The notes under the pieces: model-generated
Seen by the model: only the letters and a program-made list of their open reading frames with translations
Databases searched by the model: none
Told to the model about the DNA's origin: nothing
Shown here: positions 1-64,000 of the stretch, in pieces
Position numbering within the stretch: position 1 is the stretch's first letter
Layout: each line of letters starts with the position of its first letter
Assembly: GCA_964383585.1 (NCBI GenBank)
Contig: CAYLHQ010000023.1
Location: forward strand, 2,707-66,706
DNA from: an uncultured Acidobacteriota bacterium
GTDB taxonomy: Bacteria; Acidobacteriota; Polarisedimenticolia; Polarisedimenticolales; DASRJG01
Direction of reading: 5' to 3'
Length of the DNA stretch: 64,000 nt
Program-made: the position numbers and the translations under genes

Positions 1-1431
1 CGCGGGATCGAACGCGAGCGCGAGCAGCCGCTTGCCCGAAGCGATCAACAACTCGTCGTCGCCGTCGCCGTCGAGGTCCCCCGCCTCGAGGTCGAACACC
101 CCCTCGACCGTCGCCGACCAGCGCACCTTTCCGCCCGCGTCGTAGACGACCACCCGGTCGGGGGCGACGGCGAGAGCGATCCCCCGCTCGCTCGCACCGA
201 AGAACGCTCCCTCGACCGCGTCGACCGCCGGAGCGTCGTAGACCCCGAACGCCCCTCTCGCCCCCCCCACGAGTCCGACGACCCGCGCGGGCTGCGCCGG
301 GAGGATCGCGTTCCCCTCCCTCGAGAGTTTCCGCAGTCCCCCCGACTCGTCGAGGACGAGGAGGCTGTCTCCGCTCGAAAGGACGCGGCGAACGACGAAC
401 GGCTCTCCCAGCCGCTTCGGCGCGGAGCCGTCCGCCTCGCTTCGATAGACCCCGACGGGGGTTCCCCACGCGAGGCCTCCCCCCTCGGTCTCGGCAAGGT
501 CGAAGACCGCCGCGGGGGCGAGGATCGCACGCACCTGCTCCGTCTCGGGACGGATCTCGACCGCCTTGTCCCCTCCCGCCCGCCACGCGAGCAGGCGGGG
601 AGCGCGGTCGGAGGCGGGAGACGCCGTCTCGATGCGATGGACCTCCGGCGGAACGCGGAGGCGCGTCACGCGCCGCCCCTCACCGTCGAGGATCGAAAGG
701 GACGCCGACGAGGCGACCGCGGCGCGGGGCTCCCCGCGCGCCGTCCGGTAGAAGGCCACCCCTGCCGCGGGATCGGGGAGGTCGGAGGCCCAGAGGACGC
801 GGACCGACTCCCCGCCCGGATCGGTCCGGGCGATTTCGCGCGGGGCCGCTTCGGGATCGTCGCCGAGGAGCGCGTCGACGCGCGCGGCGATCGCCGTTTC
901 GAGCCCCGGCTCGTAGCCGTCCCAGCGGGCGCGGAGCCGCCCCTCGCGATCGAGGAGGACGACGGTCGGAAGCGTCCGAGCCGCGAACCGCGCCTCCATC
1001 TCCGGGGTGTAGCGGCCGATCGGAAGGGTCAGTCCGAGTCGCTTCGCGGTGCGGAGGGCGAGGTAGTCGGGCTCCTCCGCGTTGACCGCGATCGCTTCGA
1101 GGCCGCGCGTGTGGCGGCTCTTCCAGAGAGTCTCGAGATGCGGAAGCTCGCGAAGGCACGGCTCGCACCACGACGCCCAGAAGTCGAGGAGGACGACCTT
1201 GCCGCGGGCCGACGCGCTGTCGAAGCGCCCTCCGTCGAGGAGGGGAACCGCGAACGCGGGAACCGCGGGGAAGGCGGGGGCGTGGAGGAGCGGGGCCGGC
1301 ACGGCCGATCGTTCCGGGATCGTCGCGCTCCAGACCGGCGTCACGCCGGAGTCGCCGTACCACCGGACTTCGGCGGCGGCGGGACCGAAGGAGGCGAGGA
1401 GAAGGAGCGCGTGGAGAATCGTCCGCACCAT
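1..1431 (-). CDS. TlpA-family thiol-disulfide oxidoreductase (redoxin) with a long C-terminal extension; 3' end runs off the window
   Basis: Translated by hand (not in the ORF track). ATG at 1431, signal-like MVRTILHALLLLASFGPAAA, then KVVLLDFWASWCEPCLRELP (thioredoxin WCxxC) in the same frame. Confidence 0.85.
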   Translation of the reverse strand, partial: MVRTILHALLLLASFGPAAAEVRWYGDSGVTPVWSATIPERSAVPAPLLHAPAFPAVPAFAVPLLDGGRFDSASARGKVVLLDFWASWCEPCLRELPHLETLWKSRHTRGLEAIAVNAEEPDYLALRTAKRLGLTLPIGRYTPEMEARFAARTLPTVVLLDREGRLRARWDGYEPGLETAIAARVDALLGDDPEAAPREIARTDPGGESVRVLWASDLPDPAAGVAFYRTARGEPRAAVASSASLSILDGEGRRVTRLRVPPEVHRIETASPASDRAPRLLAWRAGGDKAVEIRPETEQVRAILAPAAVFDLAETEGGGLAWGTPVGVYRSEADGSAPKRLGEPFVVRRVLSSGDSLLVLDESGGLRKLSREGNAILPAQPARVVGLVGGARGAFGVYDAPAVDAVEGAFFGASERGIALAVAPDRVVVYDAGGKVRWSATVEGVFDLEAGDLDGDGDDELLIASGKRLLALAFDPA

Positions 1432-1624
1432 CGGAGCGAGTCTACTGGCAGGCGGAGGCGGCCGCACTCCGAGGCGTTGTCACCGCAGCATAAACGGGTT
1501 AGAGTATCGGAGGCCGAGCGATCGGCCGTGCCCTCCCGGGGATGCGGACCCCGGGTCGTCTTCCCCCACGGACGGCCCCCCCCACCCCGGAAGGGCACGT
1601 CTTTCGGGGATGCGCGAGTCTGGC

Positions 1625-1807
1625 CTAGGCGCTCAGATTCTGCGCCCGCCATGTCGTGTAGATCGCGAACGCCTTCGAGGTCTCGATCTCGACGAAGCTC
1701 CGGTAGACCTTCCGGCGTTCGGGGTCGATCTGGTAGGTCCGGTCCTGGAACTCGTACTGGACGACACGGACCTTGGGAGCGGGCCTGGGAGAGGACTTGC
1801 GCGCCAC
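1625..1807 (-). CDS. Small hypothetical protein (60 aa)
   Basis: GTG start 6 nt after GGAGG. Composition is protein-like rather than Arg/Pro shadow-like (VRVVQYEFQDRTYQIDPERRKVYRSFVEIE). Confidence 0.7.
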   Translation of the reverse strand: MARKSSPRPAPKVRVVQYEFQDRTYQIDPERRKVYRSFVEIETSKAFAIYTTWRAQNLSA

Positions 1808-1854
1808 GAGAACCCTCCGCCGATCGTGAACCTGTGTCGGCAGTCACGGAATTG

Positions 1855-1870
1855 TTCAAATTCCGCGCCA
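1855..1870 (-). promoter_or_regulatory. Possible sigma-54 (-24/-12) promoter for the 60-aa gene
   Basis: Minus strand reads TGGCGCGGAATTTGAA, i.e. GG-N10-GA. The -12 C deviates from the consensus TGGCAC-N5-TTGC. Confidence 0.35.
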
Positions 1871-1972
1871 GAAACCCTACCCTTGGGCCCACACCCCCGA
1901 AACCCGCGCCACACGTGAGATAGGACGGACCCGATGAATCGCCGCACGGGCTGCCGCGGCGATCGAGTCGGC

Positions 1973-2011
1973 CACGTTGACCGACATGTCCCGGGTAAGT
2001 CGGTCAATGTG
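1973..2011. promoter_or_regulatory. 13-bp inverted repeat, candidate activator binding site (UAS)
   Basis: cacgttgaccgac-N13-gtcggtcaatgtg (1 mismatch), in the divergent intergenic region upstream of the sigma-54 activator. Confidence 0.4.
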
Positions 2012-2045
2012 GCGTCTCGGATGTCCCGCATCCTTATAATAGGCC

Positions 2046-3449
2046 GTGCCCTCCGCCGCCCCCGAATCGAGACGGGTGCTGGTCCTCGTCGAGCAGACCG
2101 AGACCCGGCAGCGCCTCGGCACTCTCTTGGCCCGGGTCGGTTTCGCCGCGACCCTCGTGGGGGACGAGACGCAGGGGGCGCGCGCCCTGTCCCGCGAAGA
2201 GCACGATGCCGCGATCGTCGATCTCGACCACGCCCGTCCCGGCGGTCTTGCGGCGCGCCTCCGGCGACAGACTCCCCCGATCCCGGTGCTCGCCCTCGCC
2301 GACCCCGCCCGGTTGAGGGAGGCGGTCGCGGCCCTCCGGGACGCCGCCGACGATTACCTCCTCGCCCCCCCCGATGCGGTCGAACTGCGGACACGCCTCG
2401 GCCGGCTCCTCGACCATCACGATCTCGGTTCGCGGCTCGCCCTCCTCCAGGACGAAGTCTCGAGGAACTTCGGGTACAAAAGCCTCGTCAGCCACTCTCC
2501 CGCGATGCGCGACGTCGTGCAGCGCATCGCGCGGGTCGCCCCGATGCGGGCGACGGTCCTGATCACCGGCGAAAGCGGGGTCGGGAAGGAGCTCGTCGCG
2601 CGCGCGATCCACTTCAACTCGCCCCGGAGGGACTTCCCCTTCGTCGCGATCAACTGCGCCGCCATCCCGACCAGCCTGATCGAGTCGGAACTGTTCGGCC
2701 ACGAGAAGGGGGCCTTCACCGGCGCCCACGCCCGCAACCGGGGGAAGTTCGAGATCGCGAACCGCGGCACCCTCTTCCTCGACGAGATCGGCGAGACCGA
2801 CCTCGCGACCCAGGTCAAGCTCCTCCGGGTCCTCGAGGAGCGGGAGTTCATGCGGGTCGGCGGCGATCGGTCGATCCGGGTCGACGTCCGCGTGATCGCC
2901 GCGACCAACGCGGATCTCGAGACCCTCGTCCACGTCGGCGCTTTCCGCCGCGACCTCTACTACCGCCTCAAGGTCGTGACGATCGCGGTCCCGCCGCTCC
3001 GCGAGCGGCGCAGGGACATCCGGTCGCTCGTCGAAGGGTTCCTGCAGGAGCTCTCCCGCTCGAACGCGGTCCCGATCCGGACGATCACCGCGGACGCCGT
3101 GGAGGCGCTCGAGGGATACCGCTGGCCGGGGAACGTCCGCGAGCTGAAGAACGTCTTGGAGAGCCTCCTGGTCTCGAGCCCCGGGGAGGTGATCCGCCGG
3201 GAGGACCTCCCCCCCTCGATCCAGCGGGAAGGGGCGGGACCGGAGCGCCTCGAGATCCGCCCCGGGATGACGATCGACGAGCTCGAGGCGGCGCTCATCC
3301 GCCGCACCCTCGAGGAGACGGGAGGGAACCGTACTCGCAGCGCGGCGATGCTCGGGATCGGGGTTCGCACCCTCCAGCGGCGGATCCGCGAGCTCGAGAT
3401 CCGGATCCCCCCGACGCGCCGCAGCAGCCGGCGGCGGGCCCTTCCGTGA
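2046..3449 (+). CDS. Sigma-54-dependent transcriptional activator (NtrC family): atypical receiver, AAA+, Fis-type HTH
   Basis: GESGVGKE Walker A, GAFTGA loop, LFLDEIG, WPGNVREL, C-terminal GNRTRSAAMLGIGVRTL HTH. Confidence 0.95.
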   Translation: MPSAAPESRRVLVLVEQTETRQRLGTLLARVGFAATLVGDETQGARALSREEHDAAIVDLDHARPGGLAARLRRQTPPIPVLALADPARLREAVAALRDAADDYLLAPPDAVELRTRLGRLLDHHDLGSRLALLQDEVSRNFGYKSLVSHSPAMRDVVQRIARVAPMRATVLITGESGVGKELVARAIHFNSPRRDFPFVAINCAAIPTSLIESELFGHEKGAFTGAHARNRGKFEIANRGTLFLDEIGETDLATQVKLLRVLEEREFMRVGGDRSIRVDVRVIAATNADLETLVHVGAFRRDLYYRLKVVTIAVPPLRERRRDIRSLVEGFLQELSRSNAVPIRTITADAVEALEGYRWPGNVRELKNVLESLLVSSPGEVIRREDLPPSIQREGAGPERLEIRPGMTIDELEAALIRRTLEETGGNRTRSAAMLGIGVRTLQRRIRELEIRIPPTRRSSRRRALP

Positions 3450-4402
3450 AAGCGCTCGTCTTCGAGGACGGGAAGCCGCGCGTTCTCCTGCGCCCCGACC
3501 CCGATCCGCCGGAAGGGGAAGCGGTCGTGCGCGTCCACCTCGCCGGGATCTGCGGAACCGATCTCGAGATCGCGCGGGGGTACATGGCCTTCGACGGCAT
3601 CCCCGGCCACGAGTTCGTCGGCGTGGTCGAGCGGAGCGCCGACCCCGCGCTCGCGGGGCGCCGGGTCGTCGGGGAGATCAACGCCGCGTGCGGCGCCTGC
3701 CTCACCTGCCGCGCGGGACGCCCGCGCCACTGCCCGAACCGCACGGTGCTCGGAATCGCGGGGCGGGACGGCGCCTTCGCCGAGCGGCTCGCCCTCCCCG
3801 AGCGGAATCTCCACCTCGTCCCCGACGCGCTCCCCGACGCCGCGGCGGTCTTCACCGAACCGATGGCGGCCGCCTGCGAGATCGCCGAGCAGATCCCGGA
3901 TCTCGCCGGCGCGCGCGCGGCGATCGTCGGAGACGGGAGGCTCGCGCGCCTCTGCGCCCGGTTGCTCGCCCGGGAGGGTGCGCCCCCGGAGGTCTGGGGG
4001 AAGTACGAGGAGAAGCTCGTTCGTTTCGAACGGGACGGCCTTCGCACCCATCGGGAAGGCGCGGGAACGGACCGCACGTTCGACGTCGTGGTGGAAGCGA
4101 GCGGCTCTCCCGAAGGGTTCGACCTCGCCCTGCGTCTCGTGCGGCCGTGCGGCACCGTCGTCCTCAAGAGCACCTACCACGGCGCGGCGCCGATCGCGCT
4201 GGCTCCCGTCGTGGTCGACGAGATCCGCGTCGTCGGCTCGCGGTGCGGACCCTTCCCCCCCGCGCTCGCGCGGATCGGAGACGATCCGTCGTTCTTCACG
4301 TCGCTCGTCTCCGACGTGCTGCCCCTCGAGGAGGCGCGGGAGGCCTTCCGGAGGGCGTCGAGCCCCGACGCGTCGAAGGTCCTCTTCGACCTCCGCGCGT
4401 GA
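3446..4402 (+). CDS. Zinc-dependent alcohol dehydrogenase (MDR family)
   Basis: GTG start overlaps the upstream TGA. GICGTD, GHEFVG and CGACLTCRAGRPRHC zinc motifs. Confidence 0.92.
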   Translation: MKALVFEDGKPRVLLRPDPDPPEGEAVVRVHLAGICGTDLEIARGYMAFDGIPGHEFVGVVERSADPALAGRRVVGEINAACGACLTCRAGRPRHCPNRTVLGIAGRDGAFAERLALPERNLHLVPDALPDAAAVFTEPMAAACEIAEQIPDLAGARAAIVGDGRLARLCARLLAREGAPPEVWGKYEEKLVRFERDGLRTHREGAGTDRTFDVVVEASGSPEGFDLALRLVRPCGTVVLKSTYHGAAPIALAPVVVDEIRVVGSRCGPFPPALARIGDDPSFFTSLVSDVLPLEEAREAFRRASSPDASKVLFDLRA

Positions 4403-4409
4403 TTTCGTC

Positions 4410-4439
4410 TTGACATCGAAAAATCGCCTTCCCTATATT
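4410..4439 (+). promoter_or_regulatory. Sigma-70-type promoter of Lys-rich microprotein 1
   Basis: TTGACA (4410-4415), 18-bp spacer, TATATT (4434-4439). Confidence 0.75.
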
Positions 4440-4499
4440 CCGCGGTGACGCATCGCCGTGCGATCGTCGAACGCGATTCGCCGGAAGGAGGTGATCGAC

Positions 4500-4562
4500 A
4501 TGGCGACGAAGAAGAAGGCCGCGAAGAAGAAGGCCACCAAGAAGAAGGCCGCCAAGAAGTAA
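4500..4562 (+). CDS. Lys/Ala-rich microprotein 1 (20 aa, MATKKKAAKKKATKKKAAKK)
   Basis: SD AAGGAGGTG just upstream, ATG...TAA, own promoter and terminator, paralog at 35523-35600. Confidence 0.8.
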   Translation: MATKKKAAKKKATKKKAAKK

Positions 4563-4588
4563 GTCGGCGACCGCAAGGTCGAAACCGA

Positions 4589-6208
4589 TCAAGAGAGATC
4601 AGGGGACGCCCGGAGGGGCGTCCCCCTTTTTTTGTCCATCCGATCGAGGATCGCCTCGAACCGCTCCCCCGCGATCGCCGCGCGCAACCGCGTCCACCGG
4701 CCGGAATACCGCCTGCGAAGCGATTCCGCCTCCGCCTCGAGGCGTTCGAGTCTCGCCTCCGCGCCCGCCCTCGCCCGTTCGGACAGGACCGTTCCGTGCT
4801 TCGCGAGGAACTTCCGGATCTCGTCGGAGGCCACGATCGTGTCCTGGTGGGCGCCGAGATGGTCCTGGAGCGCCGTGAGGCGCCGCACCAGCTCGCGGAC
4901 CCCCTCTCCTCCCAACTCGTCGTGGAACTCGAGGACGTAACGCAGCCGCTTCGCCCGGATCCGCGTGCGGTGGAGCCGCTCCGCCTCCGGGCGCGCGAGC
5001 GCGGCGTCGCCGTCGCGGACAAGTCGGTCCCGCGCGGCACGAGCTTCGGCGGCGACGTGGGAACCGACCGGGTGGAGCGCCGCCTCGGGGAGCGCCTCGA
5101 TCGACCATCCGCGGCAGACGGCGTCGAGAGTCGACAAGAGCCGCAGGTACCTCCCGGAGCGGAGTGCCTCGAGGAGCCGTTCGCGGGCCTCGTCGCGGCG
5201 GCGCTTCAGGTGCGCGAGGAAGGCAGGGAGCGTCCCCGAACCCTCGAAGCGCTCGAGGAGGACGTCGACGTCGCGGACCGCGCCGAGCCGACGCCCCAGC
5301 CAGCGCAGGTCGCGTGCGAGGGCGTCGTGGAGTTCCGGGGTCAGCGCGGGGCGATAGCTGCGGAGCGCCGCCCGGAGGCGCCGCGTCGCCACCCGCATGT
5401 CGTGAAGGTCCTCGGGGTCGCTCCCCTCGCGCGTTCCGGGGTCGTGGCGGCGGAGGCGCTGGAGCTGCCCCGAGAAGACGCGGCGCGCCGAGGTCCGCAA
5501 GGAATCCTCGGGACGGGGCTTCCCCGAGGGGACCTCGGCGAACTCGGCGTCCCCGTGGAGGGCGCGGAGGATCCGCTCGGAGTCTCCCCGCGTCGTCGCC
5601 CGGAGGGAGAACTCCCGTTCGAGACGACGGGCCGCCTCGGCCAGCGCCTCGTCGCGCAGGGTCGCCGACCGAAGCCGGACGACGTGCAGCCGGTGCGGCT
5701 CGTTCGACATCCCCCACCCCTCGACCGTCCAACTCTCGACGGCGAGCCTCCCGGCGAGGCGCCCCTCTCCCCGCACGCGGCCGAGGTCGAGATGCCGGAT
5801 CGACACCGACGCCGACGCCACCGGCTCGAGGGGGCGTCCGGCCGCGAGCGGAAGGAGCCGTTCCCGCAGCGGTCCCTCGGGGATCGGAGGAGGCCCCGCG
5901 AACCGTGCCGGGAGCGGGGCCGAATGCACGTATTCGCGGAGGACGGGGGGCGACGCGGTTTCGCTCCAGGCGAGGACCGCCTCGCGGCGACCGGTCGAAC
6001 GCCTTACGCCCAGCGAAAACCCGTTCCGCGCGAGGGAGCGGAGGTCGGTGTCGTGGAAGGTCCACTGCTCCCGGGCCGCCGCCCGCGGGAGCGCTCGGTA
6101 GCCGGCGATGGACGGGGCGCGAACGATCTCGGCGAGCGTCCTTCCGTCGGGGGCCTCGAGCACCACGCATCCCTCGCGCCCTCCCGCCCGGCGTCCCTTG
6201 CGGCTCAC
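4589..6208 (-). CDS. CYTH-like plus CHAD domain protein (polyphosphate-associated)
   Basis: CHAD motifs EDLHDMRVATRRLRAAL, LHRTRIRAKRLRYVLE and LQDHLGAHQD. N-terminal CYTH-like region (DTDLRSLARNGFSLGVR). Coupled to ppx. Confidence 0.88.
   Translation of the reverse strand: MSRKGRRAGGREGCVVLEAPDGRTLAEIVRAPSIAGYRALPRAAAREQWTFHDTDLRSLARNGFSLGVRRSTGRREAVLAWSETASPPVLREYVHSAPLPARFAGPPPIPEGPLRERLLPLAAGRPLEPVASASVSIRHLDLGRVRGEGRLAGRLAVESWTVEGWGMSNEPHRLHVVRLRSATLRDEALAEAARRLEREFSLRATTRGDSERILRALHGDAEFAEVPSGKPRPEDSLRTSARRVFSGQLQRLRRHDPGTREGSDPEDLHDMRVATRRLRAALRSYRPALTPELHDALARDLRWLGRRLGAVRDVDVLLERFEGSGTLPAFLAHLKRRRDEARERLLEALRSGRYLRLLSTLDAVCRGWSIEALPEAALHPVGSHVAAEARAARDRLVRDGDAALARPEAERLHRTRIRAKRLRYVLEFHDELGGEGVRELVRRLTALQDHLGAHQDTIVASDEIRKFLAKHGTVLSERARAGAEARLERLEAEAESLRRRYSGRWTRLRAAIAGERFEAILDRMDKKRGTPLRASPDLS
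4602..4633 (+). terminator. Rho-independent terminator
   Basis: ggggacgccc-ggag-gggcgtcccc followed by a T tract. Confidence 0.85.
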
Positions 6209-7755
6209 CGCGACCCTCCGACGCGGATCCGCACGGGAACTCCGAGGAGCGCTTCGAGCAGCTCGGTCCGGCGCCCGGCCTCCCAGACCTCGAGCTGGGC
6301 ATCGAGACCGCCGGTCGCGAGCTCGAGGACGAGGCGCTCGCCGCGGCTTCGGACCGTGACGTCCGAAACGACCCCGTACTGCGATCGGTCGAGCCCCTCG
6401 GCGAGCCTCAGGATCGACGCGAGGGCGCGCACCGTCTCCCGGCGCCTGCGGGAGAGCGGAACCGCGTCGCCGGCGCCGTTCTTCGGCTGCCCCTTACGGT
6501 TGTGCAGGCGGGCCACCTGTCCGATCACTTCGATCTCCTCGCGGGTGAATCCCAGGAGATCTCCGTGGACGATCAGGTAATACGAGTGGAGGTGGTGGTT
6601 CTCGTGGGAGATCGCGTGTCCGACGTCATGGAGGAGGGCGGCGTACTCGAGGAGGGCCCGGTCCGCGGGTTCGAGGCGGAGCCGCTCTCGGAGCTGGTCG
6701 AAGAGGCGGAGCGCGAGACGGGCGACCTGGTGGTGGTGGTTCCCGGTGTAGCCGAGCCTCCGGAGGAGGCGCATGACGCTCCGCTTCCGGACGTCCGCGA
6801 ACTTGGCGCTCTCCTCGATCCCCTTCGTGTGGCGGGCGACCCAGTCCATGAGGAGGCCCTCGCGCAGGGCCCACGTGCAGGCGGTGACCCGCTCGGCGCG
6901 GAGCAGGCGGAGGACCCGCTCGGCGAGGGCCGACCCCGCGAGCACGAGATCGACCCGCTTCTGGTCGATCCCCTTCATGCGGAGGCGCTTTTCGCGGTCC
7001 GAACGCTTGAGCGCCTCGTGCAGGTCGAGGAGTCCCTCGGCGGGAACGGCGAGGTTGTGGACGTAGTTTCCGCCGGGGTGGAGGCCCAGACGGTGGGCCG
7101 CCATCGCGATCAGCGAGAGCATCGTGCCCGAGGTCCCGACGACCCGGACGATCCCCCGGTCGGCGAGCGGCTCGAGGACCGGGCGGAGCTGCTCGTCGAG
7201 GTGGGCGCGCAGCCGTTTGAACGCCCGCTCCGTCGGAGGATCGGCGTCGAGGTACGCCTCGCTGAGCCGGGCCACCCCGAGCTTCAGGCTGTGCATCGCG
7301 GTGGGCTGCCCCCCCTCGACCGCGATCACCTCGACGCTCCCTCCCCCCGCGTCGACGATCAGGACCGGCTCGCTTCGGAGGTCGAGAGAGTTCGCGACAC
7401 CGAGCCAGACGAGACGCGCCTCCTCGCGGCCGGGGATGACCCGGACCCGGAGGCCGACTTCGTCCTTGACCCGCTGGAGGAAATCGCCGCCGTTCCGGGC
7501 CTCCCGCACGGCGCTCGTCGCAACCGTCCGGAATCGCGTGACCCCCTGCCGCTCGGCGAGGGTGCGGAAAGCGGCGAGGGTGCGCACCCCCTGGTCCATC
7601 GCGGCGCGGGTGAGGTTTCCCGTGGTGAGGGAGCGGCGGCCGAGCCTCACCATCTCCTTCGCGCGGTCCAAGACGCGGAAGTGCCCTTCCGGCTCGACCT
7701 CGGCGACGAGCATGTGGATCGAGTTGCTTCCGACGTCGATCGCCGCGATTCGCAT
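6205..7755 (-). CDS. ppx: Ppx/GppA family exopolyphosphatase with HD domain
   Basis: IAAIDVGSNS, ATSAVREARNG, GREEARL, DAGGGSVE, LREG and C-terminal LLHDVG. Confidence 0.93.
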   Translation of the reverse strand: MRIAAIDVGSNSIHMLVAEVEPEGHFRVLDRAKEMVRLGRRSLTTGNLTRAAMDQGVRTLAAFRTLAERQGVTRFRTVATSAVREARNGGDFLQRVKDEVGLRVRVIPGREEARLVWLGVANSLDLRSEPVLIVDAGGGSVEVIAVEGGQPTAMHSLKLGVARLSEAYLDADPPTERAFKRLRAHLDEQLRPVLEPLADRGIVRVVGTSGTMLSLIAMAAHRLGLHPGGNYVHNLAVPAEGLLDLHEALKRSDREKRLRMKGIDQKRVDLVLAGSALAERVLRLLRAERVTACTWALREGLLMDWVARHTKGIEESAKFADVRKRSVMRLLRRLGYTGNHHHQVARLALRLFDQLRERLRLEPADRALLEYAALLHDVGHAISHENHHLHSYYLIVHGDLLGFTREEIEVIGQVARLHNRKGQPKNGAGDAVPLSRRRRETVRALASILRLAEGLDRSQYGVVSDVTVRSRGERLVLELATGGLDAQLEVWEAGRRTELLEALLGVPVRIRVGGSR

Positions 7756-7782
7756 GAACGGTACCCGCTCGGGCCCGACATC

Positions 7783-8481
7783 TTACTCTCTCGCGGGATC
7801 CTCGATCCGGTACCCGACCCCGCGGACGGTCCCGAGCCACTGGGCGGCCGGTCCGAGCTTGCTCCTCAACCTTCGCATGTGAGTGTCGACCGTGCGGGAA
7901 AGGACGTCGCTGTCGTACCCCCAAACTTCCGACAGGAGCGCCTCGCGGGATCGGACCCTCCCGCGCGCTCGCACGAGGTCGGCGAGGAGGCGGAACTCGG
8001 TGATCGTGAGGGCGACCGGCTCTTTCTGGACGGTCGCGCGATGGGTGTCGAGATCGAGCTCGATGGGCCCGAAGCGCAGGACACGGGTCTCGGGCGCCTC
8101 CTCGACCGATCCGGACCGCTTGAGGACGGCCCGGACGCGAAGGACGACCTCGCGCGCGCTGAACGGCTTGGTCACGTAATCGTCGGCACCGAACTCGAAG
8201 CCGAGGACCCGGTCGATCTCCTCCCCCTTCGCCGTGAGGAGCAGGACGGGGACCGCCCGGGTCTCCTCCGCGCTCTTGAGGAGCTTCAGGACCTCGAGGC
8301 CCTGGATCTCGGGGAGCATGAGGTCGAGGATGACGAGATCGGGACGGTCCTTGCGGACGGCGTCGAGGGCCGACTTGCCGTCGTACGCGGAGACGACGTT
8401 CCACCCCTCGCGGCGGAAGACGTGCCCGAGGATCTCGACGATGTCCTTCTCGTCGTCGACGACCAGGATCTTGGGCGGCAT
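7783..8481 (-). CDS. OmpR/PhoB-family response regulator (no adjacent kinase)
   Basis: ILVVDDE, ILDLMLP, GADDYVTKPFS, winged helix SRTVDTHMRRLRSKL and TVRGVGY. Start set at ATG 8481. Confidence 0.93.
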   Translation of the reverse strand: MPPKILVVDDEKDIVEILGHVFRREGWNVVSAYDGKSALDAVRKDRPDLVILDLMLPEIQGLEVLKLLKSAEETRAVPVLLLTAKGEEIDRVLGFEFGADDYVTKPFSAREVVLRVRAVLKRSGSVEEAPETRVLRFGPIELDLDTHRATVQKEPVALTITEFRLLADLVRARGRVRSREALLSEVWGYDSDVLSRTVDTHMRRLRSKLGPAAQWLGTVRGVGYRIEDPARE

Positions 8482-8538
8482 CTCCGGGCTCCACGTGCGT
8501 CGTGAAGCGGCAGCATACGGAGCCGGTTCCGGCTCGGC

Positions 8539-8566
8539 GTTACGCGGGCGTAAAGTCACTGTAACT
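8539..8566. promoter_or_regulatory. Pho-box-like 11-bp direct repeats
   Basis: GTTAC (8539), GTAAA (8550), GTAAC (8561): exact 11-bp period upstream of the PhoB-like/ppx/CHAD unit. Confidence 0.5.
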
Positions 8567-8579
8567 TGCCTCCCCCCAT

Positions 8580-9971
8580 TCAACGGGCGGCCCGGGCGGC
8601 TCGTTCCACCTGCTCGAGGTAGCGGGCCACGTCGTCCCGGGGTTTGATCTCCTGGGCGCGCTTGAGGAGCGGAACGGCCTCGCCGTAGCGGGCCTGGGAC
8701 ACGAGGAGCTGGGCGTGGCGGACCCGTGCGTCCGCCTCGAACCCCTCCAGGCTCTGCGCGCGCTCGTAGTAGAAGAGAGCCTTCTCGGCCTGCTCGACCC
8801 TCGCGTAGTGTTGCCCGAGGAGAAGGAGCGCCTCCCCGTCGAGCGGATCGAGCGCGACGATCTCCTCGAGGACGGCGGCGGCTTCGTCCCCCGCCCCCTC
8901 GGCGACCGCCACACGGGCTTCGAGCTTGAGGAGCTTCTTCCGGTCGGCCGGATCGATCCGGTCTCCGAGAACCTTCTTGACCTCCGCCATGAGGGCCGTC
9001 GCCTGTTCGAGCGCCCCTCGCTGCGCGAGGACCTCGACGTTGCGGAGCGGGCGCGCGGGGGCTTGTCCCGGGTCCTTCGCGAGGGCGAGGCCGTAGGCGC
9101 GGGCGGCGAGGTCCCACATCCCCTCGTTCACATAGATGTCCCCGAGCGTGTGGAGGGTTTGCACGGTCGCGCGGCCCATCCGTTCGACGATCTCGAAATT
9201 ATGAGCGGCCCGAAGGGGCTGGCCCAGTCCGAGGAAGGCGTTCGCCTGGAGGAGCCAGTAGTCTGCCCGGTCGGGCGACTTCGCGATCAACTCGTCGCAG
9301 AGGCTGACCGCCTCACCGTACCGCTGCTGCTTGAGAACCGACATCGTGAGGCCGAGCTTCCAGTCGATCGTCCCGGGGTCGAGGAGCATCGCGTTCCGAA
9401 ACGCCGATTCGGCGGCGAGGTGCTGCTCGAGCGACGAATAGGCGTACCCCAGCAGGCCGTAGACGGTCGAGTCCCCTCCGCCCAGCTCGATCACACGGCT
9501 CAGGGACTCGACCGCGGCGGCGTAGTCTCCCTGGCGGAACCGGATGATCCCGAGGTTCTTGTGCGCGCGGCGGAAGCTCGGGAACTTCTCGAGCGCGGTC
9601 CGGTAGCGGGCGGCGGCCGGGGCGAGCTCGCCGCGCTGAAAGTAGAGGTTGCCGATCGTGAAGTCGAAGACGGCGCTCGATTCGGGCGTCGTCGCCTCCT
9701 CGAGGGCGGCGAGCGCTGCGTCGGGTTCGGTCCCGAGCATCGGGAGGATCTTCTCCATCGTCTCGCGCTCGACGAGGGTCACCCGGGGCTCGATCTCGGC
9801 GTTCACCCCGTACGAGCCGAGGAATTCCTTGCGGAACTCCGGATCGTCCCAGAGTTCGAGCCCCGGAAGGGTCGGCTTCGGAATCACCTCTTCCCGGTCG
9901 CGCGCGGCGGCTCCCTGCGCCGCGACGATCGCGACCGCCAAGAGCGTCAGCTGGATCGGTTTCCGGACCAT
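8580..9971 (-). CDS. Secreted tetratricopeptide repeat protein (TtpD-like partner of a TonB system)
   Basis: Signal peptide and multiple TPR motifs (AHKNLGIIRFRQGDYAAA). Directly downstream of tonB. Confidence 0.85.
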   Translation of the reverse strand: MVRKPIQLTLLAVAIVAAQGAAARDREEVIPKPTLPGLELWDDPEFRKEFLGSYGVNAEIEPRVTLVERETMEKILPMLGTEPDAALAALEEATTPESSAVFDFTIGNLYFQRGELAPAAARYRTALEKFPSFRRAHKNLGIIRFRQGDYAAAVESLSRVIELGGGDSTVYGLLGYAYSSLEQHLAAESAFRNAMLLDPGTIDWKLGLTMSVLKQQRYGEAVSLCDELIAKSPDRADYWLLQANAFLGLGQPLRAAHNFEIVERMGRATVQTLHTLGDIYVNEGMWDLAARAYGLALAKDPGQAPARPLRNVEVLAQRGALEQATALMAEVKKVLGDRIDPADRKKLLKLEARVAVAEGAGDEAAAVLEEIVALDPLDGEALLLLGQHYARVEQAEKALFYYERAQSLEGFEADARVRHAQLLVSQARYGEAVPLLKRAQEIKPRDDVARYLEQVERAARAAR

Positions 9972-9996
9972 GGTCTTCGCTCCTCGACGACCGCGC

Positions 9997-10665
9997 TCAC
10001 GCGGCGTTGAAGGTGATCGGGACGCGCATGCGGAACTGGACCGGCTCGCCCTTTCGGGTGCCCGGCTCGAACTTCCACTGCTTGACCGCCTCGATCGCGG
10101 GACGCTCGAAGGCGGGGTCGGTCGACTGGTCGACCTTCGCGTCGGCGACGCGCCCCTGCCGGTCGACGGTGAAGAGGACGTAAACCGTTCCCTGGCGTTT
10201 CTGCTTTCGCAGTTCGGCGGGGTAGGTCGGCGGCCTCTGGAAGATCGGGCGCGGCTTCTGGTCGAGGTCGCTCAGGGAGAAAATCTCGTCGAGCCCCGCC
10301 CCCCCTCCCTCGACCAGTTGGTTGACGAGCTTGACGGTGAAATCGCCGAAAAGCCCTTCTCCGACCGTCGGTTCGAGCGCCATCTCGAGCTGGCTCAGGT
10401 CGAGCGGGGGAGCGCTCTCCGTCAGCTCGGGGGTGGACTCGGGCGCCTCCTCCTCCTCGACTTCCTCCTCCGGAGGGGGCGGAGGAGGAGGCGGGAGCTC
10501 GGCGACGTCGAGGTTTCGGATCTCGAGGTCCGCGTTCCTCTGGGCGCTGATCGTCTGGAGCACCGGCAGGACGAGGAAGAGGGAGAACGTGACCCCCGTC
10601 GCGAAGAGCGCCACGAGGACCCTTCCGAGGATCCGGCGGAGGAGGCTCTCCCTCTTGCGCTTCAT
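9997..10665 (-). CDS. tonB: Energy transducer TonB
   Basis: N-terminal TM helix, Pro/Glu-rich linker, C-terminal YPAE...QGTVYVLFTVDRQGRV...AVKQWKFEPG. Confidence 0.92.
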   Translation of the reverse strand: MKRKRESLLRRILGRVLVALFATGVTFSLFLVLPVLQTISAQRNADLEIRNLDVAELPPPPPPPPEEEVEEEEAPESTPELTESAPPLDLSQLEMALEPTVGEGLFGDFTVKLVNQLVEGGGAGLDEIFSLSDLDQKPRPIFQRPPTYPAELRKQKRQGTVYVLFTVDRQGRVADAKVDQSTDPAFERPAIEAVKQWKFEPGTRKGEPVQFRMRVPITFNAA

Positions 10666-10682
10666 CTCCGGACCGCTCCCTC

Positions 10683-11093
10683 CTACGACGCCTGGCGCCG
10701 GGAGGCGACGCTGACCTTCGTCGCTCCCGCGAGCTTGGCCTCGTCGACCACGCGGACGAAAAGCCCCGTCGGGACCAGCGCGTCCGCCTGGACGATCACG
10801 GGGACGTCCTCCTTCTGGAGCATCCGCTTGACGAGAGGGCGCACGCCCGAGATCCCGATGTCCCGGCCGCCGTACACCACGTTCCCGTCCGCGGTGATCG
10901 CGATCAGGATGCTCGTCTTCTCGAGACGGACCGCGGAGGCGGCCTGGGGCTTGTCGACCTCGACGCCGGTCTCCTCCACGAAGGTCGTCGTCACGATGAA
11001 GAAGATCAGGAGGATGAAGACGCAGTCGATGAGCGGGGAGATGTCGATCCCCCCGGTCTCTTCCTCCTCCGAGAACGAACGGAAGCGACCCAC
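10683..11093 (-). CDS. exbD: Biopolymer transport protein ExbD/TolR
   Basis: [21 protein letters not shown] motif. Confidence 0.93.
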
Positions 11094-11096
11094 GGA

Positions 11097-11750
11097 TCAG
11101 CCCTCCAATGCCCTGGGATCCACGGGGAGATTGAGGTGCGCCCGGCGGCGGACCTCTCGACGGGAAGCGAAGAACTGCAGGCAAACCGATTCGAGGTGGG
11201 CGAGAAACGCCCGGTACCGGTCCCTCTCGCGGGTCAGGTGGTACTGGAGGAAGAGGCCCGGAAGGGCGATGACGAGGCCGGTCTCGGTCGTGATCAGCGC
11301 CTCCGAGATCCCGCCCGCCACGAGGTTCATCGTCTTGTCCCCGCCGGAACCTTCCGCGAGCGCTCGGAAGGTCGAGAGCATTCCCGTGACGGTCCCGAGG
11401 AGACCGAGGAGGGGAGCCGCCGCCACGCAGATCTTCATGAAGCGCAGGTCGCGCGCGAAGGGGGCGATCTCGGTCGCGTGGAGCTCCCCGAAACGGATCT
11501 CGAGGTCCTTGATGCGGTCGGCCTCCATCACGAACTCGATCACGTCTCCGACGGGCCCCTCCCGCTCTTCGGGACGCGCGATCCAGCGCCGCCAAACCGT
11601 TTCGGGGACCGAACGGAAGCCGCGCCCGCGCAACTTCCACCAGAGGTTCCCCCCGACGGCGAACAGGAGAAGGGACGTGGCCGCGAGCGGAAACATCGCC
11701 CACCCTCCGGCCCCCCACACCTCGATCGCCTGGGAAACGAGTCCGCTCAT
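11097..11750 (-). CDS. exbB: MotA/TolQ/ExbB proton channel protein
   Basis: AAPLLGLLGTVTGM and GISEALITTETGLVIALP. Confidence 0.92.
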   Translation of the reverse strand: MSGLVSQAIEVWGAGGWAMFPLAATSLLLFAVGGNLWWKLRGRGFRSVPETVWRRWIARPEEREGPVGDVIEFVMEADRIKDLEIRFGELHATEIAPFARDLRFMKICVAAAPLLGLLGTVTGMLSTFRALAEGSGGDKTMNLVAGGISEALITTETGLVIALPGLFLQYHLTRERDRYRAFLAHLESVCLQFFASRREVRRRAHLNLPVDPRALEG

Positions 11751-13189
11751 GCCGCGCCGACCTCCGTCCCCTCCCGAACCTCGGAGCTCGAGGGGAGGCG
11801 ATTGAGCAGGGCGACTGCGGTCTTCTCCATGCCGTCGATCACCGCGCGGGACTTGCGGGAGAGGTACGCGTAGATCAGGAGGGACGGGATCGCGACGATC
11901 AGACCGAACTCGGTCGTGATCAGCGCCTCCGAGATCCCCGAGGAGAGAGTCTTCGCGTCCCCCGAGCCGAAGACCGTGATCAACTTGAACGTGCTGATCA
12001 TCCCCGTGACGGTGCCGAGCAGCCCCAGGAGCGGCGCGGCCGACGCGGAGAGGGCGATGAAGGGGAGGAATCCCTGGAGTTGGAGGCGGGTTTCGAGCAT
12101 CCGCTCGAACATCACCTCTTCGATGTAATCCTTCGGCTCTCCGATCTTGTCGACCCCGGCGCGGATCATCTCGCCGACGGGCCCCTGCACCCGCTCCGCG
12201 ACCCGGGCTGCGGCGGAGCGATCTCCATTTCGAACCGCCTCGAGGAGGGAGTCGATCGTGGCCGTCGAGGGGATTCGAACGCGGACGAGCTGCACCCATT
12301 TGAGGAGCGCGACCACGAGGGCCGCTCCGGCCATGAGGAGGATCGGGATCATCACCGGCCCGCCCTTCGAGATGTGCTCGAAGAGGGTCTCCTTCGTCTC
12401 CTCGACCTTCCTCGCGTTCCCGAGCGAAGGATCGAAGGGAAGCGTTCCCCTCCCGGAGGCGAGGAGGCCCGAGACGCTCGCCGCGAGTTCGGGGACCTCG
12501 ACCGGCACCATGTTCGGCTCGAGGGAGCCGAGCCGCTGCTCCGCCGTCCCCGCGCTCGAGCCGTCCTCGGCCGCGTAGACCGTGACCGGGCCGAGCAGCC
12601 CGAACGTCACCGCGCGCACCTTTCCGTCGGGTCCGACCGCGTCGCCGGCGAAGGTCGTCCCACCGACGAGGTCGAGAAGGCGGTCGACCGAGAGTTCCAC
12701 GACGTCGGTTTGCATCCCGAACGACTCCGCCGGAGACAGCGCCGTGTTCTCCTGGGCGAGCCGTCCCCGCTCGAGGGCGTCGCGGTAACGCTGCAGCTCC
12801 GCAATGTCGATCCGCGTCTCGAAGTTCCGCACGTACTCCCCGATCAAGTTCGAGAGGTAGGCGACCTCGTCCTGCCGCGCCTTCACCTCGTTCTGGAGGG
12901 TCGCGAAGTCGAGGTTCCGCGTGTCGACCGTCCGCCCGATCGACTCCTGTTCCGCGCGGAGCCGGGCGAGTTCCGCCTCGAGGTCGGCGACCTTCTTCGC
13001 CATCGGGATCTTCTCGGCGGCGATCCGCTCCCTCAGGGCCGCGAGTTCACGCAGGCTCGACTCGAGGTCTTTCTGGGCGGAACTCGCCGCGGCGTCGAAG
13101 GACTCCTGGGCGCGGGCCGCCCCGCCGAGGAGCAGGGCGGCCGCCAGGGCCGGCAGGGCGATGCGCCGGAACATCCGCGCGCTCCTCAT
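11747..13189 (-). CDS. Long ExbB-family protein with periplasmic coiled-coil N-terminus (TtpC-like)
   Basis: Signal peptide, coiled coil, C-terminal APLLGLLGTVTGMI and GISEALITTEFGL. Confidence 0.88.
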   Translation of the reverse strand: MRSARMFRRIALPALAAALLLGGAARAQESFDAAASSAQKDLESSLRELAALRERIAAEKIPMAKKVADLEAELARLRAEQESIGRTVDTRNLDFATLQNEVKARQDEVAYLSNLIGEYVRNFETRIDIAELQRYRDALERGRLAQENTALSPAESFGMQTDVVELSVDRLLDLVGGTTFAGDAVGPDGKVRAVTFGLLGPVTVYAAEDGSSAGTAEQRLGSLEPNMVPVEVPELAASVSGLLASGRGTLPFDPSLGNARKVEETKETLFEHISKGGPVMIPILLMAGAALVVALLKWVQLVRVRIPSTATIDSLLEAVRNGDRSAAARVAERVQGPVGEMIRAGVDKIGEPKDYIEEVMFERMLETRLQLQGFLPFIALSASAAPLLGLLGTVTGMISTFKLITVFGSGDAKTLSSGISEALITTEFGLIVAIPSLLIYAYLSRKSRAVIDGMEKTAVALLNRLPSSSEVREGTEVGAA

Positions 13190-13965
13190 CGGAGGGTCAC
13201 CGGCAGCGGCACGTACGCCGGGACGCTTTCGTTTTGGAGGATCGAGATCGCCTGCCGTACCGCCGGGGCGAGTTCGTTCGACTGGGTCCATTCCCAGCCC
13301 TCGTCGGACGGGACGCCGACCCCCGCCGCGGAGCCGTCGGCGGTCACGTAATACCCCTGGCCGAGCCCGAGGTAGAGCGCCTGGACCTCGACGCGCGCTC
13401 CGTCCGAGAGGGTGCGGATCTCGCTCGCGACCGTCACGTCGCGTTGGAACTTGTTCACCTCGTTCAACACGCCGATGACGTTCTGGTAGCGCTCCCCCAG
13501 AGAGAGAGCGGTCGCCGCGCCGCGCCCGGGGAGACGTTGGCTCAAGGGAGCCACCCGCGCGCGGAGGGGCTCTGGCGATCGGGAGAGGAGCGTTCGGACC
13601 TTGCCCTCGAGGCGTTCCACCCTCTCGGCGAGCACGGCCGTCGCCGCTCGGAGGGACTCTCCCTCCCTCACCAGATCGTAACGGCGCCGGTCGGCCTCGC
13701 CGAGGGTGTTCCGGGACTCCGCCACCTTCGCTTCGAGCGAGCGGATCTCGCTCTCGAGGAGCTCGATCCTTCGCTCGAGGATCTCCTTGCCGTCCTGCCA
13801 GTCCTTCTTTTCGCGCGCCAGGATTTGCTGGGTCTCGACCCACTTGGCGACGGTGTCCCGCGCCGACTGGAGATTCGGCTGCGCCGGCTCCTGGGCGATG
13901 GAGGCCGTCGCCCCGGCGAGCAGCAGCGCCCCGATCCACGCGTGGAAGCGTCCGATCGTTTTCAT
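13186..13965 (-). CDS. DUF3450-family periplasmic coiled-coil protein (TtpB-like)
   Basis: Signal peptide, coiled coil, VQALYLGLGQGYYVTADG motif, position just before the long ExbB. ATG 13965 has a GGAG SD. Confidence 0.78.
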   Translation of the reverse strand: MKTIGRFHAWIGALLLAGATASIAQEPAQPNLQSARDTVAKWVETQQILAREKKDWQDGKEILERRIELLESEIRSLEAKVAESRNTLGEADRRRYDLVREGESLRAATAVLAERVERLEGKVRTLLSRSPEPLRARVAPLSQRLPGRGAATALSLGERYQNVIGVLNEVNKFQRDVTVASEIRTLSDGARVEVQALYLGLGQGYYVTADGSAAGVGVPSDEGWEWTQSNELAPAVRQAISILQNESVPAYVPLPVTLR

Positions 13966-13994
13966 GCCATTCACTCCCGTGCTCCCTGAGATCG

Positions 13995-14022
13995 TTTCAC
14001 GACGAGGTTTCGGTCCTGTTAC
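13995..14022 (-). promoter_or_regulatory. Conserved tripartite operator (Pho-box-like), copy 1
   Basis: Plus strand TTTCAC-N5-GGTTTC-N5-TGTTAC, same hexamers and spacing as 18345-18372. Confidence 0.6.
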
Positions 14023-14043
14023 AAGGAGATGAATTTCTCGGGC

Positions 14044-17000
14044 TCACCACGCGTAGGAGACCGACAGCGAGATCAGGACCGGCGTTTCCCGCCGGGTCTT
14101 GAGGCGCTCCTCGCCGGTCGGGAGGCGGTAGACCGAATCCCGATCCGGGCTCAGGAGGTTCCTCCCGCGGAGGGTCACGGTCGCGCCGTCGATCTTCTGG
14201 CTGACGGAGACGTCGAAGACGGCGTGGGCGACGTCGAAGACGTTCGGGATCCCGCCGTCCTGGCCGACCGAAGCCCCCGTCAGGAGCGTGTCCCCGGTCC
14301 GGTTGTAGAACAGGCCGGCGGAGGTTCCCGTCCGATCGTTGTCGTAGGTGATGTTGAAATTAAAGACGTCGGCCGGCTGTCCCTGGAGGCGCCGCGTGTC
14401 GCTCCCGAGACCGAAGACCGCCAGGTTCTGGCGTTCTTCGGCCGGGATGTCCACCTCGGAGTCGATCCGGCTGTAGTTCCCCCCCACCACGATCCCCCGG
14501 AGCCAGGACACCCACCGCCCGAGGCTCGCTCGCGCTTCCAATTCGATCCCCTTCGCCCGGCCCGTCTCGTAGTTCACCGGCTGGATGTAGGTCGCCCCGG
14601 CGGCGACGAAGCTGATCAGCTCGATCGGGTCGGTGATGTCTTTCTCGAAGAGGCTCGCCGCGAGGACGTCCCCCTCGTCCCGAAACCACTCCCAGCGGAC
14701 GTCCCAGTTCTCGACCCCCGACAGGCGCAGGTCCGGGTTCCCGAGGAAGGAGTCGCCCGCGAGGAACTCTTCCGTGCCGACCGGCGCCAATTCGCGGTAC
14801 GTCGGGCGGGCGAGGGTCCTACTCCACGACGCGCGGAGGTTCATGCGCGGCACCACCTCCCACACCACGCCGAGCGACGGGAGCCAGGAGGCATCGGAGA
14901 CGTCGGCGACCGCCTCTTCCTGCGGCACGTTCGGGTCGACCACGTAAGTCCCGTTCTCGTTCCGGAACGCGACGGACACGCGGCCGAACGCCTCGTTGAT
15001 CGGGACGATCGAAATGTCGGTGCCCTCCCAGCGCGCCCCGCCGACCAGACGGACCTTCGAGGAAAGGGGGAGGTCGCCCATCGCGTAGGCCGCCCGGATC
15101 GTCTGGTCGCCGTCGTAGATCACGTCCTCGGCGAGACGGTTCGCGTACCAGAGCAACTGGCTCGGCTGGGCGCAGGTGCGGTTCTGGAACGCCGTCGTCG
15201 GGGGCTCGCAGCGATTCTCCGAAAGCCCGATGCGTTCCGGCGCCAGGAAAAAGTCGGTCCAGAGCGCGTCGGGCCCCGAGAGAACCGCGCTCCCGTACGT
15301 GTTGTTGATCGACGCCTGCTCGTTCGACGCCGGCTGGCTGAACTGGAACGCGTAGAAGAACGAGTTCTGGTCGTACTCGCGGGTGGATCCTTCGTGGTAA
15401 AGGCCGGCCTTGAGACGACCCTCCGAGTCGCTCCACTGCGTGAAGGGAAGCACGAGATTCAGGGACGCCTGCTCGCTCCGCTCGTGGATGTCGCGGAAGA
15501 TGCGGCGCGTCTTGAGCGTGTCCGGTATCGCCCCGATCTCGAAGAAGGCGGTGTTCGTCGTCGGGTCGAACACGTTCCGGAAGAAGCGGACGTCCGGCTC
15601 GTACTGGCGCGTGAGGTTTCCGGCGGCGAACCAGTCGACCTCGAGCCCGGAAAACCCTCGCGCGCCCGAGGACCCGAGAAGGTCCGGCCAACGATGGCCC
15701 CCGTGCACCTGAAGCGACGCGAGGCTGCGCTGGGTGTACTTGAGGCTCTGATTCTGGAGAGTGGTGCCGCGGTCTTCGGTCTGAAATCTCGCCTCGTCCT
15801 CGGCGCTCTGGTTCCCGACGAACCGGACGGAGTAGTGGTGGTCGTCCCCCACCTCCCAGTCGAGCGTGCCGAGCGCCCCGATGAGAAGCTCCTCGGTGCC
15901 CCGGCTGTCCTCGCGAGCCGTTCGCGTGAATTGAGGCGTGTTCGTCTCGGGGTCGACCTGCACGTCGACGCGGTCGTTCACGGCCCCTTCGTAGAAGTCG
16001 TACTTCCTGGAATACGTGAGGGCGGCGAGAGCGCCGAAGAGGCCGCTCGTCGTGTCCCACCGGTCTCCCCAAACCCCCGACAGCCCGAAGCCCGCCCCGG
16101 GTGCATCCCGGGACGTTCCGATCACCGGAGTGAACGATCGCGTGAAGGCGTCGTACTGCTCCGCGATCGCGATCCTGCGCGCGAGTTCCTCCGACGTGAT
16201 TCGCGTCCCCCCGGGTCTGTTGTCGTCGATCCGGCTGTAGTTCACCGGGGCGGGTGTGTCGGTCGGCGGGGCCTTCGCCGCGTCGGGGAGTGCGCGATCG
16301 CCGTTGTCGAAGCCGCTCCAGGAGACCCCGCCCCCACGGTAGGTCAGGAAGGCGTCTTCCCCTGTCGCGAGGTTCGAGTACTCCCCCGAGACCGAGATCT
16401 TCGCGATCCGTTCCTCGGGGATGGTCTTGGTCACGATGTCGACGCCGCCTCCGGAGAAGTCTCCTTGGAGGTCGGGCGTGAAGGTCTTCGTCACCGTGAC
16501 GCTCTCGATCGTTCCGGTCGGGAAGAGATCCATCTGGACCGCGCGCTTCCTGGGGTCGGCGCTCGGGACGCGAACGCCGTTGAGCGTCGTCCCGGTGTAG
16601 CGGTCCGAAAGCCCGCGCACGGTCGCGTACTTTCCGTCGGCGACCGAGGCTCCGACGACGAGCCGGAGGGCTCCCGCGGCGTCGCCCACTCCCGCCTTGC
16701 TGATCAGCTCCGCCGAAACCGCGTCCTGCACGGTGACCGCGTCGGCACGCACCTCGAGAAGAGCGATCTCGGTCCCTTCGAGCAGGTCGGTGCCGGTCAC
16801 GACCATCTCCTCGAGCTCCACCACCTCGAGGCTCAATTCGGCACGAATCTCGGAGAGCTTCCCCGGCGTGACGACGACTCCGGTACGCGTCGCCCTCCCG
16901 TACCCGTCCTTGGCGAAGACGACCGTGTACGTCCCGGCGGGAAGGCGGTCGAAGACGAACGACCCGTCGGGTCCGGTCGTCCGGTTCTGCGCGGCCTCGA

Positions 17001-17154
17001 CGACGGTCACGCGTGCGTCGGCGAGCGGGACGCCGTAATCGAGGTCGACCACCACCCCGCGCAGCGCGCCGACCGCCCCCTCCTGGGAAAACGTCGGCCC
17101 GACGAAGGAGAGCGAGAAGGCGAGCGTGACGACCGGCCAGAGACGACGTGTCAC
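14044..17154 (-). CDS. TonB-dependent receptor with N-terminal carboxypeptidase-regulatory-like domain
   Basis: Signal peptide, GALRGVVVD...LADARV domain, plug (VRGLSDRYTGTTLNG, FTPDLQGDFSGGGVDI), beta-barrel, terminal ISLSVSYAW. GTG overlaps the upstream TGA. Confidence 0.93.
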   Translation of the reverse strand: MTRRLWPVVTLAFSLSFVGPTFSQEGAVGALRGVVVDLDYGVPLADARVTVVEAAQNRTTGPDGSFVFDRLPAGTYTVVFAKDGYGRATRTGVVVTPGKLSEIRAELSLEVVELEEMVVTGTDLLEGTEIALLEVRADAVTVQDAVSAELISKAGVGDAAGALRLVVGASVADGKYATVRGLSDRYTGTTLNGVRVPSADPRKRAVQMDLFPTGTIESVTVTKTFTPDLQGDFSGGGVDIVTKTIPEERIAKISVSGEYSNLATGEDAFLTYRGGGVSWSGFDNGDRALPDAAKAPPTDTPAPVNYSRIDDNRPGGTRITSEELARRIAIAEQYDAFTRSFTPVIGTSRDAPGAGFGLSGVWGDRWDTTSGLFGALAALTYSRKYDFYEGAVNDRVDVQVDPETNTPQFTRTAREDSRGTEELLIGALGTLDWEVGDDHHYSVRFVGNQSAEDEARFQTEDRGTTLQNQSLKYTQRSLASLQVHGGHRWPDLLGSSGARGFSGLEVDWFAAGNLTRQYEPDVRFFRNVFDPTTNTAFFEIGAIPDTLKTRRIFRDIHERSEQASLNLVLPFTQWSDSEGRLKAGLYHEGSTREYDQNSFFYAFQFSQPASNEQASINNTYGSAVLSGPDALWTDFFLAPERIGLSENRCEPPTTAFQNRTCAQPSQLLWYANRLAEDVIYDGDQTIRAAYAMGDLPLSSKVRLVGGARWEGTDISIVPINEAFGRVSVAFRNENGTYVVDPNVPQEEAVADVSDASWLPSLGVVWEVVPRMNLRASWSRTLARPTYRELAPVGTEEFLAGDSFLGNPDLRLSGVENWDVRWEWFRDEGDVLAASLFEKDITDPIELISFVAAGATYIQPVNYETGRAKGIELEARASLGRWVSWLRGIVVGGNYSRIDSEVDIPAEERQNLAVFGLGSDTRRLQGQPADVFNFNITYDNDRTGTSAGLFYNRTGDTLLTGASVGQDGGIPNVFDVAHAVFDVSVSQKIDGATVTLRGRNLLSPDRDSVYRLPTGEERLKTRRETPVLISLSVSYAW

Positions 17155-18311
17155 CACGGGTCCCCGAGTCCGTCGCGGAGCCGTTCGAGCCGGGACTCCC
17201 GATCCTGGGTCAGATCGAGGTCGAAGCGGGCCATCGCCCGGCAGATCTCGACGACGGCCAGGGCGCGCGGGCGGGCGTTTTCGAGGGCCGTGGCCCGCGT
17301 CAGAGCTTCGTCGAGCAGCCGCCCGGCCCGGGTATCGTCCCCCGCGGCTTTCCAAGCCCCGGCCAGGTTGGCGAGGACCGCCGGCTGTTCGATCACCGGA
17401 ACCCGGTCGACGGACGGATCCGCGGTCGCCAACAGGCGTCGGGCTCGGGCGGGGTCCCCCTGGGCGGCCCATCCGCGCGCGACCTCCGCGACGAGGGGCC
17501 CCTTGAGCGGTTCGCGATCGGAGATCTTGGTCGCGATCGTCTCCGCCTCTTCGAGGCACGCCCGAGCATCCCGCTTGCGGCCCGCCTTGCGATACTCGGC
17601 GGCGAGAACCGGAAGGTTCTCGGCGCGCTGCCAAGGGGCCAGCTCGGAGGCCGCGGCACGCCCGCCGTCGAGGAGCCTCCTTCGGTCCTTCTTCGAAAGT
17701 GTCCCGACGCGAGAGGCTTCGACATGACCGTGGAATTTCCACCAGGCCGACTCCGGGTCGAACTCGGCGTCGACACCCGCGAGGACCGCGAGGGCGTCGT
17801 CGACGCGTCCGTGGCGAGCGAGGGTGACCGCCGCCGCCGCCCCGGCCTTCCCGGAGTATTGCTTGTCGGACGCGGCCAGCTCGGCGGCGGCCTCCTGCGA
17901 GACCTCGGGATCCCCGAGGAGCGCGCGCGCCCAGAGGATGTGCGACTGGACCCGGAGCCCCTGCCATCCTTCCGCCCGGGAGCGCACCCCCTCCGCCTGC
18001 GCAAGGAGGACGCGAGCGTCGTCGGGACGGCCGCGCCGGGCCATCTCCGCGGCCACCTCGGCGTAGGCGACGCCCTGCCGCCAGCCCTCGACACGCCCCG
18101 CCTCGACGGCGGCCCCGTCCGGGTCCCCCGCCGTCGCCCGCTCGAGCACCACCGCCTCTTGGGCGCGGGCGCGGTCCTTCTCGTCGGACTCGATCGCGGA
18201 GGCGAACGCGAAACCCCAGTCGAGGGCCGAGCGCGGCCGGTCTGGCGGAACGGCCGCGGCGGCGGCGGTCAAGCAGAGCGCGACGGCGGCTGGAAACGAA
18301 CGACGACGCAT
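17151..18311 (-). CDS. Secreted alpha-helical repeat (TPR-like) hypothetical protein
   Basis: Signal-like MRRRSFPAAVALCLTAAAAA and Ala-rich helical repeats. Stop overlaps the receptor start. Confidence 0.7.
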   Translation of the reverse strand: MRRRSFPAAVALCLTAAAAAVPPDRPRSALDWGFAFASAIESDEKDRARAQEAVVLERATAGDPDGAAVEAGRVEGWRQGVAYAEVAAEMARRGRPDDARVLLAQAEGVRSRAEGWQGLRVQSHILWARALLGDPEVSQEAAAELAASDKQYSGKAGAAAAVTLARHGRVDDALAVLAGVDAEFDPESAWWKFHGHVEASRVGTLSKKDRRRLLDGGRAAASELAPWQRAENLPVLAAEYRKAGRKRDARACLEEAETIATKISDREPLKGPLVAEVARGWAAQGDPARARRLLATADPSVDRVPVIEQPAVLANLAGAWKAAGDDTRAGRLLDEALTRATALENARPRALAVVEICRAMARFDLDLTQDRESRLERLRDGLGDPW

Positions 18312-18344
18312 GGTGGGCTCCGTGACGAACATGGCGACGGATAC

Positions 18345-18372
18345 TTTCACGGTCGGGTTTCGAGACTGTTAC
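18345..18372 (-). promoter_or_regulatory. Conserved tripartite operator (Pho-box-like), copy 2
   Basis: TTTCAC-N5-GGTTTC-N5-TGTTAC, 34 bp upstream of ATG 18311. Confidence 0.6.
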
Positions 18373-18405
18373 GAATTCTTGAAATCGATCGAACGCGCTC
18401 GCTCG

Positions 18406-18445
18406 AAAAAAAGGGCGGCGGAGGCCGACCGTGCCTCCGCCGCCC
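18406..18445 (-). terminator. Rho-independent terminator after the large secreted protein
   Basis: 13-bp perfect stem gggcggcggaggc/gcctccgccgccc with a 7-nt loop, followed by a T tract on the minus strand. Confidence 0.85.
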
Positions 18446-18471
18446 CGAGGAGCGATCGTTCGAACCGCGGA

Positions 18472-21400
18472 CTACGGGCAGACCACCCCGACCCGCTCGA
18501 CCCCGTTCGAGCGGTAGCCGAGGGTTCCGTTTCCGCAGGGATTGCTTCCACGGACGAGGTAGTGGAAGACCTGACCCGCCGCCGGAACGGTGGCGTCCGT
18601 CGCCTGGGTGTCCGCGTCGTTCTTCTCGACACAGGTCGCGATGGTGAAGTCCGACGCGGAGGTCGAACGGACGACGTCGTATCCGAGGTTGTTGAACGTG
18701 AGCCCGGTCCAGGAGAAGAGGTCCTTGCTCACGAAGGAAACCCCTTCGACTTCGTCCGGAACGGCGTTCGGGAAGTTGACGGTGTCGCACACGGGGAAGT
18801 ACCCGAGCCGCGACAGGGTCGACCAGCCGATCGCCCAGTTGTTCGGGTTCGCGAACGCTCCGCGGTAGGACGCCGGCTCGAAGAAGCCGTCGACCGGGGC
18901 CGCCTTCGCGTTCGTCTTGAGGCTGCTGCCGTCGGACGGCCTGGGGTCGATCACGACCGTCGGGTTCGGCTTGGTCGCGTCGGCGAGCGTTTCTCGGACG
19001 AGCGTTCGGATGGGAAGGGCCGAACCGCAGGTCAGGTACTCGTTCGCGAGCGAGGCGTTCGAGAACACGTCGAGGAACGACCGGCCCCGGTGGATCTTCC
19101 CGGTGTCCCCGCCGTAAGTCACGCCTTCATCCACGCAGGTCTCGCCCACGGGGCAGTCGGCGTTCGTGCAGCAGGCCTGTGTCGTCGTCACGCTGCACGT
19201 CGCGCCCGGCACCCGGTTCGGAATCGACTCCGACCCCGCGCACCACCACGAGTTGTTCGAGAAGAACAGCTCCTTGTCGTTCGCCTCGTCCGGAGCGAGG
19301 TAGTACACCCCGTCCGCCACGTAGTTCGTGTTGTACCGCTCGCCGGACGATCCGGCGCCCTGGCAGCTCGTGCCCGTCCCCTCGACCAGCATCGTCGCGC
19401 CGCCGAAATCGAGGAATGCGCTGTTGTAGTACCGCGCCCCGGCGTTGTCTCGAATGTGCAGTGCGGCGTTCTTCAGACGGTCGGTGTAGGTCTTCTGGCC
19501 CTGACCCACCATCGTCACGTTGTAGAAGACGGGGGTCGTCCGCGGGAGACTCGTGTCGGGCCCGTTCCCCCCGTCGTGCTCCCCGCCCTTGTCCGACTTG
19601 TCGGGACCGGGAAGGCCCTGGAGGATGAACGCGTATTGGACCTTCCCGCGCCACCCCTCGTCGTAGTCGAGGCCGTCGTCCCCGCAGGCCGCCCCGATGA
19701 AGTGCTTCAGATTGGCCGCCCCGCCGAACCACTCGACGCAGTCGTCCTTGTTCTGGACCACCTCGATGTAGTCGAGGTCGGTCTCCCGGCCCACCGCGCC
19801 GAGCGTCAGGCCGTTGATCTCGTTGTTGCCGCCGATCACGAACCCGCCGTAGCGGAGCGACGTGTAGGTCACCGCCCCGCTGTCGCCGTCGTCGCAGTTC
19901 CGGCCGTAGGGGCCAGGGAGGAACGCCGCGCAGTTCCCGTAGAGACCCTTCCCCGCGTTCGGGTCGAGACCCTCGATCTGGAACTCCCGCGTCGGGTCGG
20001 GACCGGCCGCCGTGTTGTTCGCCACGTACCCGTATCCGAGGAGGATCAGGCCGCCCCAGTTCGACGTGAGCGCACGGGCGGTTGCGGCGCTGTCGTAGGG
20101 AGCGGTCCCCGGGAAGCCCCGCACGTTGTCGTCGTCGAGGTCGGTGAAGACGATCGGCTTTTCCGCAGTGCCGCGGGCGACGATCTTCGCCCCACGGGTG
20201 ATGATGAGGGCACCGGGGTCCTTGGCGCCGGCGGAAGACTCCGGCTCGTTTCGGACGACCGTCCCGGGCTCGATCGTGAGCGTGGCGCCGTTCGTCACGT
20301 AGACCTGGTTCTGGAGGACGTACTCGTTGTCGGCGGTCCAGGTCTGGCTGCTGGTGATGTCGGCCGAGACGTTGACCTGAGTCCGCGGCGGGAAGTATCC
20401 GAGCCTCGAGAGGGTCGACCAACCTTCCGCCCAGTTCGACGTCCCGAAAGCGCCCCGGTAGGAGACCGGCTCGAAGAACCCGTCGACCGGCGTGGCCTTC
20501 ACGTTCGCGAGGAGAGGCGAACCCGTCGCCGGCCTCGGGTCGATCGAATTGACGGGATCCGGCTTGCTCGCGTCGAGCAGGGCCTCGCGTCCGAGAGCCC
20601 GGATCGGGAGGGCCGAACCGCAGGTCAGGTACTCGTTCGCGAGCGAGGCGTTCGAGAACACGTCGAGGAACGACCGGCCCCGGTGGATCTTCCCGGTGTC
20701 CCCGCCGTAAGTCACGCCTTCATCCACGCAGGTCTCGCCCACGGGGCAGTCGGCGTTCGTGCAGCAGGCCTGTGTCGTCGTCACGCTGCACGTCGCGCCC
20801 GGCACCCGGTTCGGAATCGACTCCGACCCCGCGCACCACCACGAGTTGTTCGAGAAGAACAGCTCCTTGTCGTTCGCCTCGTCCGGAGCGAGGTAGTACA
20901 CCCCGTCCGCCACGTAGTTCGTGTTGTACCGCTCGCCGGACGATCCGGCGCCCTGGCAGCTCGTGCCCGTCCCCTCGACCAGCATCGTCGCGCCGCCGAA
21001 ATCGAGGAATGCGCTGTTGTAGTACCGCGCCCCGGCGTTGTCTCGAATGTGCAGTGCGGCGTTCTTCAGACGGTCGGTGTAGGTCTTCTGGCCCTGACCC
21101 ACCATCGTCACGTTGTAGAAGACGGGGGTCGTCCGCGGGAGACTCGTGTCGGGCCCGTTCCCCCCGTCGTGCTCCCCGCCCTTGTCCGACTTGTCGGGAC
21201 CGGGAAGGCCCTGGAGGATGAACGCGTATTGGACCTTCCCGCGCCACCCCTCGTCGTAGTCGAGGCCGTCGTCCCCGCAGGCCGCCCCGATGAAGTGCTT
21301 CAGATTGGCCGCCCCGCCGAACCACTCGACGCAGTCGTCCTTGTTCTGGACCACCTCGATGTAGTCGAGGTCGGTCTCCCGGCCCACCGCGCCGAGCGTC

Positions 21401-22062
21401 AGGCCGTTGATCTCGTTGTTGCCGCCGATCACGAACCCGCCGTAGCGGAGCGACGTGTAGGTCACCGCCCCGCTGTCGCCGTCGTCGCAGTTCCGGCCGT
21501 AGGGGCCAGGGAGGAACGCCGCGCAGTTCCCGTAGAGACCCTTCCCCGCGTTCGGGTCGAGACCCTCGATCTGGAACTCCCGCGTCGGGTCGGGACCGGC
21601 CGCCGTGTTGTTCGCCACGTACCCGTATCCGAGGAGTATCAGGCCGCCCCAGTTCGACGTGAGCGCACGGGCGTCCTGAAGGTTGTCGTAGGGCGGAGTC
21701 CCGAGGCTCGAGCCGATGTTGTCGTCGTCGAGGTCGGTGAAGGTGATGGGAGCCAGGAGGGTCCCCAAGGCCTTGATTTTCGCCCCGCGCGTGATGATGA
21801 GCGCGCCGGGATCTTTCGCTCCCGGGGCCGATTCGGGATCTCCGCGGACGATCGTGCCCGGCTCGATCGTGAGCGTGGCACCGTTCGTCACGTAGATCTG
21901 CTTGTCGAGACAGTACTGTTTGTCCGCAGTCCACGTGGTGCTCGTGGTGATGTCGGCGGTGACCACCTCGTCGCAGTCCGGAATCAGCTGCGCATGGGCC
22001 GACACCGCTGCGGCGAGCCACAGCCCCGCGACCGCCATCGTCGCGACCAAGTATTTCCTCAC
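18472..22062 (-). CDS. Large secreted protein (about 1196 aa): two tandem copies of a beta-helix-like domain plus a C-terminal Cys-containing domain
   Basis: SD AAGGAGGAG before GTG 22062, signal peptide. Repeated motifs LTIEPGT, WGGLILLG, NEINGLTLGAVG, DDCVEWFGG and DDGLDYDEGWRGKVQY match a family I recall occurring beside TonB-dependent receptors. Confidence 0.85.
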   Translation of the reverse strand: MRKYLVATMAVAGLWLAAAVSAHAQLIPDCDEVVTADITTSTTWTADKQYCLDKQIYVTNGATLTIEPGTIVRGDPESAPGAKDPGALIITRGAKIKALGTLLAPITFTDLDDDNIGSSLGTPPYDNLQDARALTSNWGGLILLGYGYVANNTAAGPDPTREFQIEGLDPNAGKGLYGNCAAFLPGPYGRNCDDGDSGAVTYTSLRYGGFVIGGNNEINGLTLGAVGRETDLDYIEVVQNKDDCVEWFGGAANLKHFIGAACGDDGLDYDEGWRGKVQYAFILQGLPGPDKSDKGGEHDGGNGPDTSLPRTTPVFYNVTMVGQGQKTYTDRLKNAALHIRDNAGARYYNSAFLDFGGATMLVEGTGTSCQGAGSSGERYNTNYVADGVYYLAPDEANDKELFFSNNSWWCAGSESIPNRVPGATCSVTTTQACCTNADCPVGETCVDEGVTYGGDTGKIHRGRSFLDVFSNASLANEYLTCGSALPIRALGREALLDASKPDPVNSIDPRPATGSPLLANVKATPVDGFFEPVSYRGAFGTSNWAEGWSTLSRLGYFPPRTQVNVSADITSSQTWTADNEYVLQNQVYVTNGATLTIEPGTVVRNEPESSAGAKDPGALIITRGAKIVARGTAEKPIVFTDLDDDNVRGFPGTAPYDSAATARALTSNWGGLILLGYGYVANNTAAGPDPTREFQIEGLDPNAGKGLYGNCAAFLPGPYGRNCDDGDSGAVTYTSLRYGGFVIGGNNEINGLTLGAVGRETDLDYIEVVQNKDDCVEWFGGAANLKHFIGAACGDDGLDYDEGWRGKVQYAFILQGLPGPDKSDKGGEHDGGNGPDTSLPRTTPVFYNVTMVGQGQKTYTDRLKNAALHIRDNAGARYYNSAFLDFGGATMLVEGTGTSCQGAGSSGERYNTNYVADGVYYLAPDEANDKELFFSNNSWWCAGSESIPNRVPGATCSVTTTQACCTNADCPVGETCVDEGVTYGGDTGKIHRGRSFLDVFSNASLANEYLTCGSALPIRTLVRETLADATKPNPTVVIDPRPSDGSSLKTNAKAAPVDGFFEPASYRGAFANPNNWAIGWSTLSRLGYFPVCDTVNFPNAVPDEVEGVSFVSKDLFSWTGLTFNNLGYDVVRSTSASDFTIATCVEKNDADTQATDATVPAAGQVFHYLVRGSNPCGNGTLGYRSNGVERVGVVCP
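19016..21673. repeat. Intragenic direct repeat: about 1065 bp (19016-20080 vs 20609-21673), offset 1593 bp, essentially identical
   Basis: Identical translations in several frames of the ORF track. One mismatch seen (20044 vs 21637). Flanks diverge abruptly. Confidence 0.93.
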
Positions 22063-22217
22063 GACCTCTCCTCCTTGGGAACGCTTGTAGGGTTTCGTCG
22101 GCTGCATTGGACCCCTGCCCGGCGACGGAGCGCGGAAGACCCGGTGACTGTTCGGTGAAGAATCGGATCGAACCGACCGCCGCCCGCGGCATCCTGGCCG
22201 ACCGTTGCTTCCGGCTC

Positions 22218-22244
22218 GTCACGGCCGCGTCACGCCTTCGTGAC
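22218..22244. promoter_or_regulatory. Pho-box-like direct repeats in the divergent promoter region
   Basis: GTCAC (22218), GTCAC (22229), GTGAC (22240): 11-bp period. Confidence 0.6.
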
Positions 22245-22334
22245 GGGGTGCATCTACGCTCCTCTCGTGGAATTCGGCGGAAACCCCGTGGGAAGGACCG
22301 GCGGAACGGCCCTTTGTGTCGTTTCCTTGACGGA

Positions 22335-22363
22335 TTTAACGCCGCGTTCACATGGTCGTTACA
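22335..22363. promoter_or_regulatory. Pho-box-like direct repeats upstream of the porin-pst operon
   Basis: TTTAAC / GTTCAC / CGTTACA, with the AC dinucleotide at 22339, 22350 and 22361. Confidence 0.55.
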
Positions 22364-22417
22364 TTCGCGACAAGGTGGTCGACTCCACTGCGCCTCCCGC
22401 CACGGAGGGAACCGCTC

Positions 22418-23635
22418 ATGAACGACGGGCTGGCGCGCAGTCCACGGTTGTCGGCCGCGATCGCGATCGCTCTTCTCCTGGGCGCACCGGCGGCATTCGC
22501 GGAGAAGGAGAGGAAGACGATCGAGGTGGATGTTTCGAAGGGGGGCCTCACGGTCTCCTCGGGAGAGACGAGTTTCCACCTCGGAGGCTACATGCACCTC
22601 CTCTACAGCGGCGTCGACCGTGAACGGTACGACGCGGACGACTCGGGGACCGGTGTCGGCGTGGAGGATGGGTACTCCTCGTCGTTCTCGGTCCGCCGCG
22701 CCCGAATCGAGATGAAGGGCACGATGTACCGGAATTGGCTGAAGTACGCGATCACGTACGAGCTCTCCGAGACCTTGGGGAGCAACGACTCGAAGATCAA
22801 AGACGTCTACCTTCGGTTCGCCAAGTTCGACGGGGCGCACCTGATGGCCGGCCAATACAAGGTCCCGTTCAGCATGCAGGAGCTGACCTCCGACACCCGG
22901 CAGCAGTTCGTCGACCGGTCGATCACGAACGTCTTCGCGCCGGCTCGGGACCAGGGAGTGACCGTGACCGGGACCTTCCTCGAGAAGAAGCGGCTGGGCT
23001 ACGCCGCCGGAGTCTTCAACGGCTCGGGCGACGCGATCCGCCAGGAGGACCAGGGCCTTCTGTTCGTCGGCCGCGTCTGGTTCGACCCCTTCGGCGAGTT
23101 CGAACTCGTGGAGGGGACGGTCGACGCGGGAGAGCGCCACGACTGCCACTTCGGCCTCGCCTACCGGACGGGAGAAGTGGCGCGGTTCACGAAAGACGAC
23201 GGGATCTTCCAAGACCCCGACGATCAAACGGCCGTCAATTTCGAGGCCGCCTGGCGCTGGAACCGCCTCGCCGCGACCGCCGAGTACTTCGTGCAGACGA
23301 ACGAGTTCGCGAACCCTGTGGCCGCCCCCGACCTCGACCAGGAAGGCTGGCACGCCCAGATCGCCGTGGCCGCGATCCCGCAGAAGCTCGAACTGGGGCT
23401 CCGCTTCGCGATGGTCGACGGCGACACCGGCGCTTCGAACGCGCGGTCGACCGAAACCCGCTTCGGGGTCCAGTACTACATCCTGAAGTACAACCTAAAG
23501 ATCCAGGCCGACCTCGTCCGCCTCGACTTCGAGCCCGAAGCGATCGGTCGATCGAACGGCGGCCGTCTTCCGGACGCGGCCGGGCAAGACGTCACCGACG
23601 ACCAGATCCGAATCCAGGCTCAGCTGGCCTTTTGA
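22418..23635 (+). CDS. Phosphate-selective porin (OprO/OprP family)
   Basis: Signal peptide, [32 protein letters not shown], terminal QAQLAF. Lies upstream of pstS. Confidence 0.88.
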
Positions 23636-23658
23636 CCCCCGCACACGGAGGTGAACCG

Positions 23659-24639
23659 ATGATCCGATACCGAAGAATGCAGGTGACCGCCGCCTTGGCG
23701 TTGGGCGCGTTCGTCGCCGGAACCGTTCTCGCCCAGACCGTCAGGCTCGACCCCGGCATCAAGCCGTACGCGAAGACGAGCGGCGTCTCCGGGAGCCTGA
23801 GCTCGGTCGGTTCCGACACCTTGAACAACCTGATGGCCCTGTGGACCGAGGGCTTCAAGTCGCAGTACCCGAACGTGAAGACCCAGGTCGAGGGGAAGGG
23901 GTCGTCGACCGCCCCTCCCGCGCTCATTTCCGGAACGGCCCAGCTCGGCCCCATGAGCCGCGCGATGAAGCCGACCGAAATCGACGAGTTCGAGAAGAAG
24001 TACGGTTACAAGCCGACCGCGATTCGAGTCGCCGTTGACGGCCTCGCGGTCTTCGTCAACAAGGACAACCCCCTCGAACGGCTCACCCTGCCGCAGGTCG
24101 ACGCGATCTTCTCGAAATCCCGGAAGGGGGGCGCTCCCGCGGACATCGTCACCTGGGGCGATCTCGGCCTGAAGGGGGAGTGGGCCTCGCGCCCCCTGAG
24201 CCTCTACGGCCGGAACTCGGCCTCCGGGACCTACGGCTACTTCAAGGAGCACGCCCTCTACAAGGGGGACTTCAAGGACACGGTGAAGGAGCAGCCGGGC
24301 TCCGCGGCGGTCGTCCAGGGGATCACGGCCGACAAGTACGGGATCGGCTACAGCGGAATCGGGTACAAGACGTCCGACGTCAAGGCGCTGAAGATCGCGG
24401 CGAAGGACGGAGGGGAGTACTACAGCGACGAGGCGGAGAACGTGTACTCCGGCAAGTACCCCCTGTCGCGCTTCCTGTACATCTACGTCAACAAGGCCCC
24501 CAACAAGCCTCTCGATCCGCTGGTCCGGGAGTTCCTCCGATACGTCCTCTCGTCCCAAGGGCAGGACAACGTGCTCAAGGACGGTTACCTTCCCCTCACC
24601 GCCAAGGTCGTGGAGGAGGAGTTGGCCAAGCTGCAGTAG
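23659..24639 (+). CDS. pstS: Phosphate ABC transporter substrate-binding protein
   Basis: [42 protein letters not shown]. Confidence 0.95.
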
Positions 24640-24656
24640 GATCCGGAGGCGACGCG

Positions 24657-26921
24657 ATGAGCGAACCCGTCCCGACCGAAGCGAGCGTCCCGGAGCGCGA
24701 GATCGTGCGCGGCGACCGGCGTCCGCGCCGGACCTCCCCGCGCCGCCTTCTCGCCGACCGTTCGGCGGCGTGGATCGTCCGCGCGGGCGGGTTCGCCATC
24801 ATCGCGGGAATCCTCGGAATCCTGCTGTTCATCGTGATCGAGGTGCTTCCGCTCGCGGCGCCCGCCCGGGTCGGGGCGGTGCGCTCCGCCGCGATCTCCG
24901 GAGAGGTCGCGGCGCTTCTTTCCGACGAGCACCGATCCGCCGTCGCCGCCACGGGTCTCGACGGCCGCCTGCGCGTCGTCGACCCGGCCGACGGCCGCGT
25001 GTTCCTCGAACTCCCCTGGATCGATCCGGGGGGTGGTTCGCCTCTGTCGTTTACCGCGGTCGCCGCCGTGCCCGGGGCGCCCGGGTTCTCCGCCAATCTC
25101 GGGGACGGGCGCGTCGCCCATCTCCCCGTCCGCTGGTCGGTGACGTTCGAGGAGGACAGGCGCGTGGTGACCGCGGAGGCGGGCCAACCCGTCGTCACGA
25201 CGCTCGATCCGTCCGGCGCCTCCGTCGGGGCGTTCTCCACCCGGCTCCGCGCCGACGGCTCGGTGTTCGCGGCGGCGCAGCTGGCGGACGGCCGGGTCTC
25301 CGTCGTCGCGCGCACCCGTGACGAGAACGCGATGACCGGAGAGGTCACGGAGGAGGAGGCGCGGCTGGAGTTCCCCGACCCGGGACCGCTCTCCGTTCTC
25401 CTGCTCGACGCCGAGGGGCGGAACCTCTTCGGGGGGGATCGCGCGGGGGGTCTCCACTGGTGGGAGGTCTCGGCCGACGGGGCGGCGACGGCCCACGCGA
25501 CGAAGCCGTCGGGCTCGGCCGTCACCGCCCTCACGCTGCTCTTGGGCGACCGCTCGGTCGTCGCCGGTCACGCGGACGGCCGGCTCGACGTCTGGTTTCT
25601 CGCGAAGGCGGAGGACGGCTCCCGCCTCCTCGAGGAGAGCCGCAGTTTCCCGCCCCTCACCGCCGCGGTCCGCGGGCTCGCGCCGTCGCAGCGGGGCAAG
25701 GGATTCGTGGCGCTCGACGCGGAGGGGGGCCTCGGCCTCTACTATTCCACGTCGGAACGCGTCCTCTGGACGGGCGATGCCGGAGTTCCCTCCGCGGCGG
25801 CGGTCGCTTACGCCCCGAAGGCGGACGGCGCGTTCGTCGCGGGGGGAGGACGGCTCGTCGAGTTCGCGATCGACGCCCCGCACCCCGAGGTGAGCTGGCG
25901 CGCCCTTTTCGGAAGAGTCTGGTACGAGGGATCCGATAAGCCCGAGTTCGTGTGGCAGAGTACGGGCGGCACCGACGATTTCGAGCCGAAGCTCAGTCTC
26001 ACCCCGCTCCTGTTCGGCACGCTCAAGGGGACCTTCTTTTCGATGCTCCTCGCGTTCCCCCTCGGCGTCCTCGCCGCCGTCTACGCATCTCAGTTCATGC
26101 ACCCGAACCTCAAGCGGATCGTGAAGCCGACGGTCGAGATCATGGCGGCGCTTCCGAGCGTGGTTCTCGGCTTCCTCGCCGGACTCTGGCTCGCCCCGCG
26201 CGTCGAGGCGATCTTCCCCGCCCTGCTCCTGATGGGAATCGTGCTCCCGTCGTCTGTTCTCGTCGCCGGCTGGGGGTGGAGCGCGGTCCCTCGCGGGGTG
26301 CGCGGGCGCTTTCCGGAGGGGAGCGAGACCGCCCTGTTCGCGGGCGCGCTCGTCCTCGGCGCGGCCGTCTGCGTGGCGCTCAACGAGCCGTTCGCCGCGT
26401 CGGCCTTCGCGGGGGACTTCCAGACGTGGCTCTTCGAGAACGCGGGGATGCGTTACGACCAGCGCAACGCCGTCGTGGTCGGGCTCGCGATGGGGTTCGC
26501 GGTCATCCCGATCATCTTCGCGATCGCGGAGGACGCCCTCTCGAACGTCCCGCGGAACCTGACTTCCGGCGCGCTCGCGCTCGGGGCGACGAACTGGCAG
26601 ACGGTCGCACGGATCGTGGTCCCGACGGCGAGCCCCGGCATCTTCGCCGCCGTCATGGTCGGATTCGGCCGCGCGGTGGGCGAGACGATGATCGTCCTGA
26701 TGGCGACGGGGAACACGCCGATCATGGACTGGAGCCCGTTCAACGGCTTCCGGACCCTCTCCGCCAACATCGCGGTCGAAATCCCGGAGGCCCCTCAGGG
26801 CGGGACTCTCTACCGCACCCTGTTCCTCGCGGCGCTGCTGCTCTTCGTGATGACCTTCATCGTGAACACCGCGGCGGAGCTGGTCCGCCAGCGGCTCCGC
26901 AGCAAGTACTCGAACCTCTGA
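24657..26921 (+). CDS. pstC: Phosphate ABC permease PstC with large periplasmic beta-propeller-like domain
   Basis: KPTVEIMAALPSVVLG, SGALALGATNWQT, GRAVGETMIVLMATGN. Confidence 0.92.
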   Translation: MSEPVPTEASVPEREIVRGDRRPRRTSPRRLLADRSAAWIVRAGGFAIIAGILGILLFIVIEVLPLAAPARVGAVRSAAISGEVAALLSDEHRSAVAATGLDGRLRVVDPADGRVFLELPWIDPGGGSPLSFTAVAAVPGAPGFSANLGDGRVAHLPVRWSVTFEEDRRVVTAEAGQPVVTTLDPSGASVGAFSTRLRADGSVFAAAQLADGRVSVVARTRDENAMTGEVTEEEARLEFPDPGPLSVLLLDAEGRNLFGGDRAGGLHWWEVSADGAATAHATKPSGSAVTALTLLLGDRSVVAGHADGRLDVWFLAKAEDGSRLLEESRSFPPLTAAVRGLAPSQRGKGFVALDAEGGLGLYYSTSERVLWTGDAGVPSAAAVAYAPKADGAFVAGGGRLVEFAIDAPHPEVSWRALFGRVWYEGSDKPEFVWQSTGGTDDFEPKLSLTPLLFGTLKGTFFSMLLAFPLGVLAAVYASQFMHPNLKRIVKPTVEIMAALPSVVLGFLAGLWLAPRVEAIFPALLLMGIVLPSSVLVAGWGWSAVPRGVRGRFPEGSETALFAGALVLGAAVCVALNEPFAASAFAGDFQTWLFENAGMRYDQRNAVVVGLAMGFAVIPIIFAIAEDALSNVPRNLTSGALALGATNWQTVARIVVPTASPGIFAAVMVGFGRAVGETMIVLMATGNTPIMDWSPFNGFRTLSANIAVEIPEAPQGGTLYRTLFLAALLLFVMTFIVNTAAELVRQRLRSKYSNL

Positions 26922-26932
26922 AGGGGCACGGA

Positions 26933-28558
26933 ATGCCTGGCCTCAGATCTCGAGCCTCGAGCGACGGGGTCGGCACCTCGCTCACGTACCTGTGCGGGGG
27001 AGCGCTCGCGCTCAACCTCCTCCTGATCGTCGGCCTGCTGGCCCTCCTGTCCTGGCACGGGCTCGGCTACTTCTGGCAGGACCGCGTCACCGAGCTCACC
27101 TTCGAGGATGGGACCAAGGTGATCGGGGAGATCCAGACGGAAGAATCGGTCGCGCTGATCTCGGCGGGAGGGGTCTCCCGCGAGGAGAGCCGGATCCAGC
27201 TCAAGACCGGGAACCGCGATTTCTTCGGAATCGATTTCCGCTGGGTCGACGCCTCCCGCGTCGTCGCGCGCGCCGAACCCGAGGATCTCGTCCTGCTCGA
27301 GCGGCTCGAGTGGGGGAACTTCTACGGCCGGCTACTCGAGATCCGGAAGGGGGACGAGGTTCTCGCGAGCGGCCCGCAAGAGGTCTGGCGGACCCTCCCA
27401 GCGCTGCGGAAGCAGAAGGAGGCCCAATTCCGCCGGATCATGCGCTTCGAGAAGGGCGAGATCGGCGACGTGAACTACGAGCTCGAGCGGCTTCGGCTCG
27501 AGCGGAAGAAGGCGGCGTCCGACGCCCGTCGCGCGGAGATCGACTCCCGCATCGCCTCGACGGAGGCGGAATACGAGACCCTGATCGCCCGGCTCGACGC
27601 TCTCCGGGACGAGTGGCGGCTCGAGACGGTGCGGCTCGAAGCGGCGGACGGCTCGACCCGGACCCTCCCCGTCGGCAGCATCGTCCGCGCGATCCGACCC
27701 AACGGGATGAGCCTTCCCGCCCGGCTCGGTCTCTATCTCGACCGCCTCCGGGAGTTCCTCCTCGGCGCGCCGCGCGAGTCGAACACGGAGGGAGGGATCT
27801 TCCCGGCGATCTTCGGCACCGTGCTCATGGTCTTCCTGATGTCGGTGGCGGTCGTCCCGCTCGGCGTGCTCGCCGCCCTCTACCTCCGGGAGTACGCAAG
27901 GCAAGGGTTCGTCGTCCGGATGGTCCGCATCGCGGTGAACAACCTCGCGGGGGTCCCGTCGATCGTGTTCGGCGTCTTCGGCCTCGGCTTCTTCGTGTAC
28001 CTGATCGGCGGCTCGATCGACACCCTGTTCTTCCCCGAGCGCCTCCCGAGCCCGACCTACGGAACCGGAGGAATCCTGTGGGCGAGCCTCACCCTCGCCC
28101 TCCTGACCGTGCCGGTCGTGATCGTCGCGACCGAGGAAGGACTGGCGGCGGTCCCGCGGATCGTCCGCGAGGGATCCCTCGCCCTCGGAGCGACCAAGTT
28201 CGAGACGACCTGGAAGGTCGTGATTCCTGCCGCGGCCCCGGGGATCCTGACCGGGACGATCCTCGCGATGGCCCGCGCCGCAGGGGAGGTCGCCCCCCTG
28301 ATGATCGTGGGGATGGTCAAGCTCGCCCCGAGCCTTCCGCTCGACCACCACTTCCCCTTCCTCCACCTGGAGCGGAAGTTCATGCACCTCGGCTTCCACA
28401 TCTACGACCTCGGCTTCCAGAGCCCCAACGTGGAGGCGACCAAACCGCTCGTCTTCGCCACCGCGCTCCTCCTGATCGCCGTGGTGACGGTCATCAATCT
28501 GGTCGCGATCGCGGTCCGGAACCGCCTGCACCGCAAGTACGCGTCGGGCGCGGTATGA
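26933..28558 (+). CDS. pstA: Phosphate ABC permease PstA (long form)
   Basis: [40 protein letters not shown]. Confidence 0.93.
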
Positions 28559-28562
28559 GAGG

Positions 28563-29408
28563 ATGGAGACGATGTCCGTGGTGAACTCCGAGCGCCCCTC
28601 CCGGGAGGAACCGATGACGGCCCCCCTCGACCCCGCCGTCCATCCGGAGGTGAAGGACCCGATCCTCGAGGTCGACCTCCTCTCTCTCTGGTACGGGTCG
28701 TCCCAGGCCTTGCGCGACATCTCGCTCCGCATCCCCGCCAGGAAGATCACCGCCTTCATCGGCCCCTCGGGTTGCGGAAAGTCCACGCTCCTGCGCTGTT
28801 TCAACCGGCTCAACGACCTTGTCGAAGGGGTCCGGATCGCGGGCACGATCCGCTTCGAGGGGGGAAACATCCACGACCCCGCCCTGGACGTCAACGCCCT
28901 GCGCGCCCGGATCGGGATGGTCTTCCAGAAGTCGAACCCCTTCCCGAAGTCGATCTACGAGAACGTCGCCTTCGGGTGCAGGATCCAGGGGATCAACCGG
29001 AAGAAGGACCTCGACCCGATCGTCGAGAAGAGCCTCCAGGGGGCCGCCCTTTGGGACGAAGTCAAGGACCGGCTCGACGAGAGCGCCCTGGGGCTCTCGG
29101 GCGGCCAGCAGCAGCGCCTGTGCATCGCCCGCGCGATCGCCGTCGAGCCGGAGGTGATTCTCCTCGACGAGCCGTGCTCCGCCCTCGATCCGATTGCGAC
29201 CGCGAAGGTCGAGGAACTGATGCTCGAGCTCAAGAACCGCTACACCCTCGTCATCGTGACCCACAACATGCAGCAGGCGTCGCGCGTGTCGGACCTGACG
29301 GCGTTCCTGTACCTCGGAACCCTGGTGGAGTACGGGGAGACGGAGCGCCTCTTCGTCAACCCGCTGAAGAAGCAGACCGAGGACTACATCACGGGCCGCT
29401 TCGGATAG
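28563..29408 (+). CDS. pstB: Phosphate ABC transporter ATP-binding protein
   Basis: [40 protein letters not shown]. Confidence 0.97.
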
Positions 29409-29419
29409 ACGAGGAGTCC

Positions 29420-30112
29420 ATGGAAAAGCTCCAGCGCCATTTCGAAGAGCAGCTCGACATCCTCTCCGAGAAGATCCTGGTCATGGGAGGGCTCGTCGAG
29501 GAGGCGATCGGGAAGTGCGTCGCCGCGCTCGTCGACCGCGACTCGGACCTCGCCCGCGCCGTGATCGCGGAAGACGCGAGGGTCGATCGTCTGGAGCTCG
29601 AGATCGACCAGATCTGCACGAGCATCCTCGCCCTGCAGCAGCCGTTCGCAAGGGACCTCCGGTTCGTGACGACGGCCATGAAGATCACGACCGATCTCGA
29701 ACGGATCGCCGACCTGGCGGTCAACATCTGCGAGCGCGCCCTCGAGCTGAACGAGGAGCCCCAGTTGAAGCCCCTCGTCGACATCCCCGTCATGGCGCGC
29801 AAGGCGCAGGAGATGGTCCGGGGCGCGCTCGACGCCTTCGTCCAGCGCGACCCCGACTCGGCCCGCGCGGTGATCCGGATGGACGACACGCTCGACGCCC
29901 GGATGGAGCAGGTCTTCCGGGAACTCCTCTCCTACATGATGGAGGACCCCAAGACGATCACCCGGGCCCTCCGCCTGATCTTCGTCGCGAAGTCGTTCGA
30001 GCGGATCGGCGACCAGGCGACGAACATTTGCGAGCAGGTGGTCTACATGACCGAGGGCCGGGTGATCAAGCACCCGTACCTCTCCTCCGGAGACCGAGCG
30101 CACGAAGCCTGA
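29420..30112 (+). CDS. phoU: Phosphate signalling complex protein PhoU
   Basis: LALQQPFARDLR, DLERIADLAVNI, ERIGDQATNICE. Confidence 0.95.
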   Translation: MEKLQRHFEEQLDILSEKILVMGGLVEEAIGKCVAALVDRDSDLARAVIAEDARVDRLELEIDQICTSILALQQPFARDLRFVTTAMKITTDLERIADLAVNICERALELNEEPQLKPLVDIPVMARKAQEMVRGALDAFVQRDPDSARAVIRMDDTLDARMEQVFRELLSYMMEDPKTITRALRLIFVAKSFERIGDQATNICEQVVYMTEGRVIKHPYLSSGDRAHEA

Positions 30113-30114
30113 CC

Positions 30115-30807
30115 ATGGCGCGCATCCTGATCATCGAGGACGACTCGGACATCGCGCTCTCGCTCAAGCACATCCTCGAGCGGGAGGGCGACCACTCGGT
30201 CTCCGTCGCCGCCGACGGGACCGAGGGCCTCCGCGCGGCCCTGTCCCCCCCCGTCCCGAACCTCGTCCTCCTCGACCTGAGTCTCCCCGGCTTGGACGGC
30301 ACCGAGGTCTGCCGACGGATCCGGAAGGAGCCGGCGACGGCCGGGGTCTCGGTGATCATGTTGACCGCGCGCGTCGAAGAGGCGGACCGCGTCCGCGGGC
30401 TCGATCTCGGCGCCGACGACTACGTCACCAAGCCGTTTTCGGTGAAGGAGGTCGTCGCCAGGGTCCGGGCGGTGCTGCGCCGGACCGAGCGGGCCGAGGG
30501 AGCGCCGGAACAGCTCGCCGACGGACCGATCCGGGTCGATCTCGCCGCGCGCCGCGTCCACGTGGACGCGAAGGAAGCGGTCCTGACCCGGAAGGAGTTC
30601 GACCTGCTCGTCGAGATGATGCGGCATCGGGGCCGGGTGCTGACCCGTGAGCGGCTCCTCGAGGGGGTCTGGGGGTACGACTACCCCGGCGAGACCCGCA
30701 CGGTCGACGTGCACATCCGCCGCCTCCGCAAGAAACTCGGGGAGGCTGCGGAGGAGCGGATCGAGACCGTCGTCGGCGTCGGCTACCGTTGGAAGCGGCC
30801 GGCTTGA
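30115..30807 (+). CDS. phoB: Phosphate regulon response regulator (PhoB/PhoP)
   Basis: Receiver plus winged helix (TRTVDVHIRRLRKKL, TVVGVGY), between phoU and phoR. Confidence 0.88.
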   Translation: MARILIIEDDSDIALSLKHILEREGDHSVSVAADGTEGLRAALSPPVPNLVLLDLSLPGLDGTEVCRRIRKEPATAGVSVIMLTARVEEADRVRGLDLGADDYVTKPFSVKEVVARVRAVLRRTERAEGAPEQLADGPIRVDLAARRVHVDAKEAVLTRKEFDLLVEMMRHRGRVLTRERLLEGVWGYDYPGETRTVDVHIRRLRKKLGEAAEERIETVVGVGYRWKRPA

Positions 30808-32204
30808 GCGCACACGGTCGATCGGCCGCGCTCCTCGCCGCGGCGGCGGCCATCGGCGGCGCGGCCGTCGCCGTCGCGGTCCGTCTCGCCCTCGGCGGGC
30901 CGGGCTCCTTCGCCCCGCTCCTCGCCGCGGCGCTCGTCTCGGCGGCGCTCCCGGCGGCGGCGGCATGGATCCTCCTGCGGCGTCTTTCCTGCCCGGTGAC
31001 GCGGTTGACGGAAGTCGCGGGGAAGGTCGCCTCGGGCCGCCTCGACGTCGAGATCCCCTCGTTCCGGGACGACCAAGCCGACGACCTCGCCGACGCCCTC
31101 CGCCGGATGCGCGACGCGCTCGTCGTGAAGATCGGGGAGTCGGAGGACGGCCGGCGCCTCGCCCTTACCGTCCTCGCGGGGATGCGGGAGGGGCTCATCT
31201 GGACCGGCCCCGACCGGAAGATCCGCCTTGCGAACGACGCGTTCCGGCAGATCTTCTGCGGGGGCCAGGACCCGACCGATCATCTCCTCGCGGAAATCGT
31301 CAGAAGCCCGGCGGTGATCCGGGAGCTCGAGCAGGCGATCCAGACCGGCCGCGAAGTCCGCGAACTGGTGCTCCAGCACCCGCCAGGGTCGGGGCGGACC
31401 TTCGAAGTCCACGTCACCCCTTTCGCGGAGCGCCCCGGGGAGAAAGAGTCCGGCGCGATCGTCCTCTTCTTCGACATCACCCGGCTCGAGGCGCTCGAAC
31501 GGGTCCGCCGCGACTTCGTCTCGAACGTCTCGCACGAGCTCCGCACCCCGCTCACCTCGATCAAGGCCTTCATCGAGACCCTCCTCGAGGACGGACTCGA
31601 GGACCGTGCGTCGAGCCTTCGCTTTCTCGGCATCGTCCGGAAGAACGTCGAACGGATGGAAGAACTGATCGACGACCTCACCGATCTCTCGCAGATCGAG
31701 ACCGGCGCCGTCGCCCTCGAACTCCGGGAGATCGACGCCCGCGAGGTGGCCCGGGAAGTCGCCGCCCATCTCGAGCCCCGGCGCGCCGCCTCGGGGGTCG
31801 AGGTGCGCGTCGAGGTCCCTCCCGGCTTCCTTCTGCGCGCCGACCGTCGGCGTCTCGAGCAGATCCTCGTCAACCTCCTCGACAACGCGATCAAGTTCAA
31901 CAGGACCGGCGGATGGGTGCGCGTCGAGGGCGGGCACGAAGGCGGACGGCCTTTCCTCGCCGTGACGGACAACGGCCCCGGCATCCCGGCGGACAGCCAC
32001 GAGCGGATCTTCCAGCGGTTCTACCGGGTCGACAAGGCACGCGCCCGCGAGGTCGGGGGCACGGGGCTCGGCCTGTCGATCGTGAAGCACCTGATGCTGC
32101 TCCACGGCGGAACCGTACGCGTCGAGTCGGAGCTGGGGAAAGGGTCCCGCTTCGTCCTCGAGTTCCCCGCTCTTCCGGTCAAGGAGCCGACCGCCCGAAC
32201 GTGA
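30804..32204 (+). CDS. phoR: Phosphate regulon sensor histidine kinase (HAMP-PAS-HisKA-HATPase)
   Basis: VSNVSHELRTPLTSI, NLLDNAIKF, FYRVDKARAR, GTGLGLSIV. Start uncertain (TTG 30789 or 30804). Confidence 0.9.
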   Translation: MSAHGRSAALLAAAAAIGGAAVAVAVRLALGGPGSFAPLLAAALVSAALPAAAAWILLRRLSCPVTRLTEVAGKVASGRLDVEIPSFRDDQADDLADALRRMRDALVVKIGESEDGRRLALTVLAGMREGLIWTGPDRKIRLANDAFRQIFCGGQDPTDHLLAEIVRSPAVIRELEQAIQTGREVRELVLQHPPGSGRTFEVHVTPFAERPGEKESGAIVLFFDITRLEALERVRRDFVSNVSHELRTPLTSIKAFIETLLEDGLEDRASSLRFLGIVRKNVERMEELIDDLTDLSQIETGAVALELREIDAREVAREVAAHLEPRRAASGVEVRVEVPPGFLLRADRRRLEQILVNLLDNAIKFNRTGGWVRVEGGHEGGRPFLAVTDNGPGIPADSHERIFQRFYRVDKARAREVGGTGLGLSIVKHLMLLHGGTVRVESELGKGSRFVLEFPALPVKEPTART

Positions 32205-32871
32205 TCCGCTCGGGGGTGTACGGGACGGGCTCCGGAATCGGCGGCGGGCTCCCCGACTTCGAGATTCGGATCGAGCGGATCTCCACCGGGGCTCCCGGCC
32301 GGCCCTCCCGGTCGACCGGGGTCGCACAGATCGCGTCAACCGTCTCCTTCCCGTCCACCACCACCCCGAAGCAGGGGAATCTCGCGTTGAGGTAGGGCTG
32401 CGCGGTGCGGGTCACGAAGAAGAGCGCGGCGCTGATCTTCCCTCCTCCCGACCGCGTCATCCCCATGCGATACGGGTAGGTGAAGTCGACCGGCCCCCTC
32501 TCGAGGGGGACGTAGACGAGCGGATACCCGCGGCCGGTCCCCGTGCGGTCCCCCGCCTCGATCCGCTCTCCGGTCGCGATCTTGTGGACGAGGACGCCGT
32601 CGTAGTACGGCTCCTTTCGGGTGCGGCCGGTCTCGGTGTCGACCCATTCGAGCCGGCCTTCGGCGAAGGCGGCGAAATGGGCGACCGTCTGAGGGGCCTG
32701 CTCGACGAGAAGACGGACCGTGAACGTCCCCTTCGACGTGTCGACGACTGCGTACCATCCCTCCGGAAGCGCCTCCGCGGCTTTCGGGGCCGCCGGGGCT
32801 TCGACGGCGAGCGCGGAGAGCGGGAGCGCGGCGACGATGAAAAGGGTCCATGCCGACTTCGGGACGGTCAT
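32179..32871 (-). CDS. Secreted cyclophilin-type peptidylprolyl isomerase homolog (divergent active site)
   Basis: DTSKGTFTVRLL, APQTVAHFAAFAEG, PYYDGVLVHK, FGVVVDGKETVDAI. Confidence 0.82.
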   Translation of the reverse strand: MTVPKSAWTLFIVAALPLSALAVEAPAAPKAAEALPEGWYAVVDTSKGTFTVRLLVEQAPQTVAHFAAFAEGRLEWVDTETGRTRKEPYYDGVLVHKIATGERIEAGDRTGTGRGYPLVYVPLERGPVDFTYPYRMGMTRSGGGKISAALFFVTRTAQPYLNARFPCFGVVVDGKETVDAICATPVDREGRPGAPVEIRSIRISKSGSPPPIPEPVPYTPERITFGRSAP

Positions 32872-32901
32872 CGCTTGCGATCGTCGCACGCCCCCGCTGG
32901 A

Positions 32902-33892
32902 GAGGCAAATCAACGTGGCCGCGAGGTTGTTGGGGGATGGAACGCTCGAGGTGGCGCGAAGGGTGGGGAGGACTCGCGCCGCGCAGGAGGCCGAAGTTGC
33001 GGTGGGTGTGACAGTTCCAGCGCCACGCCCGTGGCAACCGACCCGAGACCGCGCTTTCGGGACGGGGCGGGACCGGTACCCGGAGGACCCAACGCAACTT
33101 CGGCCCGGCCGATCGCGACCCGATTCGCCGGCGACCGGCAGGCGGAAAGCGCGGGGAACGCGCACGCCCCAACCCACAATCTCGCGGCCACGTTGGAGGC
33201 AAATCAACGTGGCCGCGAGGTTGTTGGGGGATGGAACGCTCGAGGTGGCGCGAAGGGTGGGGAGGACTCGCGCCGCGCAGGAGGCCGAAGTTGCGGTGGG
33301 TGTGACAGTTCCAGCGCCACGCCCGTGGCAACCGACCCGAGACCGCGCTTTCGGGACGGGGCGGGACCGGTACCCGGAGGACCCAACGCAACTTCGGCCC
33401 GGCCGATCGCGACCCGATTCGCCGGCGACCGGCAGGCGGAAAGCGCGGGGAACGCGCACGCCCCAACCCACAATCTCGCGGCCACGTTGCACGGAATCCA
33501 ACGTGGCCGCGAGGTTGTTGGGGGATGGAACGCTCGAGGTGGCGCGAAGGGTGGGGAGGACTCGCGCCGCGCAGGAGGCCGAAGTTGCGGTGGGTGTGAC
33601 AGTTCCAGCGCCACGCCCGTGGCAACCGACCCGAGACCGCGCTTTCGGGACGGGGCGGGACCGGTACCCGGAGGACCCAACGCAACTTCGGCCCGGCCGA
33701 TCGCGACCCGATTCGCCGGCGACCGGCAGGCGGAAAGCGCGGGGAACGCGCACGCCCCAACCCACAATCTCGCGGCCACGTTGCACGGAATCGCCGACTT
33801 GCGCTCCATTTCCGCGTCCTCGGACGGTCCGGCTGCCCGGACGGCCCGTCCGAAGGCGGACCGTCCCCGCCCACAACCTCGCGGCCACGTTG
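32902..33892. repeat. Array of three identical 285-bp elements with 20-bp terminal inverted repeats (period 294 bp), plus a solo fourth right-end repeat; MITE/REP-like
   Basis: Units 32911-33195, 33205-33489 and 33499-33783. Ends caacgtggccgcgaggttgt...acaatctcgcggccacgttg, separated by 9-bp spacers. Solo acaacctcgcggccacgttg at 33873-33892. Confidence 0.9.
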
Positions 33893-33949
33893 GTTTGAAT
33901 CGGGCCTCCTCAGGACCCATATTCCGGACGACCGAGGGAGGGAAACCGA

Positions 33950-35374
33950 TTGGCCCAGCTCGACCCGATGCTGCGCGCCCTCGTCGACCGGGGCGCGGGC
34001 AGCCTCGAGCTCGCCGAAGGGGGGCGACCGACGTTCCGGTTCCCGCAGGGAGATCGTCCGGTCTCGCAGGCCGTCCTTTCCCGTGCCCAGATCCTCACGC
34101 TCGTCGGCGAACTGTCCGGCAAACCCGTCGTGCCGGGTCGGGACGGGGGTCCGTCGGAGTTCGTCTACGCGACGCCGGACGGCCGTGCCTTCACCTGCCG
34201 CACCGAATCGGGCGATGGAGGAATCCGGGTCCGGATCGCCCCGGCGGCCGGGACCGGAGCCGAGAGACCGGCCCCCGCGCGCGAGGGGGCCCCGGAGATC
34301 GAGCGCTACCTTGCGCGGCTCGTCGAATCGGGGGCGAGCGACCTCCATCTGAGCACCGGAGAGGTGCCGATGGTCCGCCTTCACGGCGAGATGGGAAAGC
34401 TCGAGGGGGAAAAGCCGCTGACCCCCGAACAGGCGGCCCGGCTCATCTATCCGATCGTCCCTCCCGGGAACAAGCAGGCATTCGAGGAGACGAGCGACTC
34501 CGACTTCGCCTACGAGATCCCAGGGCTCGCCCGCTTCCGCTGCAACATCTTTCAGGATCGGAAGGGGCTCGGTGCGGTCTTCCGCGTGATCCCGAGCAAG
34601 ATCCCCTCCGCCGCCGACCTCAACCTGCCGCAGTCGCTTCTCGATCTCTGCGCGCTGCCGAAAGGGCTCGTCCTCGTGACCGGTCCGACCGGGTCGGGAA
34701 AGTCGACCACCCTCGCTGCGCTGGTCGACCACGTGAACCGTACGCGCACCGACCACATCATCACGATCGAGGACCCGATCGAGTTCGTGCACGAGAACCG
34801 GAAGTGTCTCATCAACCAGAGGCAGGTCGGGCTCCACACCCGTGACTTCAAGCAGGCCCTGCGCGCGGCGCTCCGCGAGGACCCCGACATCGTCCTCGTC
34901 GGCGAGATGCGCGACCTCGAGACGATCGCGATCGCGATCGAGACGGCGGAGACCGGCCACCTCGTCTTCGGGACGCTCCACACCTCCACCGCGCCTTCGA
35001 CCGTCGACCGGATCATCGACCAGTTCCCGGCTGACCGTCAGTCACAGATCCGCGTGATGCTCTCCGAATCGCTCCGGGGGGTCGTCTCGCAAAACCTCCT
35101 CCGCCGGAAGGAAGGGGGCCGGGTGGCGGTCATGGAGATCCTGATCGGGATCCCCGCGATCGCGAACCTGATCCGCGAGGGAAAGACGTTCCAGATCCCG
35201 AGCATCATGCAAACCGGCAAGAAGCACGGGATGGTGCTGCTCAACGACGCGCTCGCCGACCTCGTCCGCAAGGGAATCGTGACTGCGGACGAGGCGCTCG
35301 CGAAGGCCGTCGACAAGAACGGCCTCGCTGCGCTCCTGCGAGGAGCCTCCGCATCGGCCGCCGCCCCCTCCTGA
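33950..35374 (+). CDS. pilT: Type IV pilus retraction ATPase PilT/PilU family with N-terminal extension
   Basis: GPTGSGKSTTLAA, ITIEDPIEF, ALREDPDIVLVGEMRDLET, GTLHT, ANLIREGKTFQI. Confidence 0.9.
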   Translation: MAQLDPMLRALVDRGAGSLELAEGGRPTFRFPQGDRPVSQAVLSRAQILTLVGELSGKPVVPGRDGGPSEFVYATPDGRAFTCRTESGDGGIRVRIAPAAGTGAERPAPAREGAPEIERYLARLVESGASDLHLSTGEVPMVRLHGEMGKLEGEKPLTPEQAARLIYPIVPPGNKQAFEETSDSDFAYEIPGLARFRCNIFQDRKGLGAVFRVIPSKIPSAADLNLPQSLLDLCALPKGLVLVTGPTGSGKSTTLAALVDHVNRTRTDHIITIEDPIEFVHENRKCLINQRQVGLHTRDFKQALRAALREDPDIVLVGEMRDLETIAIAIETAETGHLVFGTLHTSTAPSTVDRIIDQFPADRQSQIRVMLSESLRGVVSQNLLRRKEGGRVAVMEILIGIPAIANLIREGKTFQIPSIMQTGKKHGMVLLNDALADLVRKGIVTADEALAKAVDKNGLAALLRGASASAAAPS

Positions 35375-35399
35375 CTGCGACCCGGGTCGTCGCTTTTTC

Positions 35400-35427
35400 T
35401 TGACACAGATTCACCACCCTATATATT
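35400..35427 (+). promoter_or_regulatory. Sigma-70-type promoter of Lys-rich microprotein 2
   Basis: TTGACA (35400-35405), 16-bp spacer, TATATT (35422-35427). Confidence 0.7.
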
Positions 35428-35522
35428 GGGTGGCGATTTGGGGAGGTCCCCAGATCTTGAGCCCAGGAACTCCCGGCCACGGGCTCGAACGAATGCACGG
35501 GAGAGGCAAGGAGTCCGACACG

Positions 35523-35600
35523 ATGGCCACCAAGAAGAAGGCCGCCAAGAAGAAGGTCGCGAAGAAGAAAGTCGCCAAGAAGAAGGCTGCCAAGAAGTAA
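35523..35600 (+). CDS. Lys/Ala-rich microprotein 2 (25 aa, MATKKKAAKKKVAKKKVAKKKAAKK)
   Basis: SD AAGGAG upstream, same MATKKKAAKKK start as 4500-4562, own promoter and terminator. Confidence 0.8.
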   Translation: MATKKKAAKKKVAKKKVAKKKAAKK

Positions 35601-35631
35601 ACAGGCAACAGATCTCAGGCCGTCACGAGGA

Positions 35632-35661
35632 GGGCCGGCGCTCAGGCGCCGGCCCTTTTTT
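35632..35661 (+). terminator. Rho-independent terminator
   Basis: gggccggcgc-tcag-gcgccggccc followed by TTTTTT. Confidence 0.85.
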
Positions 35662-36104
35662 CATGCGCCGTTCGTCCCGGTGTCGCTCAGGTCGATCAGA
35701 CGAATCCCGAGCTGTCTCGCCACCTCGATGCTCCGCGTGTCCCGGTAGAATTCGCCGTAGTAGATCTCGCGGATCCCCGCGTTTGCGATCAGTTTGAAGC
35801 AGTTCCAGCAGGGGGAGGCGGTCGTGTACAGCTCGGCGCCGTCGATTCGGACGCCGTTCTTCGCCGCCTGGATGATCGCGTTCGCCTCGGCGTGCACCGT
35901 CGCCACGCAGTGGCCGTTCTCCATGAGGTGGCCGACCTCGTCGCAGTGCGGCATCCCCCGGATCGATCCGTTGTACCCCGTCGAGAGGATCGTCTTGTCT
36001 CGCACGATGACCGCGCCCACGTTCTTCCGGTCGCAGGTCGATCGCGTGGCGGCCTGCCGCGCGATGTTCATGAAGTAGGTGTGCCAGTCAACCCGCTTGG
36101 ACAC
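35661..36104 (-). CDS. dCMP deaminase / ComEB family protein
   Basis: STCDRKNVGAVIV, GYNG, HAEANA and SPCWNC zinc motifs. Confidence 0.92.
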   Translation of the reverse strand: MSKRVDWHTYFMNIARQAATRSTCDRKNVGAVIVRDKTILSTGYNGSIRGMPHCDEVGHLMENGHCVATVHAEANAIIQAAKNGVRIDGAELYTTASPCWNCFKLIANAGIREIYYGEFYRDTRSIEVARQLGIRLIDLSDTGTNGA

Positions 36105-36232
36105 GGTCCCTCCGTTCGCGTGGAGCCCGCGAATCGTACACCACGCGGCTTGACAGGGAACCGGACCGCCGCGAAACTGCGGCGGTGCGGTCGACCGGGC
36201 GACCGGACCGGCCTGGGAGGGGGGACCCGGCC

Positions 36233-37012
36233 ATGCGTGAAGACTCCGGAGAGACCGCGCTCGGGCAGGATGCGCTGACCGCGTACCTGCGGAGGATCCG
36301 CCGCATCGATCTCCTCACGCGGAGCGGGGAGTTCCGGCTCGCGACCCTTCAGAGGCTCGATCCGGCATCGCCCGAGGCGAAGGCCGCGCGGGAGCGCCTC
36401 GTCGAGTCGAACCTCCGCATCGTGGTCAAGCTCGGCCACGAGTACCGGGGACGGGGAGTCTCGGTCGACGACCTGATCTCCGAGGGAAACCTCGGACTGA
36501 TCGAGGCCGCGGCCCGTTTCGACCCCTCGCGAGGGGTGCGCTTCGTGACCTACGCCGTGTGGTGGGTGCGGAAGTTCATGCTCGGCGCGATCCGGAGGAG
36601 CGCGAGGCAGCGGTTCGCCCCGATGTCGGGCACGGATGCGTTCGCGCCCGACATGCGCAGCTCCGCGGAGCACGATTTCTCTTCGCTACGGCGGGCGGTC
36701 CTCTCCCTCGACGGCGGCGCCGCGCCGGGGGCAGGCCCGCGACGGGGCCAGGAGTCGGCGACTTCGGAGCGCGCTCCCGATCCCGAGACCCACGCGGTCG
36801 ACCAACAGATGGAGGGAGCGCTCCGGAGAATCCTGGGGAAACTGCCCGCGCAGGAGCGACGGGTCTTGACCGCCCACTACGGACTCGACGGGTCGCCACC
36901 CCGCACACTCCAGCAGATCGGGGACGAGCTGGGGATGACGCGCGAGCGCGTGCGGCAGATCGAGTTACGGGCGAGGGGCCGGGTGCTGCGACTGCTCAGA
37001 CGAGGCCTTTAG
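36233..37012 (+). CDS. Short RNA polymerase sigma-70 factor (RpoD/RpoS/RpoH-like)
   Basis: Region 1.2 LTAYLRRIRRIDLLT, region 2 LVESNLRIVV...DLISEGNLGLIEAAARFD...FVTYAVWW, region 4 TLQQIGDELGMTRERVRQIE. Confidence 0.9.
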   Translation: MREDSGETALGQDALTAYLRRIRRIDLLTRSGEFRLATLQRLDPASPEAKAARERLVESNLRIVVKLGHEYRGRGVSVDDLISEGNLGLIEAAARFDPSRGVRFVTYAVWWVRKFMLGAIRRSARQRFAPMSGTDAFAPDMRSSAEHDFSSLRRAVLSLDGGAAPGAGPRRGQESATSERAPDPETHAVDQQMEGALRRILGKLPAQERRVLTAHYGLDGSPPRTLQQIGDELGMTRERVRQIELRARGRVLRLLRRGL

Positions 37013-37155
37013 GGAAGGGGGACAGGCACCGCCCCTCGGGCGGAGCCAATCCCCGGCTCAGGGAAGGGGGACAGGCACCGCCCCTCGGGCGGAGCCAGTC
37101 CCCGGCTCAGGGAAGGGGGACAGGCACCGCCCCTCGGGCGGAGCCAGTCCCCGGC
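37011..37155. repeat. Three tandem 49-bp REP-like palindromic units between convergent genes
   Basis: Units start at 37011, 37060 and 37109: agggaagggggacaggcaccgcccctcgggcggagcca(a/g)tccccggctc. Each unit folds as a hairpin. Confidence 0.88.
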
Positions 37156-37156
37156 G

Positions 37157-38551
37157 TCATCCCACTTGCTTGTTCTTCGTCCACCTCGGGTTCTTGATCT
37201 CGTACTTCGCGACCTTGTAGTTCATGACGCGCGACGAGATCCCGAGGAACTGCGCGGCGTCCTTCTGGACCCAGTTGCTGATGCGGAGCGCCTCGAGGAT
37301 CGCCTGCCGCTCCAGCTCGTCGAGGGGAATACCGTTCGGCGGGAGACGCAGGTTGAGCGACGCGACGTTGTCGCCGCCCCCGGCGCGATTCTCCGACCCG
37401 ACGTGCAGGTCCTCCTCGGTGACGTAGCGCCCCTCGGCCATCAGCACGGCCCGCTCGACGGCGTTTTCGAGCTCGCGGATGTTCCCCGGCCAGGTGTGAC
37501 GCTTCAGCGCCCGGACGGCGCTCGGGTCGAGGCCGCGGACGTCCTTGTGCAGTTCCCGCCCGAACCTCTCGATGAAATGGGTCGCGAGGGGGACGATGTC
37601 TTCCTTCCGCTCCCGGAGCGGCGGAACGGTGATCGTCACGACGTTGAGCCGATAGTAGAGGTCCTCGCGGAACTCGCCGCGCTGGATCGCGTCCTCGAGG
37701 TTCTTGTTGGTGGCGGCGACGAGGCGCACGTCGACCTTGACGGTGCGCGAGCCTCCGAGCCGCTCGAACTCGCGCTCCTGGAGGACGCGCAGCACCTTCG
37801 TCTGCGTCGACGCCGTCATGTTCCCGATCTCATCGAGGAACAGGGTCCCCTCGTTCGCGAGCTCGAACCGCCCGATCCGCTGCCGATCGGCTCCGGTGTA
37901 GGCCCCGCGCTCGTGGCCGAAGAGTTCCGACTCGAGGAGGTTCTCGTGCAGAGCCGCACAGTTCATCTTCACGAACGATCGGTGCGCGCGGCTCGAGTTC
38001 CGGTGGAGCGCCTCGGCGACGAGTTCCTTCCCGACCCCCGTCTCCCCGAGGATCAGGACGGTGGCGTTCGACCGTGCGACCTTCTCGATCGTGCGGAAGA
38101 TCTCTTTCATCTGGGGACTCTCCCCCACGATGTTCTCGAACGAGGGAACCAGGGAGTTTCGGTCCTGGGCCTGGAGCCGGGCGAGGAGCCTCCGGTGCTC
38201 GAGCGCCTTTTCGACCTTCAGCTCGAGTTCTTCGAGGTCGAACGGCTTGAGCACGTAGTCGTGAGCCCCCGCCTTCATCGCCTCGACCGCCGACTCGACC
38301 GTCCCGTAGGCGGTCATCATGATCCCGACCGTCCCGTCGTTGATCATCTTGCAGCGCTTGAGGACGTCGAGCCCGCTGCGCTCGGGCATCTTGTAGTCGG
38401 TGACGAGGACGTCGAAGACCTCCTCCTCGAGGTGGCGGACCGCCTCGGTGCCGTCCGGGGCCTCGGTGACCTCCCAGCCCCGCTCGCGGAACGCCGTGGC
38501 GATCCCTTCGCGGAGGGTCGGCTCGTCCTCGGCCACGAGAATCTTCTTCAT
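37157..38551 (-). CDS. Sigma-54-dependent response regulator (NtrC/AtoC family)
   Basis: Canonical receiver (AEDE, VTDYKMP, KPF), GETGVGKE, GAYTGA, WPGNIREL, HTH. Confidence 0.95.
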   Translation of the reverse strand: MKKILVAEDEPTLREGIATAFRERGWEVTEAPDGTEAVRHLEEEVFDVLVTDYKMPERSGLDVLKRCKMINDGTVGIMMTAYGTVESAVEAMKAGAHDYVLKPFDLEELELKVEKALEHRRLLARLQAQDRNSLVPSFENIVGESPQMKEIFRTIEKVARSNATVLILGETGVGKELVAEALHRNSSRAHRSFVKMNCAALHENLLESELFGHERGAYTGADRQRIGRFELANEGTLFLDEIGNMTASTQTKVLRVLQEREFERLGGSRTVKVDVRLVAATNKNLEDAIQRGEFREDLYYRLNVVTITVPPLRERKEDIVPLATHFIERFGRELHKDVRGLDPSAVRALKRHTWPGNIRELENAVERAVLMAEGRYVTEEDLHVGSENRAGGGDNVASLNLRLPPNGIPLDELERQAILEALRISNWVQKDAAQFLGISSRVMNYKVAKYEIKNPRWTKNKQVG

Positions 38552-39732
38552 CGAATTGCCCCCTCGAGCGTCCGCACGGCGACCGGCAGGCGGACGGTGA
38601 AGACCGTCCCCTCTCCCTTCCGGCTGTGTACGTCGATGAGTCCGCGGTGGGAGTCCACGATCTTCCGGGCCATCGCGAGGCCCACCCCGGACCCCTGCTT
38701 CTTGGTGGTGAAGAACGGATAGAAGAGCTTGTCGGCGTGCTCCTCCGCGATCCCGCATCCGGTGTCGGCGACACGGACCACGGCGTAGCGATCGAATCCC
38801 GTCCAAGGGTCGGCGGGCGCGGGGCCCGCCGGCCGGTACGGCACGGTCGGTCCTGCAGGGGCCGGCACCGATCCGGTCTCGACCGAGAGCGTCCCCTCGT
38901 CTCCCATCGCCTCCATCGCGTTGAGAAAGAGGTTCTCGAAGACCTGGCGCAGTTGGCCGCGGTCCATGAGCATCTCGCCCGGGTCGGCGCCGTACGCGCG
39001 GACGACGCGGATCCCCGGCCGCCCGCACCGTCCGACGGCGGTCGCGAGCGCCTCGTCGAGCACGTCGGTGAGCCGAGCCTCGGAGAGGTTGAGCGACACC
39101 GGACGGACGAACTCCAGGCTCGACGTGATCGTCCGGTTGAGGCGGCGGACTTCCGCGATGATCTTCTCGAGGAGATCGCGCTCGGCCCCTTGCGCCCCCA
39201 TCCTCCGCTTCAGGAGCGAGCAGGAGACCTCGATCGAGGCGAGCGGGTTCCGGATCTCGTGCGCGAGATTCGCGGCCATCTGCCCGAGCGCCGCGAGCCG
39301 GTCTTTGAGCCGCTCCTGCTCCTCCTTGTGCTCGACGTGGGTGAGATCCTTGAAGAAGATCGCAGCACCCTCCACGGAGCCGTCTTCCGCGCGGACGAGC
39401 GACAGGGTGAACCCGATCGTCTTCCCGCAATCGGATCGACTTCGCACGTCGATCTCGGCGCGGTTCGGCAGGCTCGCCATCGCGAACGACTCGCGGAGGA
39501 TCTGGGCGAGTTGCGGGTGACCGGCGAGGACCTCCTCGACGGAGGCCCCCTCGCGTGTCCCGGGTTCGAGTTCGAGGATCTGCCGGGCGTGGTCGTTGAG
39601 CATCACGACCGTCCCGGCCCGATCGATCGTCAGGATGCCGCAGCGCATCCCCTCGATCAGCCGGCGGTGGAATGCCCCCGTTCCCTGTCCGTCCGGAAGG
39701 GGTTCCGCCACACGTCGAACCGGAGACTTCAC
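38548..39732 (-). CDS. Cytoplasmic PAS-domain sensor histidine kinase
   Basis: PAS region, AHEIRNPLASI, NLFLNAMEAM, DTGCGI, FFTTK, GSGVGLA. No obvious TM helix. Start uncertain (GTG 39732 or 39711). Confidence 0.9.
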   Translation of the reverse strand: MKSPVRRVAEPLPDGQGTGAFHRRLIEGMRCGILTIDRAGTVVMLNDHARQILELEPGTREGASVEEVLAGHPQLAQILRESFAMASLPNRAEIDVRSRSDCGKTIGFTLSLVRAEDGSVEGAAIFFKDLTHVEHKEEQERLKDRLAALGQMAANLAHEIRNPLASIEVSCSLLKRRMGAQGAERDLLEKIIAEVRRLNRTITSSLEFVRPVSLNLSEARLTDVLDEALATAVGRCGRPGIRVVRAYGADPGEMLMDRGQLRQVFENLFLNAMEAMGDEGTLSVETGSVPAPAGPTVPYRPAGPAPADPWTGFDRYAVVRVADTGCGIAEEHADKLFYPFFTTKKQGSGVGLAMARKIVDSHRGLIDVHSRKGEGTVFTVRLPVAVRTLEGAIR

Positions 39733-39845
39733 GCGCCGAGCCCCTCCCCACCCGCGATCGATCGACCCTTCGCCGGCCTTACCTCCGGCGCCCGCGACAA
39801 AATCTAGGCACCGATCGCCCCGAGGCAAGGCGGGCGGGAATGTCG

Positions 39846-40409
39846 CTACCGTTGCCCCGTGACGACGCCGGTTTCCCAGGTGATACCGGCCTTCGACTGC
39901 GGCGGTGTCTGCCCGTCGAAGAGCGCCGCGTTCTCGAAGGTCAGGCGGAAGCTCCCCACCTCCTTGACCCGGAAGCTGAGGCGGATCATCGGTGCGGGCG
40001 TCGAGACGTTCACCGTACCGACGTTCCCGTTCCTGGAGACTCCGGCCACGACGCGCCCCGCGACCGGGTTCTCGACCTGGTAGGTCGGGGTGTGGCTCCC
40101 CTGCTCGAAGACGGTGCCGGCGGAATGGCCGAGATAGGTCAGCTTCGTCGAGTCGAAAGTCACGTCGAAGGCCGCGGCGTAAAGCCCCGTCGTCTGCGAG
40201 ACGTTGACGTGGACCGTGACCGAGTCCCCGCTCTTCGAACCTTCCGCCATGGCGACCGTGTTCGAGCCGGGAGACGGCTCGTCGGCGACGAAGGCTGCGA
40301 GGAGCGGAGGGGTCGTCACCCCGCCCGAGGAATCGCCGCCTCCTCCGCCTCCGCAGGCGGTCGCGACGGCGAGGAGAGCGAACGAACACGCGGTCGAAAA
40401 GCGCCCCAT
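39846..40409 (-). CDS. Cohesin-domain lipoprotein
   Basis: Lipobox VATAC plus Gly linker. GDSVTVHVNV..TGLYAAAFDVTFDSTKLTY...IRLSFRVKEVG...LTFENAALFD matches the cohesin pattern. Confidence 0.75.
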   Translation of the reverse strand: MGRFSTACSFALLAVATACGGGGGGDSSGGVTTPPLLAAFVADEPSPGSNTVAMAEGSKSGDSVTVHVNVSQTTGLYAAAFDVTFDSTKLTYLGHSAGTVFEQGSHTPTYQVENPVAGRVVAGVSRNGNVGTVNVSTPAPMIRLSFRVKEVGSFRLTFENAALFDGQTPPQSKAGITWETGVVTGQR

Positions 40410-40426
40410 GGAATTCCCCTCTCGGT

Positions 40427-41263
40427 TCAGCGGAGGTTGGCGGGACAGGCTGAAACCGCCCAGCCCGCGCCGTCCCAGCAACGCCCCATGTTGCTGGCAA
40501 GATAAGCCAGATCCTGCCCGTCAACCCAGCCGTCCCCGTCGAAATCGAAGTCGGGATCGTAAAGGGCGGTGCCCTCGTTCCCGCCGAACATCCGGGCCAT
40601 CCAGACGGTGTCCTTGCCGTCGAGGCGGTTCCGCGTCGCCGTGTCGGATTGATTCACGTCGAAGCGGGCCGGGTTGACGACCACCGTGAAGGCGTCCGAC
40701 TTCTGTCCGAAGACGTCGTCGGGGTTCGCGACGGTGACGTCGATCGCCCCGATTCCCGCGGGCCTCACGTTCGCCGCGGTCGGTTCGACCGTCGCGAGCA
40801 CCTGCATCCGGCCGCACGCGAGAACCTGGGTCGAGGCGAGGCGGACATGGGGGTTGTCGAACTCGATCACCGCGCCGTTCTGGAAGTTCGTGCCCGTGAG
40901 CTCGATGACGAGCTGGTCCCCCTGCTTCGCGGACGAAGGGGTCGCCGCGGTGACCACCGGACGCGGCCAGCCGGCGATCTCCTGGGAGAACTGGTCGGAC
41001 TCGCCGGCGGAGTTGTACGCCTTGACCGCGACGTACCAGGTCGTGCAGTCCTGGAGATTCTGGAGGGTCGCGCTCGTGGAGGACGTTTGAAGGGGATTCG
41101 ATCCGTACACCCCTGACTGCGTCCCGTAGTAAACGCGATAGCCGTTCGCTCCGGGAACGGGGTCCCAGGCGATCGAGATCGTCCCCGCGGCGGCGGGGAG
41201 CGCCGCGGCGAGGAGGAAAGCGGTGCCGGCGATCACGGCGATGCGCGGGGGGAAGCGTCGCAT
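40427..41263 (-). CDS. Secreted FnIII + IPT/TIG + dockerin-like domain protein
   Basis: Signal peptide. FnIII (ISIAWDPVPGANGYRVYYG...YVAVKAYNSAGES), IPT (PVVTAATP...LTGTNF), paired Ca-binding repeats DVNQS...LDGKDTVWMARMFG and DFDGDGWVDGQDLAYLASNMG. Confidence 0.78.
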   Translation of the reverse strand: MRRFPPRIAVIAGTAFLLAAALPAAAGTISIAWDPVPGANGYRVYYGTQSGVYGSNPLQTSSTSATLQNLQDCTTWYVAVKAYNSAGESDQFSQEIAGWPRPVVTAATPSSAKQGDQLVIELTGTNFQNGAVIEFDNPHVRLASTQVLACGRMQVLATVEPTAANVRPAGIGAIDVTVANPDDVFGQKSDAFTVVVNPARFDVNQSDTATRNRLDGKDTVWMARMFGGNEGTALYDPDFDFDGDGWVDGQDLAYLASNMGRCWDGAGWAVSACPANLR

Positions 41264-41325
41264 CCGTCGGTCTCCTTTTCGGTCCGGTCCTTGGCGCCCC
41301 GGGGGAGGCGCTCGGAGCCCTGCAG

Positions 41326-41341
41326 GGCAAGGTGGGTGCCA
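41326..41341 (-). promoter_or_regulatory. Sigma-54 (-24/-12) promoter
   Basis: Minus strand TGGCACCCACCTTGCC, a match to TGGCAC-N5-TTGC, about 65 bp upstream of ATG 41263. Confidence 0.8.
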
Positions 41342-41592
41342 GGAGGCCGGCCGTGCCGACAATGCCGACGCGATTTCCTAAGTCCCCCTATTTCCATGAG
41401 TTAGGAACGAGCCGCGAAGCGGAACCGGGCCCTGACCGGGTCCTTCGACGTACGCTCGGGTACGGATCTGTAATTCCTACCGGCTGGCTGTAATTATTGG
41501 ATGGTTGCGGCGCCGTCGGCATGCCTCGAATCCGTCCCAATACGGGCGTGCTAGGATCTGCCGATTCCGGCCCTTTTTCAGGAGAACCCCCG

Positions 41593-42726
41593 TTGGACAT
41601 CCGGATCCCGCTCTCCCGCCCCGACCTCGACGAGACCGACTTCGACGCGGTCTCCCGGGTCCTCCGTACCGACATCCTGAGCCTGGGGCCGACGGGGCCG
41701 GCCTTCGAGGAGGCGATCGCCGCCTACACGGGGGCGCGCCACGCGGTGGCGGTCAACAGCGGCACGAGCGGCCTCCACCTCGCGGTGATCGCCCTCGGGA
41801 TCGGGGCCGGGGACGAGGTGGTGACGACCCCCTTCTCCTTCGTCGCTTCGACGAACTGCTTCCTCTTCGAGGGAGCGACGCCGGTCTTCGCCGACATCGA
41901 CCCCGACACCTGGGATCTCGATCCATCGGCGGCCGAGGCCGCGATCACGGGACGAACGCGCGCTCTCCTCCCGGTCCACGTCTTCGGGAGGCCGTGCAAG
42001 ATCGAGGCGTTCGTCGCGCTCGGCCGGAAACGGGGGCTCGCGGTCCTCGAGGACCCGTGCGAGTCGCTCGGCTCGACGGTCGGCGGGAAGATGACCGGCA
42101 CCTTCGGCGACGCGGGGGTCTACGCCTTCTACCCGAACAAGCAGATCACGACGGGGGAAGGAGGGGTCCTCGTGACCGACCGCGAGGAGATCGCGGCCCT
42201 TTGCCGGAGCCTGCGAAACCAGGGTCGCGGCGCGGGAGGGGGCTGGCTCGAGCACGAGCGGATGGGATTCAACTACCGCCTCGCCGATCTCAACGCGGCG
42301 CTCGGCCTATCCCAGCTCCGGCGTATCGAGACCTTCATCGAGATGCGCGCGCGGGTGCACGCCCTTTACGGCGAGGCCCTCGCGGACGTCCCCGAGGTGA
42401 TCGTGCCTGCCCCCGCGCGCCCGGGAGAGCGCATCTCCTGGTTCGTCTACGTCGTTCGCCTCGCGGATCGATTCACCCGCGAGGACCGCGACCGCGTCCT
42501 CGTCGAGCTGCGGCGGCGCGGAATCGCCTGCCGGAACTACTTCGTCCCGATCCATCTCCAGCCCTACATGCGGGAGCGGTTCGGTTTCCGCGAAGGGATG
42601 TTCCCGGTGACCGAGGCGGTGAGCGCCCGGACGATCTCCCTCCCCTTCCACAACCGGATCACCGAGGGGGAGATCGCGGAGACCGCCGCGGCCCTCCGGG
42701 CGGCAATCGCGGCGGTCGAACGCTAG
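41593..42726 (+). CDS. DegT/DnrJ/EryC1/StrS family nucleotide-sugar aminotransferase
   Basis: NSGTSGLHLA, PVHVFG, YAFYPNKQITTGEGG, GFNYRL. TTG start after CAGGAG. Confidence 0.93.
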   Translation: MDIRIPLSRPDLDETDFDAVSRVLRTDILSLGPTGPAFEEAIAAYTGARHAVAVNSGTSGLHLAVIALGIGAGDEVVTTPFSFVASTNCFLFEGATPVFADIDPDTWDLDPSAAEAAITGRTRALLPVHVFGRPCKIEAFVALGRKRGLAVLEDPCESLGSTVGGKMTGTFGDAGVYAFYPNKQITTGEGGVLVTDREEIAALCRSLRNQGRGAGGGWLEHERMGFNYRLADLNAALGLSQLRRIETFIEMRARVHALYGEALADVPEVIVPAPARPGERISWFVYVVRLADRFTREDRDRVLVELRRRGIACRNYFVPIHLQPYMRERFGFREGMFPVTEAVSARTISLPFHNRITEGEIAETAAALRAAIAAVER

Positions 42727-42727
42727 A

Positions 42728-44278
42728 TTGGGCCCCGTGGAACCGTTCCTCCTGCACGAGTTCCTCTCCCGGTCGGCCGACCGGGACCCGTCCGCTCCGG
42801 TCCTCGTGCAGGGGGTGTCCCGCGTTTCTTACGGCGAAGTCGAGAGCGAGGCGAACCGGATCGCCCGCCTCCTCCGCGAGGAAGGGATCGCGCGCGGAGA
42901 CCGCGTCGGCGTCCTCGACGACAACGGCCCGTTCTACGTCGCGGCGTACTACGGCGTGCTCAAGGCGGGGGCGATCGCCGTTCCGCTCAACACCCACCTC
43001 GACCCGCACTCCCTCCGCACCCAGCTCGTCGATTGCGAGGCGCGGGCGCTCGCGGCCGGGACCCGACTCGCCAACCTCGCGCGCCGGTCGATCGAGGGGA
43101 CCCCCTCGGTCGAGTTGCTCCTCTCCCCCGCGCCGGTCGAGGCGAAGGTCCGCGTCCGCACGCGCGGGGACTGGTCGTCCCTCGACGGCGCCTCGGCCCC
43201 GGGGGTCGCGCTCCTCGACCTCGACCGCGCCTCGATCGTCTACACGTCGGGAAGCACCGGGAAGCCGAAAGGCGCGACCCTCACCCACCTGAACCTCGTC
43301 GCGAACACGAGGAGCATCGTCCGCTACCTCGGCCTGACCGCGGCCGACCGGATGCTCGTCGTCCTCCCGTTCTTCTACGTCTATGGGAAATCGCTCCTCA
43401 ACACCCACGTCGCGGCGGGGGGAAGCCTGGTCCTCGAAAACCGATTCCTCTTCCCCCAACTCGCGGTCGACGCGATGGAGCGGGAGGAGGCGACCGGCTT
43501 CGCCGGGGTTCCCTCGACCTTCGCGATCCTGCTCGACCGGACGAACGTCGCGAGGAAGCGCCTCCCCGCGCTCCGCTACCTGACGCAGGCCGGCGGAGCG
43601 ATGGCTCCCGCGACGATCCGCCGGGTCCTCGAAACGTTCCCGGGAAAGAAGCTCTGGATCATGTACGGGGCGACCGAGGCCGGGGCGCGCCTGACGTACC
43701 TCCCGCCGGAGGACCTCCCGCGGAAGATCGGCTCCATCGGGATCGCGATCCCGAACGTCGAGATGCGCGTCCTCCGGAGGGACGGCACCGAGGCGGCGCC
43801 GAACGAGGAGGGAGAACTGGTCGCGCGGGGTTCGAACCTCATGGAGGGGTACTGGAACGACCCCGAGGAGACGGCGCGCGTCCTCGACGGTAACGGGTAC
43901 CACACCGGCGACCTCGGCCGCCGCGACGAGGATGGCTACTTTTGGGTCCTCGGCCGTACCCGGGAGATGATCAAGAGCGGCGCCCATCGGATCTCCCCGA
44001 AGGAGATCGAGGAGGCGATCCTCGAGCACCCGGGGGTTTCGGAAGCGGCGGTGATCGGCGTTCCCGACCCGCTCCTCGGTGAGGCGATCCGGGCTTATGT
44101 CGTCCCCCGCGCCGGCGCGGCGTTGAGCGGGGAAGAACTGGGGACATTCCTCAAAGACCGCCTCGCCGCCTACAAGATTCCGGGCCGATTCGTGACGCTC
44201 GAAGCACTCCCCAAGAGCGCCGCAGGAAAGATCCGGAAGGACCGCCTGCGCGAGCAGGCGGCGGAGGAACGGACGTGA
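42728..44278 (+). CDS. AMP-forming acyl-CoA/acyl-ACP ligase (ANL family)
   Basis: YTSGSTGKPKG, MYGATE, YHTGDLG, SGAHRISPKEIE, LPKSAAGKI. Confidence 0.92.
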   Translation: MGPVEPFLLHEFLSRSADRDPSAPVLVQGVSRVSYGEVESEANRIARLLREEGIARGDRVGVLDDNGPFYVAAYYGVLKAGAIAVPLNTHLDPHSLRTQLVDCEARALAAGTRLANLARRSIEGTPSVELLLSPAPVEAKVRVRTRGDWSSLDGASAPGVALLDLDRASIVYTSGSTGKPKGATLTHLNLVANTRSIVRYLGLTAADRMLVVLPFFYVYGKSLLNTHVAAGGSLVLENRFLFPQLAVDAMEREEATGFAGVPSTFAILLDRTNVARKRLPALRYLTQAGGAMAPATIRRVLETFPGKKLWIMYGATEAGARLTYLPPEDLPRKIGSIGIAIPNVEMRVLRRDGTEAAPNEEGELVARGSNLMEGYWNDPEETARVLDGNGYHTGDLGRRDEDGYFWVLGRTREMIKSGAHRISPKEIEEAILEHPGVSEAAVIGVPDPLLGEAIRAYVVPRAGAALSGEELGTFLKDRLAAYKIPGRFVTLEALPKSAAGKIRKDRLREQAAEERT

Positions 44279-44514
44279 GCCAGGAAACCCTCGATCGGGT
44301 CGCGACGATCGTCGCCGGGGTTCTTCCTCCGGGGACGTCGCGGCCGGGTCCGAAGGACGATCTCCTCGATCTCGGCCTCGACTCGGTCGGGATGATCACC
44401 CTCTTGGGCGAAGTCGAGGCGGCATTCGGCCTCGCGATCCCCCCGGAGGACGTGATGCCGGAGAACTTCGCGAACGTCGCGGCGATCGCGGAGCTGGTCG
44501 AGAGGATCAGGTAG
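44275..44514 (+). CDS. Acyl carrier protein
   Basis: DLGLDSVG phosphopantetheine site. Overlaps the ligase stop. Confidence 0.9.
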   Translation: MSQETLDRVATIVAGVLPPGTSRPGPKDDLLDLGLDSVGMITLLGEVEAAFGLAIPPEDVMPENFANVAAIAELVERIR

Positions 44515-45142
44515 GGGGAATTGCCCGCGCCGGGTTCCCGAACACGGTGACTCCCGCGGGAACGTCCCTCAGAACCACGGCCCCCGCCCCCACGACGGCG
44601 CCGTTCCCCACCGAGAGCGACGGGAGGACCGTCGCGTTTGCGTGGATCTGGCATCCCTCGCCGACCGTCACCTTCCCGAGGAGGTTCACTCCGGGGGCCA
44701 CCGTGGAGTAGTCGCCCAGCACGACGTGGTGTCCGACCGTGGCGTTCAGGTTGACCGTCACGTGGGCACCGAGGCGCGCCTCGTAGACGATCGCAACCCC
44801 GGCGTTGACGATCGAGCCCGGCCCGATCGAGACGCTCGGCGAAAGCGACGCCGTCGGGTGGACCGCGGTCGCCCAGCGCGCCCCCGCGGCGTCGAGCTTC
44901 CCGGCGAGCTTCCGCTTCGCGCCCGGCGCGGCGATCGCGAGGAGGACCCGCGCGTCGAGGGAGGAGAGGTTCGCCGCGAGCCAGTCGGTCGTCCCGAGCA
45001 CCGGAATCCCGAGAACCGGGCCGGCCTCCGGGTCGTCGTCCGCGAAGCCGACGACCTCCGCCCCTCCGATCCGCATCAGGATCTCGAGGACCCCGCGTCC
45101 GTGGTCCCCCGCCCCGACGAGCACGATCCGCTCAGCGCCCAT
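44507..45142 (-). CDS. NeuD/PglD-family sugar acetyltransferase (hexapeptide repeats)
   Basis: LVGAGDHGR, VHPTASLS, LNATVGHHVVLG, VFGNPAR. Confidence 0.9.
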   Translation of the reverse strand: MGAERIVLVGAGDHGRGVLEILMRIGGAEVVGFADDDPEAGPVLGIPVLGTTDWLAANLSSLDARVLLAIAAPGAKRKLAGKLDAAGARWATAVHPTASLSPSVSIGPGSIVNAGVAIVYEARLGAHVTVNLNATVGHHVVLGDYSTVAPGVNLLGKVTVGEGCQIHANATVLPSLSVGNGAVVGAGAVVLRDVPAGVTVFGNPARAIPPT

Positions 45143-45782
45143 CGCGCGCCTCCCGCTCCTTCGCCCGTTCCTTCCAGTAATCGCGGCCCGCGATCATGTC
45201 CTGCCCTTTCAGGATCGACGGGATGGTGAGAAGGATGATCTTCAGGTCCATTGCGAGGGAGACCCGTTCGACGTACTCGAGGTCGAGTTCGATCCGGCGC
45301 GGCCACTCGATCGAGTTCCTTCCGTTGACCTGCGCCCAGCCGGTCACCCCCGGCTTGACGAGAAGGCGGCGGCGCTGGACGTCGTCGTAGAGCTCCACCT
45401 GGTAGCGGAGGCCGGGCCGCGGTCCGACGACGCTCATCTCCCCCGTGACCACGTTGAAGAGCTGCGGGATCTCGTCGAGGCTCGCTTTTCGGATGATTCT
45501 CCCGACCCGCGTCACCCTCGGATCGCCCTTTTCGACGAGCGCTCCCGCTCCCCTGTGCTCCGCCCCGACGACCATCGAGCGAAACTTCCACAGACGGAAG
45601 GGCCGGCCGTTCCGCCCGATCCGTTCCTGCCGGTAAAACGCCCCCCCGCGGGATTCGAGCACGATCGCGAGGGCGACGAGGAGCCAGAGGGGCGAAAGGA
45701 GGGCGAGCGCGGCGAGAGACACCACGAGATCGAGGACGCGCTTTCCGAACCGAACGTAGACGGTCGGCTTCGGGCCGCTCAT
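45132..45782 (-). CDS. Initiating sugar-phosphate transferase (PglC/WcaJ/EpsL type)
   Basis: KRVLDL, KFRSM, SLDEIPQLFNV, SVVGPRP, KPGVTGWAQVNGRN. Confidence 0.93.
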   Translation of the reverse strand: MSGPKPTVYVRFGKRVLDLVVSLAALALLSPLWLLVALAIVLESRGGAFYRQERIGRNGRPFRLWKFRSMVVGAEHRGAGALVEKGDPRVTRVGRIIRKASLDEIPQLFNVVTGEMSVVGPRPGLRYQVELYDDVQRRRLLVKPGVTGWAQVNGRNSIEWPRRIELDLEYVERVSLAMDLKIILLTIPSILKGQDMIAGRDYWKERAKEREARDGR

Positions 45783-47020
45783 CGTCCCGCCTCGAGCAGC
45801 TGGAGCGGCGCGCAGGGGAACACCGCCACGCGCGGGCGGTCTCCCGCGAGGGCCCGAACGCGCCGGACCGCGCCGGCCCACGTCGGCTCGAACGGGTACC
45901 CTTCCCAGAACGAAACGCGCGCGTCGGCCTCGTTCAGATTCGGCGAGTGGAAGACGACCGGCCGGCCCTCGAGCCATTCGCGCTCGACCGGCTTCCGGTA
46001 GAGGCGCCCGCCGGGGCCGTGGAGCGAATGCCAGCCTCGCCCGCGCGGGCAGGCTGCGGTCACGACGACCGCACCCCCCGATCGCACCGGCATCGCGTTC
46101 GAGGAGCGCAGCACGTTGAAGGCGTTCCCGACCTGAAGCAGCTCGCCGTCCTTCGGGTAGGCGTTGAGGACGACGACATCGGCGGGACGGGACGGCGCAC
46201 GGGTGGCGTACACCTTCCGCGCGAGGGCAACCGCCGCGCGATGCGCGGCGACCGGGTGCCCGTAGAAGACCCCGGCGGTGCGGCGGCGCTCGTCGGTGAC
46301 GACGTTGACGATCGCCTCGAGACCGACCCGGAGCGCGATCTCCTCCATCTCCTCGCGCGCGGTGTTCGTCTCGACATTCCCGAGCCCACCGCTCACCCCC
46401 GTCACGGCGGGACGGTGATTCGCCTCGAGCGTCTCGATTCCGGACACCCCGGGAAGCACGATCTTCGCCCCGCCGCCGAACCCGGCGTAAGGGTGCGGCA
46501 GCACCGATCCCACGGCGATCTTGAGATCGGCCTCGTGGAAGAGTCGGTCGATCCGGATCGGGATCCCGCGCCTCGAAGTGCCGAGATCGACCAGGTTCTC
46601 GTAGGGGTGGTGGTTCGCGACGGAATATTGCGAGACGATCGTCCGCCCCAGCTTGCGAATCAGGTCGGGCCGCTCCATCGGGGCGTGTGCTCCCGATCCG
46701 ACGAGGATCCGGGTGCGCTCGCGAGGAACCCCGCCCGCGTGGATCGCGGCGAGGACGGCAGGGAGGATCTCGTCGAGACGCGCCGGGCGCGTGCCATCTT
46801 CGACGACGATGCAGGCGTCGCGGCGGCCGCGGGCGAGATCCTCGAGCGGCTTTGCCTCGATCGGTTCCGCGAGCGCCCGGGCGACCGCACCCTGCGGTGC
46901 GGGGCGCGCCCCCTTCGGGCGGTACACCGTCACACGCCAGCCCGGAGGGACGGCGAGCCGCCGCTCCCGCTCTCCGAATCCCGCTCCCCAGGGGAGGACG
47001 ATGGCGGGTCCTGCGCTCAC
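45779..47020 (-). CDS. LarA-superfamily (lactate racemase/DUF2088) nickel-pincer-dependent isomerase homolog
   Basis: IVVEDGTRP, LVGSGAHAPM, PHPYAGFGGGAKIVLPGV, EANH, VFYGHPVAAH. Confidence 0.82.
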   Translation of the reverse strand: MSAGPAIVLPWGAGFGERERRLAVPPGWRVTVYRPKGARPAPQGAVARALAEPIEAKPLEDLARGRRDACIVVEDGTRPARLDEILPAVLAAIHAGGVPRERTRILVGSGAHAPMERPDLIRKLGRTIVSQYSVANHHPYENLVDLGTSRRGIPIRIDRLFHEADLKIAVGSVLPHPYAGFGGGAKIVLPGVSGIETLEANHRPAVTGVSGGLGNVETNTAREEMEEIALRVGLEAIVNVVTDERRRTAGVFYGHPVAAHRAAVALARKVYATRAPSRPADVVVLNAYPKDGELLQVGNAFNVLRSSNAMPVRSGGAVVVTAACPRGRGWHSLHGPGGRLYRKPVEREWLEGRPVVFHSPNLNEADARVSFWEGYPFEPTWAGAVRRVRALAGDRPRVAVFPCAPLQLLEAGR

Positions 47021-47988
47021 TCCTCGTCGGGCTCCACCTCGACGGCGGGGATGTCCTGGCCGCGCGAGCCGAGGAAGATCACGATCTCGCCGATGAGGCC
47101 GATGGAGACGATCTGGACGCCCAGGACGAGGAGAAGGACGCCGAGCAGGAGCAGCGGCCGCTCCGCGAGGGCGGTCTTTCCGAAGAGGCGTTCGGCGGTC
47201 AGCCAGAGGGCGATCGCGAGGCCGACGGCCCCGAGCGCGAGGCCGATCAGACCGAAGAACCGGAGAGGCTTCCTCGTGAACTTCGTCAGAAAGAAGATCT
47301 GGAGGATGTCGAGGAGGCGGCGCGCGTAGACCCCGGGTCCGAAGACGCGGAGCCGGGCGTCCTCCTCGCGTTGCCGGACGGGGATCTCCTGGACGGCGAA
47401 GCCCCGCGCCGCGGCGAGGATCGGGAGGAACCGGTGCAGGTCGCCGTAGAGTTCGAGAGAGCGCGCCGCCTCCCGCGTGAAGCCGCGCAGGGCACAGGTC
47501 ATGTCCTGGAAACGCCTCCCCGAAAGCTTGCGGGTGAGCGCGTGGAAGACTCGGGCTTGCAAACGGTTGAGCAACGGGTCCCGACGCGGCTCCCGGCGCG
47601 TGACGACGACTTCGTCCCCCGCGTCGAGGCGGCCGAGGACGGCGAGGAGGTCGTCCGGTTCGACCTGGAAGCGGTCGGGGATCGTGACGACGAGGGCACC
47701 GCGGGCGCGCGCGAAGGCGAGGTCGAGCGCCGCCGCCTCGCCGAACCCCTTCGCGAGGCGGAAGACCTTCCGGGAGAACGGCCCCGCGGGCTCGGCGAGC
47801 AGCGAAGCCTCCGCTTCCGGCCGGGGACCGTTCAAGACGTAGAGGAACTCGGCCGAGCGTCCGTTCCGCGCCACGACCTCGGAGTAGGCGCGATGCACGG
47901 CTCCGAGATCCTTCGCCAGCCGGCTCACCGAGCAGACGACACTCAGGTCGATCTCGGCGCCGTCGGATGCCCGGCGCGACGGCCTCAT
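47017..47988 (-). CDS. Glycosyltransferase family 2 (ArnC/Dpm1-like) with C-terminal TM helices
   Basis: FGEAAAL, DMTCALRGF, GDLHRFLP, C-terminal QIVSIGLIGE. Confidence 0.85.
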   Translation of the reverse strand: MRPSRRASDGAEIDLSVVCSVSRLAKDLGAVHRAYSEVVARNGRSAEFLYVLNGPRPEAEASLLAEPAGPFSRKVFRLAKGFGEAAALDLAFARARGALVVTIPDRFQVEPDDLLAVLGRLDAGDEVVVTRREPRRDPLLNRLQARVFHALTRKLSGRRFQDMTCALRGFTREAARSLELYGDLHRFLPILAAARGFAVQEIPVRQREEDARLRVFGPGVYARRLLDILQIFFLTKFTRKPLRFFGLIGLALGAVGLAIALWLTAERLFGKTALAERPLLLLGVLLLVLGVQIVSIGLIGEIVIFLGSRGQDIPAVEVEPDEE

Positions 47989-49055
47989 GCGGAGTCTCCC
48001 TTCGGCGCGACCCCGTTCTCCGCGACGGGCGCCGCGAGGACCGCGGCGAGCCGCGACAGGAAGGCCTTGTCGGAGCCGGCGAGAACCAACTCCCCGAAGA
48101 CCGAAAGGGCGAGGAGGTGTCCGGCCAGGTAGAAGAACATCGCCGCGACCGAGGGGAAGACGATCGTCGCGGCCCCCGCGGGCCCACGCAGTTGCCAGAG
48201 CCACGCGGCCGCCGCCACGCCTCCGAGGACGAGCCACGGAAATGCGAGCCTTCCGAACCACGCCGACGGGCGCGAGCCGAACTGCGTGATCATCTTGATC
48301 GTGACCATGTCGGCGAGGACCTTGAACGTACGGGAGATCCCGTACTTGCTCTCCCCGTGGATCCGCGGGTGGTGCCGAACGACCACCTCGTCGATCCGCG
48401 CCCCCGTCATTGACGAGAGCGCCGGAAGGAACCGGTGCATGTCGGAGTAGAGACGGAGCGACCGGATCACCTCCGCCCGGTACGCCTTGAGCGAGCACCC
48501 GTTGTCGTGGATCGGTACCCCGGTCATCCAGGCGATGATCCGGTTGGCGATCTTCGACGGGAGTTTTCTCGAAAGCCACCTGTCCTTCCGGTCCTTCCGC
48601 CACCCGCAGACGACGTCCCATCCCGACTCGACCCGGTCGACGAGAAGAGGAATGTCCCGGGGATCGTTCTGGAGATCGCCGTCCATGCTGACGATGATCC
48701 TCCCGCGCGAGTGGGCGAACCCGGTCGCCATCGCGGCCGTCTGGCCCGAGTTCCGCCGCAGGAAGAGGAGACGGAACCGCCGGTCGCGGCGGCGCTCCTC
48801 GACGAGACGTTCCCGCGTCCCGTCCCGGCTCCCGTCGTCGACGAGGACCGCTTCCCAAGTGCGGGGCCACTCGCGCAGCGCCTCCCGGATCGCGGCGCAG
48901 AGGGGCCCCACGTTCGCTTCCTCGTTGTAGAGGGGAACGACGATCGAGACGTCGGGACCGGTCGACGGCACGGAACCGAACGATACGGACCGGGTGGGCG
49001 CGGTGTCAACGCGCCGAAAGTCGTGAGTCCCCGGGAACGGCCGTTTTCCTCTCAT
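47985..49055 (-). CDS. Glycosyltransferase family 2 (polyprenol-phosphate sugar transferase-like)
   Basis: VSIVVPLYNEE, VDDGSRD, RNSGQTAA, MDGDLQNDP, DNGCSLKAYR. Start uncertain. Confidence 0.9.
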   Translation of the reverse strand: MRGKRPFPGTHDFRRVDTAPTRSVSFGSVPSTGPDVSIVVPLYNEEANVGPLCAAIREALREWPRTWEAVLVDDGSRDGTRERLVEERRRDRRFRLLFLRRNSGQTAAMATGFAHSRGRIIVSMDGDLQNDPRDIPLLVDRVESGWDVVCGWRKDRKDRWLSRKLPSKIANRIIAWMTGVPIHDNGCSLKAYRAEVIRSLRLYSDMHRFLPALSSMTGARIDEVVVRHHPRIHGESKYGISRTFKVLADMVTIKMITQFGSRPSAWFGRLAFPWLVLGGVAAAAWLWQLRGPAGAATIVFPSVAAMFFYLAGHLLALSVFGELVLAGSDKAFLSRLAAVLAAPVAENGVAPKGDSA

Positions 49056-49090
49056 TCCTCCACCCGATCCGGACACGGAAAGGCGTTTCG

Positions 49091-49112
49091 ATCGCGGTAT
49101 ATATACTGCGAT
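49091..49112. promoter_or_regulatory. 22-bp near-perfect palindrome in a divergent promoter region
   Basis: atcgcggtatatatactgcgat (one mismatched pair). Confidence 0.45.
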
Positions 49113-49213
49113 CCGCACGATGACATGCGAGGACGCCGTCCCATATAGTCGCGCGAGAACCGTTCTCTGAGACATGCTGCCGCCGAACCGGCAGCCGTTC
49201 GTTCGAGGGCTCG

Positions 49214-50020
49214 ATGGAACCCACTCCCTGGCAACTGCAGATGTTCTCGAAGTCCCTGAAAAAGCGGCAGAAGCTTCGCCTCATCCTGAAGCAACTGGGC
49301 GAGTTGGAAGGCCTGCGCTGCGCCCTCGTCACGAACGGGGACAACAACGGCGCCCTGAATCACCACTTCCGCGCCGCGGGGGGAAGCTGGATCTGGGTCG
49401 AGAACGAGCCGGAGCACATCGCCGAGATGGAGGAGTTGCTCGGAGAGCGGGTTCTCGCCGGGTCCCCGGACAAGATCCCGCTCCCCGACGGTTCGCTCGA
49501 CGTCGTCGTGAGCATCGACGTCCACGAGCACCTCACCGACTGCCGCCCGTTCTCCCGCGAGCTTGCCCGAGTGGTGAAACCCGGCGGTACGGTGATCGCG
49601 AGCACGCCGACGGGGGAAACCTGGAAACCGGTGACGGTCCTCAAGCACCTCGTCGGCATGCGCAAGGAGGACTACGGCCACGTCGTCGTGGGGTACACCC
49701 TCGAGGACCACGAACGGATGTTCCGTGAAGCGGGGATCGAGCCGGTCGCGCGGGGAACGTACTCGAAGTTCTTCACCGAGATGCTCGAGCTCGCGATCAA
49801 CTTCGCCTACGTGAAGATCCTCGCGAAGAAGAAGGCGGGGCCCGCCGTGAAGGAAGGAACGATCGCTCCCTCCTCGAAAGACCAGCTCCGGGCGGTCGAA
49901 AAGCAGCTCCGCGTGTATTCGTTCGCCTATCCCTTCCTGCGGGCGATCTCGAGCCTCGACGCCCTCCTCTTCTTCTTCCGCGGGTACGCGGTCTCCGTGG
50001 TGGGGAGGCGGTCCGCGTGA
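49214..50020 (+). CDS. Class I SAM-dependent methyltransferase-like protein
   Basis: IPLPDGSLDVVVSIDVHEHL and ARVVKPGG. Motif I is atypical (LVTNGDNNG). Confidence 0.75.
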   Translation: MEPTPWQLQMFSKSLKKRQKLRLILKQLGELEGLRCALVTNGDNNGALNHHFRAAGGSWIWVENEPEHIAEMEELLGERVLAGSPDKIPLPDGSLDVVVSIDVHEHLTDCRPFSRELARVVKPGGTVIASTPTGETWKPVTVLKHLVGMRKEDYGHVVVGYTLEDHERMFREAGIEPVARGTYSKFFTEMLELAINFAYVKILAKKKAGPAVKEGTIAPSSKDQLRAVEKQLRVYSFAYPFLRAISSLDALLFFFRGYAVSVVGRRSA

Positions 50021-51027
50021 GCGAACGGGTGCTCGTCACCGGCGCGGGGGGGTTCATCGGCAGCCACCTCGCCGCCGACCAGCTGCGACGGGGGCGGACG
50101 GTCGTGGCAGTCGACCTCCACCTCGACCGCCTCGCCCCCCTCGGCACCCGCGCCGGCCTCGAACGGATCGAGGGGGACGTCGCCGACCCCGAAGTCCAGG
50201 CGCGCGCGGTCCGCGGCGTCGACACCGTCTTCCACCTCGCGGCCGCCCACCTCGGCGCCTCGGTCCCCGCCTCGGAGTTCGACCGCATCAACGTCTCCGG
50301 GGTGAAGACCCTCGTCGACGCGTCGGCCGCGGAGCGGGTGCGCCGCTTCGTCCACTGCAGCAGCGTCGGCGTGTACGGTGAGGTGGCCGATCCCCCGTAC
50401 GACGAGGACTCTCCCTGCCGGCCCGAACTCGATTACGAGCGGACCAAACTCGCGGGAGAGCGGGTCGTCCTCGAAGCGGCGAAGGCGGGATTTCCGGGGG
50501 TCGTTCTCCGCCCGGCCTGGGTCTACGGGCCCGGATGCCCGCGCACGGAGAAGCTCTTCCGGTCGATCGGGAAGGGCCGGTTCTTCCTCGTCGGGAAGGC
50601 CGACACGCTCCGGCACTGCGTCTACATCCGCGACATGGTCGACGCGTTCGAACTCGCCGCGCGGAGCGACGCGGCGCTCGGAAAGGTCTTCGTGATCGCG
50701 GACGCGGGCGCGGTTCCCGTGAGGGACCTCGTGCGCGAGATCGCCCGCCTCACCGGGGCGCCGATGCCGCGCACGGTGCCGGCGCCGCTCTTCCTCGCGG
50801 GGGCGGTCGCGCTAGAAGCCGCGTTCGGCGTTTTCGGGAAGGAGCCTCCGGTCTCCCGGCGCACGATGCGGTTTTTCACGGGAAACACCGCGTTCGACAT
50901 CTCGCGCGCCCGCTCGGTCCTCGGGTACGAACCCCGGTGGGATTTCGCGCGCGGGCTCGAGGAAACGGCGGCGATTCTCGCGCGCGGCCCCTTCCACGTC
51001 CCGCTCCCCGAAAGGGCCGCGCCGTGA
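50017..51027 (+). CDS. NAD-dependent epimerase/dehydratase
   Basis: VTGAGGFIGSHL, HCSSVGVYG, YERTK, RPAWVYGP. Confidence 0.93.
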   Translation: MSERVLVTGAGGFIGSHLAADQLRRGRTVVAVDLHLDRLAPLGTRAGLERIEGDVADPEVQARAVRGVDTVFHLAAAHLGASVPASEFDRINVSGVKTLVDASAAERVRRFVHCSSVGVYGEVADPPYDEDSPCRPELDYERTKLAGERVVLEAAKAGFPGVVLRPAWVYGPGCPRTEKLFRSIGKGRFFLVGKADTLRHCVYIRDMVDAFELAARSDAALGKVFVIADAGAVPVRDLVREIARLTGAPMPRTVPAPLFLAGAVALEAAFGVFGKEPPVSRRTMRFFTGNTAFDISRARSVLGYEPRWDFARGLEETAAILARGPFHVPLPERAAP

Positions 51028-51845
51028 GCCGGAGTCCCCGCCTCCTCGCCGACGGCCACGTCCACCTTCACCCCTGCTTCGAGTTGGGGACATTCCTCGA
51101 CGCGGCGAAGGCGAACCTCGGGACGGGCGCGAGGGAGGTCCCGAACGCGGCGGTCGAACCGGGGGTGCTCTTCCTGACCGAGTCGGCCGGGGTTCGTCGG
51201 CTTCGGGACATCCTCGACGCTCCCCTCCCCCGTGCCGCGGGACGGTGGACGATCGCCGCGGGAGCGGACGGTCGCTCCGCCCTCGCACGCGACGGAGAGG
51301 GCTCGTCGATCCTCCTCGTCGAAGGACGCCAGATCGCGACGCGCGAGCGGCTCGAGGTGCTCGGTCTCGGATGCGGCGCGGAGATCCCCGACGGGCTTTC
51401 CCTCGAGGAATCCCTCGCGCGCGTCCTCGCGAGCGGCGCCCTCGCGGTGATCCCCTGGGGCTTCGGAAAGTGGTGGGCCTCGCGCGGACGACGCGTCGCG
51501 GAGGCGATCGCCGGGGCGGACCGCCTGCGGGTCTTCCTCGGAGACAACGGCGGCCGCCTCCGCCACGGCCCTCCTCCCGCGCTCTTCCCGCGCGCCGAGG
51601 CGCTGGGCTTCCGAGTGCTCCCCGGGAGCGACCCTCTCCCCTTCCCGCGCGAGGTACGGCGCGTCGGCTCGTACGGCTTCGCCCTCGACGCGTCCGTCGA
51701 CGCCGCGGCCCCGGTCGCTTCGCTTCTCGCGCGCCTCGCGTCGCCCGGGCCCGGCTTCGACCGCTTCGGCCGGCGGGCCTCGGTGATCGAGTTCGCCCGC
51801 AACCAGATCGCCATGCAGTGGCGCCTCCGCGCGGCGAGGGTCTGA
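51024..51845 (+). CDS. PHP-like metal-dependent hydrolase (hypothetical)
   Basis: N-terminal DGHVH and C-terminal GSD motifs. Both ends overlap neighbouring genes. Confidence 0.6.
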   Translation: MSRSPRLLADGHVHLHPCFELGTFLDAAKANLGTGAREVPNAAVEPGVLFLTESAGVRRLRDILDAPLPRAAGRWTIAAGADGRSALARDGEGSSILLVEGRQIATRERLEVLGLGCGAEIPDGLSLEESLARVLASGALAVIPWGFGKWWASRGRRVAEAIAGADRLRVFLGDNGGRLRHGPPPALFPRAEALGFRVLPGSDPLPFPREVRRVGSYGFALDASVDAAAPVASLLARLASPGPGFDRFGRRASVIEFARNQIAMQWRLRAARV

Positions 51846-53029
51846 TGCGCGCCCTCGTGATCGCCCCCCAGCCTTTCTTTTCGCCACGCGGAACTCCGTT
51901 CAGCGTCTACTACCGCACGCTCGTCACGAGCGAGTTGGGCGTCGAGGTCGACCTTCTGACCTACGGGGAAGGACAGGACCCGGATCTGCCGGGGGTGCGG
52001 ATCGTCCGGATCCCGCGTTTCCGCTTCCTCGGCCCGATCCCGGTCGGCCCCTCCGCCGTCAAAGCGTTCCTCGACCTCTTCGTCGTCCTCTGGACGCTCG
52101 GGCTTCTCCTCCGCAGGCGCTACGACGTCGTGCACGCCCACGAGGAAGCGGTCTTCTTCTGCCGGTTCTTGAAGCCCCTCTTCCGCTTTCGACTGATCTA
52201 CGACATGCACTCGAGTCTCCCGCAGCAACTCACCAACTTCGCCTTCACGAAGTCGCGCCTCCTGATCGGGGCGTTCGAGGCGCTCGAAAACTCCGCCCTC
52301 CGCGCCGCGGACGGGGTCATCACGATCTGCCCCGAGCTCGCCGACTACGCGGTCCCCCGCATGCCCGACCCCGGCCGGCACTTCCTGATCGAGAACTCGA
52401 TCTTCGAACCGGTGCGCCTGAAGGCGGCCCCCGGAGACGCCGCCGCCTCGTCCGTCGCGGCTCCGCTCCCCGAAGACCGTCCGATCGTCGCCTACGCGGG
52501 GACGATGGAGGCCTATCAGGGGATCGGGCTCCTGCTCGACGCCTTCGCGGCGGCGAAGGACTCCCCGTCCCGCCCGTTGCTCCTCCTCGTCGGCGGCACG
52601 GCCGAGCAGGTCGCGCGCTACCGCGAGCACGCGGCGCGGGTCGGGATCGCGGACGACACGATCTTCACGGGCCGCGTTCCCCAGAGCGACGCGCGGCGCC
52701 TTCTCGACCGCGCCGCGGTCCTCGTGTCGCCCCGCGTCGAGGGGACGAACACCCCGCTCAAGATCTACGAGCAGCTCGCGAGCGGGAAGCCGCTCGTCGC
52801 CACGCGGATCCTCTCCCACACCCAGGTCCTCGACGACGACGTCTGCTTCCTCGCGGATCCGGACGCCTCCTCCTTCGGAAACGCGCTCCGCCGCGCTCTC
52901 GAGGACCGCGTCGAAGCGGAGCGGGTCGTGCGCGGGGCGCTCGCCCTCTACGAACGGCGCTACGCGCGTCCGGTCTACGTGGAAAAGATGAAACGCCTCT
53001 TCGCGCGGGTCCTGCCGTGTGCGGGATAA
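51845..53029 (+). CDS. Glycosyltransferase family 4
   Basis: VHAHEE, YAGTMEAYQG, VSPRVEGTNTPLKIYE. Confidence 0.9.
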   Translation: MRALVIAPQPFFSPRGTPFSVYYRTLVTSELGVEVDLLTYGEGQDPDLPGVRIVRIPRFRFLGPIPVGPSAVKAFLDLFVVLWTLGLLLRRRYDVVHAHEEAVFFCRFLKPLFRFRLIYDMHSSLPQQLTNFAFTKSRLLIGAFEALENSALRAADGVITICPELADYAVPRMPDPGRHFLIENSIFEPVRLKAAPGDAAASSVAAPLPEDRPIVAYAGTMEAYQGIGLLLDAFAAAKDSPSRPLLLLVGGTAEQVARYREHAARVGIADDTIFTGRVPQSDARRLLDRAAVLVSPRVEGTNTPLKIYEQLASGKPLVATRILSHTQVLDDDVCFLADPDASSFGNALRRALEDRVEAERVVRGALALYERRYARPVYVEKMKRLFARVLPCAG

Positions 53030-54888
53030 CCGGGATTGTCCCGCTCGCGGGGACGAACGTCCCCCTCGACCGGCTCGACGCGATGGCCGAAACGCTCGTC
53101 CATCGCGGACCGGACGGCGCCTACCGGCACGACGCCTTCGGGGTCGGCCTCGCGATGCGCCGCCTCGCGATCATCGACGTCGAAGGGGGCGCCCAGCCCT
53201 ATTTCGACGAGACGGGCTCGATCCGCGCCGTCTTCAACGGGGAGATCTACAACTTCCGGGAGCTGCGGGAGGATCTCGAGACACGCGGCCATCGCTTCGC
53301 CTCCCACACCGACGGCGAGGTGATCCCCCACCTCTGGGAGGAGCACGGCGAGGCGTTCGTCGAACGCCTCAACGGGATGTTCGCGATCGCCCTCCACGAC
53401 GCGCGGCGTGGGGTCGTCCTCCTCGCACGGGATCGGATCGGGATCAAGCCGCTCTACTACGCTCTCTCCCCGAAGCACCTGGTCTTCGGTTCCGAGCTCA
53501 AGTCCCTCCTCGCCTCGGGCCTCGTCGAGCGCCGTCTCGACGTCGACGCGCTCGGACAGCTCCTCGCTTGGGAGTACGTTCCGGCCCCCGCGACCCTCCT
53601 CGTGGGGGTCCACAAGCTCCGGCCCTCCGAAACGCTCCTCGTCGACCTGCGGACGGGGGCCTCGCGCTCGCGACGCTACTGGGACCTTCCTCCGCCGGAG
53701 GTCCGCCCCTCCGTGTCCGCCGGCGAATGGGGAGACCGCATCGAGGAATCGGTCGGCCGCGCGGTCCGGCGGCAGATGGTCAGCGACGTCCCGCTCGGCG
53801 CCTTCCTCTCGGGCGGGGTCGACAGCTCGCTCGTCGTCGCGATGATGGGAGACGCCCGCGCGTTCAGCATCGCCTTCGACGACCCGACCTACGACGAGAG
53901 CCCGTGGGCGCGCCGTGTCGCTGCCCACCTCGGGGTGCGCCACCGGGTCGAGACGATCCGCCCCGACGTCGCCGGGACGTTCGACCGGTTGATGCGCCAC
54001 ATGGACGACCCGATCGGCGACTTCTCGATCTTTCCGACGTTCCTCGTGTCGAGGCTCGCGCGGGAGGAGGTCACGGTCGTCCTCTCCGGCGACGGAGGCG
54101 ACGAGGTCTTCGGCGGGTACGAGACGTACGCCGCCCTCGGCCGGGAGAAGACGTGGAACCGGATCCCGGGGCTCCTCCGCAAGGGGGCCCTCGAACCGGC
54201 GATCGACGCGCTCCGGCCGACCCGCGCGAAGAAAGGGCTCGTCAACAAGGCGAAGCGGTTCGTCGCGGGGGCCCGGCTCGACCCGGCGATGGGGCACGCG
54301 CGCTGGAGGATCTTCCTCGACGACGCGGCGCGGGAGGGGCTCTTCACGGCCGACGCCCTCTCGGCGATCTCCACCCCGGCGGGCGCGCACATCGTCGAAC
54401 TCGCCGCGCGGGCGGGCTCGAGGGATGCGGTCGATCGCGCCCTCTACGTCGACCTCTTCAGTTACCTCCCGGAGAACTGCCTCGCGAAGGTCGACCGGAT
54501 GTCGATGGCGGTCTCTCTCGAGGGACGCGTCCCCCTCCTCGATCATGAGGTGGTCGAGCTGGCCTTCTCCGCGCCCTCCTCCCTCAAGGTCCGAGGGGCG
54601 GCGACGAAGATCCTCCTCAAGGAGGTCGCCGCCCGCCGGGTTCCCCGGAAGTGCGTCTACCGCCGCAAGGAGGGATTCAGCATCCCGATCAAGAACTGGC
54701 TCGGCGGGGAGCTGCGCCCGCTCATGGAGGATCTGCTCTCTCCCGCGCACCTCGCCGAGCAAGGGCTCTTCCGGACGGGCGCGGTCGAGCGCCTGAAGCG
54801 CGAACACCTCGAAGGCGCGGCGAACCACTCCCATGTGCTCTGGACCCTCATGGTCTTCCAGGATTGGAGGCGGCGATGGGGGGTGTGA
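53017..54888 (+). CDS. asnB: Asparagine synthase (glutamine-hydrolysing) family amidotransferase
   Basis: MCGI N-terminus, RGPD, FNGEIYN, LSGGVDSS, SGDGGDE. Confidence 0.93.
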   Translation: MCGITGIVPLAGTNVPLDRLDAMAETLVHRGPDGAYRHDAFGVGLAMRRLAIIDVEGGAQPYFDETGSIRAVFNGEIYNFRELREDLETRGHRFASHTDGEVIPHLWEEHGEAFVERLNGMFAIALHDARRGVVLLARDRIGIKPLYYALSPKHLVFGSELKSLLASGLVERRLDVDALGQLLAWEYVPAPATLLVGVHKLRPSETLLVDLRTGASRSRRYWDLPPPEVRPSVSAGEWGDRIEESVGRAVRRQMVSDVPLGAFLSGGVDSSLVVAMMGDARAFSIAFDDPTYDESPWARRVAAHLGVRHRVETIRPDVAGTFDRLMRHMDDPIGDFSIFPTFLVSRLAREEVTVVLSGDGGDEVFGGYETYAALGREKTWNRIPGLLRKGALEPAIDALRPTRAKKGLVNKAKRFVAGARLDPAMGHARWRIFLDDAAREGLFTADALSAISTPAGAHIVELAARAGSRDAVDRALYVDLFSYLPENCLAKVDRMSMAVSLEGRVPLLDHEVVELAFSAPSSLKVRGAATKILLKEVAARRVPRKCVYRRKEGFSIPIKNWLGGELRPLMEDLLSPAHLAEQGLFRTGAVERLKREHLEGAANHSHVLWTLMVFQDWRRRWGV

Positions 54889-56318
54889 TCGCCCGCGACC
54901 CCGAAACCGCGGCGCGGACCTCCTGGGACCTCGTGGTCGTGGGCGGGGGCGTCTACGGCGTCGGAGTCGCGCTCGAGGCGGCCCGGCGCGGCCTCCGTCC
55001 CCTCCTCCTCGAGCGGGGTGACTTCGGCGGGGAGACGACCTGGAACAGCCTCCGGATCGTCCACGGGGGCCTCCGCTACCTCCAGAGCCTCGACCTCCCT
55101 CGCTTCCGGGAGTCGGTCCGCGAGCGCCGCTGGTTCCTCCGCCATTTCCCCGATCGGGTCGAGCCGCTCCCGTGTCTGATGCCGCTCTACGGGGAAGGGG
55201 CCCGCCGTCCTTCGATCCTCGCGGCCGCGCTCGCGGCGAACCATCTCCTGTCCGCCACGAAGAATCTCGGGGTGCGGGGGGATCGGAAGCTCCCCTGGGG
55301 AGGGATCGCGTCGGCGGCCGAGGTGCGGAGGATCTTCCCGGGAGCGAGGCCCGACGGCCTCCGCGGAGGAGCGATCTGGTTCGACGCCGTCATGCCCGAC
55401 TCCGAGCGACTCCTCGTCGAGATGCTCCGCGCCGCCTGCGACCTCGGCGCCTCCGCCCTCAACCGGATGGAGGCGGTCTCGATCCGCGTCCGAGGAGAAC
55501 GCGCGGTCGGGGTCGTCGCGCGCGACGCGGAGACCGGGATCGAGCGGTCGTTCGACGCACCGGTCGTCGTGAATTGTGCCGGCCCTTGGGCGCGGGAGTT
55601 CGGGGACATTCCTGATTTGTTCCACCCTTCGCTCGCCTTCAATCTCCTGTTCGACCGCCCACCGGTGTCGACCCACGCCGTCGCGGTCGCCCCCCCGAAT
55701 CCGGGCGCCCGCACCTACTTCGTCACCGGCTGGAAGGGACGGCTCTTCGCCGGGACCTACCACCACGGGTGCGATCCGTCGGTCCGAACGGCGTCGCCGA
55801 GCGAATCGCAGATCGACCGATTCGTCGCCGACCTCAACGCGGCGATTCCCGGTTTCGACCTGCGGCGCGGCGAGATCTTGCGCGTTCACGCCGGGCTCCT
55901 CCCCGCGCGGCGCCCGGGGAGCGACGCGCTGGCGGTGAGGGAGACGATCCACGACCACGGAGCCGCGGGGGGACTCCGCGGACTCCACTCGGTCTCCGGG
56001 GTCAAGTGGACGACGGCGCGACTCGTCGGCGCGAAGACGGTCGACCGGATCTTCCCCGGACGCCGAGCCCTTCCGTTCTCGCGATCGCCGGGACCGCCCC
56101 CCCCCTCCTGGCGGGAGTTCCGCGATCTCGCCGCGCGCGACCGCTCCGCCGCCCGCGCCGTCGTCGAGGCGATCGTCCGGCGCGAATCGGTCCGCACTCC
56201 GGAGGACCTCGTGCTGCGGCGGACCGGCTGGGGCTCGGTCCCCTCCGACGCGCTCGAAGCGGAAGCGCTCGTCCTCGAACTCCTCGGGCCGGGCGCCTTC
56301 GCCGGAGCGATGCGTTGA
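54885..56318 (+). CDS. FAD-dependent oxidoreductase, glycerol-3-phosphate dehydrogenase (GlpA/GlpD) family
   Basis: VVVGGGVYG, LLLERGDFGGETT, VHGGLRYL, NCAGPW, KWTTAR. Confidence 0.85.
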   Translation: MIARDPETAARTSWDLVVVGGGVYGVGVALEAARRGLRPLLLERGDFGGETTWNSLRIVHGGLRYLQSLDLPRFRESVRERRWFLRHFPDRVEPLPCLMPLYGEGARRPSILAAALAANHLLSATKNLGVRGDRKLPWGGIASAAEVRRIFPGARPDGLRGGAIWFDAVMPDSERLLVEMLRAACDLGASALNRMEAVSIRVRGERAVGVVARDAETGIERSFDAPVVVNCAGPWAREFGDIPDLFHPSLAFNLLFDRPPVSTHAVAVAPPNPGARTYFVTGWKGRLFAGTYHHGCDPSVRTASPSESQIDRFVADLNAAIPGFDLRRGEILRVHAGLLPARRPGSDALAVRETIHDHGAAGGLRGLHSVSGVKWTTARLVGAKTVDRIFPGRRALPFSRSPGPPPPSWREFRDLAARDRSAARAVVEAIVRRESVRTPEDLVLRRTGWGSVPSDALEAEALVLELLGPGAFAGAMR

Positions 56319-57289
56319 GCGGCCGTTCGGTCCAGGTCGTCCTCCGGACCGCGGTGGGGATCGCCCTCCTCGGCTGGCTCCTCTCCGCCCTCGATCCGCA
56401 AGAGGTCGCCCGGTCGCTCGGAGGCGCCGACTGGCGCTGGGTGGCGGGAGGTCTCGCCGCCCAACTCGTGGCCAAGTTCGTCTGGGCGGCCCGGTGGCGG
56501 CGGATCCTCCTCGCGGGCGGTGTGCGGCGCGGGTTCTGGGACCTCCTCGCCCTCGTCCACATGGGACTCTTCTTCAACAGCTTTCTCCCGACGTCGGTCG
56601 GAGGGGACCTCGTCCGCGGCTACTACGCCTCGGGCCGCGGCGGGAAGACCGCGTCCTATGCCGCGCTCCTGGTCGAGCGCGGGATCGGGTTCGTCGCGAT
56701 GCTCGCCGTCGGCGGCGTCGCCGCGTCGCTCGCGCTCTTCGAGGAGGCCCCTCCCTTCCCCCCGCCGGTCCTCGTCGGCGTCGCGATCGGCGCGGGGCTC
56801 GCGGTCGCGCTCGGCCTCCTGGTCCCCCGGGTCGGATGGGTCGATTGGATCTCCGGCCGCCTCGCGTCCCGCGGCGGGCGCCTCGCGCGGCTTTCGACCC
56901 CCCTTTCGGAGTCGTCGAGGCTCTTTCGCGCGGGGGCCTCCTCCCCCGCGATCGTCGGCTGGTCGATCGCACTCCAGTTCGTCGCCGTCCTCTTCCACGT
57001 CGCGTGCGCGAGGGCGGTCGGGATCGAGGTCCCTCTCCTCGACTTCTTCCTGATCGTGCCCGCCTCGGTCGTCGCCTCCATGATCCCGATCTCGCTCAAC
57101 GGCCTCGGGATCCGCGAGGGCGTGCTCGTCGCCCTGACGACCGTCCGCGGCGCGGGAGGGGCCGACGCCGGAGGATTCGCGCTGCTCGCCCTTCTCCTCT
57201 CCACGCTCTTCGCGGGGATCGGTGGAATCCTCTATGCCCTCGGAATGCTCGGACGGATCGGAGGCCGAAGTGTCGCGTCTCGCCCCTGA
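56315..57289 (+). CDS. Lysylphosphatidylglycerol synthase TM-region (flippase-like, UPF0104) membrane protein
   Basis: Multiple TM helices, RWRRIL, FFNSFLPTSVGGDLVR, PISLNGLGIRE. Confidence 0.85.
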   Translation: MSGRSVQVVLRTAVGIALLGWLLSALDPQEVARSLGGADWRWVAGGLAAQLVAKFVWAARWRRILLAGGVRRGFWDLLALVHMGLFFNSFLPTSVGGDLVRGYYASGRGGKTASYAALLVERGIGFVAMLAVGGVAASLALFEEAPPFPPPVLVGVAIGAGLAVALGLLVPRVGWVDWISGRLASRGGRLARLSTPLSESSRLFRAGASSPAIVGWSIALQFVAVLFHVACARAVGIEVPLLDFFLIVPASVVASMIPISLNGLGIREGVLVALTTVRGAGGADAGGFALLALLLSTLFAGIGGILYALGMLGRIGGRSVASRP

Positions 57290-58076
57290 GGACCTCATCC
57301 GCGCCTACCCCGAGATCGACTTCCTGGTCGCCGAGGGGAAGGTGTCGAGCGACTACATGGTCGCCGTTCACAACGCCTTCTACGCGTTCGCGGCGGAACG
57401 GGTCGCGGAGCGGAGCGTCCTCGACGCCGGGTGCGGGGCGGGGTTCGGCGCCGCGATCCTCGCCCGGCGCTCCCCGTTCGCGGTGGGGCTCGACCTGAAG
57501 CCGCTTCTCCTGCGCTACGCCCGCGAGAACTACGGGAAACCGGGCCTCGAGTACGTCCGCATGGCGGCGGAGCGGATCGCCTTCGAGGATGCCTCGTTCG
57601 ATGCGGTCGTCGCCGACGAGCTTCTCGAGCACCTCCCCGACCACGTGCCGTTTCTCGACGAGGCGGCGCGCGTCCTCCGGCCCGGCGGCGTCTTCGTCTG
57701 CGCGACGGTCAACGGAGCGCTCTCCTTCGGCTCGCTCGAGGACCCCTTGAACCGGAACCACTTCCGCGAATTCGACGCCCCCGCCTTCCGCGCGGAGCTC
57801 GCGAAGTGGTTCGACGACGTGGAGCTCTACGGCCAGCGGATCGGCGATCGTTACAAGCGCTACATGAAGCACCCCGCCGCGCGCGCGATCGAGTGGTTCC
57901 TCGTGAAACTCAACGTCAAGCACCGGATCCCGGCGGCGATTCGCGCCAAGGTCCGGGGGAAGATCACGGGAGTCCGCTCGACCGAGGCGGCCCGGGAGGA
58001 CTTCGCCGTGGTCCGCGAGGGCCTCGAGTCGTCCTTCTACCTCGTCGCGACCGCGAGGGGGAGGGGACCGCGGTGA
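57270..58076 (+). CDS. Class I SAM-dependent methyltransferase
   Basis: VLDAGCGAGFG, FDAVV, LLEHL, RVLRPGG. Start uncertain (57222 or 57270). Confidence 0.9.
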   Translation: MSRLAPEDLIRAYPEIDFLVAEGKVSSDYMVAVHNAFYAFAAERVAERSVLDAGCGAGFGAAILARRSPFAVGLDLKPLLLRYARENYGKPGLEYVRMAAERIAFEDASFDAVVADELLEHLPDHVPFLDEAARVLRPGGVFVCATVNGALSFGSLEDPLNRNHFREFDAPAFRAELAKWFDDVELYGQRIGDRYKRYMKHPAARAIEWFLVKLNVKHRIPAAIRAKVRGKITGVRSTEAAREDFAVVREGLESSFYLVATARGRGPR

Positions 58077-58999
58077 AGCGGACCGTCGCGATCGCCGCGT
58101 TGGTTCTCGCGGGACTCGGCACGGCCGTCCTCCTCTCGCGCCTCGCCGACGCGACGCGGAAGACGCGCGCCGAAGGGGGATGGGCGGCCCTCCGCCTCGC
58201 CTTTCCCGAGCCCGACGAGCGGATCGCTCTCGACTCGTTTCCCGGCCGCCTCGACGTCGCGGTCTATCGACCGGCGAACGTCCCCCCGGCGGCGTCGATC
58301 CTGCTCCTCCACGGGAACCGGCGCGCGGGGGCCGACGCGGGGCTCTACCGCCTCCTCGCGCGGTGCCTCGCCGAGCGGGGCGCAGAGGTGTACGCACCCA
58401 GCCTCCCGGGGTACGGGAGGTCCGATCCGTATCCCGAGGGACGCGCGGTCTCGTCCGCCGACTTTCGTCGCGCGGCGGGCGATGCGCTCGCTCTCGTCCG
58501 GAACCGCGCGCACGCAGGCTCTCCCGTGGCGGTCGTGGGACACTCGCTCGGCGCGAACCTGGCCCTGGGACTCGTCCACGGGGACCTCTCCGTCGTCGCG
58601 ATCGAGCCCGGAAGGAGACTCAGGGAACGCGTCTGGGAGACGCCCTCGCCGGACCTTCCCGAGTTCGTCGAGAAGCTCAGGGGCAACATCCGAGGCGGGG
58701 TCGTGGACGAGTCGTCGGTCAGAACCCTCTACCGGGCCCTCGACCCGGAGCTGGGCGCCCCCGGGCCGCCCGGACCTTGCGCCGTGCTCTACACTCGGCG
58801 CCTGTCGCCGCCGGACCTCGACGCGGTCCGGCGGATCGGCGGGGCGAACGCGGCCGAGATCGTCTGGCTCGACAATCGCGGCCACGACTTCGGGGCCGAA
58901 GAACTCCTGGGGGGGGTCGCGTACCCATCCCCGTTGATCGAGACGCTCGTCGACACCATCTTGTCTCGAATCTCCGCGCCGGACGCGCGGGAGAAGTGA
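58073..58999 (+). CDS. Alpha/beta hydrolase with N-terminal anchor
   Basis: LLHG, SLPGYGRS, GHSLG nucleophile elbow. Confidence 0.82.
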   Translation: MKRTVAIAALVLAGLGTAVLLSRLADATRKTRAEGGWAALRLAFPEPDERIALDSFPGRLDVAVYRPANVPPAASILLLHGNRRAGADAGLYRLLARCLAERGAEVYAPSLPGYGRSDPYPEGRAVSSADFRRAAGDALALVRNRAHAGSPVAVVGHSLGANLALGLVHGDLSVVAIEPGRRLRERVWETPSPDLPEFVEKLRGNIRGGVVDESSVRTLYRALDPELGAPGPPGPCAVLYTRRLSPPDLDAVRRIGGANAAEIVWLDNRGHDFGAEELLGGVAYPSPLIETLVDTILSRISAPDAREK

Positions 59000-59009
59000 G
59001 GAAACGCCG

Positions 59010-60764
59010 ATGTCGATCATCCTCGGGGTCACCGACGGCGACGATGCGGGAGCCGTCGTCCTGGTCGACGGCCGTCTCGTCGCGGCCGTCAACGAAGAGC
59101 GGCTGAACCGCATGAAGATGTCGATCGGCTTCCCGCGCCTTTCCGTGCGGGAGGCGCTCCGGCTCGCGCGGGTGGAACCGAAGGACGTCACGCACGTCGC
59201 CATGGCGGCGATCGGCGAGACCTTCCATCCCGAGTCGAAGCCGAACAAGGGGTGGTTCCAGGAGGCTTCGACGGTCGCTCGCGTCCGAAACGAGATCTCG
59301 GCCGCGCTCGCGAAACCGCTCGGCGGCTCGAAGGCGGCGCGGAACGCTTACCGGCACCTGAAGCGGCTCACCATGGGCCGCCGTCGCGCGGGAGCGAAGC
59401 GGCTCCTCGAAGAGGCGGGGGTTCGCGCGCCGATGTCCTACCACGACCACCACACCTGCCACGCGATGTCGGCCTACCTCGCGAGCGGCGAGGAGACGGT
59501 CCTGTCGATCTCGCTCGACGGCGGGGGGGACGGCTCGGCCGCTTCGATCTGGGCGATCGAGGGGGGACGACCCCGCCTCCTCCACCGGATCGACTCGTTC
59601 GATTCGATCGGGAACTTCTACGCCTACGTCACCCACCTGTGCGGCTATCGCGCGTCGATCCACGAGGGGAAGATCACCGGCCTCGCGGCGCACGGGGAGC
59701 CCCGCTACCTCGACCTCTTCCGCTCCTGGATCCGTTACGAGGACGGCGACATCCGGAACGAGGGGCGGCTCTTCCACCGCGCCGCGCTCCTCGCGATGGC
59801 CGCGGCGCTTCCCCCCGACTGGGAGCACCGCGACCTCGCCGCCTCGGTGCAGAAGCACCTCGAGGAGGTCGTCGTCGCCTTCGTCGAGCACTGGGTGCGG
59901 AAGAGCGGACTCGGCCGCGTCTGCCTTTCGGGCGGGGTCTTCGCGAACGTCCTCCTGAACCAGCGGATCGCCGACCTCCCCGGCGTCGAAAAGGTCTACG
60001 TCTTCCCCGCGATGGGGGACGGCGGGCTCGCCGCGGGCTCGGCCGCCGACGCGTACATGGCGGAGGCCCGCATGGCGGGGAGGTCTCCGGCCTTCGAGCG
60101 GCTCGCGCACGTCTATCTCGGTCCGGCCTACTCCGACGCCGAGATCGAGCGCGCTCTCCGCTCCGCAGGATTTCCCTACCGCCGCCTCGACCCGATCGAG
60201 GACGAGATCGCGCGGCTCATCCACGCCGGGCGAGTCGTCGCGCGCTTCGACGGGGCGATGGAGTACGGACCGCGCGCCCTCGGAAGCCGCACGATCATGT
60301 ACCGGACCTCCGACCCGAGCGTGAACACCTGGCTCAACAAGCGCCTCAACCGGACCGAGTTCATGCCGTTCGCCCCCGCCGTCCTTCCGGGGTTCGAGTC
60401 GCAGCTCTTCCGATGGAACCCCGCGTCGGAGTGGTCGGCGCGATTCATGACGATCACCCTCGACTGCACCGACTGGATGAAGGAGCGCTGCCCCGCGGTC
60501 GTCCACATCGACGGAACGGCGAGGCCGCAGATCGTCCACGCGGAGACCAACCCGTCGTTCCATGCCGTGCTCCGCAAGTACCGCGAGCTGTCGGGCGTCC
60601 CCGTCGTCGTGAACACCTCGTTCAACATGCACGAGGAGCCGATCGTCTGCTCCCCCGACGACGCGATCCGCTCGTGGGCGCAGGGGAAGCTCGACAACCT
60701 CGCGATCGGACCGTTCCTCGTCGGGCCGACCGCTTCGGAGCCTGCGCCTGTACACGCCGATTAG
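59010..60764 (+). CDS. Carbamoyltransferase (NodU/CmcH/TobZ family)
   Basis: AAVNEERLNR, HHTCHA, EGKITGLAAHG, EYGPRALGSR, FMPFAP, HIDGTARPQ, VNTSFN. Confidence 0.93.
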   Translation: MSIILGVTDGDDAGAVVLVDGRLVAAVNEERLNRMKMSIGFPRLSVREALRLARVEPKDVTHVAMAAIGETFHPESKPNKGWFQEASTVARVRNEISAALAKPLGGSKAARNAYRHLKRLTMGRRRAGAKRLLEEAGVRAPMSYHDHHTCHAMSAYLASGEETVLSISLDGGGDGSAASIWAIEGGRPRLLHRIDSFDSIGNFYAYVTHLCGYRASIHEGKITGLAAHGEPRYLDLFRSWIRYEDGDIRNEGRLFHRAALLAMAAALPPDWEHRDLAASVQKHLEEVVVAFVEHWVRKSGLGRVCLSGGVFANVLLNQRIADLPGVEKVYVFPAMGDGGLAAGSAADAYMAEARMAGRSPAFERLAHVYLGPAYSDAEIERALRSAGFPYRRLDPIEDEIARLIHAGRVVARFDGAMEYGPRALGSRTIMYRTSDPSVNTWLNKRLNRTEFMPFAPAVLPGFESQLFRWNPASEWSARFMTITLDCTDWMKERCPAVVHIDGTARPQIVHAETNPSFHAVLRKYRELSGVPVVVNTSFNMHEEPIVCSPDDAIRSWAQGKLDNLAIGPFLVGPTASEPAPVHAD

Positions 60765-60890
60765 CCGGATAGGCTAGAATCCGCCTGCCTCCAGGGGACG
60801 GGCATTCATAGTTGGTGTGCCCGGTTCGAATAGGCGATACAAAAAGCCCCTGCGCCCGCTTCCGAACGACTGTATATCCACAGCAGCCCG

Positions 60891-63800
60891 ATGTACCGAA
60901 TCGTCCTGCGCTCCTCCACCCCCCCGCGGGGATCGCGTGCGCGGCGCCTCGTCGCCGTGCTCGGAGGGCTGTCTCTCGCGATCTTCCTCGTCGCCCCCGC
61001 GCTCGCGGCGGACACGGACGGGGACGGCGTCGACGACGCGTTCGACTGCGCGCCGAACCTTCGCGCGACGTGGACGACACCCGGAGAGACACCCGATCTT
61101 CGCTTCGACGCGTCGGGGGCGCTGACCTGGAACGGAGCGCCTCAGGCGCACGTTTACAACGTCTACCGCGGCTCGGTCGCCGCGGACGACCCGTTCTCGT
61201 ACAACCACGCGTGCCGCGCGCCTCAGCTCGCCACGCGCGAGACGGTCGACGCCGAAGACCCGCCTCCCGGCGTCCTCTTCTACTACGTCGTCGGAGGCCG
61301 GAACGGCTGCGGCGACGGGACCCTCGGGGAAGGGACGGCCGGCCCGAGGCCGGACGGCGCGGCCTGTGCGGTCGACCCGCTCGCCGACTCCGACGCGGAC
61401 GGCATCCCCGACCTCGACGACGTCTGCGCGGCAACGGCGGACGCCGCGCAGGAAGACGCCGACCTCGACGGGGTCGGCGACACGTGCGACGTGTGCCCCT
61501 CCGCAGGCGACCCCGCGCAGTCCGACGCCGACGGGGACGGCGTCGGCGACGCCTGCGACCCCTGCCCGGACGACCTCAACAACGACCCCGACGCCGACGG
61601 GCTCTGCGACGTCGCGGACAACTGCCCGGCGGTCGCGAACGCCGATCAGGCCGACGCCGACGCCGACGGGTTCGGAAACGTCTGCGATCCGTGCCCCGTC
61701 GATCCGGGGAACGACGCCGACGCCGACGGAGTCTGCGCGGACGCCGACAACTGCCCGGCGATCTCGAACGCCGGCCAGGAGGACGCGGACGGGGACGGGA
61801 TCGGAAACGTCTGCGATCCGTGCCCCCTGGACCCCGCGAACGACACGGACGCCGACGGCGTCTGCGGCGACGTCGACAATTGCCCCGCGATCGCGAACCC
61901 CGGCCAGGCCGATCTCGACGGCGATGCGCAGGGAGACGCCTGCGACCTCGACGACGACGGGGACGGCGTTCCCGACCTCGCCGACAACTGCCCCGCGATC
62001 GCGAACGCCGGCCAGGAGGACGCGGACGCCGACGGAACGGGCGACCCCTGCGACGCATGCCCCAACGACCCCTCCGACGACGTCGACGCCGACGGCGTAT
62101 GCGGCCTCGACGACAACTGCCCCGCCGTCGCGAACGCCGACCAGGCGGACCTCGACGGCGACGCGCAGGGAGACGCGTGCGACCTCGACGACGACGGGGA
62201 CGGGGAACCGGACGATTCGGACAACTGCCCGGCGGTCGTGAACGCGGACCAGGCCGACGCCGACGCCGACGGGATCGGCGACGCCTGCGACGCGTGCGGG
62301 AACGATCCCGGGAACGACCTCGACGGCGACGGTCTCTGCGGCGATTCCGACAACTGCCCCTCCGTCGCGAACCCCCTCCAGACCGACACCGACGGAGACG
62401 GGTTCGGCGATCCTTGCGAACCCCGGCGGGTGAACTTCAGCCCCGCCGCGTCGGCGATCCCTCCCGACTTCGTCAAGGACGACGGAAGCGCCTTCTCCGG
62501 GGCGCGCCGGTACGGGTGGAACGCGGCGGTCGAAACGCGCGAGACGGTCAGTCCGGAACCGCTCGAGCGGGATACCTTCGCGCTCGTGACGGTCGAGCGG
62601 CGGTGGACCTTCGAGCTCCCGCCGGGCGACTACGACGTCCGGGTCGTCGCCGGGGACGCGGTCGATCCGCGAGGCCCCCACCGGGTCGAAACCGAGGGTG
62701 TCCCGGCGATCGCGGACGTTGCGACCGCGGCGGGCGAGTTCCTCACGGAGACCCGCCGCGTCCGCGTGCGGGACGGCCGGCTCGACTTCCGGGTCGGGGG
62801 GAGCGCGGGCGACACCGCTCTCGACTACACCGAGATCTTTGTCGCTCCCGACACGAAGCCCTCGCTCCGCTCGATCAACTTCGAGCCTTCGACCTCGGCG
62901 ACCCCCGCGGGGTGGGAGCGGGACACGGGGGCGGTCTTCTCCGCCGCGCGGGGCTACGGCTGGAGCGAAACGCCGGCGATGCGGGACCGCGCACGCGACG
63001 TGCCGCAGGTGCTCGACACCTTCGCGTTCACCTCGGCGCCGAAGACGTGGGATCTCGTCGTCCCGAACGGCTTCTGGGACGTCTGGCTCTCGATCGGCGA
63101 CACCGACTTCCCGCACGCCCGGCAGCGGGTCCTGCTCGAGGGCGTTCCCGTCATCCCCGCGGCCGACACCGTCGCCGGTCAGTTCGTCGAGGTTCGGACG
63201 GGCGCCGAGGTCGCGGACGGGCGCCTGTCGGTCACGATCGGCGGCAACATTCAGAACACCTGCCTCAACTACGTCGTCGTCGCCCCGGCCGCTCCGGACG
63301 CCGACGGCGACGGGTTGGCGAACGAGTCGGACAACTGCCCGTTCGTCACGAACGCCGACCAGGCGAACGCCGACGGTGACGCCCTCGGAGACGCGTGCGA
63401 CGCCGACACCGACGGCGACGGGACCGAGAACTTCCGGGACAACTGTCCGGCCACTCCGAATCCGACCCAGACCGATTCCGACGGCGACGCGTTCGGCGAC
63501 GCCTGCGACAACTGCCCGGCCGTGGCGAACTCGAGCCAGGCGAACGCCGACGGCGACGCCTTCGGCGACGTCTGCGACGCTTGCCCGGCCGACCCGCTGA
63601 ACGACGCGGACGCCGACGGCGTGTGCGGCAATGTCGACAACTGCCCCGCGGTTGCGAATGCCGAGCAGGGGAATGGCGACGGAGACGCGTTGGGCGACGC
63701 CTGCGACGCTTGCCCCGCCGACCCGTTCAATGACGCGGACGCCGACGGCGTGTGCGGCAATGTCGACAACTGCCCCGCGGTCGCGAACGCCGACCAGCTC

Positions 63801-64000
63801 AACGCGGATGGTGACGCCTTCGGCGACGCCTGCGACGCCTGCCCCAACGATCCGTTGAACGACGCGGATGCCGACGGCGTCTGCGGCAACGCCGACAACT
63901 GCCCGGCGGTCGCGAATGCCGACCAGGTGAACACGGACGGCGATGCCCTCGGCGACGCGTGCGACGCTTGCCCCGCCGACCCGCTCAACGACGCGGACGC
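60891..64000 (+). CDS. Large secreted thrombospondin type-3 (TSP3) repeat protein with an N-terminal Cys-containing domain and two galactose-binding-like domains; runs off the window
   Basis: Translated by hand from ATG 60891. Signal region, at least 13 DNC motifs in DxDxDG..D.CDxC repeats (often 129-bp period). Central tandem domains NF.P....P..W..D.G..F...R.YGW...G.YDV....GD. Confidence 0.88.
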   Translation, partial: MYRIVLRSSTPPRGSRARRLVAVLGGLSLAIFLVAPALAADTDGDGVDDAFDCAPNLRATWTTPGETPDLRFDASGALTWNGAPQAHVYNVYRGSVAADDPFSYNHACRAPQLATRETVDAEDPPPGVLFYYVVGGRNGCGDGTLGEGTAGPRPDGAACAVDPLADSDADGIPDLDDVCAATADAAQEDADLDGVGDTCDVCPSAGDPAQSDADGDGVGDACDPCPDDLNNDPDADGLCDVADNCPAVANADQADADADGFGNVCDPCPVDPGNDADADGVCADADNCPAISNAGQEDADGDGIGNVCDPCPLDPANDTDADGVCGDVDNCPAIANPGQADLDGDAQGDACDLDDDGDGVPDLADNCPAIANAGQEDADADGTGDPCDACPNDPSDDVDADGVCGLDDNCPAVANADQADLDGDAQGDACDLDDDGDGEPDDSDNCPAVVNADQADADADGIGDACDACGNDPGNDLDGDGLCGDSDNCPSVANPLQTDTDGDGFGDPCEPRRVNFSPAASAIPPDFVKDDGSAFSGARRYGWNAAVETRETVSPEPLERDTFALVTVERRWTFELPPGDYDVRVVAGDAVDPRGPHRVETEGVPAIADVATAAGEFLTETRRVRVRDGRLDFRVGGSAGDTALDYTEIFVAPDTKPSLRSINFEPSTSATPAGWERDTGAVFSAARGYGWSETPAMRDRARDVPQVLDTFAFTSAPKTWDLVVPNGFWDVWLSIGDTDFPHARQRVLLEGVPVIPAADTVAGQFVEVRTGAEVADGRLSVTIGGNIQNTCLNYVVVAPAAPDADGDGLANESDNCPFVTNADQANADGDALGDACDADTDGDGTENFRDNCPATPNPTQTDSDGDAFGDACDNCPAVANSSQANADGDAFGDVCDACPADPLNDADADGVCGNVDNCPAVANAEQGNGDGDALGDACDACPADPFNDADADGVCGNVDNCPAVANADQLNADGDAFGDACDACPNDPLNDADADGVCGNADNCPAVANADQVNTDGDALGDACDACPADPLNDAD

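Follow-up and report, generated by a model that had tools for sequence, protein, structure and literature searches.

We found that four genes, here called A, B, HK and RR, lie next to each other on the minus strand of the window (the whole stretch of DNA that was analyzed, 64 kb), where the original prediction had placed them (Table 1). A and B are separated by 17 nt in the window and overlap by 4 nt in one other locus (L001). The HK and RR genes overlap by ATGA, such that RR starts over the HK stop codon. Between B and HK there is a gap of ~115-135 nt that holds a conserved sigma-70-like promoter. The four genes had been proposed to be co-transcribed. The spacing agrees with this for A with B and for HK with RR, but because HK and RR own a conserved promoter, the module is better read as two units, a putative A-B target operon and its own regulator pair, rather than simply as one transcript.

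The order of the genes was kept in Polarisedimenticolia (Acidobacteriota). B followed A in 33 of 34 loci, HK followed B in 21 of 23, and RR followed HK in all 15 loci compared. Conservation of the four-gene order had been set as a test that could refute the original prediction, and the order was conserved. One short contig (L038) runs from A to HK without B. Two loci carried A and B without the kinase-regulator pair. We searched the literature and did not find the operon described.

Table 1. Coordinates of the genes, domains and candidate regulatory elements of the module in the window
Feature	Position	Strand	Basis or comment
Gene A, secreted protein, 278 aa	40427..41263	-	Domain scans
A signal peptide	aa 1-27	-	N-terminal hydrophobic segment
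A fn3	aa 26-99 = 41188-40967	-	31 bits vs gathering threshold (GA) 25
A Ig/IPT-like domain	aa 100-195 = 40966-40679	-	Second beta-sandwich
A dockerin-like domain and Cys-loop tail	aa 196-278 = 40678-40430	-	Profile evidence; C-terminal 83 aa
Gene B, cohesin lipoprotein (predicted), 187 aa	39846..40409	-	Pfam Cohesin
B lipobox Cys19 (predicted)	40355-40353	-	Gly-rich linker next
B cohesin module	aa 35-187 = 40307-39849	-	Single module
HK, soluble PAS-HisKA-HATPase_c histidine kinase	38548..39732 (GTG start 39732 or 39711)	-	Domain scans
RR, NtrC-type response regulator (REC, sigma-54 AAA+, HTH_8)	37157..38551	-	Pfam
Sigma-54 (-24/-12) promoter, TGGCACccaccTTGC	41327..41341	-	~64 nt upstream of A ATG
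Candidate upstream activator site, AT-rich palindrome ATTAC-N6-GTAAT	41459..41474	.	Minus strand reads ATTACAGATCCGTACC
Internal sigma-70-like promoter, TTGCCT-N16-TAGATT	39801..39828	-	B-HK gap
Three tandem 49-bp units, GC-rich hairpin each	37011..37155	.	TRF, RNA fold

The product of B has the sequence and the predicted fold of a cohesin. It passed the Pfam Cohesin model (PF00963) with 39.1 bits against a GA of 24.1 (E 1.1e-9, aa 52-160), and PF00963 was present in all 16 close homologues. The AF2 model had a mean pLDDT of 82.5, with values above 90 across most of aa 30-187, and folds as the nine-stranded beta-sandwich (jelly-roll) of cohesins. When this model was compared to the PDB with Foldseek, all of the top 50 matches were cohesins (types I, II, III or non-cellulosomal), with a probability of 1.00 and target-normalised TM-scores up to 0.73. 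The non-cellulosomal cohesins 2xdh and 2jh2 were included. Around its lipobox, B reads LAVATA-C19-GGGGGG. Cys19 is nearly invariant and the poly-Gly linker is conserved; in some orthologues the lipobox is a canonical L-A-G-C. With its signal peptide and lipobox Cys, B is predicted to be a bacterial lipoprotein. Conservation mapped on B fell mostly on core and glycine positions, together with E102, R126 and R147, a pattern that is not decisive for an interface.

A has more than 275 full-length homologues. Its Ig/IPT-like domain was weak on Pfam TIG (12.7 bits) and scored 33.8 on NCBIfam CoaZ_rpt, above the cut-off of 30. The AF2 model of A has two confident beta-sandwiches and a C-terminus of low confidence, with pLDDT below 50 in the dockerin region. 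Foldseek searches with the model returned generic tandem fn3/Ig proteins only, and neither these searches nor domain scans indicated a catalytic domain.

The dockerin status of the A tail rests on profile evidence, because the tail falls below the Pfam threshold. Full-length A had no match to Dockerin_1 in Pfam at E<=1, and the isolated tail scored 13.1 bits against PF00404 (E 0.12), under the GA of 22.9. Across the family, 24 of 28 members touched PF00404 at E<=10 (best E 2.4e-4). The best PDB match of a profile built from the A-family C-termini was the dockerin 2y3n_B (E 1.8e-4, 54 residues ungapped, covering both segments); calmodulin-type EF-hands scored nearly as high as dockerins. Searched against 1.84 billion proteins, the same profile matched the C-terminal modules of P0189, P0213, P0243, P0248, P0258 and P0284 with E values of 1e-9 to 1e-15, and these modules themselves pass Pfam Dockerin_1. 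These links between profiles indicate that the A tail is probably a divergent dockerin-like domain, homologous to bona fide dockerins. Its second calcium loop is canonical (D240-F-D-G-D-G-W-V-D-G-Q-D251), and its first (D202...D218) bears a conserved 5-residue insertion. Helices are predicted at residues 217-228 and 249-262, in the region of low pLDDT. Thus, of the two domain calls originally made, cohesin stood by Pfam and dockerin by profile searches, but the dockerin in the window itself does not reach the GA.

Two observations favor docking of A on B: the near-invariant adjacency of the two genes, and the finding that fn3-IPT paralogues without the dockerin have no cohesin neighbour. Set against docking are the sub-threshold Pfam score, the inserted first loop, the low pLDDT and the locus without B. 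In addition, no part of A is better conserved than the dockerin (62% identity), and the cohesin, at 46%, is the least conserved component of the module. This is not what one would expect of partners that co-evolve tightly, and the dockerin could have another ligand. It is possible, although we doubt it, that A and B do not dock at all. The A tail would then be a calcium-binding module for a conserved envelope glycan or another protein, and B an independent beta-sandwich lipoprotein, both of them accessory factors of the neighbouring glycan pathway. The weak dockerin score, the atypical first loop, the difference in conservation, the EF-hand scores, L038, and the glycan genes that always adjoin the module all fit with this possibility. 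On the other hand, A-B adjacency is almost invariant, paralogues that lack the dockerin also lose the cohesin neighbour, the B fold matches cohesins only, and profile searches tie the A tail to true dockerins. These four points argue for docking.

HK and RR have the features of a sigma-54-dependent, NtrC-family two-component system: the domains, a GAFTGA-type loop (GAYTGA, read directly in the RR sequence) and a cognate kinase gene. RR scored 248.8 bits for Sigma54_activat, 98 bits for Response_reg and 37.9 bits for HTH_8. Its identity across loci, 74-86%, was the highest of the four genes; that of HK was 57-80% among related loci. In comparisons to NCBIfam, both proteins were below the cut-off of every named equivalog, including, for RR, AtoC (490.7 against 714) and PrsR TIGR02915 (406.5 against 502.6) and, for HK, AtoS (256.9 against 646) and PrsK TIGR02916 (82.8 against 300). 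HK has no transmembrane segment (maximum Kyte-Doolittle hydropathy 0.96 in a 19-residue window).

The sigma-54 promoter of A is an exact match to TGGCAC-N5-TTGC in the correct orientation, and is the sole match in the window with one mismatch or fewer. All 11 loci of a first set, and 32 of 34 loci of a larger set, had TGGCAY-N5-TTGC upstream of A. The palindrome is centered 125 nt upstream of the -24 element. When up to two mismatches were allowed, 9 of the first 11 loci had it at a distance of 121-127 nt upstream, compared to 0.39 expected from shuffles. It was present in 18 of 30 loci of the larger set, and weak or absent in ~40%. We found no second convincing site in the window. NtrC-family systems typically combine a -24/-12 promoter with a site ~100-150 bp upstream of it. 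RR probably binds the palindrome and is probably the activator of the sigma-54 promoter of A; a second sigma-54 activator, encoded at 2076-3449 in the window, could also serve this promoter. The conserved promoter and the palindrome before A back the earlier proposal, which coupled expression of A and B to the kinase and activator.

The internal sigma-70-like element had one match in the window, compared to 0.03 expected, and 22 of 25 loci had it at the same position. A terminator-like hairpin in the B-HK gap overlaps the -10 of this conserved promoter-like element, and for that reason we rejected it as a terminator. The three conserved elements, that is, the sigma-54 promoter of A, the upstream palindrome and the promoter between B and the kinase gene, are new here. 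At the other end of the module, the 49-bp units fill the convergent gap between the stop codon of RR and that of a sigma-70-family gene. They amount to 3.0 copies by TRF (98% match), have an RNA fold z-score of -5.2, and occur nowhere else in the window. It is likely that they are a bidirectional terminator array. Searches of Rfam gave no matches.

We also considered that A and B might be extracytoplasmic co-sensors that pass a signal to HK. Their genes are linked to those of the two-component system, and sensor accessory lipoproteins are known in other systems. However, HK has no transmembrane or periplasmic segment, so direct contact with A or B is impossible, and the sigma-54 promoter puts A and B downstream of RR, as target rather than input. 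We regard a sensory role as very improbable.

The genes divergent from the module belong to a glycan-biosynthesis cluster (DegT, acyl-AMP ligase, ACP, a PglD-like acetyltransferase, Bac_transf, GT2, GT4, epimerase, an AsnB-like enzyme and a carbamoyltransferase), in agreement with the polysaccharide cluster originally described. The module was always beside glycan genes in the loci compared, and the gene directly upstream of it varied between loci. The suggestion that the module is tied to matrix production was not supported: it comes down to adjacency, and the immediate neighbour differs from locus to locus. A sigma-54 scan allowing two mismatches gave matches at chance level only, with no sign of sigma-54 dependence for the glycan cluster. 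Also as originally claimed, there was no glycoside hydrolase among the 44 window proteins scanned with Pfam; the same scan found no CBM and no multi-cohesin scaffoldin, B being the one cohesin. The features that define a cellulosome (multi-cohesin scaffoldin, dockerin-tagged CAZymes, CBM) are therefore lacking in the window. The presence of cohesin and dockerin modules is the sole support for a minimal cellulosome-like degradative system, and such a system is effectively refuted within the window by these absences, by the lack of a catalytic domain in A and by the biosynthetic nature of the neighbouring genes.

The original prediction went on to picture a plug-in display hub, in which a surface cohesin lipoprotein captures A together with dockerin-tagged proteins encoded elsewhere. 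Cohesins of cellulosomes can bind several dockerins. The database contains many non-cellulosomal dockerins, on lipases, proteases, and PKD and FG-GAP proteins, and the dockerin of A is better conserved than the cohesin of B. These points are compatible with a hub. In contrast, each locus has a single cohesin module, and a regex census of the 64-kb window found no other dockerin-type calcium loop. (Thrombospondin type-3 repeats, a different calcium-binding repeat, are encoded at 60.9-64 kb.) Among the best 150 representative proteins, the A-type dockerin with its Cys-loop tail was on fn3-IPT proteins of the A family only. The A-B pair is fixed in 33 of 34 loci, tightly spaced or overlapping, and there is no sign of surface exposure or of a route for secretion through the outer membrane. 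We consider a general display platform quite improbable, and this part of the prediction is not supported. A related idea, that the cohesin of B is a signal-controlled envelope docking site, maybe surface-exposed and maybe with more than one dockerin partner, also seems unlikely to us.

We favor, with moderate confidence, a dedicated regulatory and effector module of Polarisedimenticolia (Acidobacteriota) in which A is docked on B under HK/RR control. A cytoplasmic HK and the NtrC-type RR would be made from their own sigma-70-like promoter. Phosphorylated RR would bind the palindrome ~125 nt upstream of the sigma-54 promoter and turn on the A-B bicistron. Because there is no strong terminator after B, read-through from A-B into HK-RR could give positive feedback. 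A would be exported via Sec, and B exported and lipidated. We infer that the dockerin-like domain of A docks on the single cohesin of B, presumably with calcium, that the fn3-Ig stalk of A is thereby tethered to an envelope membrane in a fixed, probably one-to-one pair, and that the module probably functions in adhesion or in assembly of the envelope or glycan layer, rather than in polysaccharide degradation. We judge the cell to be diderm based on the TonB-dependent receptor, ExbB, TonB and porin genes in the window.

The proposed pair resembles single cohesin and dockerin modules outside the cellulosome, in Archaeoglobus fulgidus (2xdh) and in toxin/glycosidase complexes of Clostridium perfringens (2jh2, 2vo8, 2w1n), where the modules are used for protein-protein assembly. 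Cohesins from these two organisms ranked 2, 6, 9, 11, 28 and 32 among the structural matches to B. Unlike in those cases, the modules here are on two small dedicated proteins from one operon. The cohesin is predicted to carry a lipid anchor, in a cell that is diderm; the first loop of the dockerin contains an insertion, and its tail is of the disulfide type; and A and B follow a sigma-54 promoter and are linked to a two-component system. To our knowledge, and as far as our literature searches show, none of these (two-protein operon, lipid anchor, inserted loop and tail, sigma-54 control) has been described for known non-cellulosomal pairs.

The tethering of a dockerin protein to the envelope by a cell-bound cohesin, as proposed here, is also reminiscent of OlpA, OlpC and SdbA of C. 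thermocellum, and structures of these anchoring scaffoldins (3ul4, 4dh2, 2bm3) were among the Foldseek matches to B. Those proteins are SLH-anchored to Gram-positive walls and recruit enzyme-laden scaffoldins, whereas here there is a predicted lipobox anchor, a non-enzymatic partner and no CAZymes. HK and RR share the NtrC-family two-component domain architecture of AtoS/AtoC, ZraS/ZraR and PrsK/PrsR. PrsK/PrsR of PEP-CTERM/EPS loci is likewise linked to exopolysaccharide loci. The pair described here differs in its sub-cut-off scores for AtoS/AtoC and PrsK/PrsR, in a soluble HK with a single PAS, and in its apparent target, a cohesin-dockerin pair.

Many bacteria and archaea that do not degrade cellulose have scattered cohesin and dockerin modules, whose roles are mostly uncharacterised. 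The module described here reduces the problem to a single cohesin and a single dockerin encoded in the same operon, and it is conserved throughout an entire class. The sigma-54 promoter, with the linked kinase and activator, is an apparent on-switch, and one named strain, Acidobacteria bacterium Mor1, has a complete genome (CP011806). These properties make the role of such pairs outside cellulosomes directly testable. The module would also give a defined target to a sigma-54 two-component system of Acidobacteriota that is otherwise an orphan, and its cohesin, predicted to have a natural lipid anchor, could serve display engineering in diderm bacteria. If the cohesin of B did prove to be a signal-controlled docking site, then a two-component system and sigma-54 would time the building of a cohesin-dockerin scaffold alongside surface glycan, and a regulated cohesin-dockerin assembly with no degradative role would have been described for the first time in a diderm bacterium.

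We found that a cohesin lipoprotein gene (B) almost always follows the gene for the secreted fn3-IPT-dockerin-like protein (A). We inspected 55 related loci and counted gene order after removal of duplicates. B was directly downstream of dockerin-bearing A in 33 of 34 de-duplicated loci, a kinase gene followed B in 21 of 23, and a regulator gene followed the kinase gene in 15 of 15. The four-gene order on which the original prediction was built is conserved. More than 275 full-length homologues of A were found; those named are from Acidobacteriota, Candidatus Polarisedimenticolaceae and Acidobacteria bacterium Mor1 (subdivision 22). Identity to the window proteins was highest for the regulator (74-86%), followed by the kinase (57-80%), A and B. 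The fn3-IPT paralogues that have no dockerin (loci L052 and L053, the latter encoding 921 aa with FG-GAP-like repeats) had no cohesin neighbor. In L029 and L044, A-B was present and no kinase-regulator pair was found downstream; the ORF 3' of A-B in L044 reads as a putative acyltransferase-3-type membrane protein. Locus L010 (2124-3560) has an extra gene between the cohesin and kinase genes, with a GDSFTFG motif and a reading as a putative SGNH/GDSL-type hydrolase.

Features of the module and of its divergent neighbor (window G+C ~70%; 51 genes by codon-usage-based gene calling)
Feature	Position	Strand	Description
Four-gene run A, B, kinase, regulator	37157-41263	minus	gene calls
Gene A	40427-41263	minus	278 aa; signal peptide, fn3, second beta-sandwich, 83-residue dockerin-like tail
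Gene B	39846-40409	minus	187 aa; lipobox, Gly-rich linker, Pfam Cohesin
Kinase gene	38548-39732 or 39711	minus	PAS-HisKA-HATPase_c
Regulator gene	37157-38551	minus	REC, sigma-54 AAA+ with GAYTGA loop, HTH_8
Sigma-54 promoter TGGCACccaccTTGC	41341-41327	minus, toward A	~64 nt upstream of the ATG of A
Internal promoter-like element TTGCCN-N16/17-TAGATT	39828-39801		B-kinase gap; conserved element
Tail segment 1 of A	D202-V-N-Q-S-D-(TATRN)-R-L-D-G-K-D218		then predicted helix
Tail segment 2 of A	D240-F-D-G-D-G-W-V-D-G-Q-D251		canonical loop, then predicted helix
Glycan cluster, part 1			DegT, acyl-AMP ligase, ACP, PglD-like acetyltransferase, Bac_transf, Lar_N, GT2, GT4
Glycan cluster, part 2			methyltransferases, epimerase, AsnB-like enzyme, LPG_synthase_TM protein, carbamoyltransferase

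The cohesin domain of B is real, as predicted. B matched Pfam Cohesin with 39.1 bits (threshold 24.1), and all of the 50 best PDB matches to its AF2 model (mean pLDDT 82.5) were cohesins. Non-cellulosomal cohesins were among them, namely 2xdh from A. fulgidus and 2jh2 from C. perfringens. The lipobox (LAVATA-C19) precedes the linker, and B starts 17 nt after the stop codon of A. The signal peptide of A is hydrophobic (Kyte-Doolittle hydropathy 2.15 at aa 8-26) and ends in A-x-A-G. With 31 bits, the fn3 domain exceeded its Pfam gathering threshold (25). The second beta-sandwich was weak on Pfam TIG and passed NCBIfam CoaZ_rpt_PGGG (33.8 vs 30).

The tail of A is strongly conserved across the A family, with a conserved C262...C273 stretch C-terminal to both segments. 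Full-length A had no Pfam match to Dockerin_1, and the isolated tail scored 13.1 bits, under the threshold of 22.9. We built a profile from 28 A-family tails, for which the best PDB match was a true dockerin (2y3n_B; E 1.8e-4, 54 residues without gaps), with calmodulins ranked after it. Searched against 1.84 billion representative proteins, the profile matched modules at the C-terminus of P0189, P0213, P0243, P0248, P0258 and P0284 (E 1e-9 to 1e-15), and these modules pass Pfam Dockerin_1 in their own right. Because of these two results, we regard the tail as a diverged homologue of dockerins in which one loop is atypical. In the AF2 model of A, both beta-sandwiches were confident and the tail had pLDDT <50; its dockerin fold is therefore putative. 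The dockerin assignment stands as homology to true dockerins and falls short as a Pfam match. Among the proteins retrieved were GDSL lipases with C-terminal dockerins (P0248, P0258 and P0284).

TGGCACccaccTTGC was the only good sigma-54 promoter match in the window. All of the first 11 loci had an equivalent element upstream of A, as did 32 of 34 in the larger set. An AT-rich palindrome, ATTAC-N6-GTAAT, has its centre another 121-127 nt upstream. It was present there in 9 of the first 11 loci (0.39 expected from shuffles) and in 18/30 overall, and such a distance is the usual location of an enhancer-binding-protein site. The element between B and the kinase gene had one match in the window vs 0.03 expected and was at the same position in 22 of 25 loci. 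It is consistent with a promoter of the sigma-70 type that serves the kinase and regulator genes. The regulator gene starts in an ATGA overlap with the stop codon of the kinase gene, and a hydropathy scan found no transmembrane segment in the kinase. The simplest reading is that there are two units: the regulator pair, expressed from a promoter of its own, and a sigma-54-dependent A-B target operon. Co-transcription, proposed originally for all four genes, is then only partly right, as A-B would be one operon and the kinase-regulator pair is better read as a separate unit. Read-through from the A-B operon into this pair could provide feedback. The conserved promoter and palindrome support the proposed coupling of A-B expression to the kinase and activator, and we infer from the linkage of the genes that the adjacent regulator is that activator. 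The sigma-54 promoter, the palindrome and the internal promoter are additions to the original prediction. A second sigma-54 enhancer-binding protein, which may be the activator instead, is encoded at 2076-3449 (plus strand); its receiver domain is weak, and the search found no sigma-54 promoter in the vicinity of its gene.

The regulator gene and a sigma-70-family gene converge, and the interval between their stop codons consists exactly of three 49-bp units in tandem (37011-37155; fold z-score -5.2), each of which has a GC-rich hairpin. The unit was not found elsewhere in the window; in L001, the two genes adjoin and the array is missing. It is likely a bidirectional terminator array.

As predicted, a long, divergent glycan-biosynthesis cluster lies upstream of the module, and Pfam scans of 44 window proteins found no glycoside hydrolase. 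The upstream genes at other loci are different (PMT_2, PIG-L, formyltransferase) and are still glycan genes. Directly after the cluster, a protein of >1035 aa (60891-64000, past the window end) has dense thrombospondin type-3 calcium-binding repeats (PF02412, 262 bits), and its coding DNA is made of repeats of 69, 129 and 237 bp.

Elsewhere, a 294-bp unit is present three times in tandem (32911-33792; 99% identical), with a solo end copy at ~33870-33893, in the intergenic region that separates pilT from a cyclophilin gene. Each unit is bounded by long inverted repeats (CAACGTGGCCGCGAGGTTGT...ACAATCTCGCGGCCACGTTG), shows strong folding on either strand (z -4.3 and -5.3) and had no Rfam match; L005 has a gap of only ~155 nt at this position. 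Possible identities are a MITE-like element and an array of structured RNAs. A tiny Lys/Ala-rich ORF (35493-35600, plus strand; MATKKKAAKKKVAKKK...) resembles a histone-H1 tail and is made of a 15-bp repeat, to which the AAGAAGAAGGCCGCC repeat at 4502-4559 is similar. A phosphate-related block (4589-32204) encodes a CHAD protein, Ppx/GppA, porin O/P, a periplasmic phosphate-binding protein, two long PstC/PstA-like permeases, an ABC ATPase, a PhoB-like regulator and a PhoR-like kinase, and is interleaved with ExbB, TonB and TonB-dependent receptor genes. Adjoining a TonB-dependent receptor gene, proteins of 1211 aa (18472-22107, minus strand) and 393 aa (17151-18332, minus strand) have good coding signal and no Pfam match at E<=1e-4. 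Judging from its TonB-dependent receptor, ExbB, TonB and porin genes, the cell is diderm.

Cohesins and dockerins outside cellulosomes are known to be widespread (Peer et al. 2009, as cited in PMC10066038). Our literature search found no account of an A-B-kinase-regulator operon or of sigma-54 control of a cohesin-dockerin pair.

The original prediction was that B might also display other dockerin proteins as a plug-in platform. This was not borne out and is a weak reading, because B has a single cohesin, no other dockerin was found in the 64-kb window, and the A-type dockerin was on A-family proteins only among the best 150 representatives. It is also possible that the tail of A binds another ligand, not B. 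This view stays viable because the dockerin, the best-conserved part of A, is better conserved than the cohesin (mean identity 62% vs 46%) and because L038 (897-2092) has a distant A orthologue and, ~290 nt after it, a kinase gene, the cohesin gene being absent from the interval; the L038 contig is short (2.5 kb) and may be misassembled, and its dockerin is altered at otherwise invariant positions (e.g. W246 to Q). We think that A and lipid-anchored B form a dedicated pair in the envelope: the kinase and activator would switch on A-B, and the dockerin-like tail of A would dock on the cohesin of B. Because A carries only a Sec signal, the complex may be periplasmic rather than surface-exposed.

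Follow-up and report, generated by a model that had tools for sequence, protein, structure and literature searches.

The 64-kb window, by which we mean the whole stretch of DNA analysed here, carries a gene for a genuine LarA-superfamily protein with the LarA fold (LarAH), which overlaps glycan genes on both sides and belongs to a gene neighbourhood conserved across phyla. We lean, by a modest measure, towards the view that LarAH is a nickel-pincer C2 racemase/epimerase that supplies a 2-hydroxyacyl group for a 4-amino sugar via the nearby adenylating ligase, acyl carrier protein (ACP) and acyltransferase. To our knowledge, a known substrate is lacking for over half of the LarA superfamily, and the literature searched yielded no paper that connects ACPs or glycan loci with LarA homologs.

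A LarA homolog between overlapping glycan genes

The larAH gene (45779..47020, minus strand) has a GTG start and encodes a 413 aa protein, recognised by its Lar_N domain, fold and residue pattern. The Pfam Lar_N match (E 1.8e-50) covers residues 15–204 and scores 171.4 bits against a gathering cut-off of 23.3, while the codon-position GC of the reading frame (0.77/0.53/0.86) is usual for real genes in this window of ~70% GC. As the original prediction had it, the gene overlaps a GT2 gene upstream and the initiating transferase gene downstream, by 4 nt at either junction: the GT2 frame ends in ...GAG GAG TGA with the GTG of LarAH lying within GTGA, and LarAH ends in CGA TGA with the ATG of the Bac_transf gene lying within ATGA.

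The GT2 glycosyltransferase whose stop overlaps the LarAH start (47017..47988, minus strand) is ArnC-like and 323 aa long, and is preceded by a second GT2 of 328 aa, of the ArnC-like polyprenyl-phosphate glycosyltransferase type (47985..48971, minus strand), which is the first gene of the minus-strand operon. On the other side lies a 216 aa small monotopic phosphoglycosyl transferase (PGT; 45132..45782, minus strand), which is PglC-like and matches Bac_transf (PF02397, 1.9e-66) and NCBIfam EPS_sugtrans (287 bits). It is followed by a 211 aa hexapeptide N-acyltransferase of the NeuD/PglB/VioB family (44507..45142, minus strand) with PglD_N and Hexapep domains, which scores 208 bits against TIGR03570, over the cut-off of 160.8. 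Its closest solved structures are VioB, the acetyltransferase domain of Neisseria PglB, PerB and PglD, all of which N-acylate 4-amino-4,6-dideoxy sugars.

Three further genes lie on the plus strand. The first encodes a DegT/PseC-type sugar aminotransferase (41593..42726, alternative start 41497; PF01041, 9.5e-114), with PseC as top NCBIfam match (324 bits, under cut-off), so that a pgl-type trio of small PGT, DegT aminotransferase and PglD/NeuD N-acyltransferase is found together in the window. The second is a stand-alone AMP-forming adenylating ligase of 516 aa (42728..44278) with AMP-binding and AMP-binding_C domains, and the third an ACP of 79 aa (44275..44514; PP-binding, 7.4e-13) with the phosphopantetheine-attachment motif LGLDS, whose start overlaps the ligase stop. 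The ligase scores 389 bits, under the cut-off, against the exosortase-A-associated ligase model TIGR03098, and its PDB neighbours are acyl-, oxalate- and malonyl-CoA ligases; these NCBIfam and PDB neighbours do not discriminate its specificity. An AsnB-like protein (584 bits to TIGR03108, under cut-off) is also encoded, with a sigma-54 two-component pair nearby. A PglF-type 4,6-dehydratase was not found in the window, where there is only a generic SDR (50017-51027); the best Polysacc_synt_2 match of the genome is on contig C10.

[quoted passage not shown] This is so, and all three are present on other contigs of the genome, larB with 293 bits (cut-off 175) and larE with 279 bits (cut-off 150), while LarAH is the genome's sole LarA homolog. 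Among 13 genomes of the taxonomic family, LarC is found in 13, LarB in 12, LarE in 10 and Lar_N in two. Co-occurrence with larBCE was considered as proof of LarAH function and set aside as uninformative: the genes persist in the family, 11 of whose 13 genomes have no LarA homolog, and the presence of larBCE is thus weak and non-specific evidence.

Fold, active site and place in the LarA superfamily

The AF2 model of LarAH (pLDDT 92.1, pTM 0.91) has the complete two-domain LarA fold, and Foldseek aligned it at full length to 9eia, 6c1w and 8ezf with TM scores of 0.84–0.85. Pfam Lar_C does not match LarAH and sequence alignments to LarA end around residue 330; the final ~85 residues are without sequence similarity to known LarAs, and the model and the Foldseek alignments indicate that the fold is nonetheless kept. 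The motifs named in the original prediction are all in place and fall on functional LarA residues, GAHAP on His108, PHPYAGFGGGAK on His174 through Lys184, ANH on His200 and DGTRP on Asp72/Arg75. Across 46 homologs (47–92% identity), the equivalents of Asp72 (D75 in LarAH), Arg75 (R78), His108 (H112), His174 (H176), Lys184 (K186, the thioamide tether), His200 (H202, a Ni ligand) and Gln295 (Q296) are invariant. The catalytic set of LarA is not kept in full: Tyr294 is replaced by Leu295 and Lys298 by Asn299, both invariably so across the subfamily. Past His174, LarAH has a P177-Y178 loop where the lactate racemase LarA has F175/F176, and its C-terminal lobe displays invariant or near-invariant His331, His334, Arg328, Arg339, Arg342 and Arg353.

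Lys298 has been described as a catalytic residue (PMC7583248), with a catalytic/carboxylate-binding role, while Tyr294 hydrogen-bonds the 2-OH (PMC7583248; bioRxiv 2024.11.28.625916), and for groups without H174 or K298 the possibility was raised that they do not invert stereocentres at all (PMC7583248). Together with scores below the cut-offs of all LarAH models, the Asn/Leu equivalents of Lys298/Tyr294 mean that racemisation of a free alpha-hydroxy acid, as in known members, is not secure for LarAH. The loss of Lys298 would also fit a catalytically dead or non-NPN protein acting as a structural scaffold in a glycan assembly complex, as would the inactivity of LarAH23 from the possibly related Group 23. 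We hold this to be improbable. The genome retains the cofactor pathway, and neither the NPN-binding residues nor the two catalytic histidines change anywhere in the 46 homologs, the most distant of which have 47% identity; in a set of 150 representatives from the surrounding radiation, reaching ~32%, these residues are for the most part kept. Position 298 varies widely across the same 150 representatives (N, K, M, T, A...), and a Gemmatimonadota sister clade of the subfamily has Asn for His174. The change of Lys298 to Asn was also considered as proof of a non-acid substrate; this argument is weakened by the variability of the position and by Asn-bearing relatives in catabolic contexts.

LarAH scores below the cut-off of every curated LarAH-family model in NCBIfam: 199 bits against 460 for the lactate racemase LarA (NF033504), 220 against 462 and 233 against 500 for the malate racemases LarAH5 and LarAH6 (the model pair NF052595 and NF052593), and 35 against 500 and 38 against 740 for the hexonate/gluconate epimerase and LarAH14/15/16 models (NF052594, NF052592). 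All equivalog scores being below half of the cut-off, placement in any characterised LarAH family was rejected, and so was the earlier alternative of an epimerised sugar acid as product, for which the last two scores give no support. An ESM Atlas search with LarAH returned generic LarA-like clusters only.

The characterised LarAs (L. plantarum, 5HUQ/6C1W; the broad-spectrum enzyme of Isosphaera pallida, 9EIA; the malate racemase Mar2, 6D6Z) have the same two-domain fold as LarAH, and share with it the NPN-tethering Lys, the Ni-ligand His, the Asp/Arg pair and the two catalytic His. They differ from it in overall sequence (24–29% identity), in Tyr294 and Lys298, which are Leu and Asn in LarAH, in the P-Y loop and in the C-terminal ~85 residues, which are unalignable. 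Besides, the gene context of LarAH is biosynthetic (glycan, ACP) whereas theirs is catabolic or fermentative. An ordinary metabolic racemase of lactate, malate or a similar free acid that stands in the glycan locus by chance would agree with the top NCBIfam similarities (LarAH6, LarAH5 and LarA) and with the closest solved structures, which are lactate and malate racemases. The low scores and the changed specificity residues (P-Y for F-F, L/N for Y/K) speak against it, as do the overlaps on both sides and the cross-phyla synteny against a chance location, and we give this explanation very little credence.

The nearest published group to the window subfamily may be Group 23, a LarAH group of 'unknown function' that includes I. 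pallida LarAH23 and D. baarsii Deba_0774 (Desguin et al. 2020, PMC7583248). The likeness consists in an N-terminal 'PWG' start motif and a length of ~410 aa, a resemblance at the level of motifs, and in Deba_0774, which is without the Gln295/Lys298 pair and has a C-terminal region similar by eye to that of LarAH (Dataset S2). Unlike the window subfamily, most Group 23 members keep Q-x-x-K, and no conserved gene context is reported for the group (Table S1, PMC7583248), whereas that of the window subfamily is strong. LarAH23, the Group 23 member tested, was inactive in all seven assayed activities (PMC7583248). The single-histidine LarA-like proteins of Group 17 (9Q2U/9Q3J/9Q3K, PMC12611868) also have an altered active site and a suspected carbohydrate link; they are ~500 aa octamers encoded near glycolytic genes and have 15% identity to LarAH. 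Their traits (Asn at His174, ~500 aa) are not those of LarAH, which has His176, keeps both histidines and is 413 aa long, and the Asn at His174 is found in the Gemmatimonadota sister clade only and not in the window protein.

Conservation of the gene linkage across phyla

In order to count synteny, we took 15 species-level loci with LarAH at at least 51% identity, from Acidobacteriota lineages and Eisenbacteria. In 14 of them larAH is immediately followed by the PGT gene, with a gap of -4 to +29 nt in 13, and a NeuD/PglD-type N-acyltransferase follows the PGT in 12. One locus (L019) was left out of the count; a candidate LarAH fusion there, in which a truncated LarAH frame runs into thrombospondin-type repeats, is probably a rearrangement or misassembly. 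Pfam maps of three loci (L043, L044 and L045) show the order GT-LarAH-PGT-PglD_N with AMP-binding, PP-binding and DegT genes, and in the first two a PglF-type dehydratase gene stands beside the module. In some core loci the AMP-binding ligase is more than 10 kb away or missing, and AsnB-like, ACP and CapK-like ligase genes are found instead.

At greater distance, ACP/AMP-ligase/LarAH operons occur in polysaccharide loci of Gemmatimonadota and metagenomes with homologs down to 34% identity. The Gemmatimonadota and Vicinamibacterales homologs (36–42% identity) have the order ACP-LarAH, followed in the Gemmatimonadota loci by the AMP-ligase, with the PGT 2–6 kb off. One locus (L046, 44%) reads ACP-ligase-LarAH-PglD_N-Epimerase_2-DegT-dehydratase and has a 2-hydroxyacid dehydrogenase gene within the cluster, another (L049, 39%) has a hexapeptide transferase, an 82-aa ORF, ligase, LarAH and Wzx, and in a third (L050, 34%) ACP and LarAH overlap by 4 nt. 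Related LarAHs with other loop residues are found in catabolic contexts, and the glycan/ACP link is therefore specific to the signature H-P-Y/F ... L-Q-x-N. The original prediction would have lost its case without the linkage to glycan genes; this linkage, and specifically that to the ligase-ACP pair, holds across phyla, in homologs as distant as 34% identity. A LarA subfamily lacking K298 now has a precise physiological setting of ligase, carrier protein, LarAH, N-acyltransferase and initiating transferase, in a module found in Acidobacteriota, Eisenbacteria and Gemmatimonadota as well as on unbinned metagenome contigs.

In the core clade no neighbour is tighter or commoner than the PGT, whose gene overlaps larAH or nearly does, and this would suit an NPN-dependent sugar epimerase, in which LarAH acts on a nucleotide sugar or lipid-linked sugar itself: a ring hydroxyl would be transiently oxidised, the hydride returned on the other face, and the stereoisomer accepted by the adjacent PGT. 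The loss of Lys298 and Tyr294, which bind carboxylate and hydroxyl, points the same way, and the His and Arg residues of the remodelled C-terminal lobe (His331, His334, Arg328, Arg339, Arg342, Arg353) could bind a diphosphate. Phosphosugar processing has been proposed for single-His LarAHs (PMC12611868), and 'another hydride-mediated reaction' was allowed for K298-less groups (PMC7583248). Against this, the divergent loci keep the ACP and ligase as partners and not the PGT or sugar-nucleotide enzymes, Arg75 and Gln295, which are also carboxylate-binding, are kept, and Asn at 298 is also found in relatives with catabolic contexts. We know of no LarA-family enzyme that acts on a non-acid, which likewise counts against a sugar substrate, and we regard such an activity as unlikely, at about one chance among several.

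A predicted N-acylation module and its known counterparts

The original prediction was that LarAH provides one stereoisomer of a hydroxy acid, which would reach the glycan as a decoration by way of the ligase-ACP pair. This is the best supported reading because larBCE are in the genome and the linkage is conserved across phyla; the linkage has stood up, and the chemistry is still predicted. We infer as follows which class of substrate is used, which reaction takes place and in what order the steps occur. LarAH would be a functional NPN enzyme, and its LarA subfamily, so far uncharacterised, would be dedicated to a glycan N-acylation module in which the DegT enzyme would aminate a UDP-4-keto-6-deoxy-HexNAc, the AMP-ligase would adenylate a 2-hydroxy acid and load it on the ACP, and the NeuD/PglD-type transferase would move the acyl group to the 4-amino group. 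The small PGT would then load the finished sugar on polyprenyl phosphate, and the GT2 enzymes would extend it. LarAH itself may use the LarA hydride shuttle, with two His and the tethered NPN, to invert the hydroxyl-bearing C2 of the acyl unit, turning the enantiomer from central metabolism into that of the glycan, and could act on the free acid prior to loading or on the carrier-bound thioester.

Acetyl-CoA is the normal donor of NeuD/PglD enzymes, which counts against this reading, and so do the replacement of Lys298/Tyr294, the inactivity of LarAH23 and the lack of a PglF-type dehydratase in the window. Further points against it are the non-specific occurrence of larBCE and those core loci that have no AMP-binding ligase inside 10 kb. 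As a chemical precedent in its favour, glycerate, lactate, malate and 2,4-dihydroxybutyrate are proven LarAH substrates (PMC11770544). A narrower version, to which we assign a rather low probability, is that LarAH epimerises the 2-hydroxyacyl-S-ACP thioester or the finished 2-hydroxyacyl-amido sugar and not the free acid, which would make the subfamily the first nickel-pincer enzyme on a carrier-protein-bound substrate. A carrier-bound substrate would explain the invariant loss of Lys298/Tyr294 as well as the ACP-LarAH(-ligase) operons down to 34% identity.

Should the N-acylation reading be true, nickel-pincer chemistry would extend from catabolism and fermentation to cell-surface glycan biosynthesis, where LarAH would determine which enantiomer of a hydroxy acid decorates a surface glycan. 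Soil-bacterial polysaccharides would be predicted to carry chiral 2-hydroxyacyl decorations of a new class, and enzymologists who seek the LarAH substrate would have a defined set of partner proteins to work with.

Two known glycan systems resemble the module. Exosortase-A (PEP-CTERM) EPS loci have an acyl-CoA ligase, an ACP and an AsnB-type amidotransferase (TIGR03098, TIGR03108) like those of the window, whose ligase and AsnB-like protein are below the equivalog cut-offs of these families; no exosortase was seen in the 64 kb, and our searches found no LarA homolog associated with exosortase-A systems. In the pgl-type bacillosamine pathways, as here, the first sugar is handled by a DegT aminotransferase, an N-acyltransferase for 4-amino sugars and a PGT that is small or fused. 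A chemical precedent is Neisseria PglB2, which makes a trideoxyhexose with a glyceramido (2-hydroxyacyl) group (GATDH) for the first sugar and so gives a 2-hydroxyacyl (glyceroyl) amide (PMC11130364). PglB2 has an ATP-grasp domain and is without ACP, AMP-ligase or LarA homolog, whereas the window module presumably binds the acid to a carrier and has a nickel-pincer enzyme in addition.

The LarA homolog and its operon

The gene at 45779-47020 (minus strand, GTG start, 413 aa) has a Pfam Lar_N match with E = 1.8e-50 and encodes the LarA homolog (LarAH). The GC content of the window is about 70% and therefore yields numerous spurious ORFs, among which the codon-position GC of LarAH singles it out (GC1/2/3 = 0.77/0.53/0.86). 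The GTGA closing the upstream ArnC-like GT2 gene (47017-47988, minus strand) supplies its GTG codon, while its TGA lies within the ATGA that opens the downstream Bac_transf gene (45132-45782, minus strand), encoding a small PglC-like phosphoglycosyl transferase (PGT). These junctions and the Lar_N match bear out the original prediction of a LarA-family gene overlapping a GT2 upstream and the initiating transferase downstream. LarAH is a genuine member of the LarA superfamily; its subfamily is uncharacterised and lies in a biosynthetic gene context that is conserved.

On the same strand, another ArnC-like GT2 gene (47985-48971) heads the operon, and a NeuD/PglB/VioB-family N-acyltransferase gene (44507-45142; TIGR03570, 208 bits, above cut-off) follows the PGT gene. 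The nearest solved relatives of this transferase, VioB, the acetyltransferase domain of Neisseria PglB, PerB and PglD, all N-acylate 4-amino-4,6-dideoxy sugars. Converging on the operon from the plus strand are genes for a DegT/PseC-like aminotransferase, a stand-alone AMP-ligase and an ACP of 79 aa bearing an LGLDS motif, for which overlapping starts and stops are reported. The left side of the locus has a sigma-54 two-component pair. To the right lie genes for two methyltransferases, an SDR, a GT4, an AsnB-type amidotransferase, a GlpD-like flavoprotein, a flippase-like protein, an alpha/beta hydrolase and a NodU-like carbamoyltransferase. Wzx, Wzy and Wzc were not seen in the window. The tandem GT2 genes (47017-48971) are of the polyprenyl-phosphate sugar transferase type and, together with the LPG_synthase_TM/flippase-like gene (56315-57289), suggest the additional synthesis of single sugars linked to lipid, for decoration in the periplasm. 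Directly past the glycan cluster, a large protein (60891-63998, more than 1035 aa, running off the window end) contains ten repeats, with matches to the MYXO-CTERM model for cell-cohesion protein MtsC and to models related to Omp28.

Conservation of the glycan and carrier-protein linkage

Scanning one genome per species gave 31 loci. In 15 of them, spread over several Acidobacteriota lineages and Eisenbacteria, the LarAH is at least 51% identical to that of the window. LarAH is directly followed by the PGT in 14 of these 15 core loci, and a NeuD-type transferase comes after the PGT in 12; the linkage to glycan genes, on which the original prediction depended, is thus conserved. LarAH and PGT are separated by -4 to +29 nt in 13 core loci and by 176 nt in the fourteenth (L024), whose LarAH is apparently truncated. 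The fifteenth (L019) was set aside, as its truncated LarAH frame runs into TSP_3 repeats; at L019:9983-12475 the frame is cut at about residue 376 with no stop before the thrombospondin type-3 repeats, which probably reflects rearrangement or chimeric assembly.

An AMP-ligase and a DegT gene lie within 10 kb in L010, L011, L018, L020, L021 and L024, with an ACP too in several. Pfam maps place GT4, LarAH, Bac_transf and PglD_N in L043, together with AMP-binding, PP-binding, two DegT genes, a PglF-type dehydratase and Wzy; in L045 (Eisenbacteria), LarAH and Bac_transf lie 4 kb from a PglD_N, AMP-binding, PP-binding and DegT operon. A subset of acidobacterial loci is devoid of the AMP-binding ligase: L044 has in its place an AsnB-like amidotransferase with an ACP immediately after it (L044:5115-7365), and CapK-like adenylating enzymes, with a DUF362 protein, near the LarAH-PGT-acyltransferase trio.

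The carrier-protein link is retained in more distant members. In Gemmatimonadota and Vicinamibacterales homologs (36-42% identity) an ACP gene lies immediately 5' of LarAH, and in the Gemmatimonadota loci L026, L029 and L030 an AMP-ligase gene lies immediately 3', two of these loci also having a PGT 2-6 kb off and a sigma-54 regulator. L046 (44%, identical residue signature) comprises ACP, ligase, LarAH, PglD_N, Epimerase_2, DegT and dehydratase genes and ends with a 2-hydroxyacid dehydrogenase gene; L049 (39%) has a hexapeptide transferase, an 82-aa ORF, ligase, LarAH and Wzx; and in L050 (34%) ACP and LarAH overlap by 4 nt, alongside a GT2 and a FemAB-like gene. Core and sister sequences group together in the tree (support 93/93), separate from Y-Q-x-x-K homologs.

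The sister-clade LarAHs of L026, L029 and L030 (~10001-11200) have Asn replacing the second catalytic His (IIPNPF...) and are flanked by ACP and AMP-ligase genes, the ACP side falling outside the partial locus L029. At ~410 aa they differ from the published single-His Group 17, of ~500 aa. D-isomer-type 2-hydroxyacid dehydrogenase genes (L046:14389-15236, L047:5851-6822) share clusters with LarAHs of the same radiation, which would fit conversion of a keto acid to a hydroxy acid and then to its inverted form.

A representative search gave 5477 clusters of the LarA superfamily, with E <=1e-30 for 1043. The nearest 150 representatives are proteins of ~410 aa that make up a diverse radiation; they retain D, R, H, H, K, H and His331 and vary at positions 175/176, 294 and 298. 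Two members with other loop residues occupy catabolic settings, P0125 beside genes for a 2-hydroxyacid dehydrogenase and MocA oxidoreductases and inositol-type genes, and P0131 adjoining urocanase, so the glycan/ACP link is a property of the H-P-Y/F ... L-Q-x-N signature. That the window LarAH is itself a metabolic racemase located by chance in a glycan locus is unlikely.

Cofactor genes in the genome and family

All three genes for synthesis of the cofactor nickel-pincer nucleotide (NPN) were found, dispersed in the genome: larB on contig C2 (293 bits, cut-off 175), larC on C7 and larE on C37 (279 bits, cut-off 150). LarAH is the sole Lar_N protein of this genome. LarC is present in all 13 genomes of the taxonomic family to which this one belongs, LarB in 12 and LarE in 10, and any Lar_N protein in two, both in the source genus. 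It follows that the NPN pathway is an ancestral trait of this lineage and is not kept up for LarAH alone, and LarAH with its glycan locus came into an already NPN-competent background. The cofactor pathway is conserved across this family, yet 11 of its 13 genomes have no Lar_N protein, and these may hold an NPN-using enzyme that does not belong to the LarA family.

Active-site residues, predicted role and family placement

An AF2 model built from a 46-sequence alignment (pLDDT 92.1, pTM 0.91) superposes over its whole length on the LarA structures 9eia, 6c1w and 8ezf (TM 0.84-0.85); sequence alignments to solved or curated LarAs all end near residue 330. Equivalents of Asp72, Arg75, His108, His174, Lys184, His200 and Gln295 (LarA numbering) are invariant in 46 homologs (47-92% identity), the C-terminal lobe adds invariant residues of its own (Cys324, His331 and His334) along with several Arg that are nearly so, and a dead scaffold protein is unlikely. 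The loop following His174 is Pro-Tyr, and Tyr294 and Lys298 are replaced without exception in the subfamily by Leu and Asn. In the D-lactate complex these two residues bind the substrate hydroxyl and carboxylate (bioRxiv 2024.11.28.625916), and Lys298 is classed as catalytic (Desguin et al., PMC7583248).

The most economical reading of the gene context is that LarAH would invert C2 of a 2-hydroxyacyl unit destined for a glycan amino sugar. The ligase/ACP pair would activate this unit, and the NeuD-type transferase would attach it to the initiating trideoxyhexose at its 4-amino group. The earlier proposal of a hydroxy acid for glycan decoration via the ligase-ACP pair is retained in this sharpened form, as a prediction from context and precedents. 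Proven LarAH substrates include glycerate, lactate, malate and 2,4-dihydroxybutyrate (PMC11770544), and a precedent for the amide is the glyceramido sugar made by Neisseria PglB2 (PMC11130364). Inversion on a carrier-bound thioester instead of the free acid is improbable and still a live possibility, because Lys298 and Tyr294 are invariably lost and the ACP is adjacent. The main rival, direct epimerisation of a nucleotide sugar for the adjoining PGT, appears rather unlikely. We rejected Asn at 298 alone as proof of a non-acid substrate, since this position varies in the radiation and Asn-bearing relatives occur in catabolic settings.

Within the literature searched, we found no paper linking LarA/DUF2088 with ACPs, glycosyltransferases or PGTs. 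LarAH scores below half of the NCBIfam cut-off for each characterised family: 233 against 500 for the MAR LarAH6 model, 220 against 462 for LarAH5, 199 against 460 for LarA, 173 against 540 for LarAH10, and less than 40 for the hexonate and LarAH14-16 models. Groups without H174 or K298, whose substrates are not known, might catalyse another hydride-mediated reaction (Desguin et al. 2020, PMC7583248). Group 23 of that study, of unknown function, has an N-terminal PWG motif in common with the window LarAH; its tested member, LarAH23 from I. pallida, was inactive in 7/7 assays (PMC7583248). Another member, Deba_0774 from D. baarsii, lacks Q295 and K298 and, by eye, resembles the window LarAH at its C terminus. 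A relation to Group 23, as judged from these shared features, would be a lead only.
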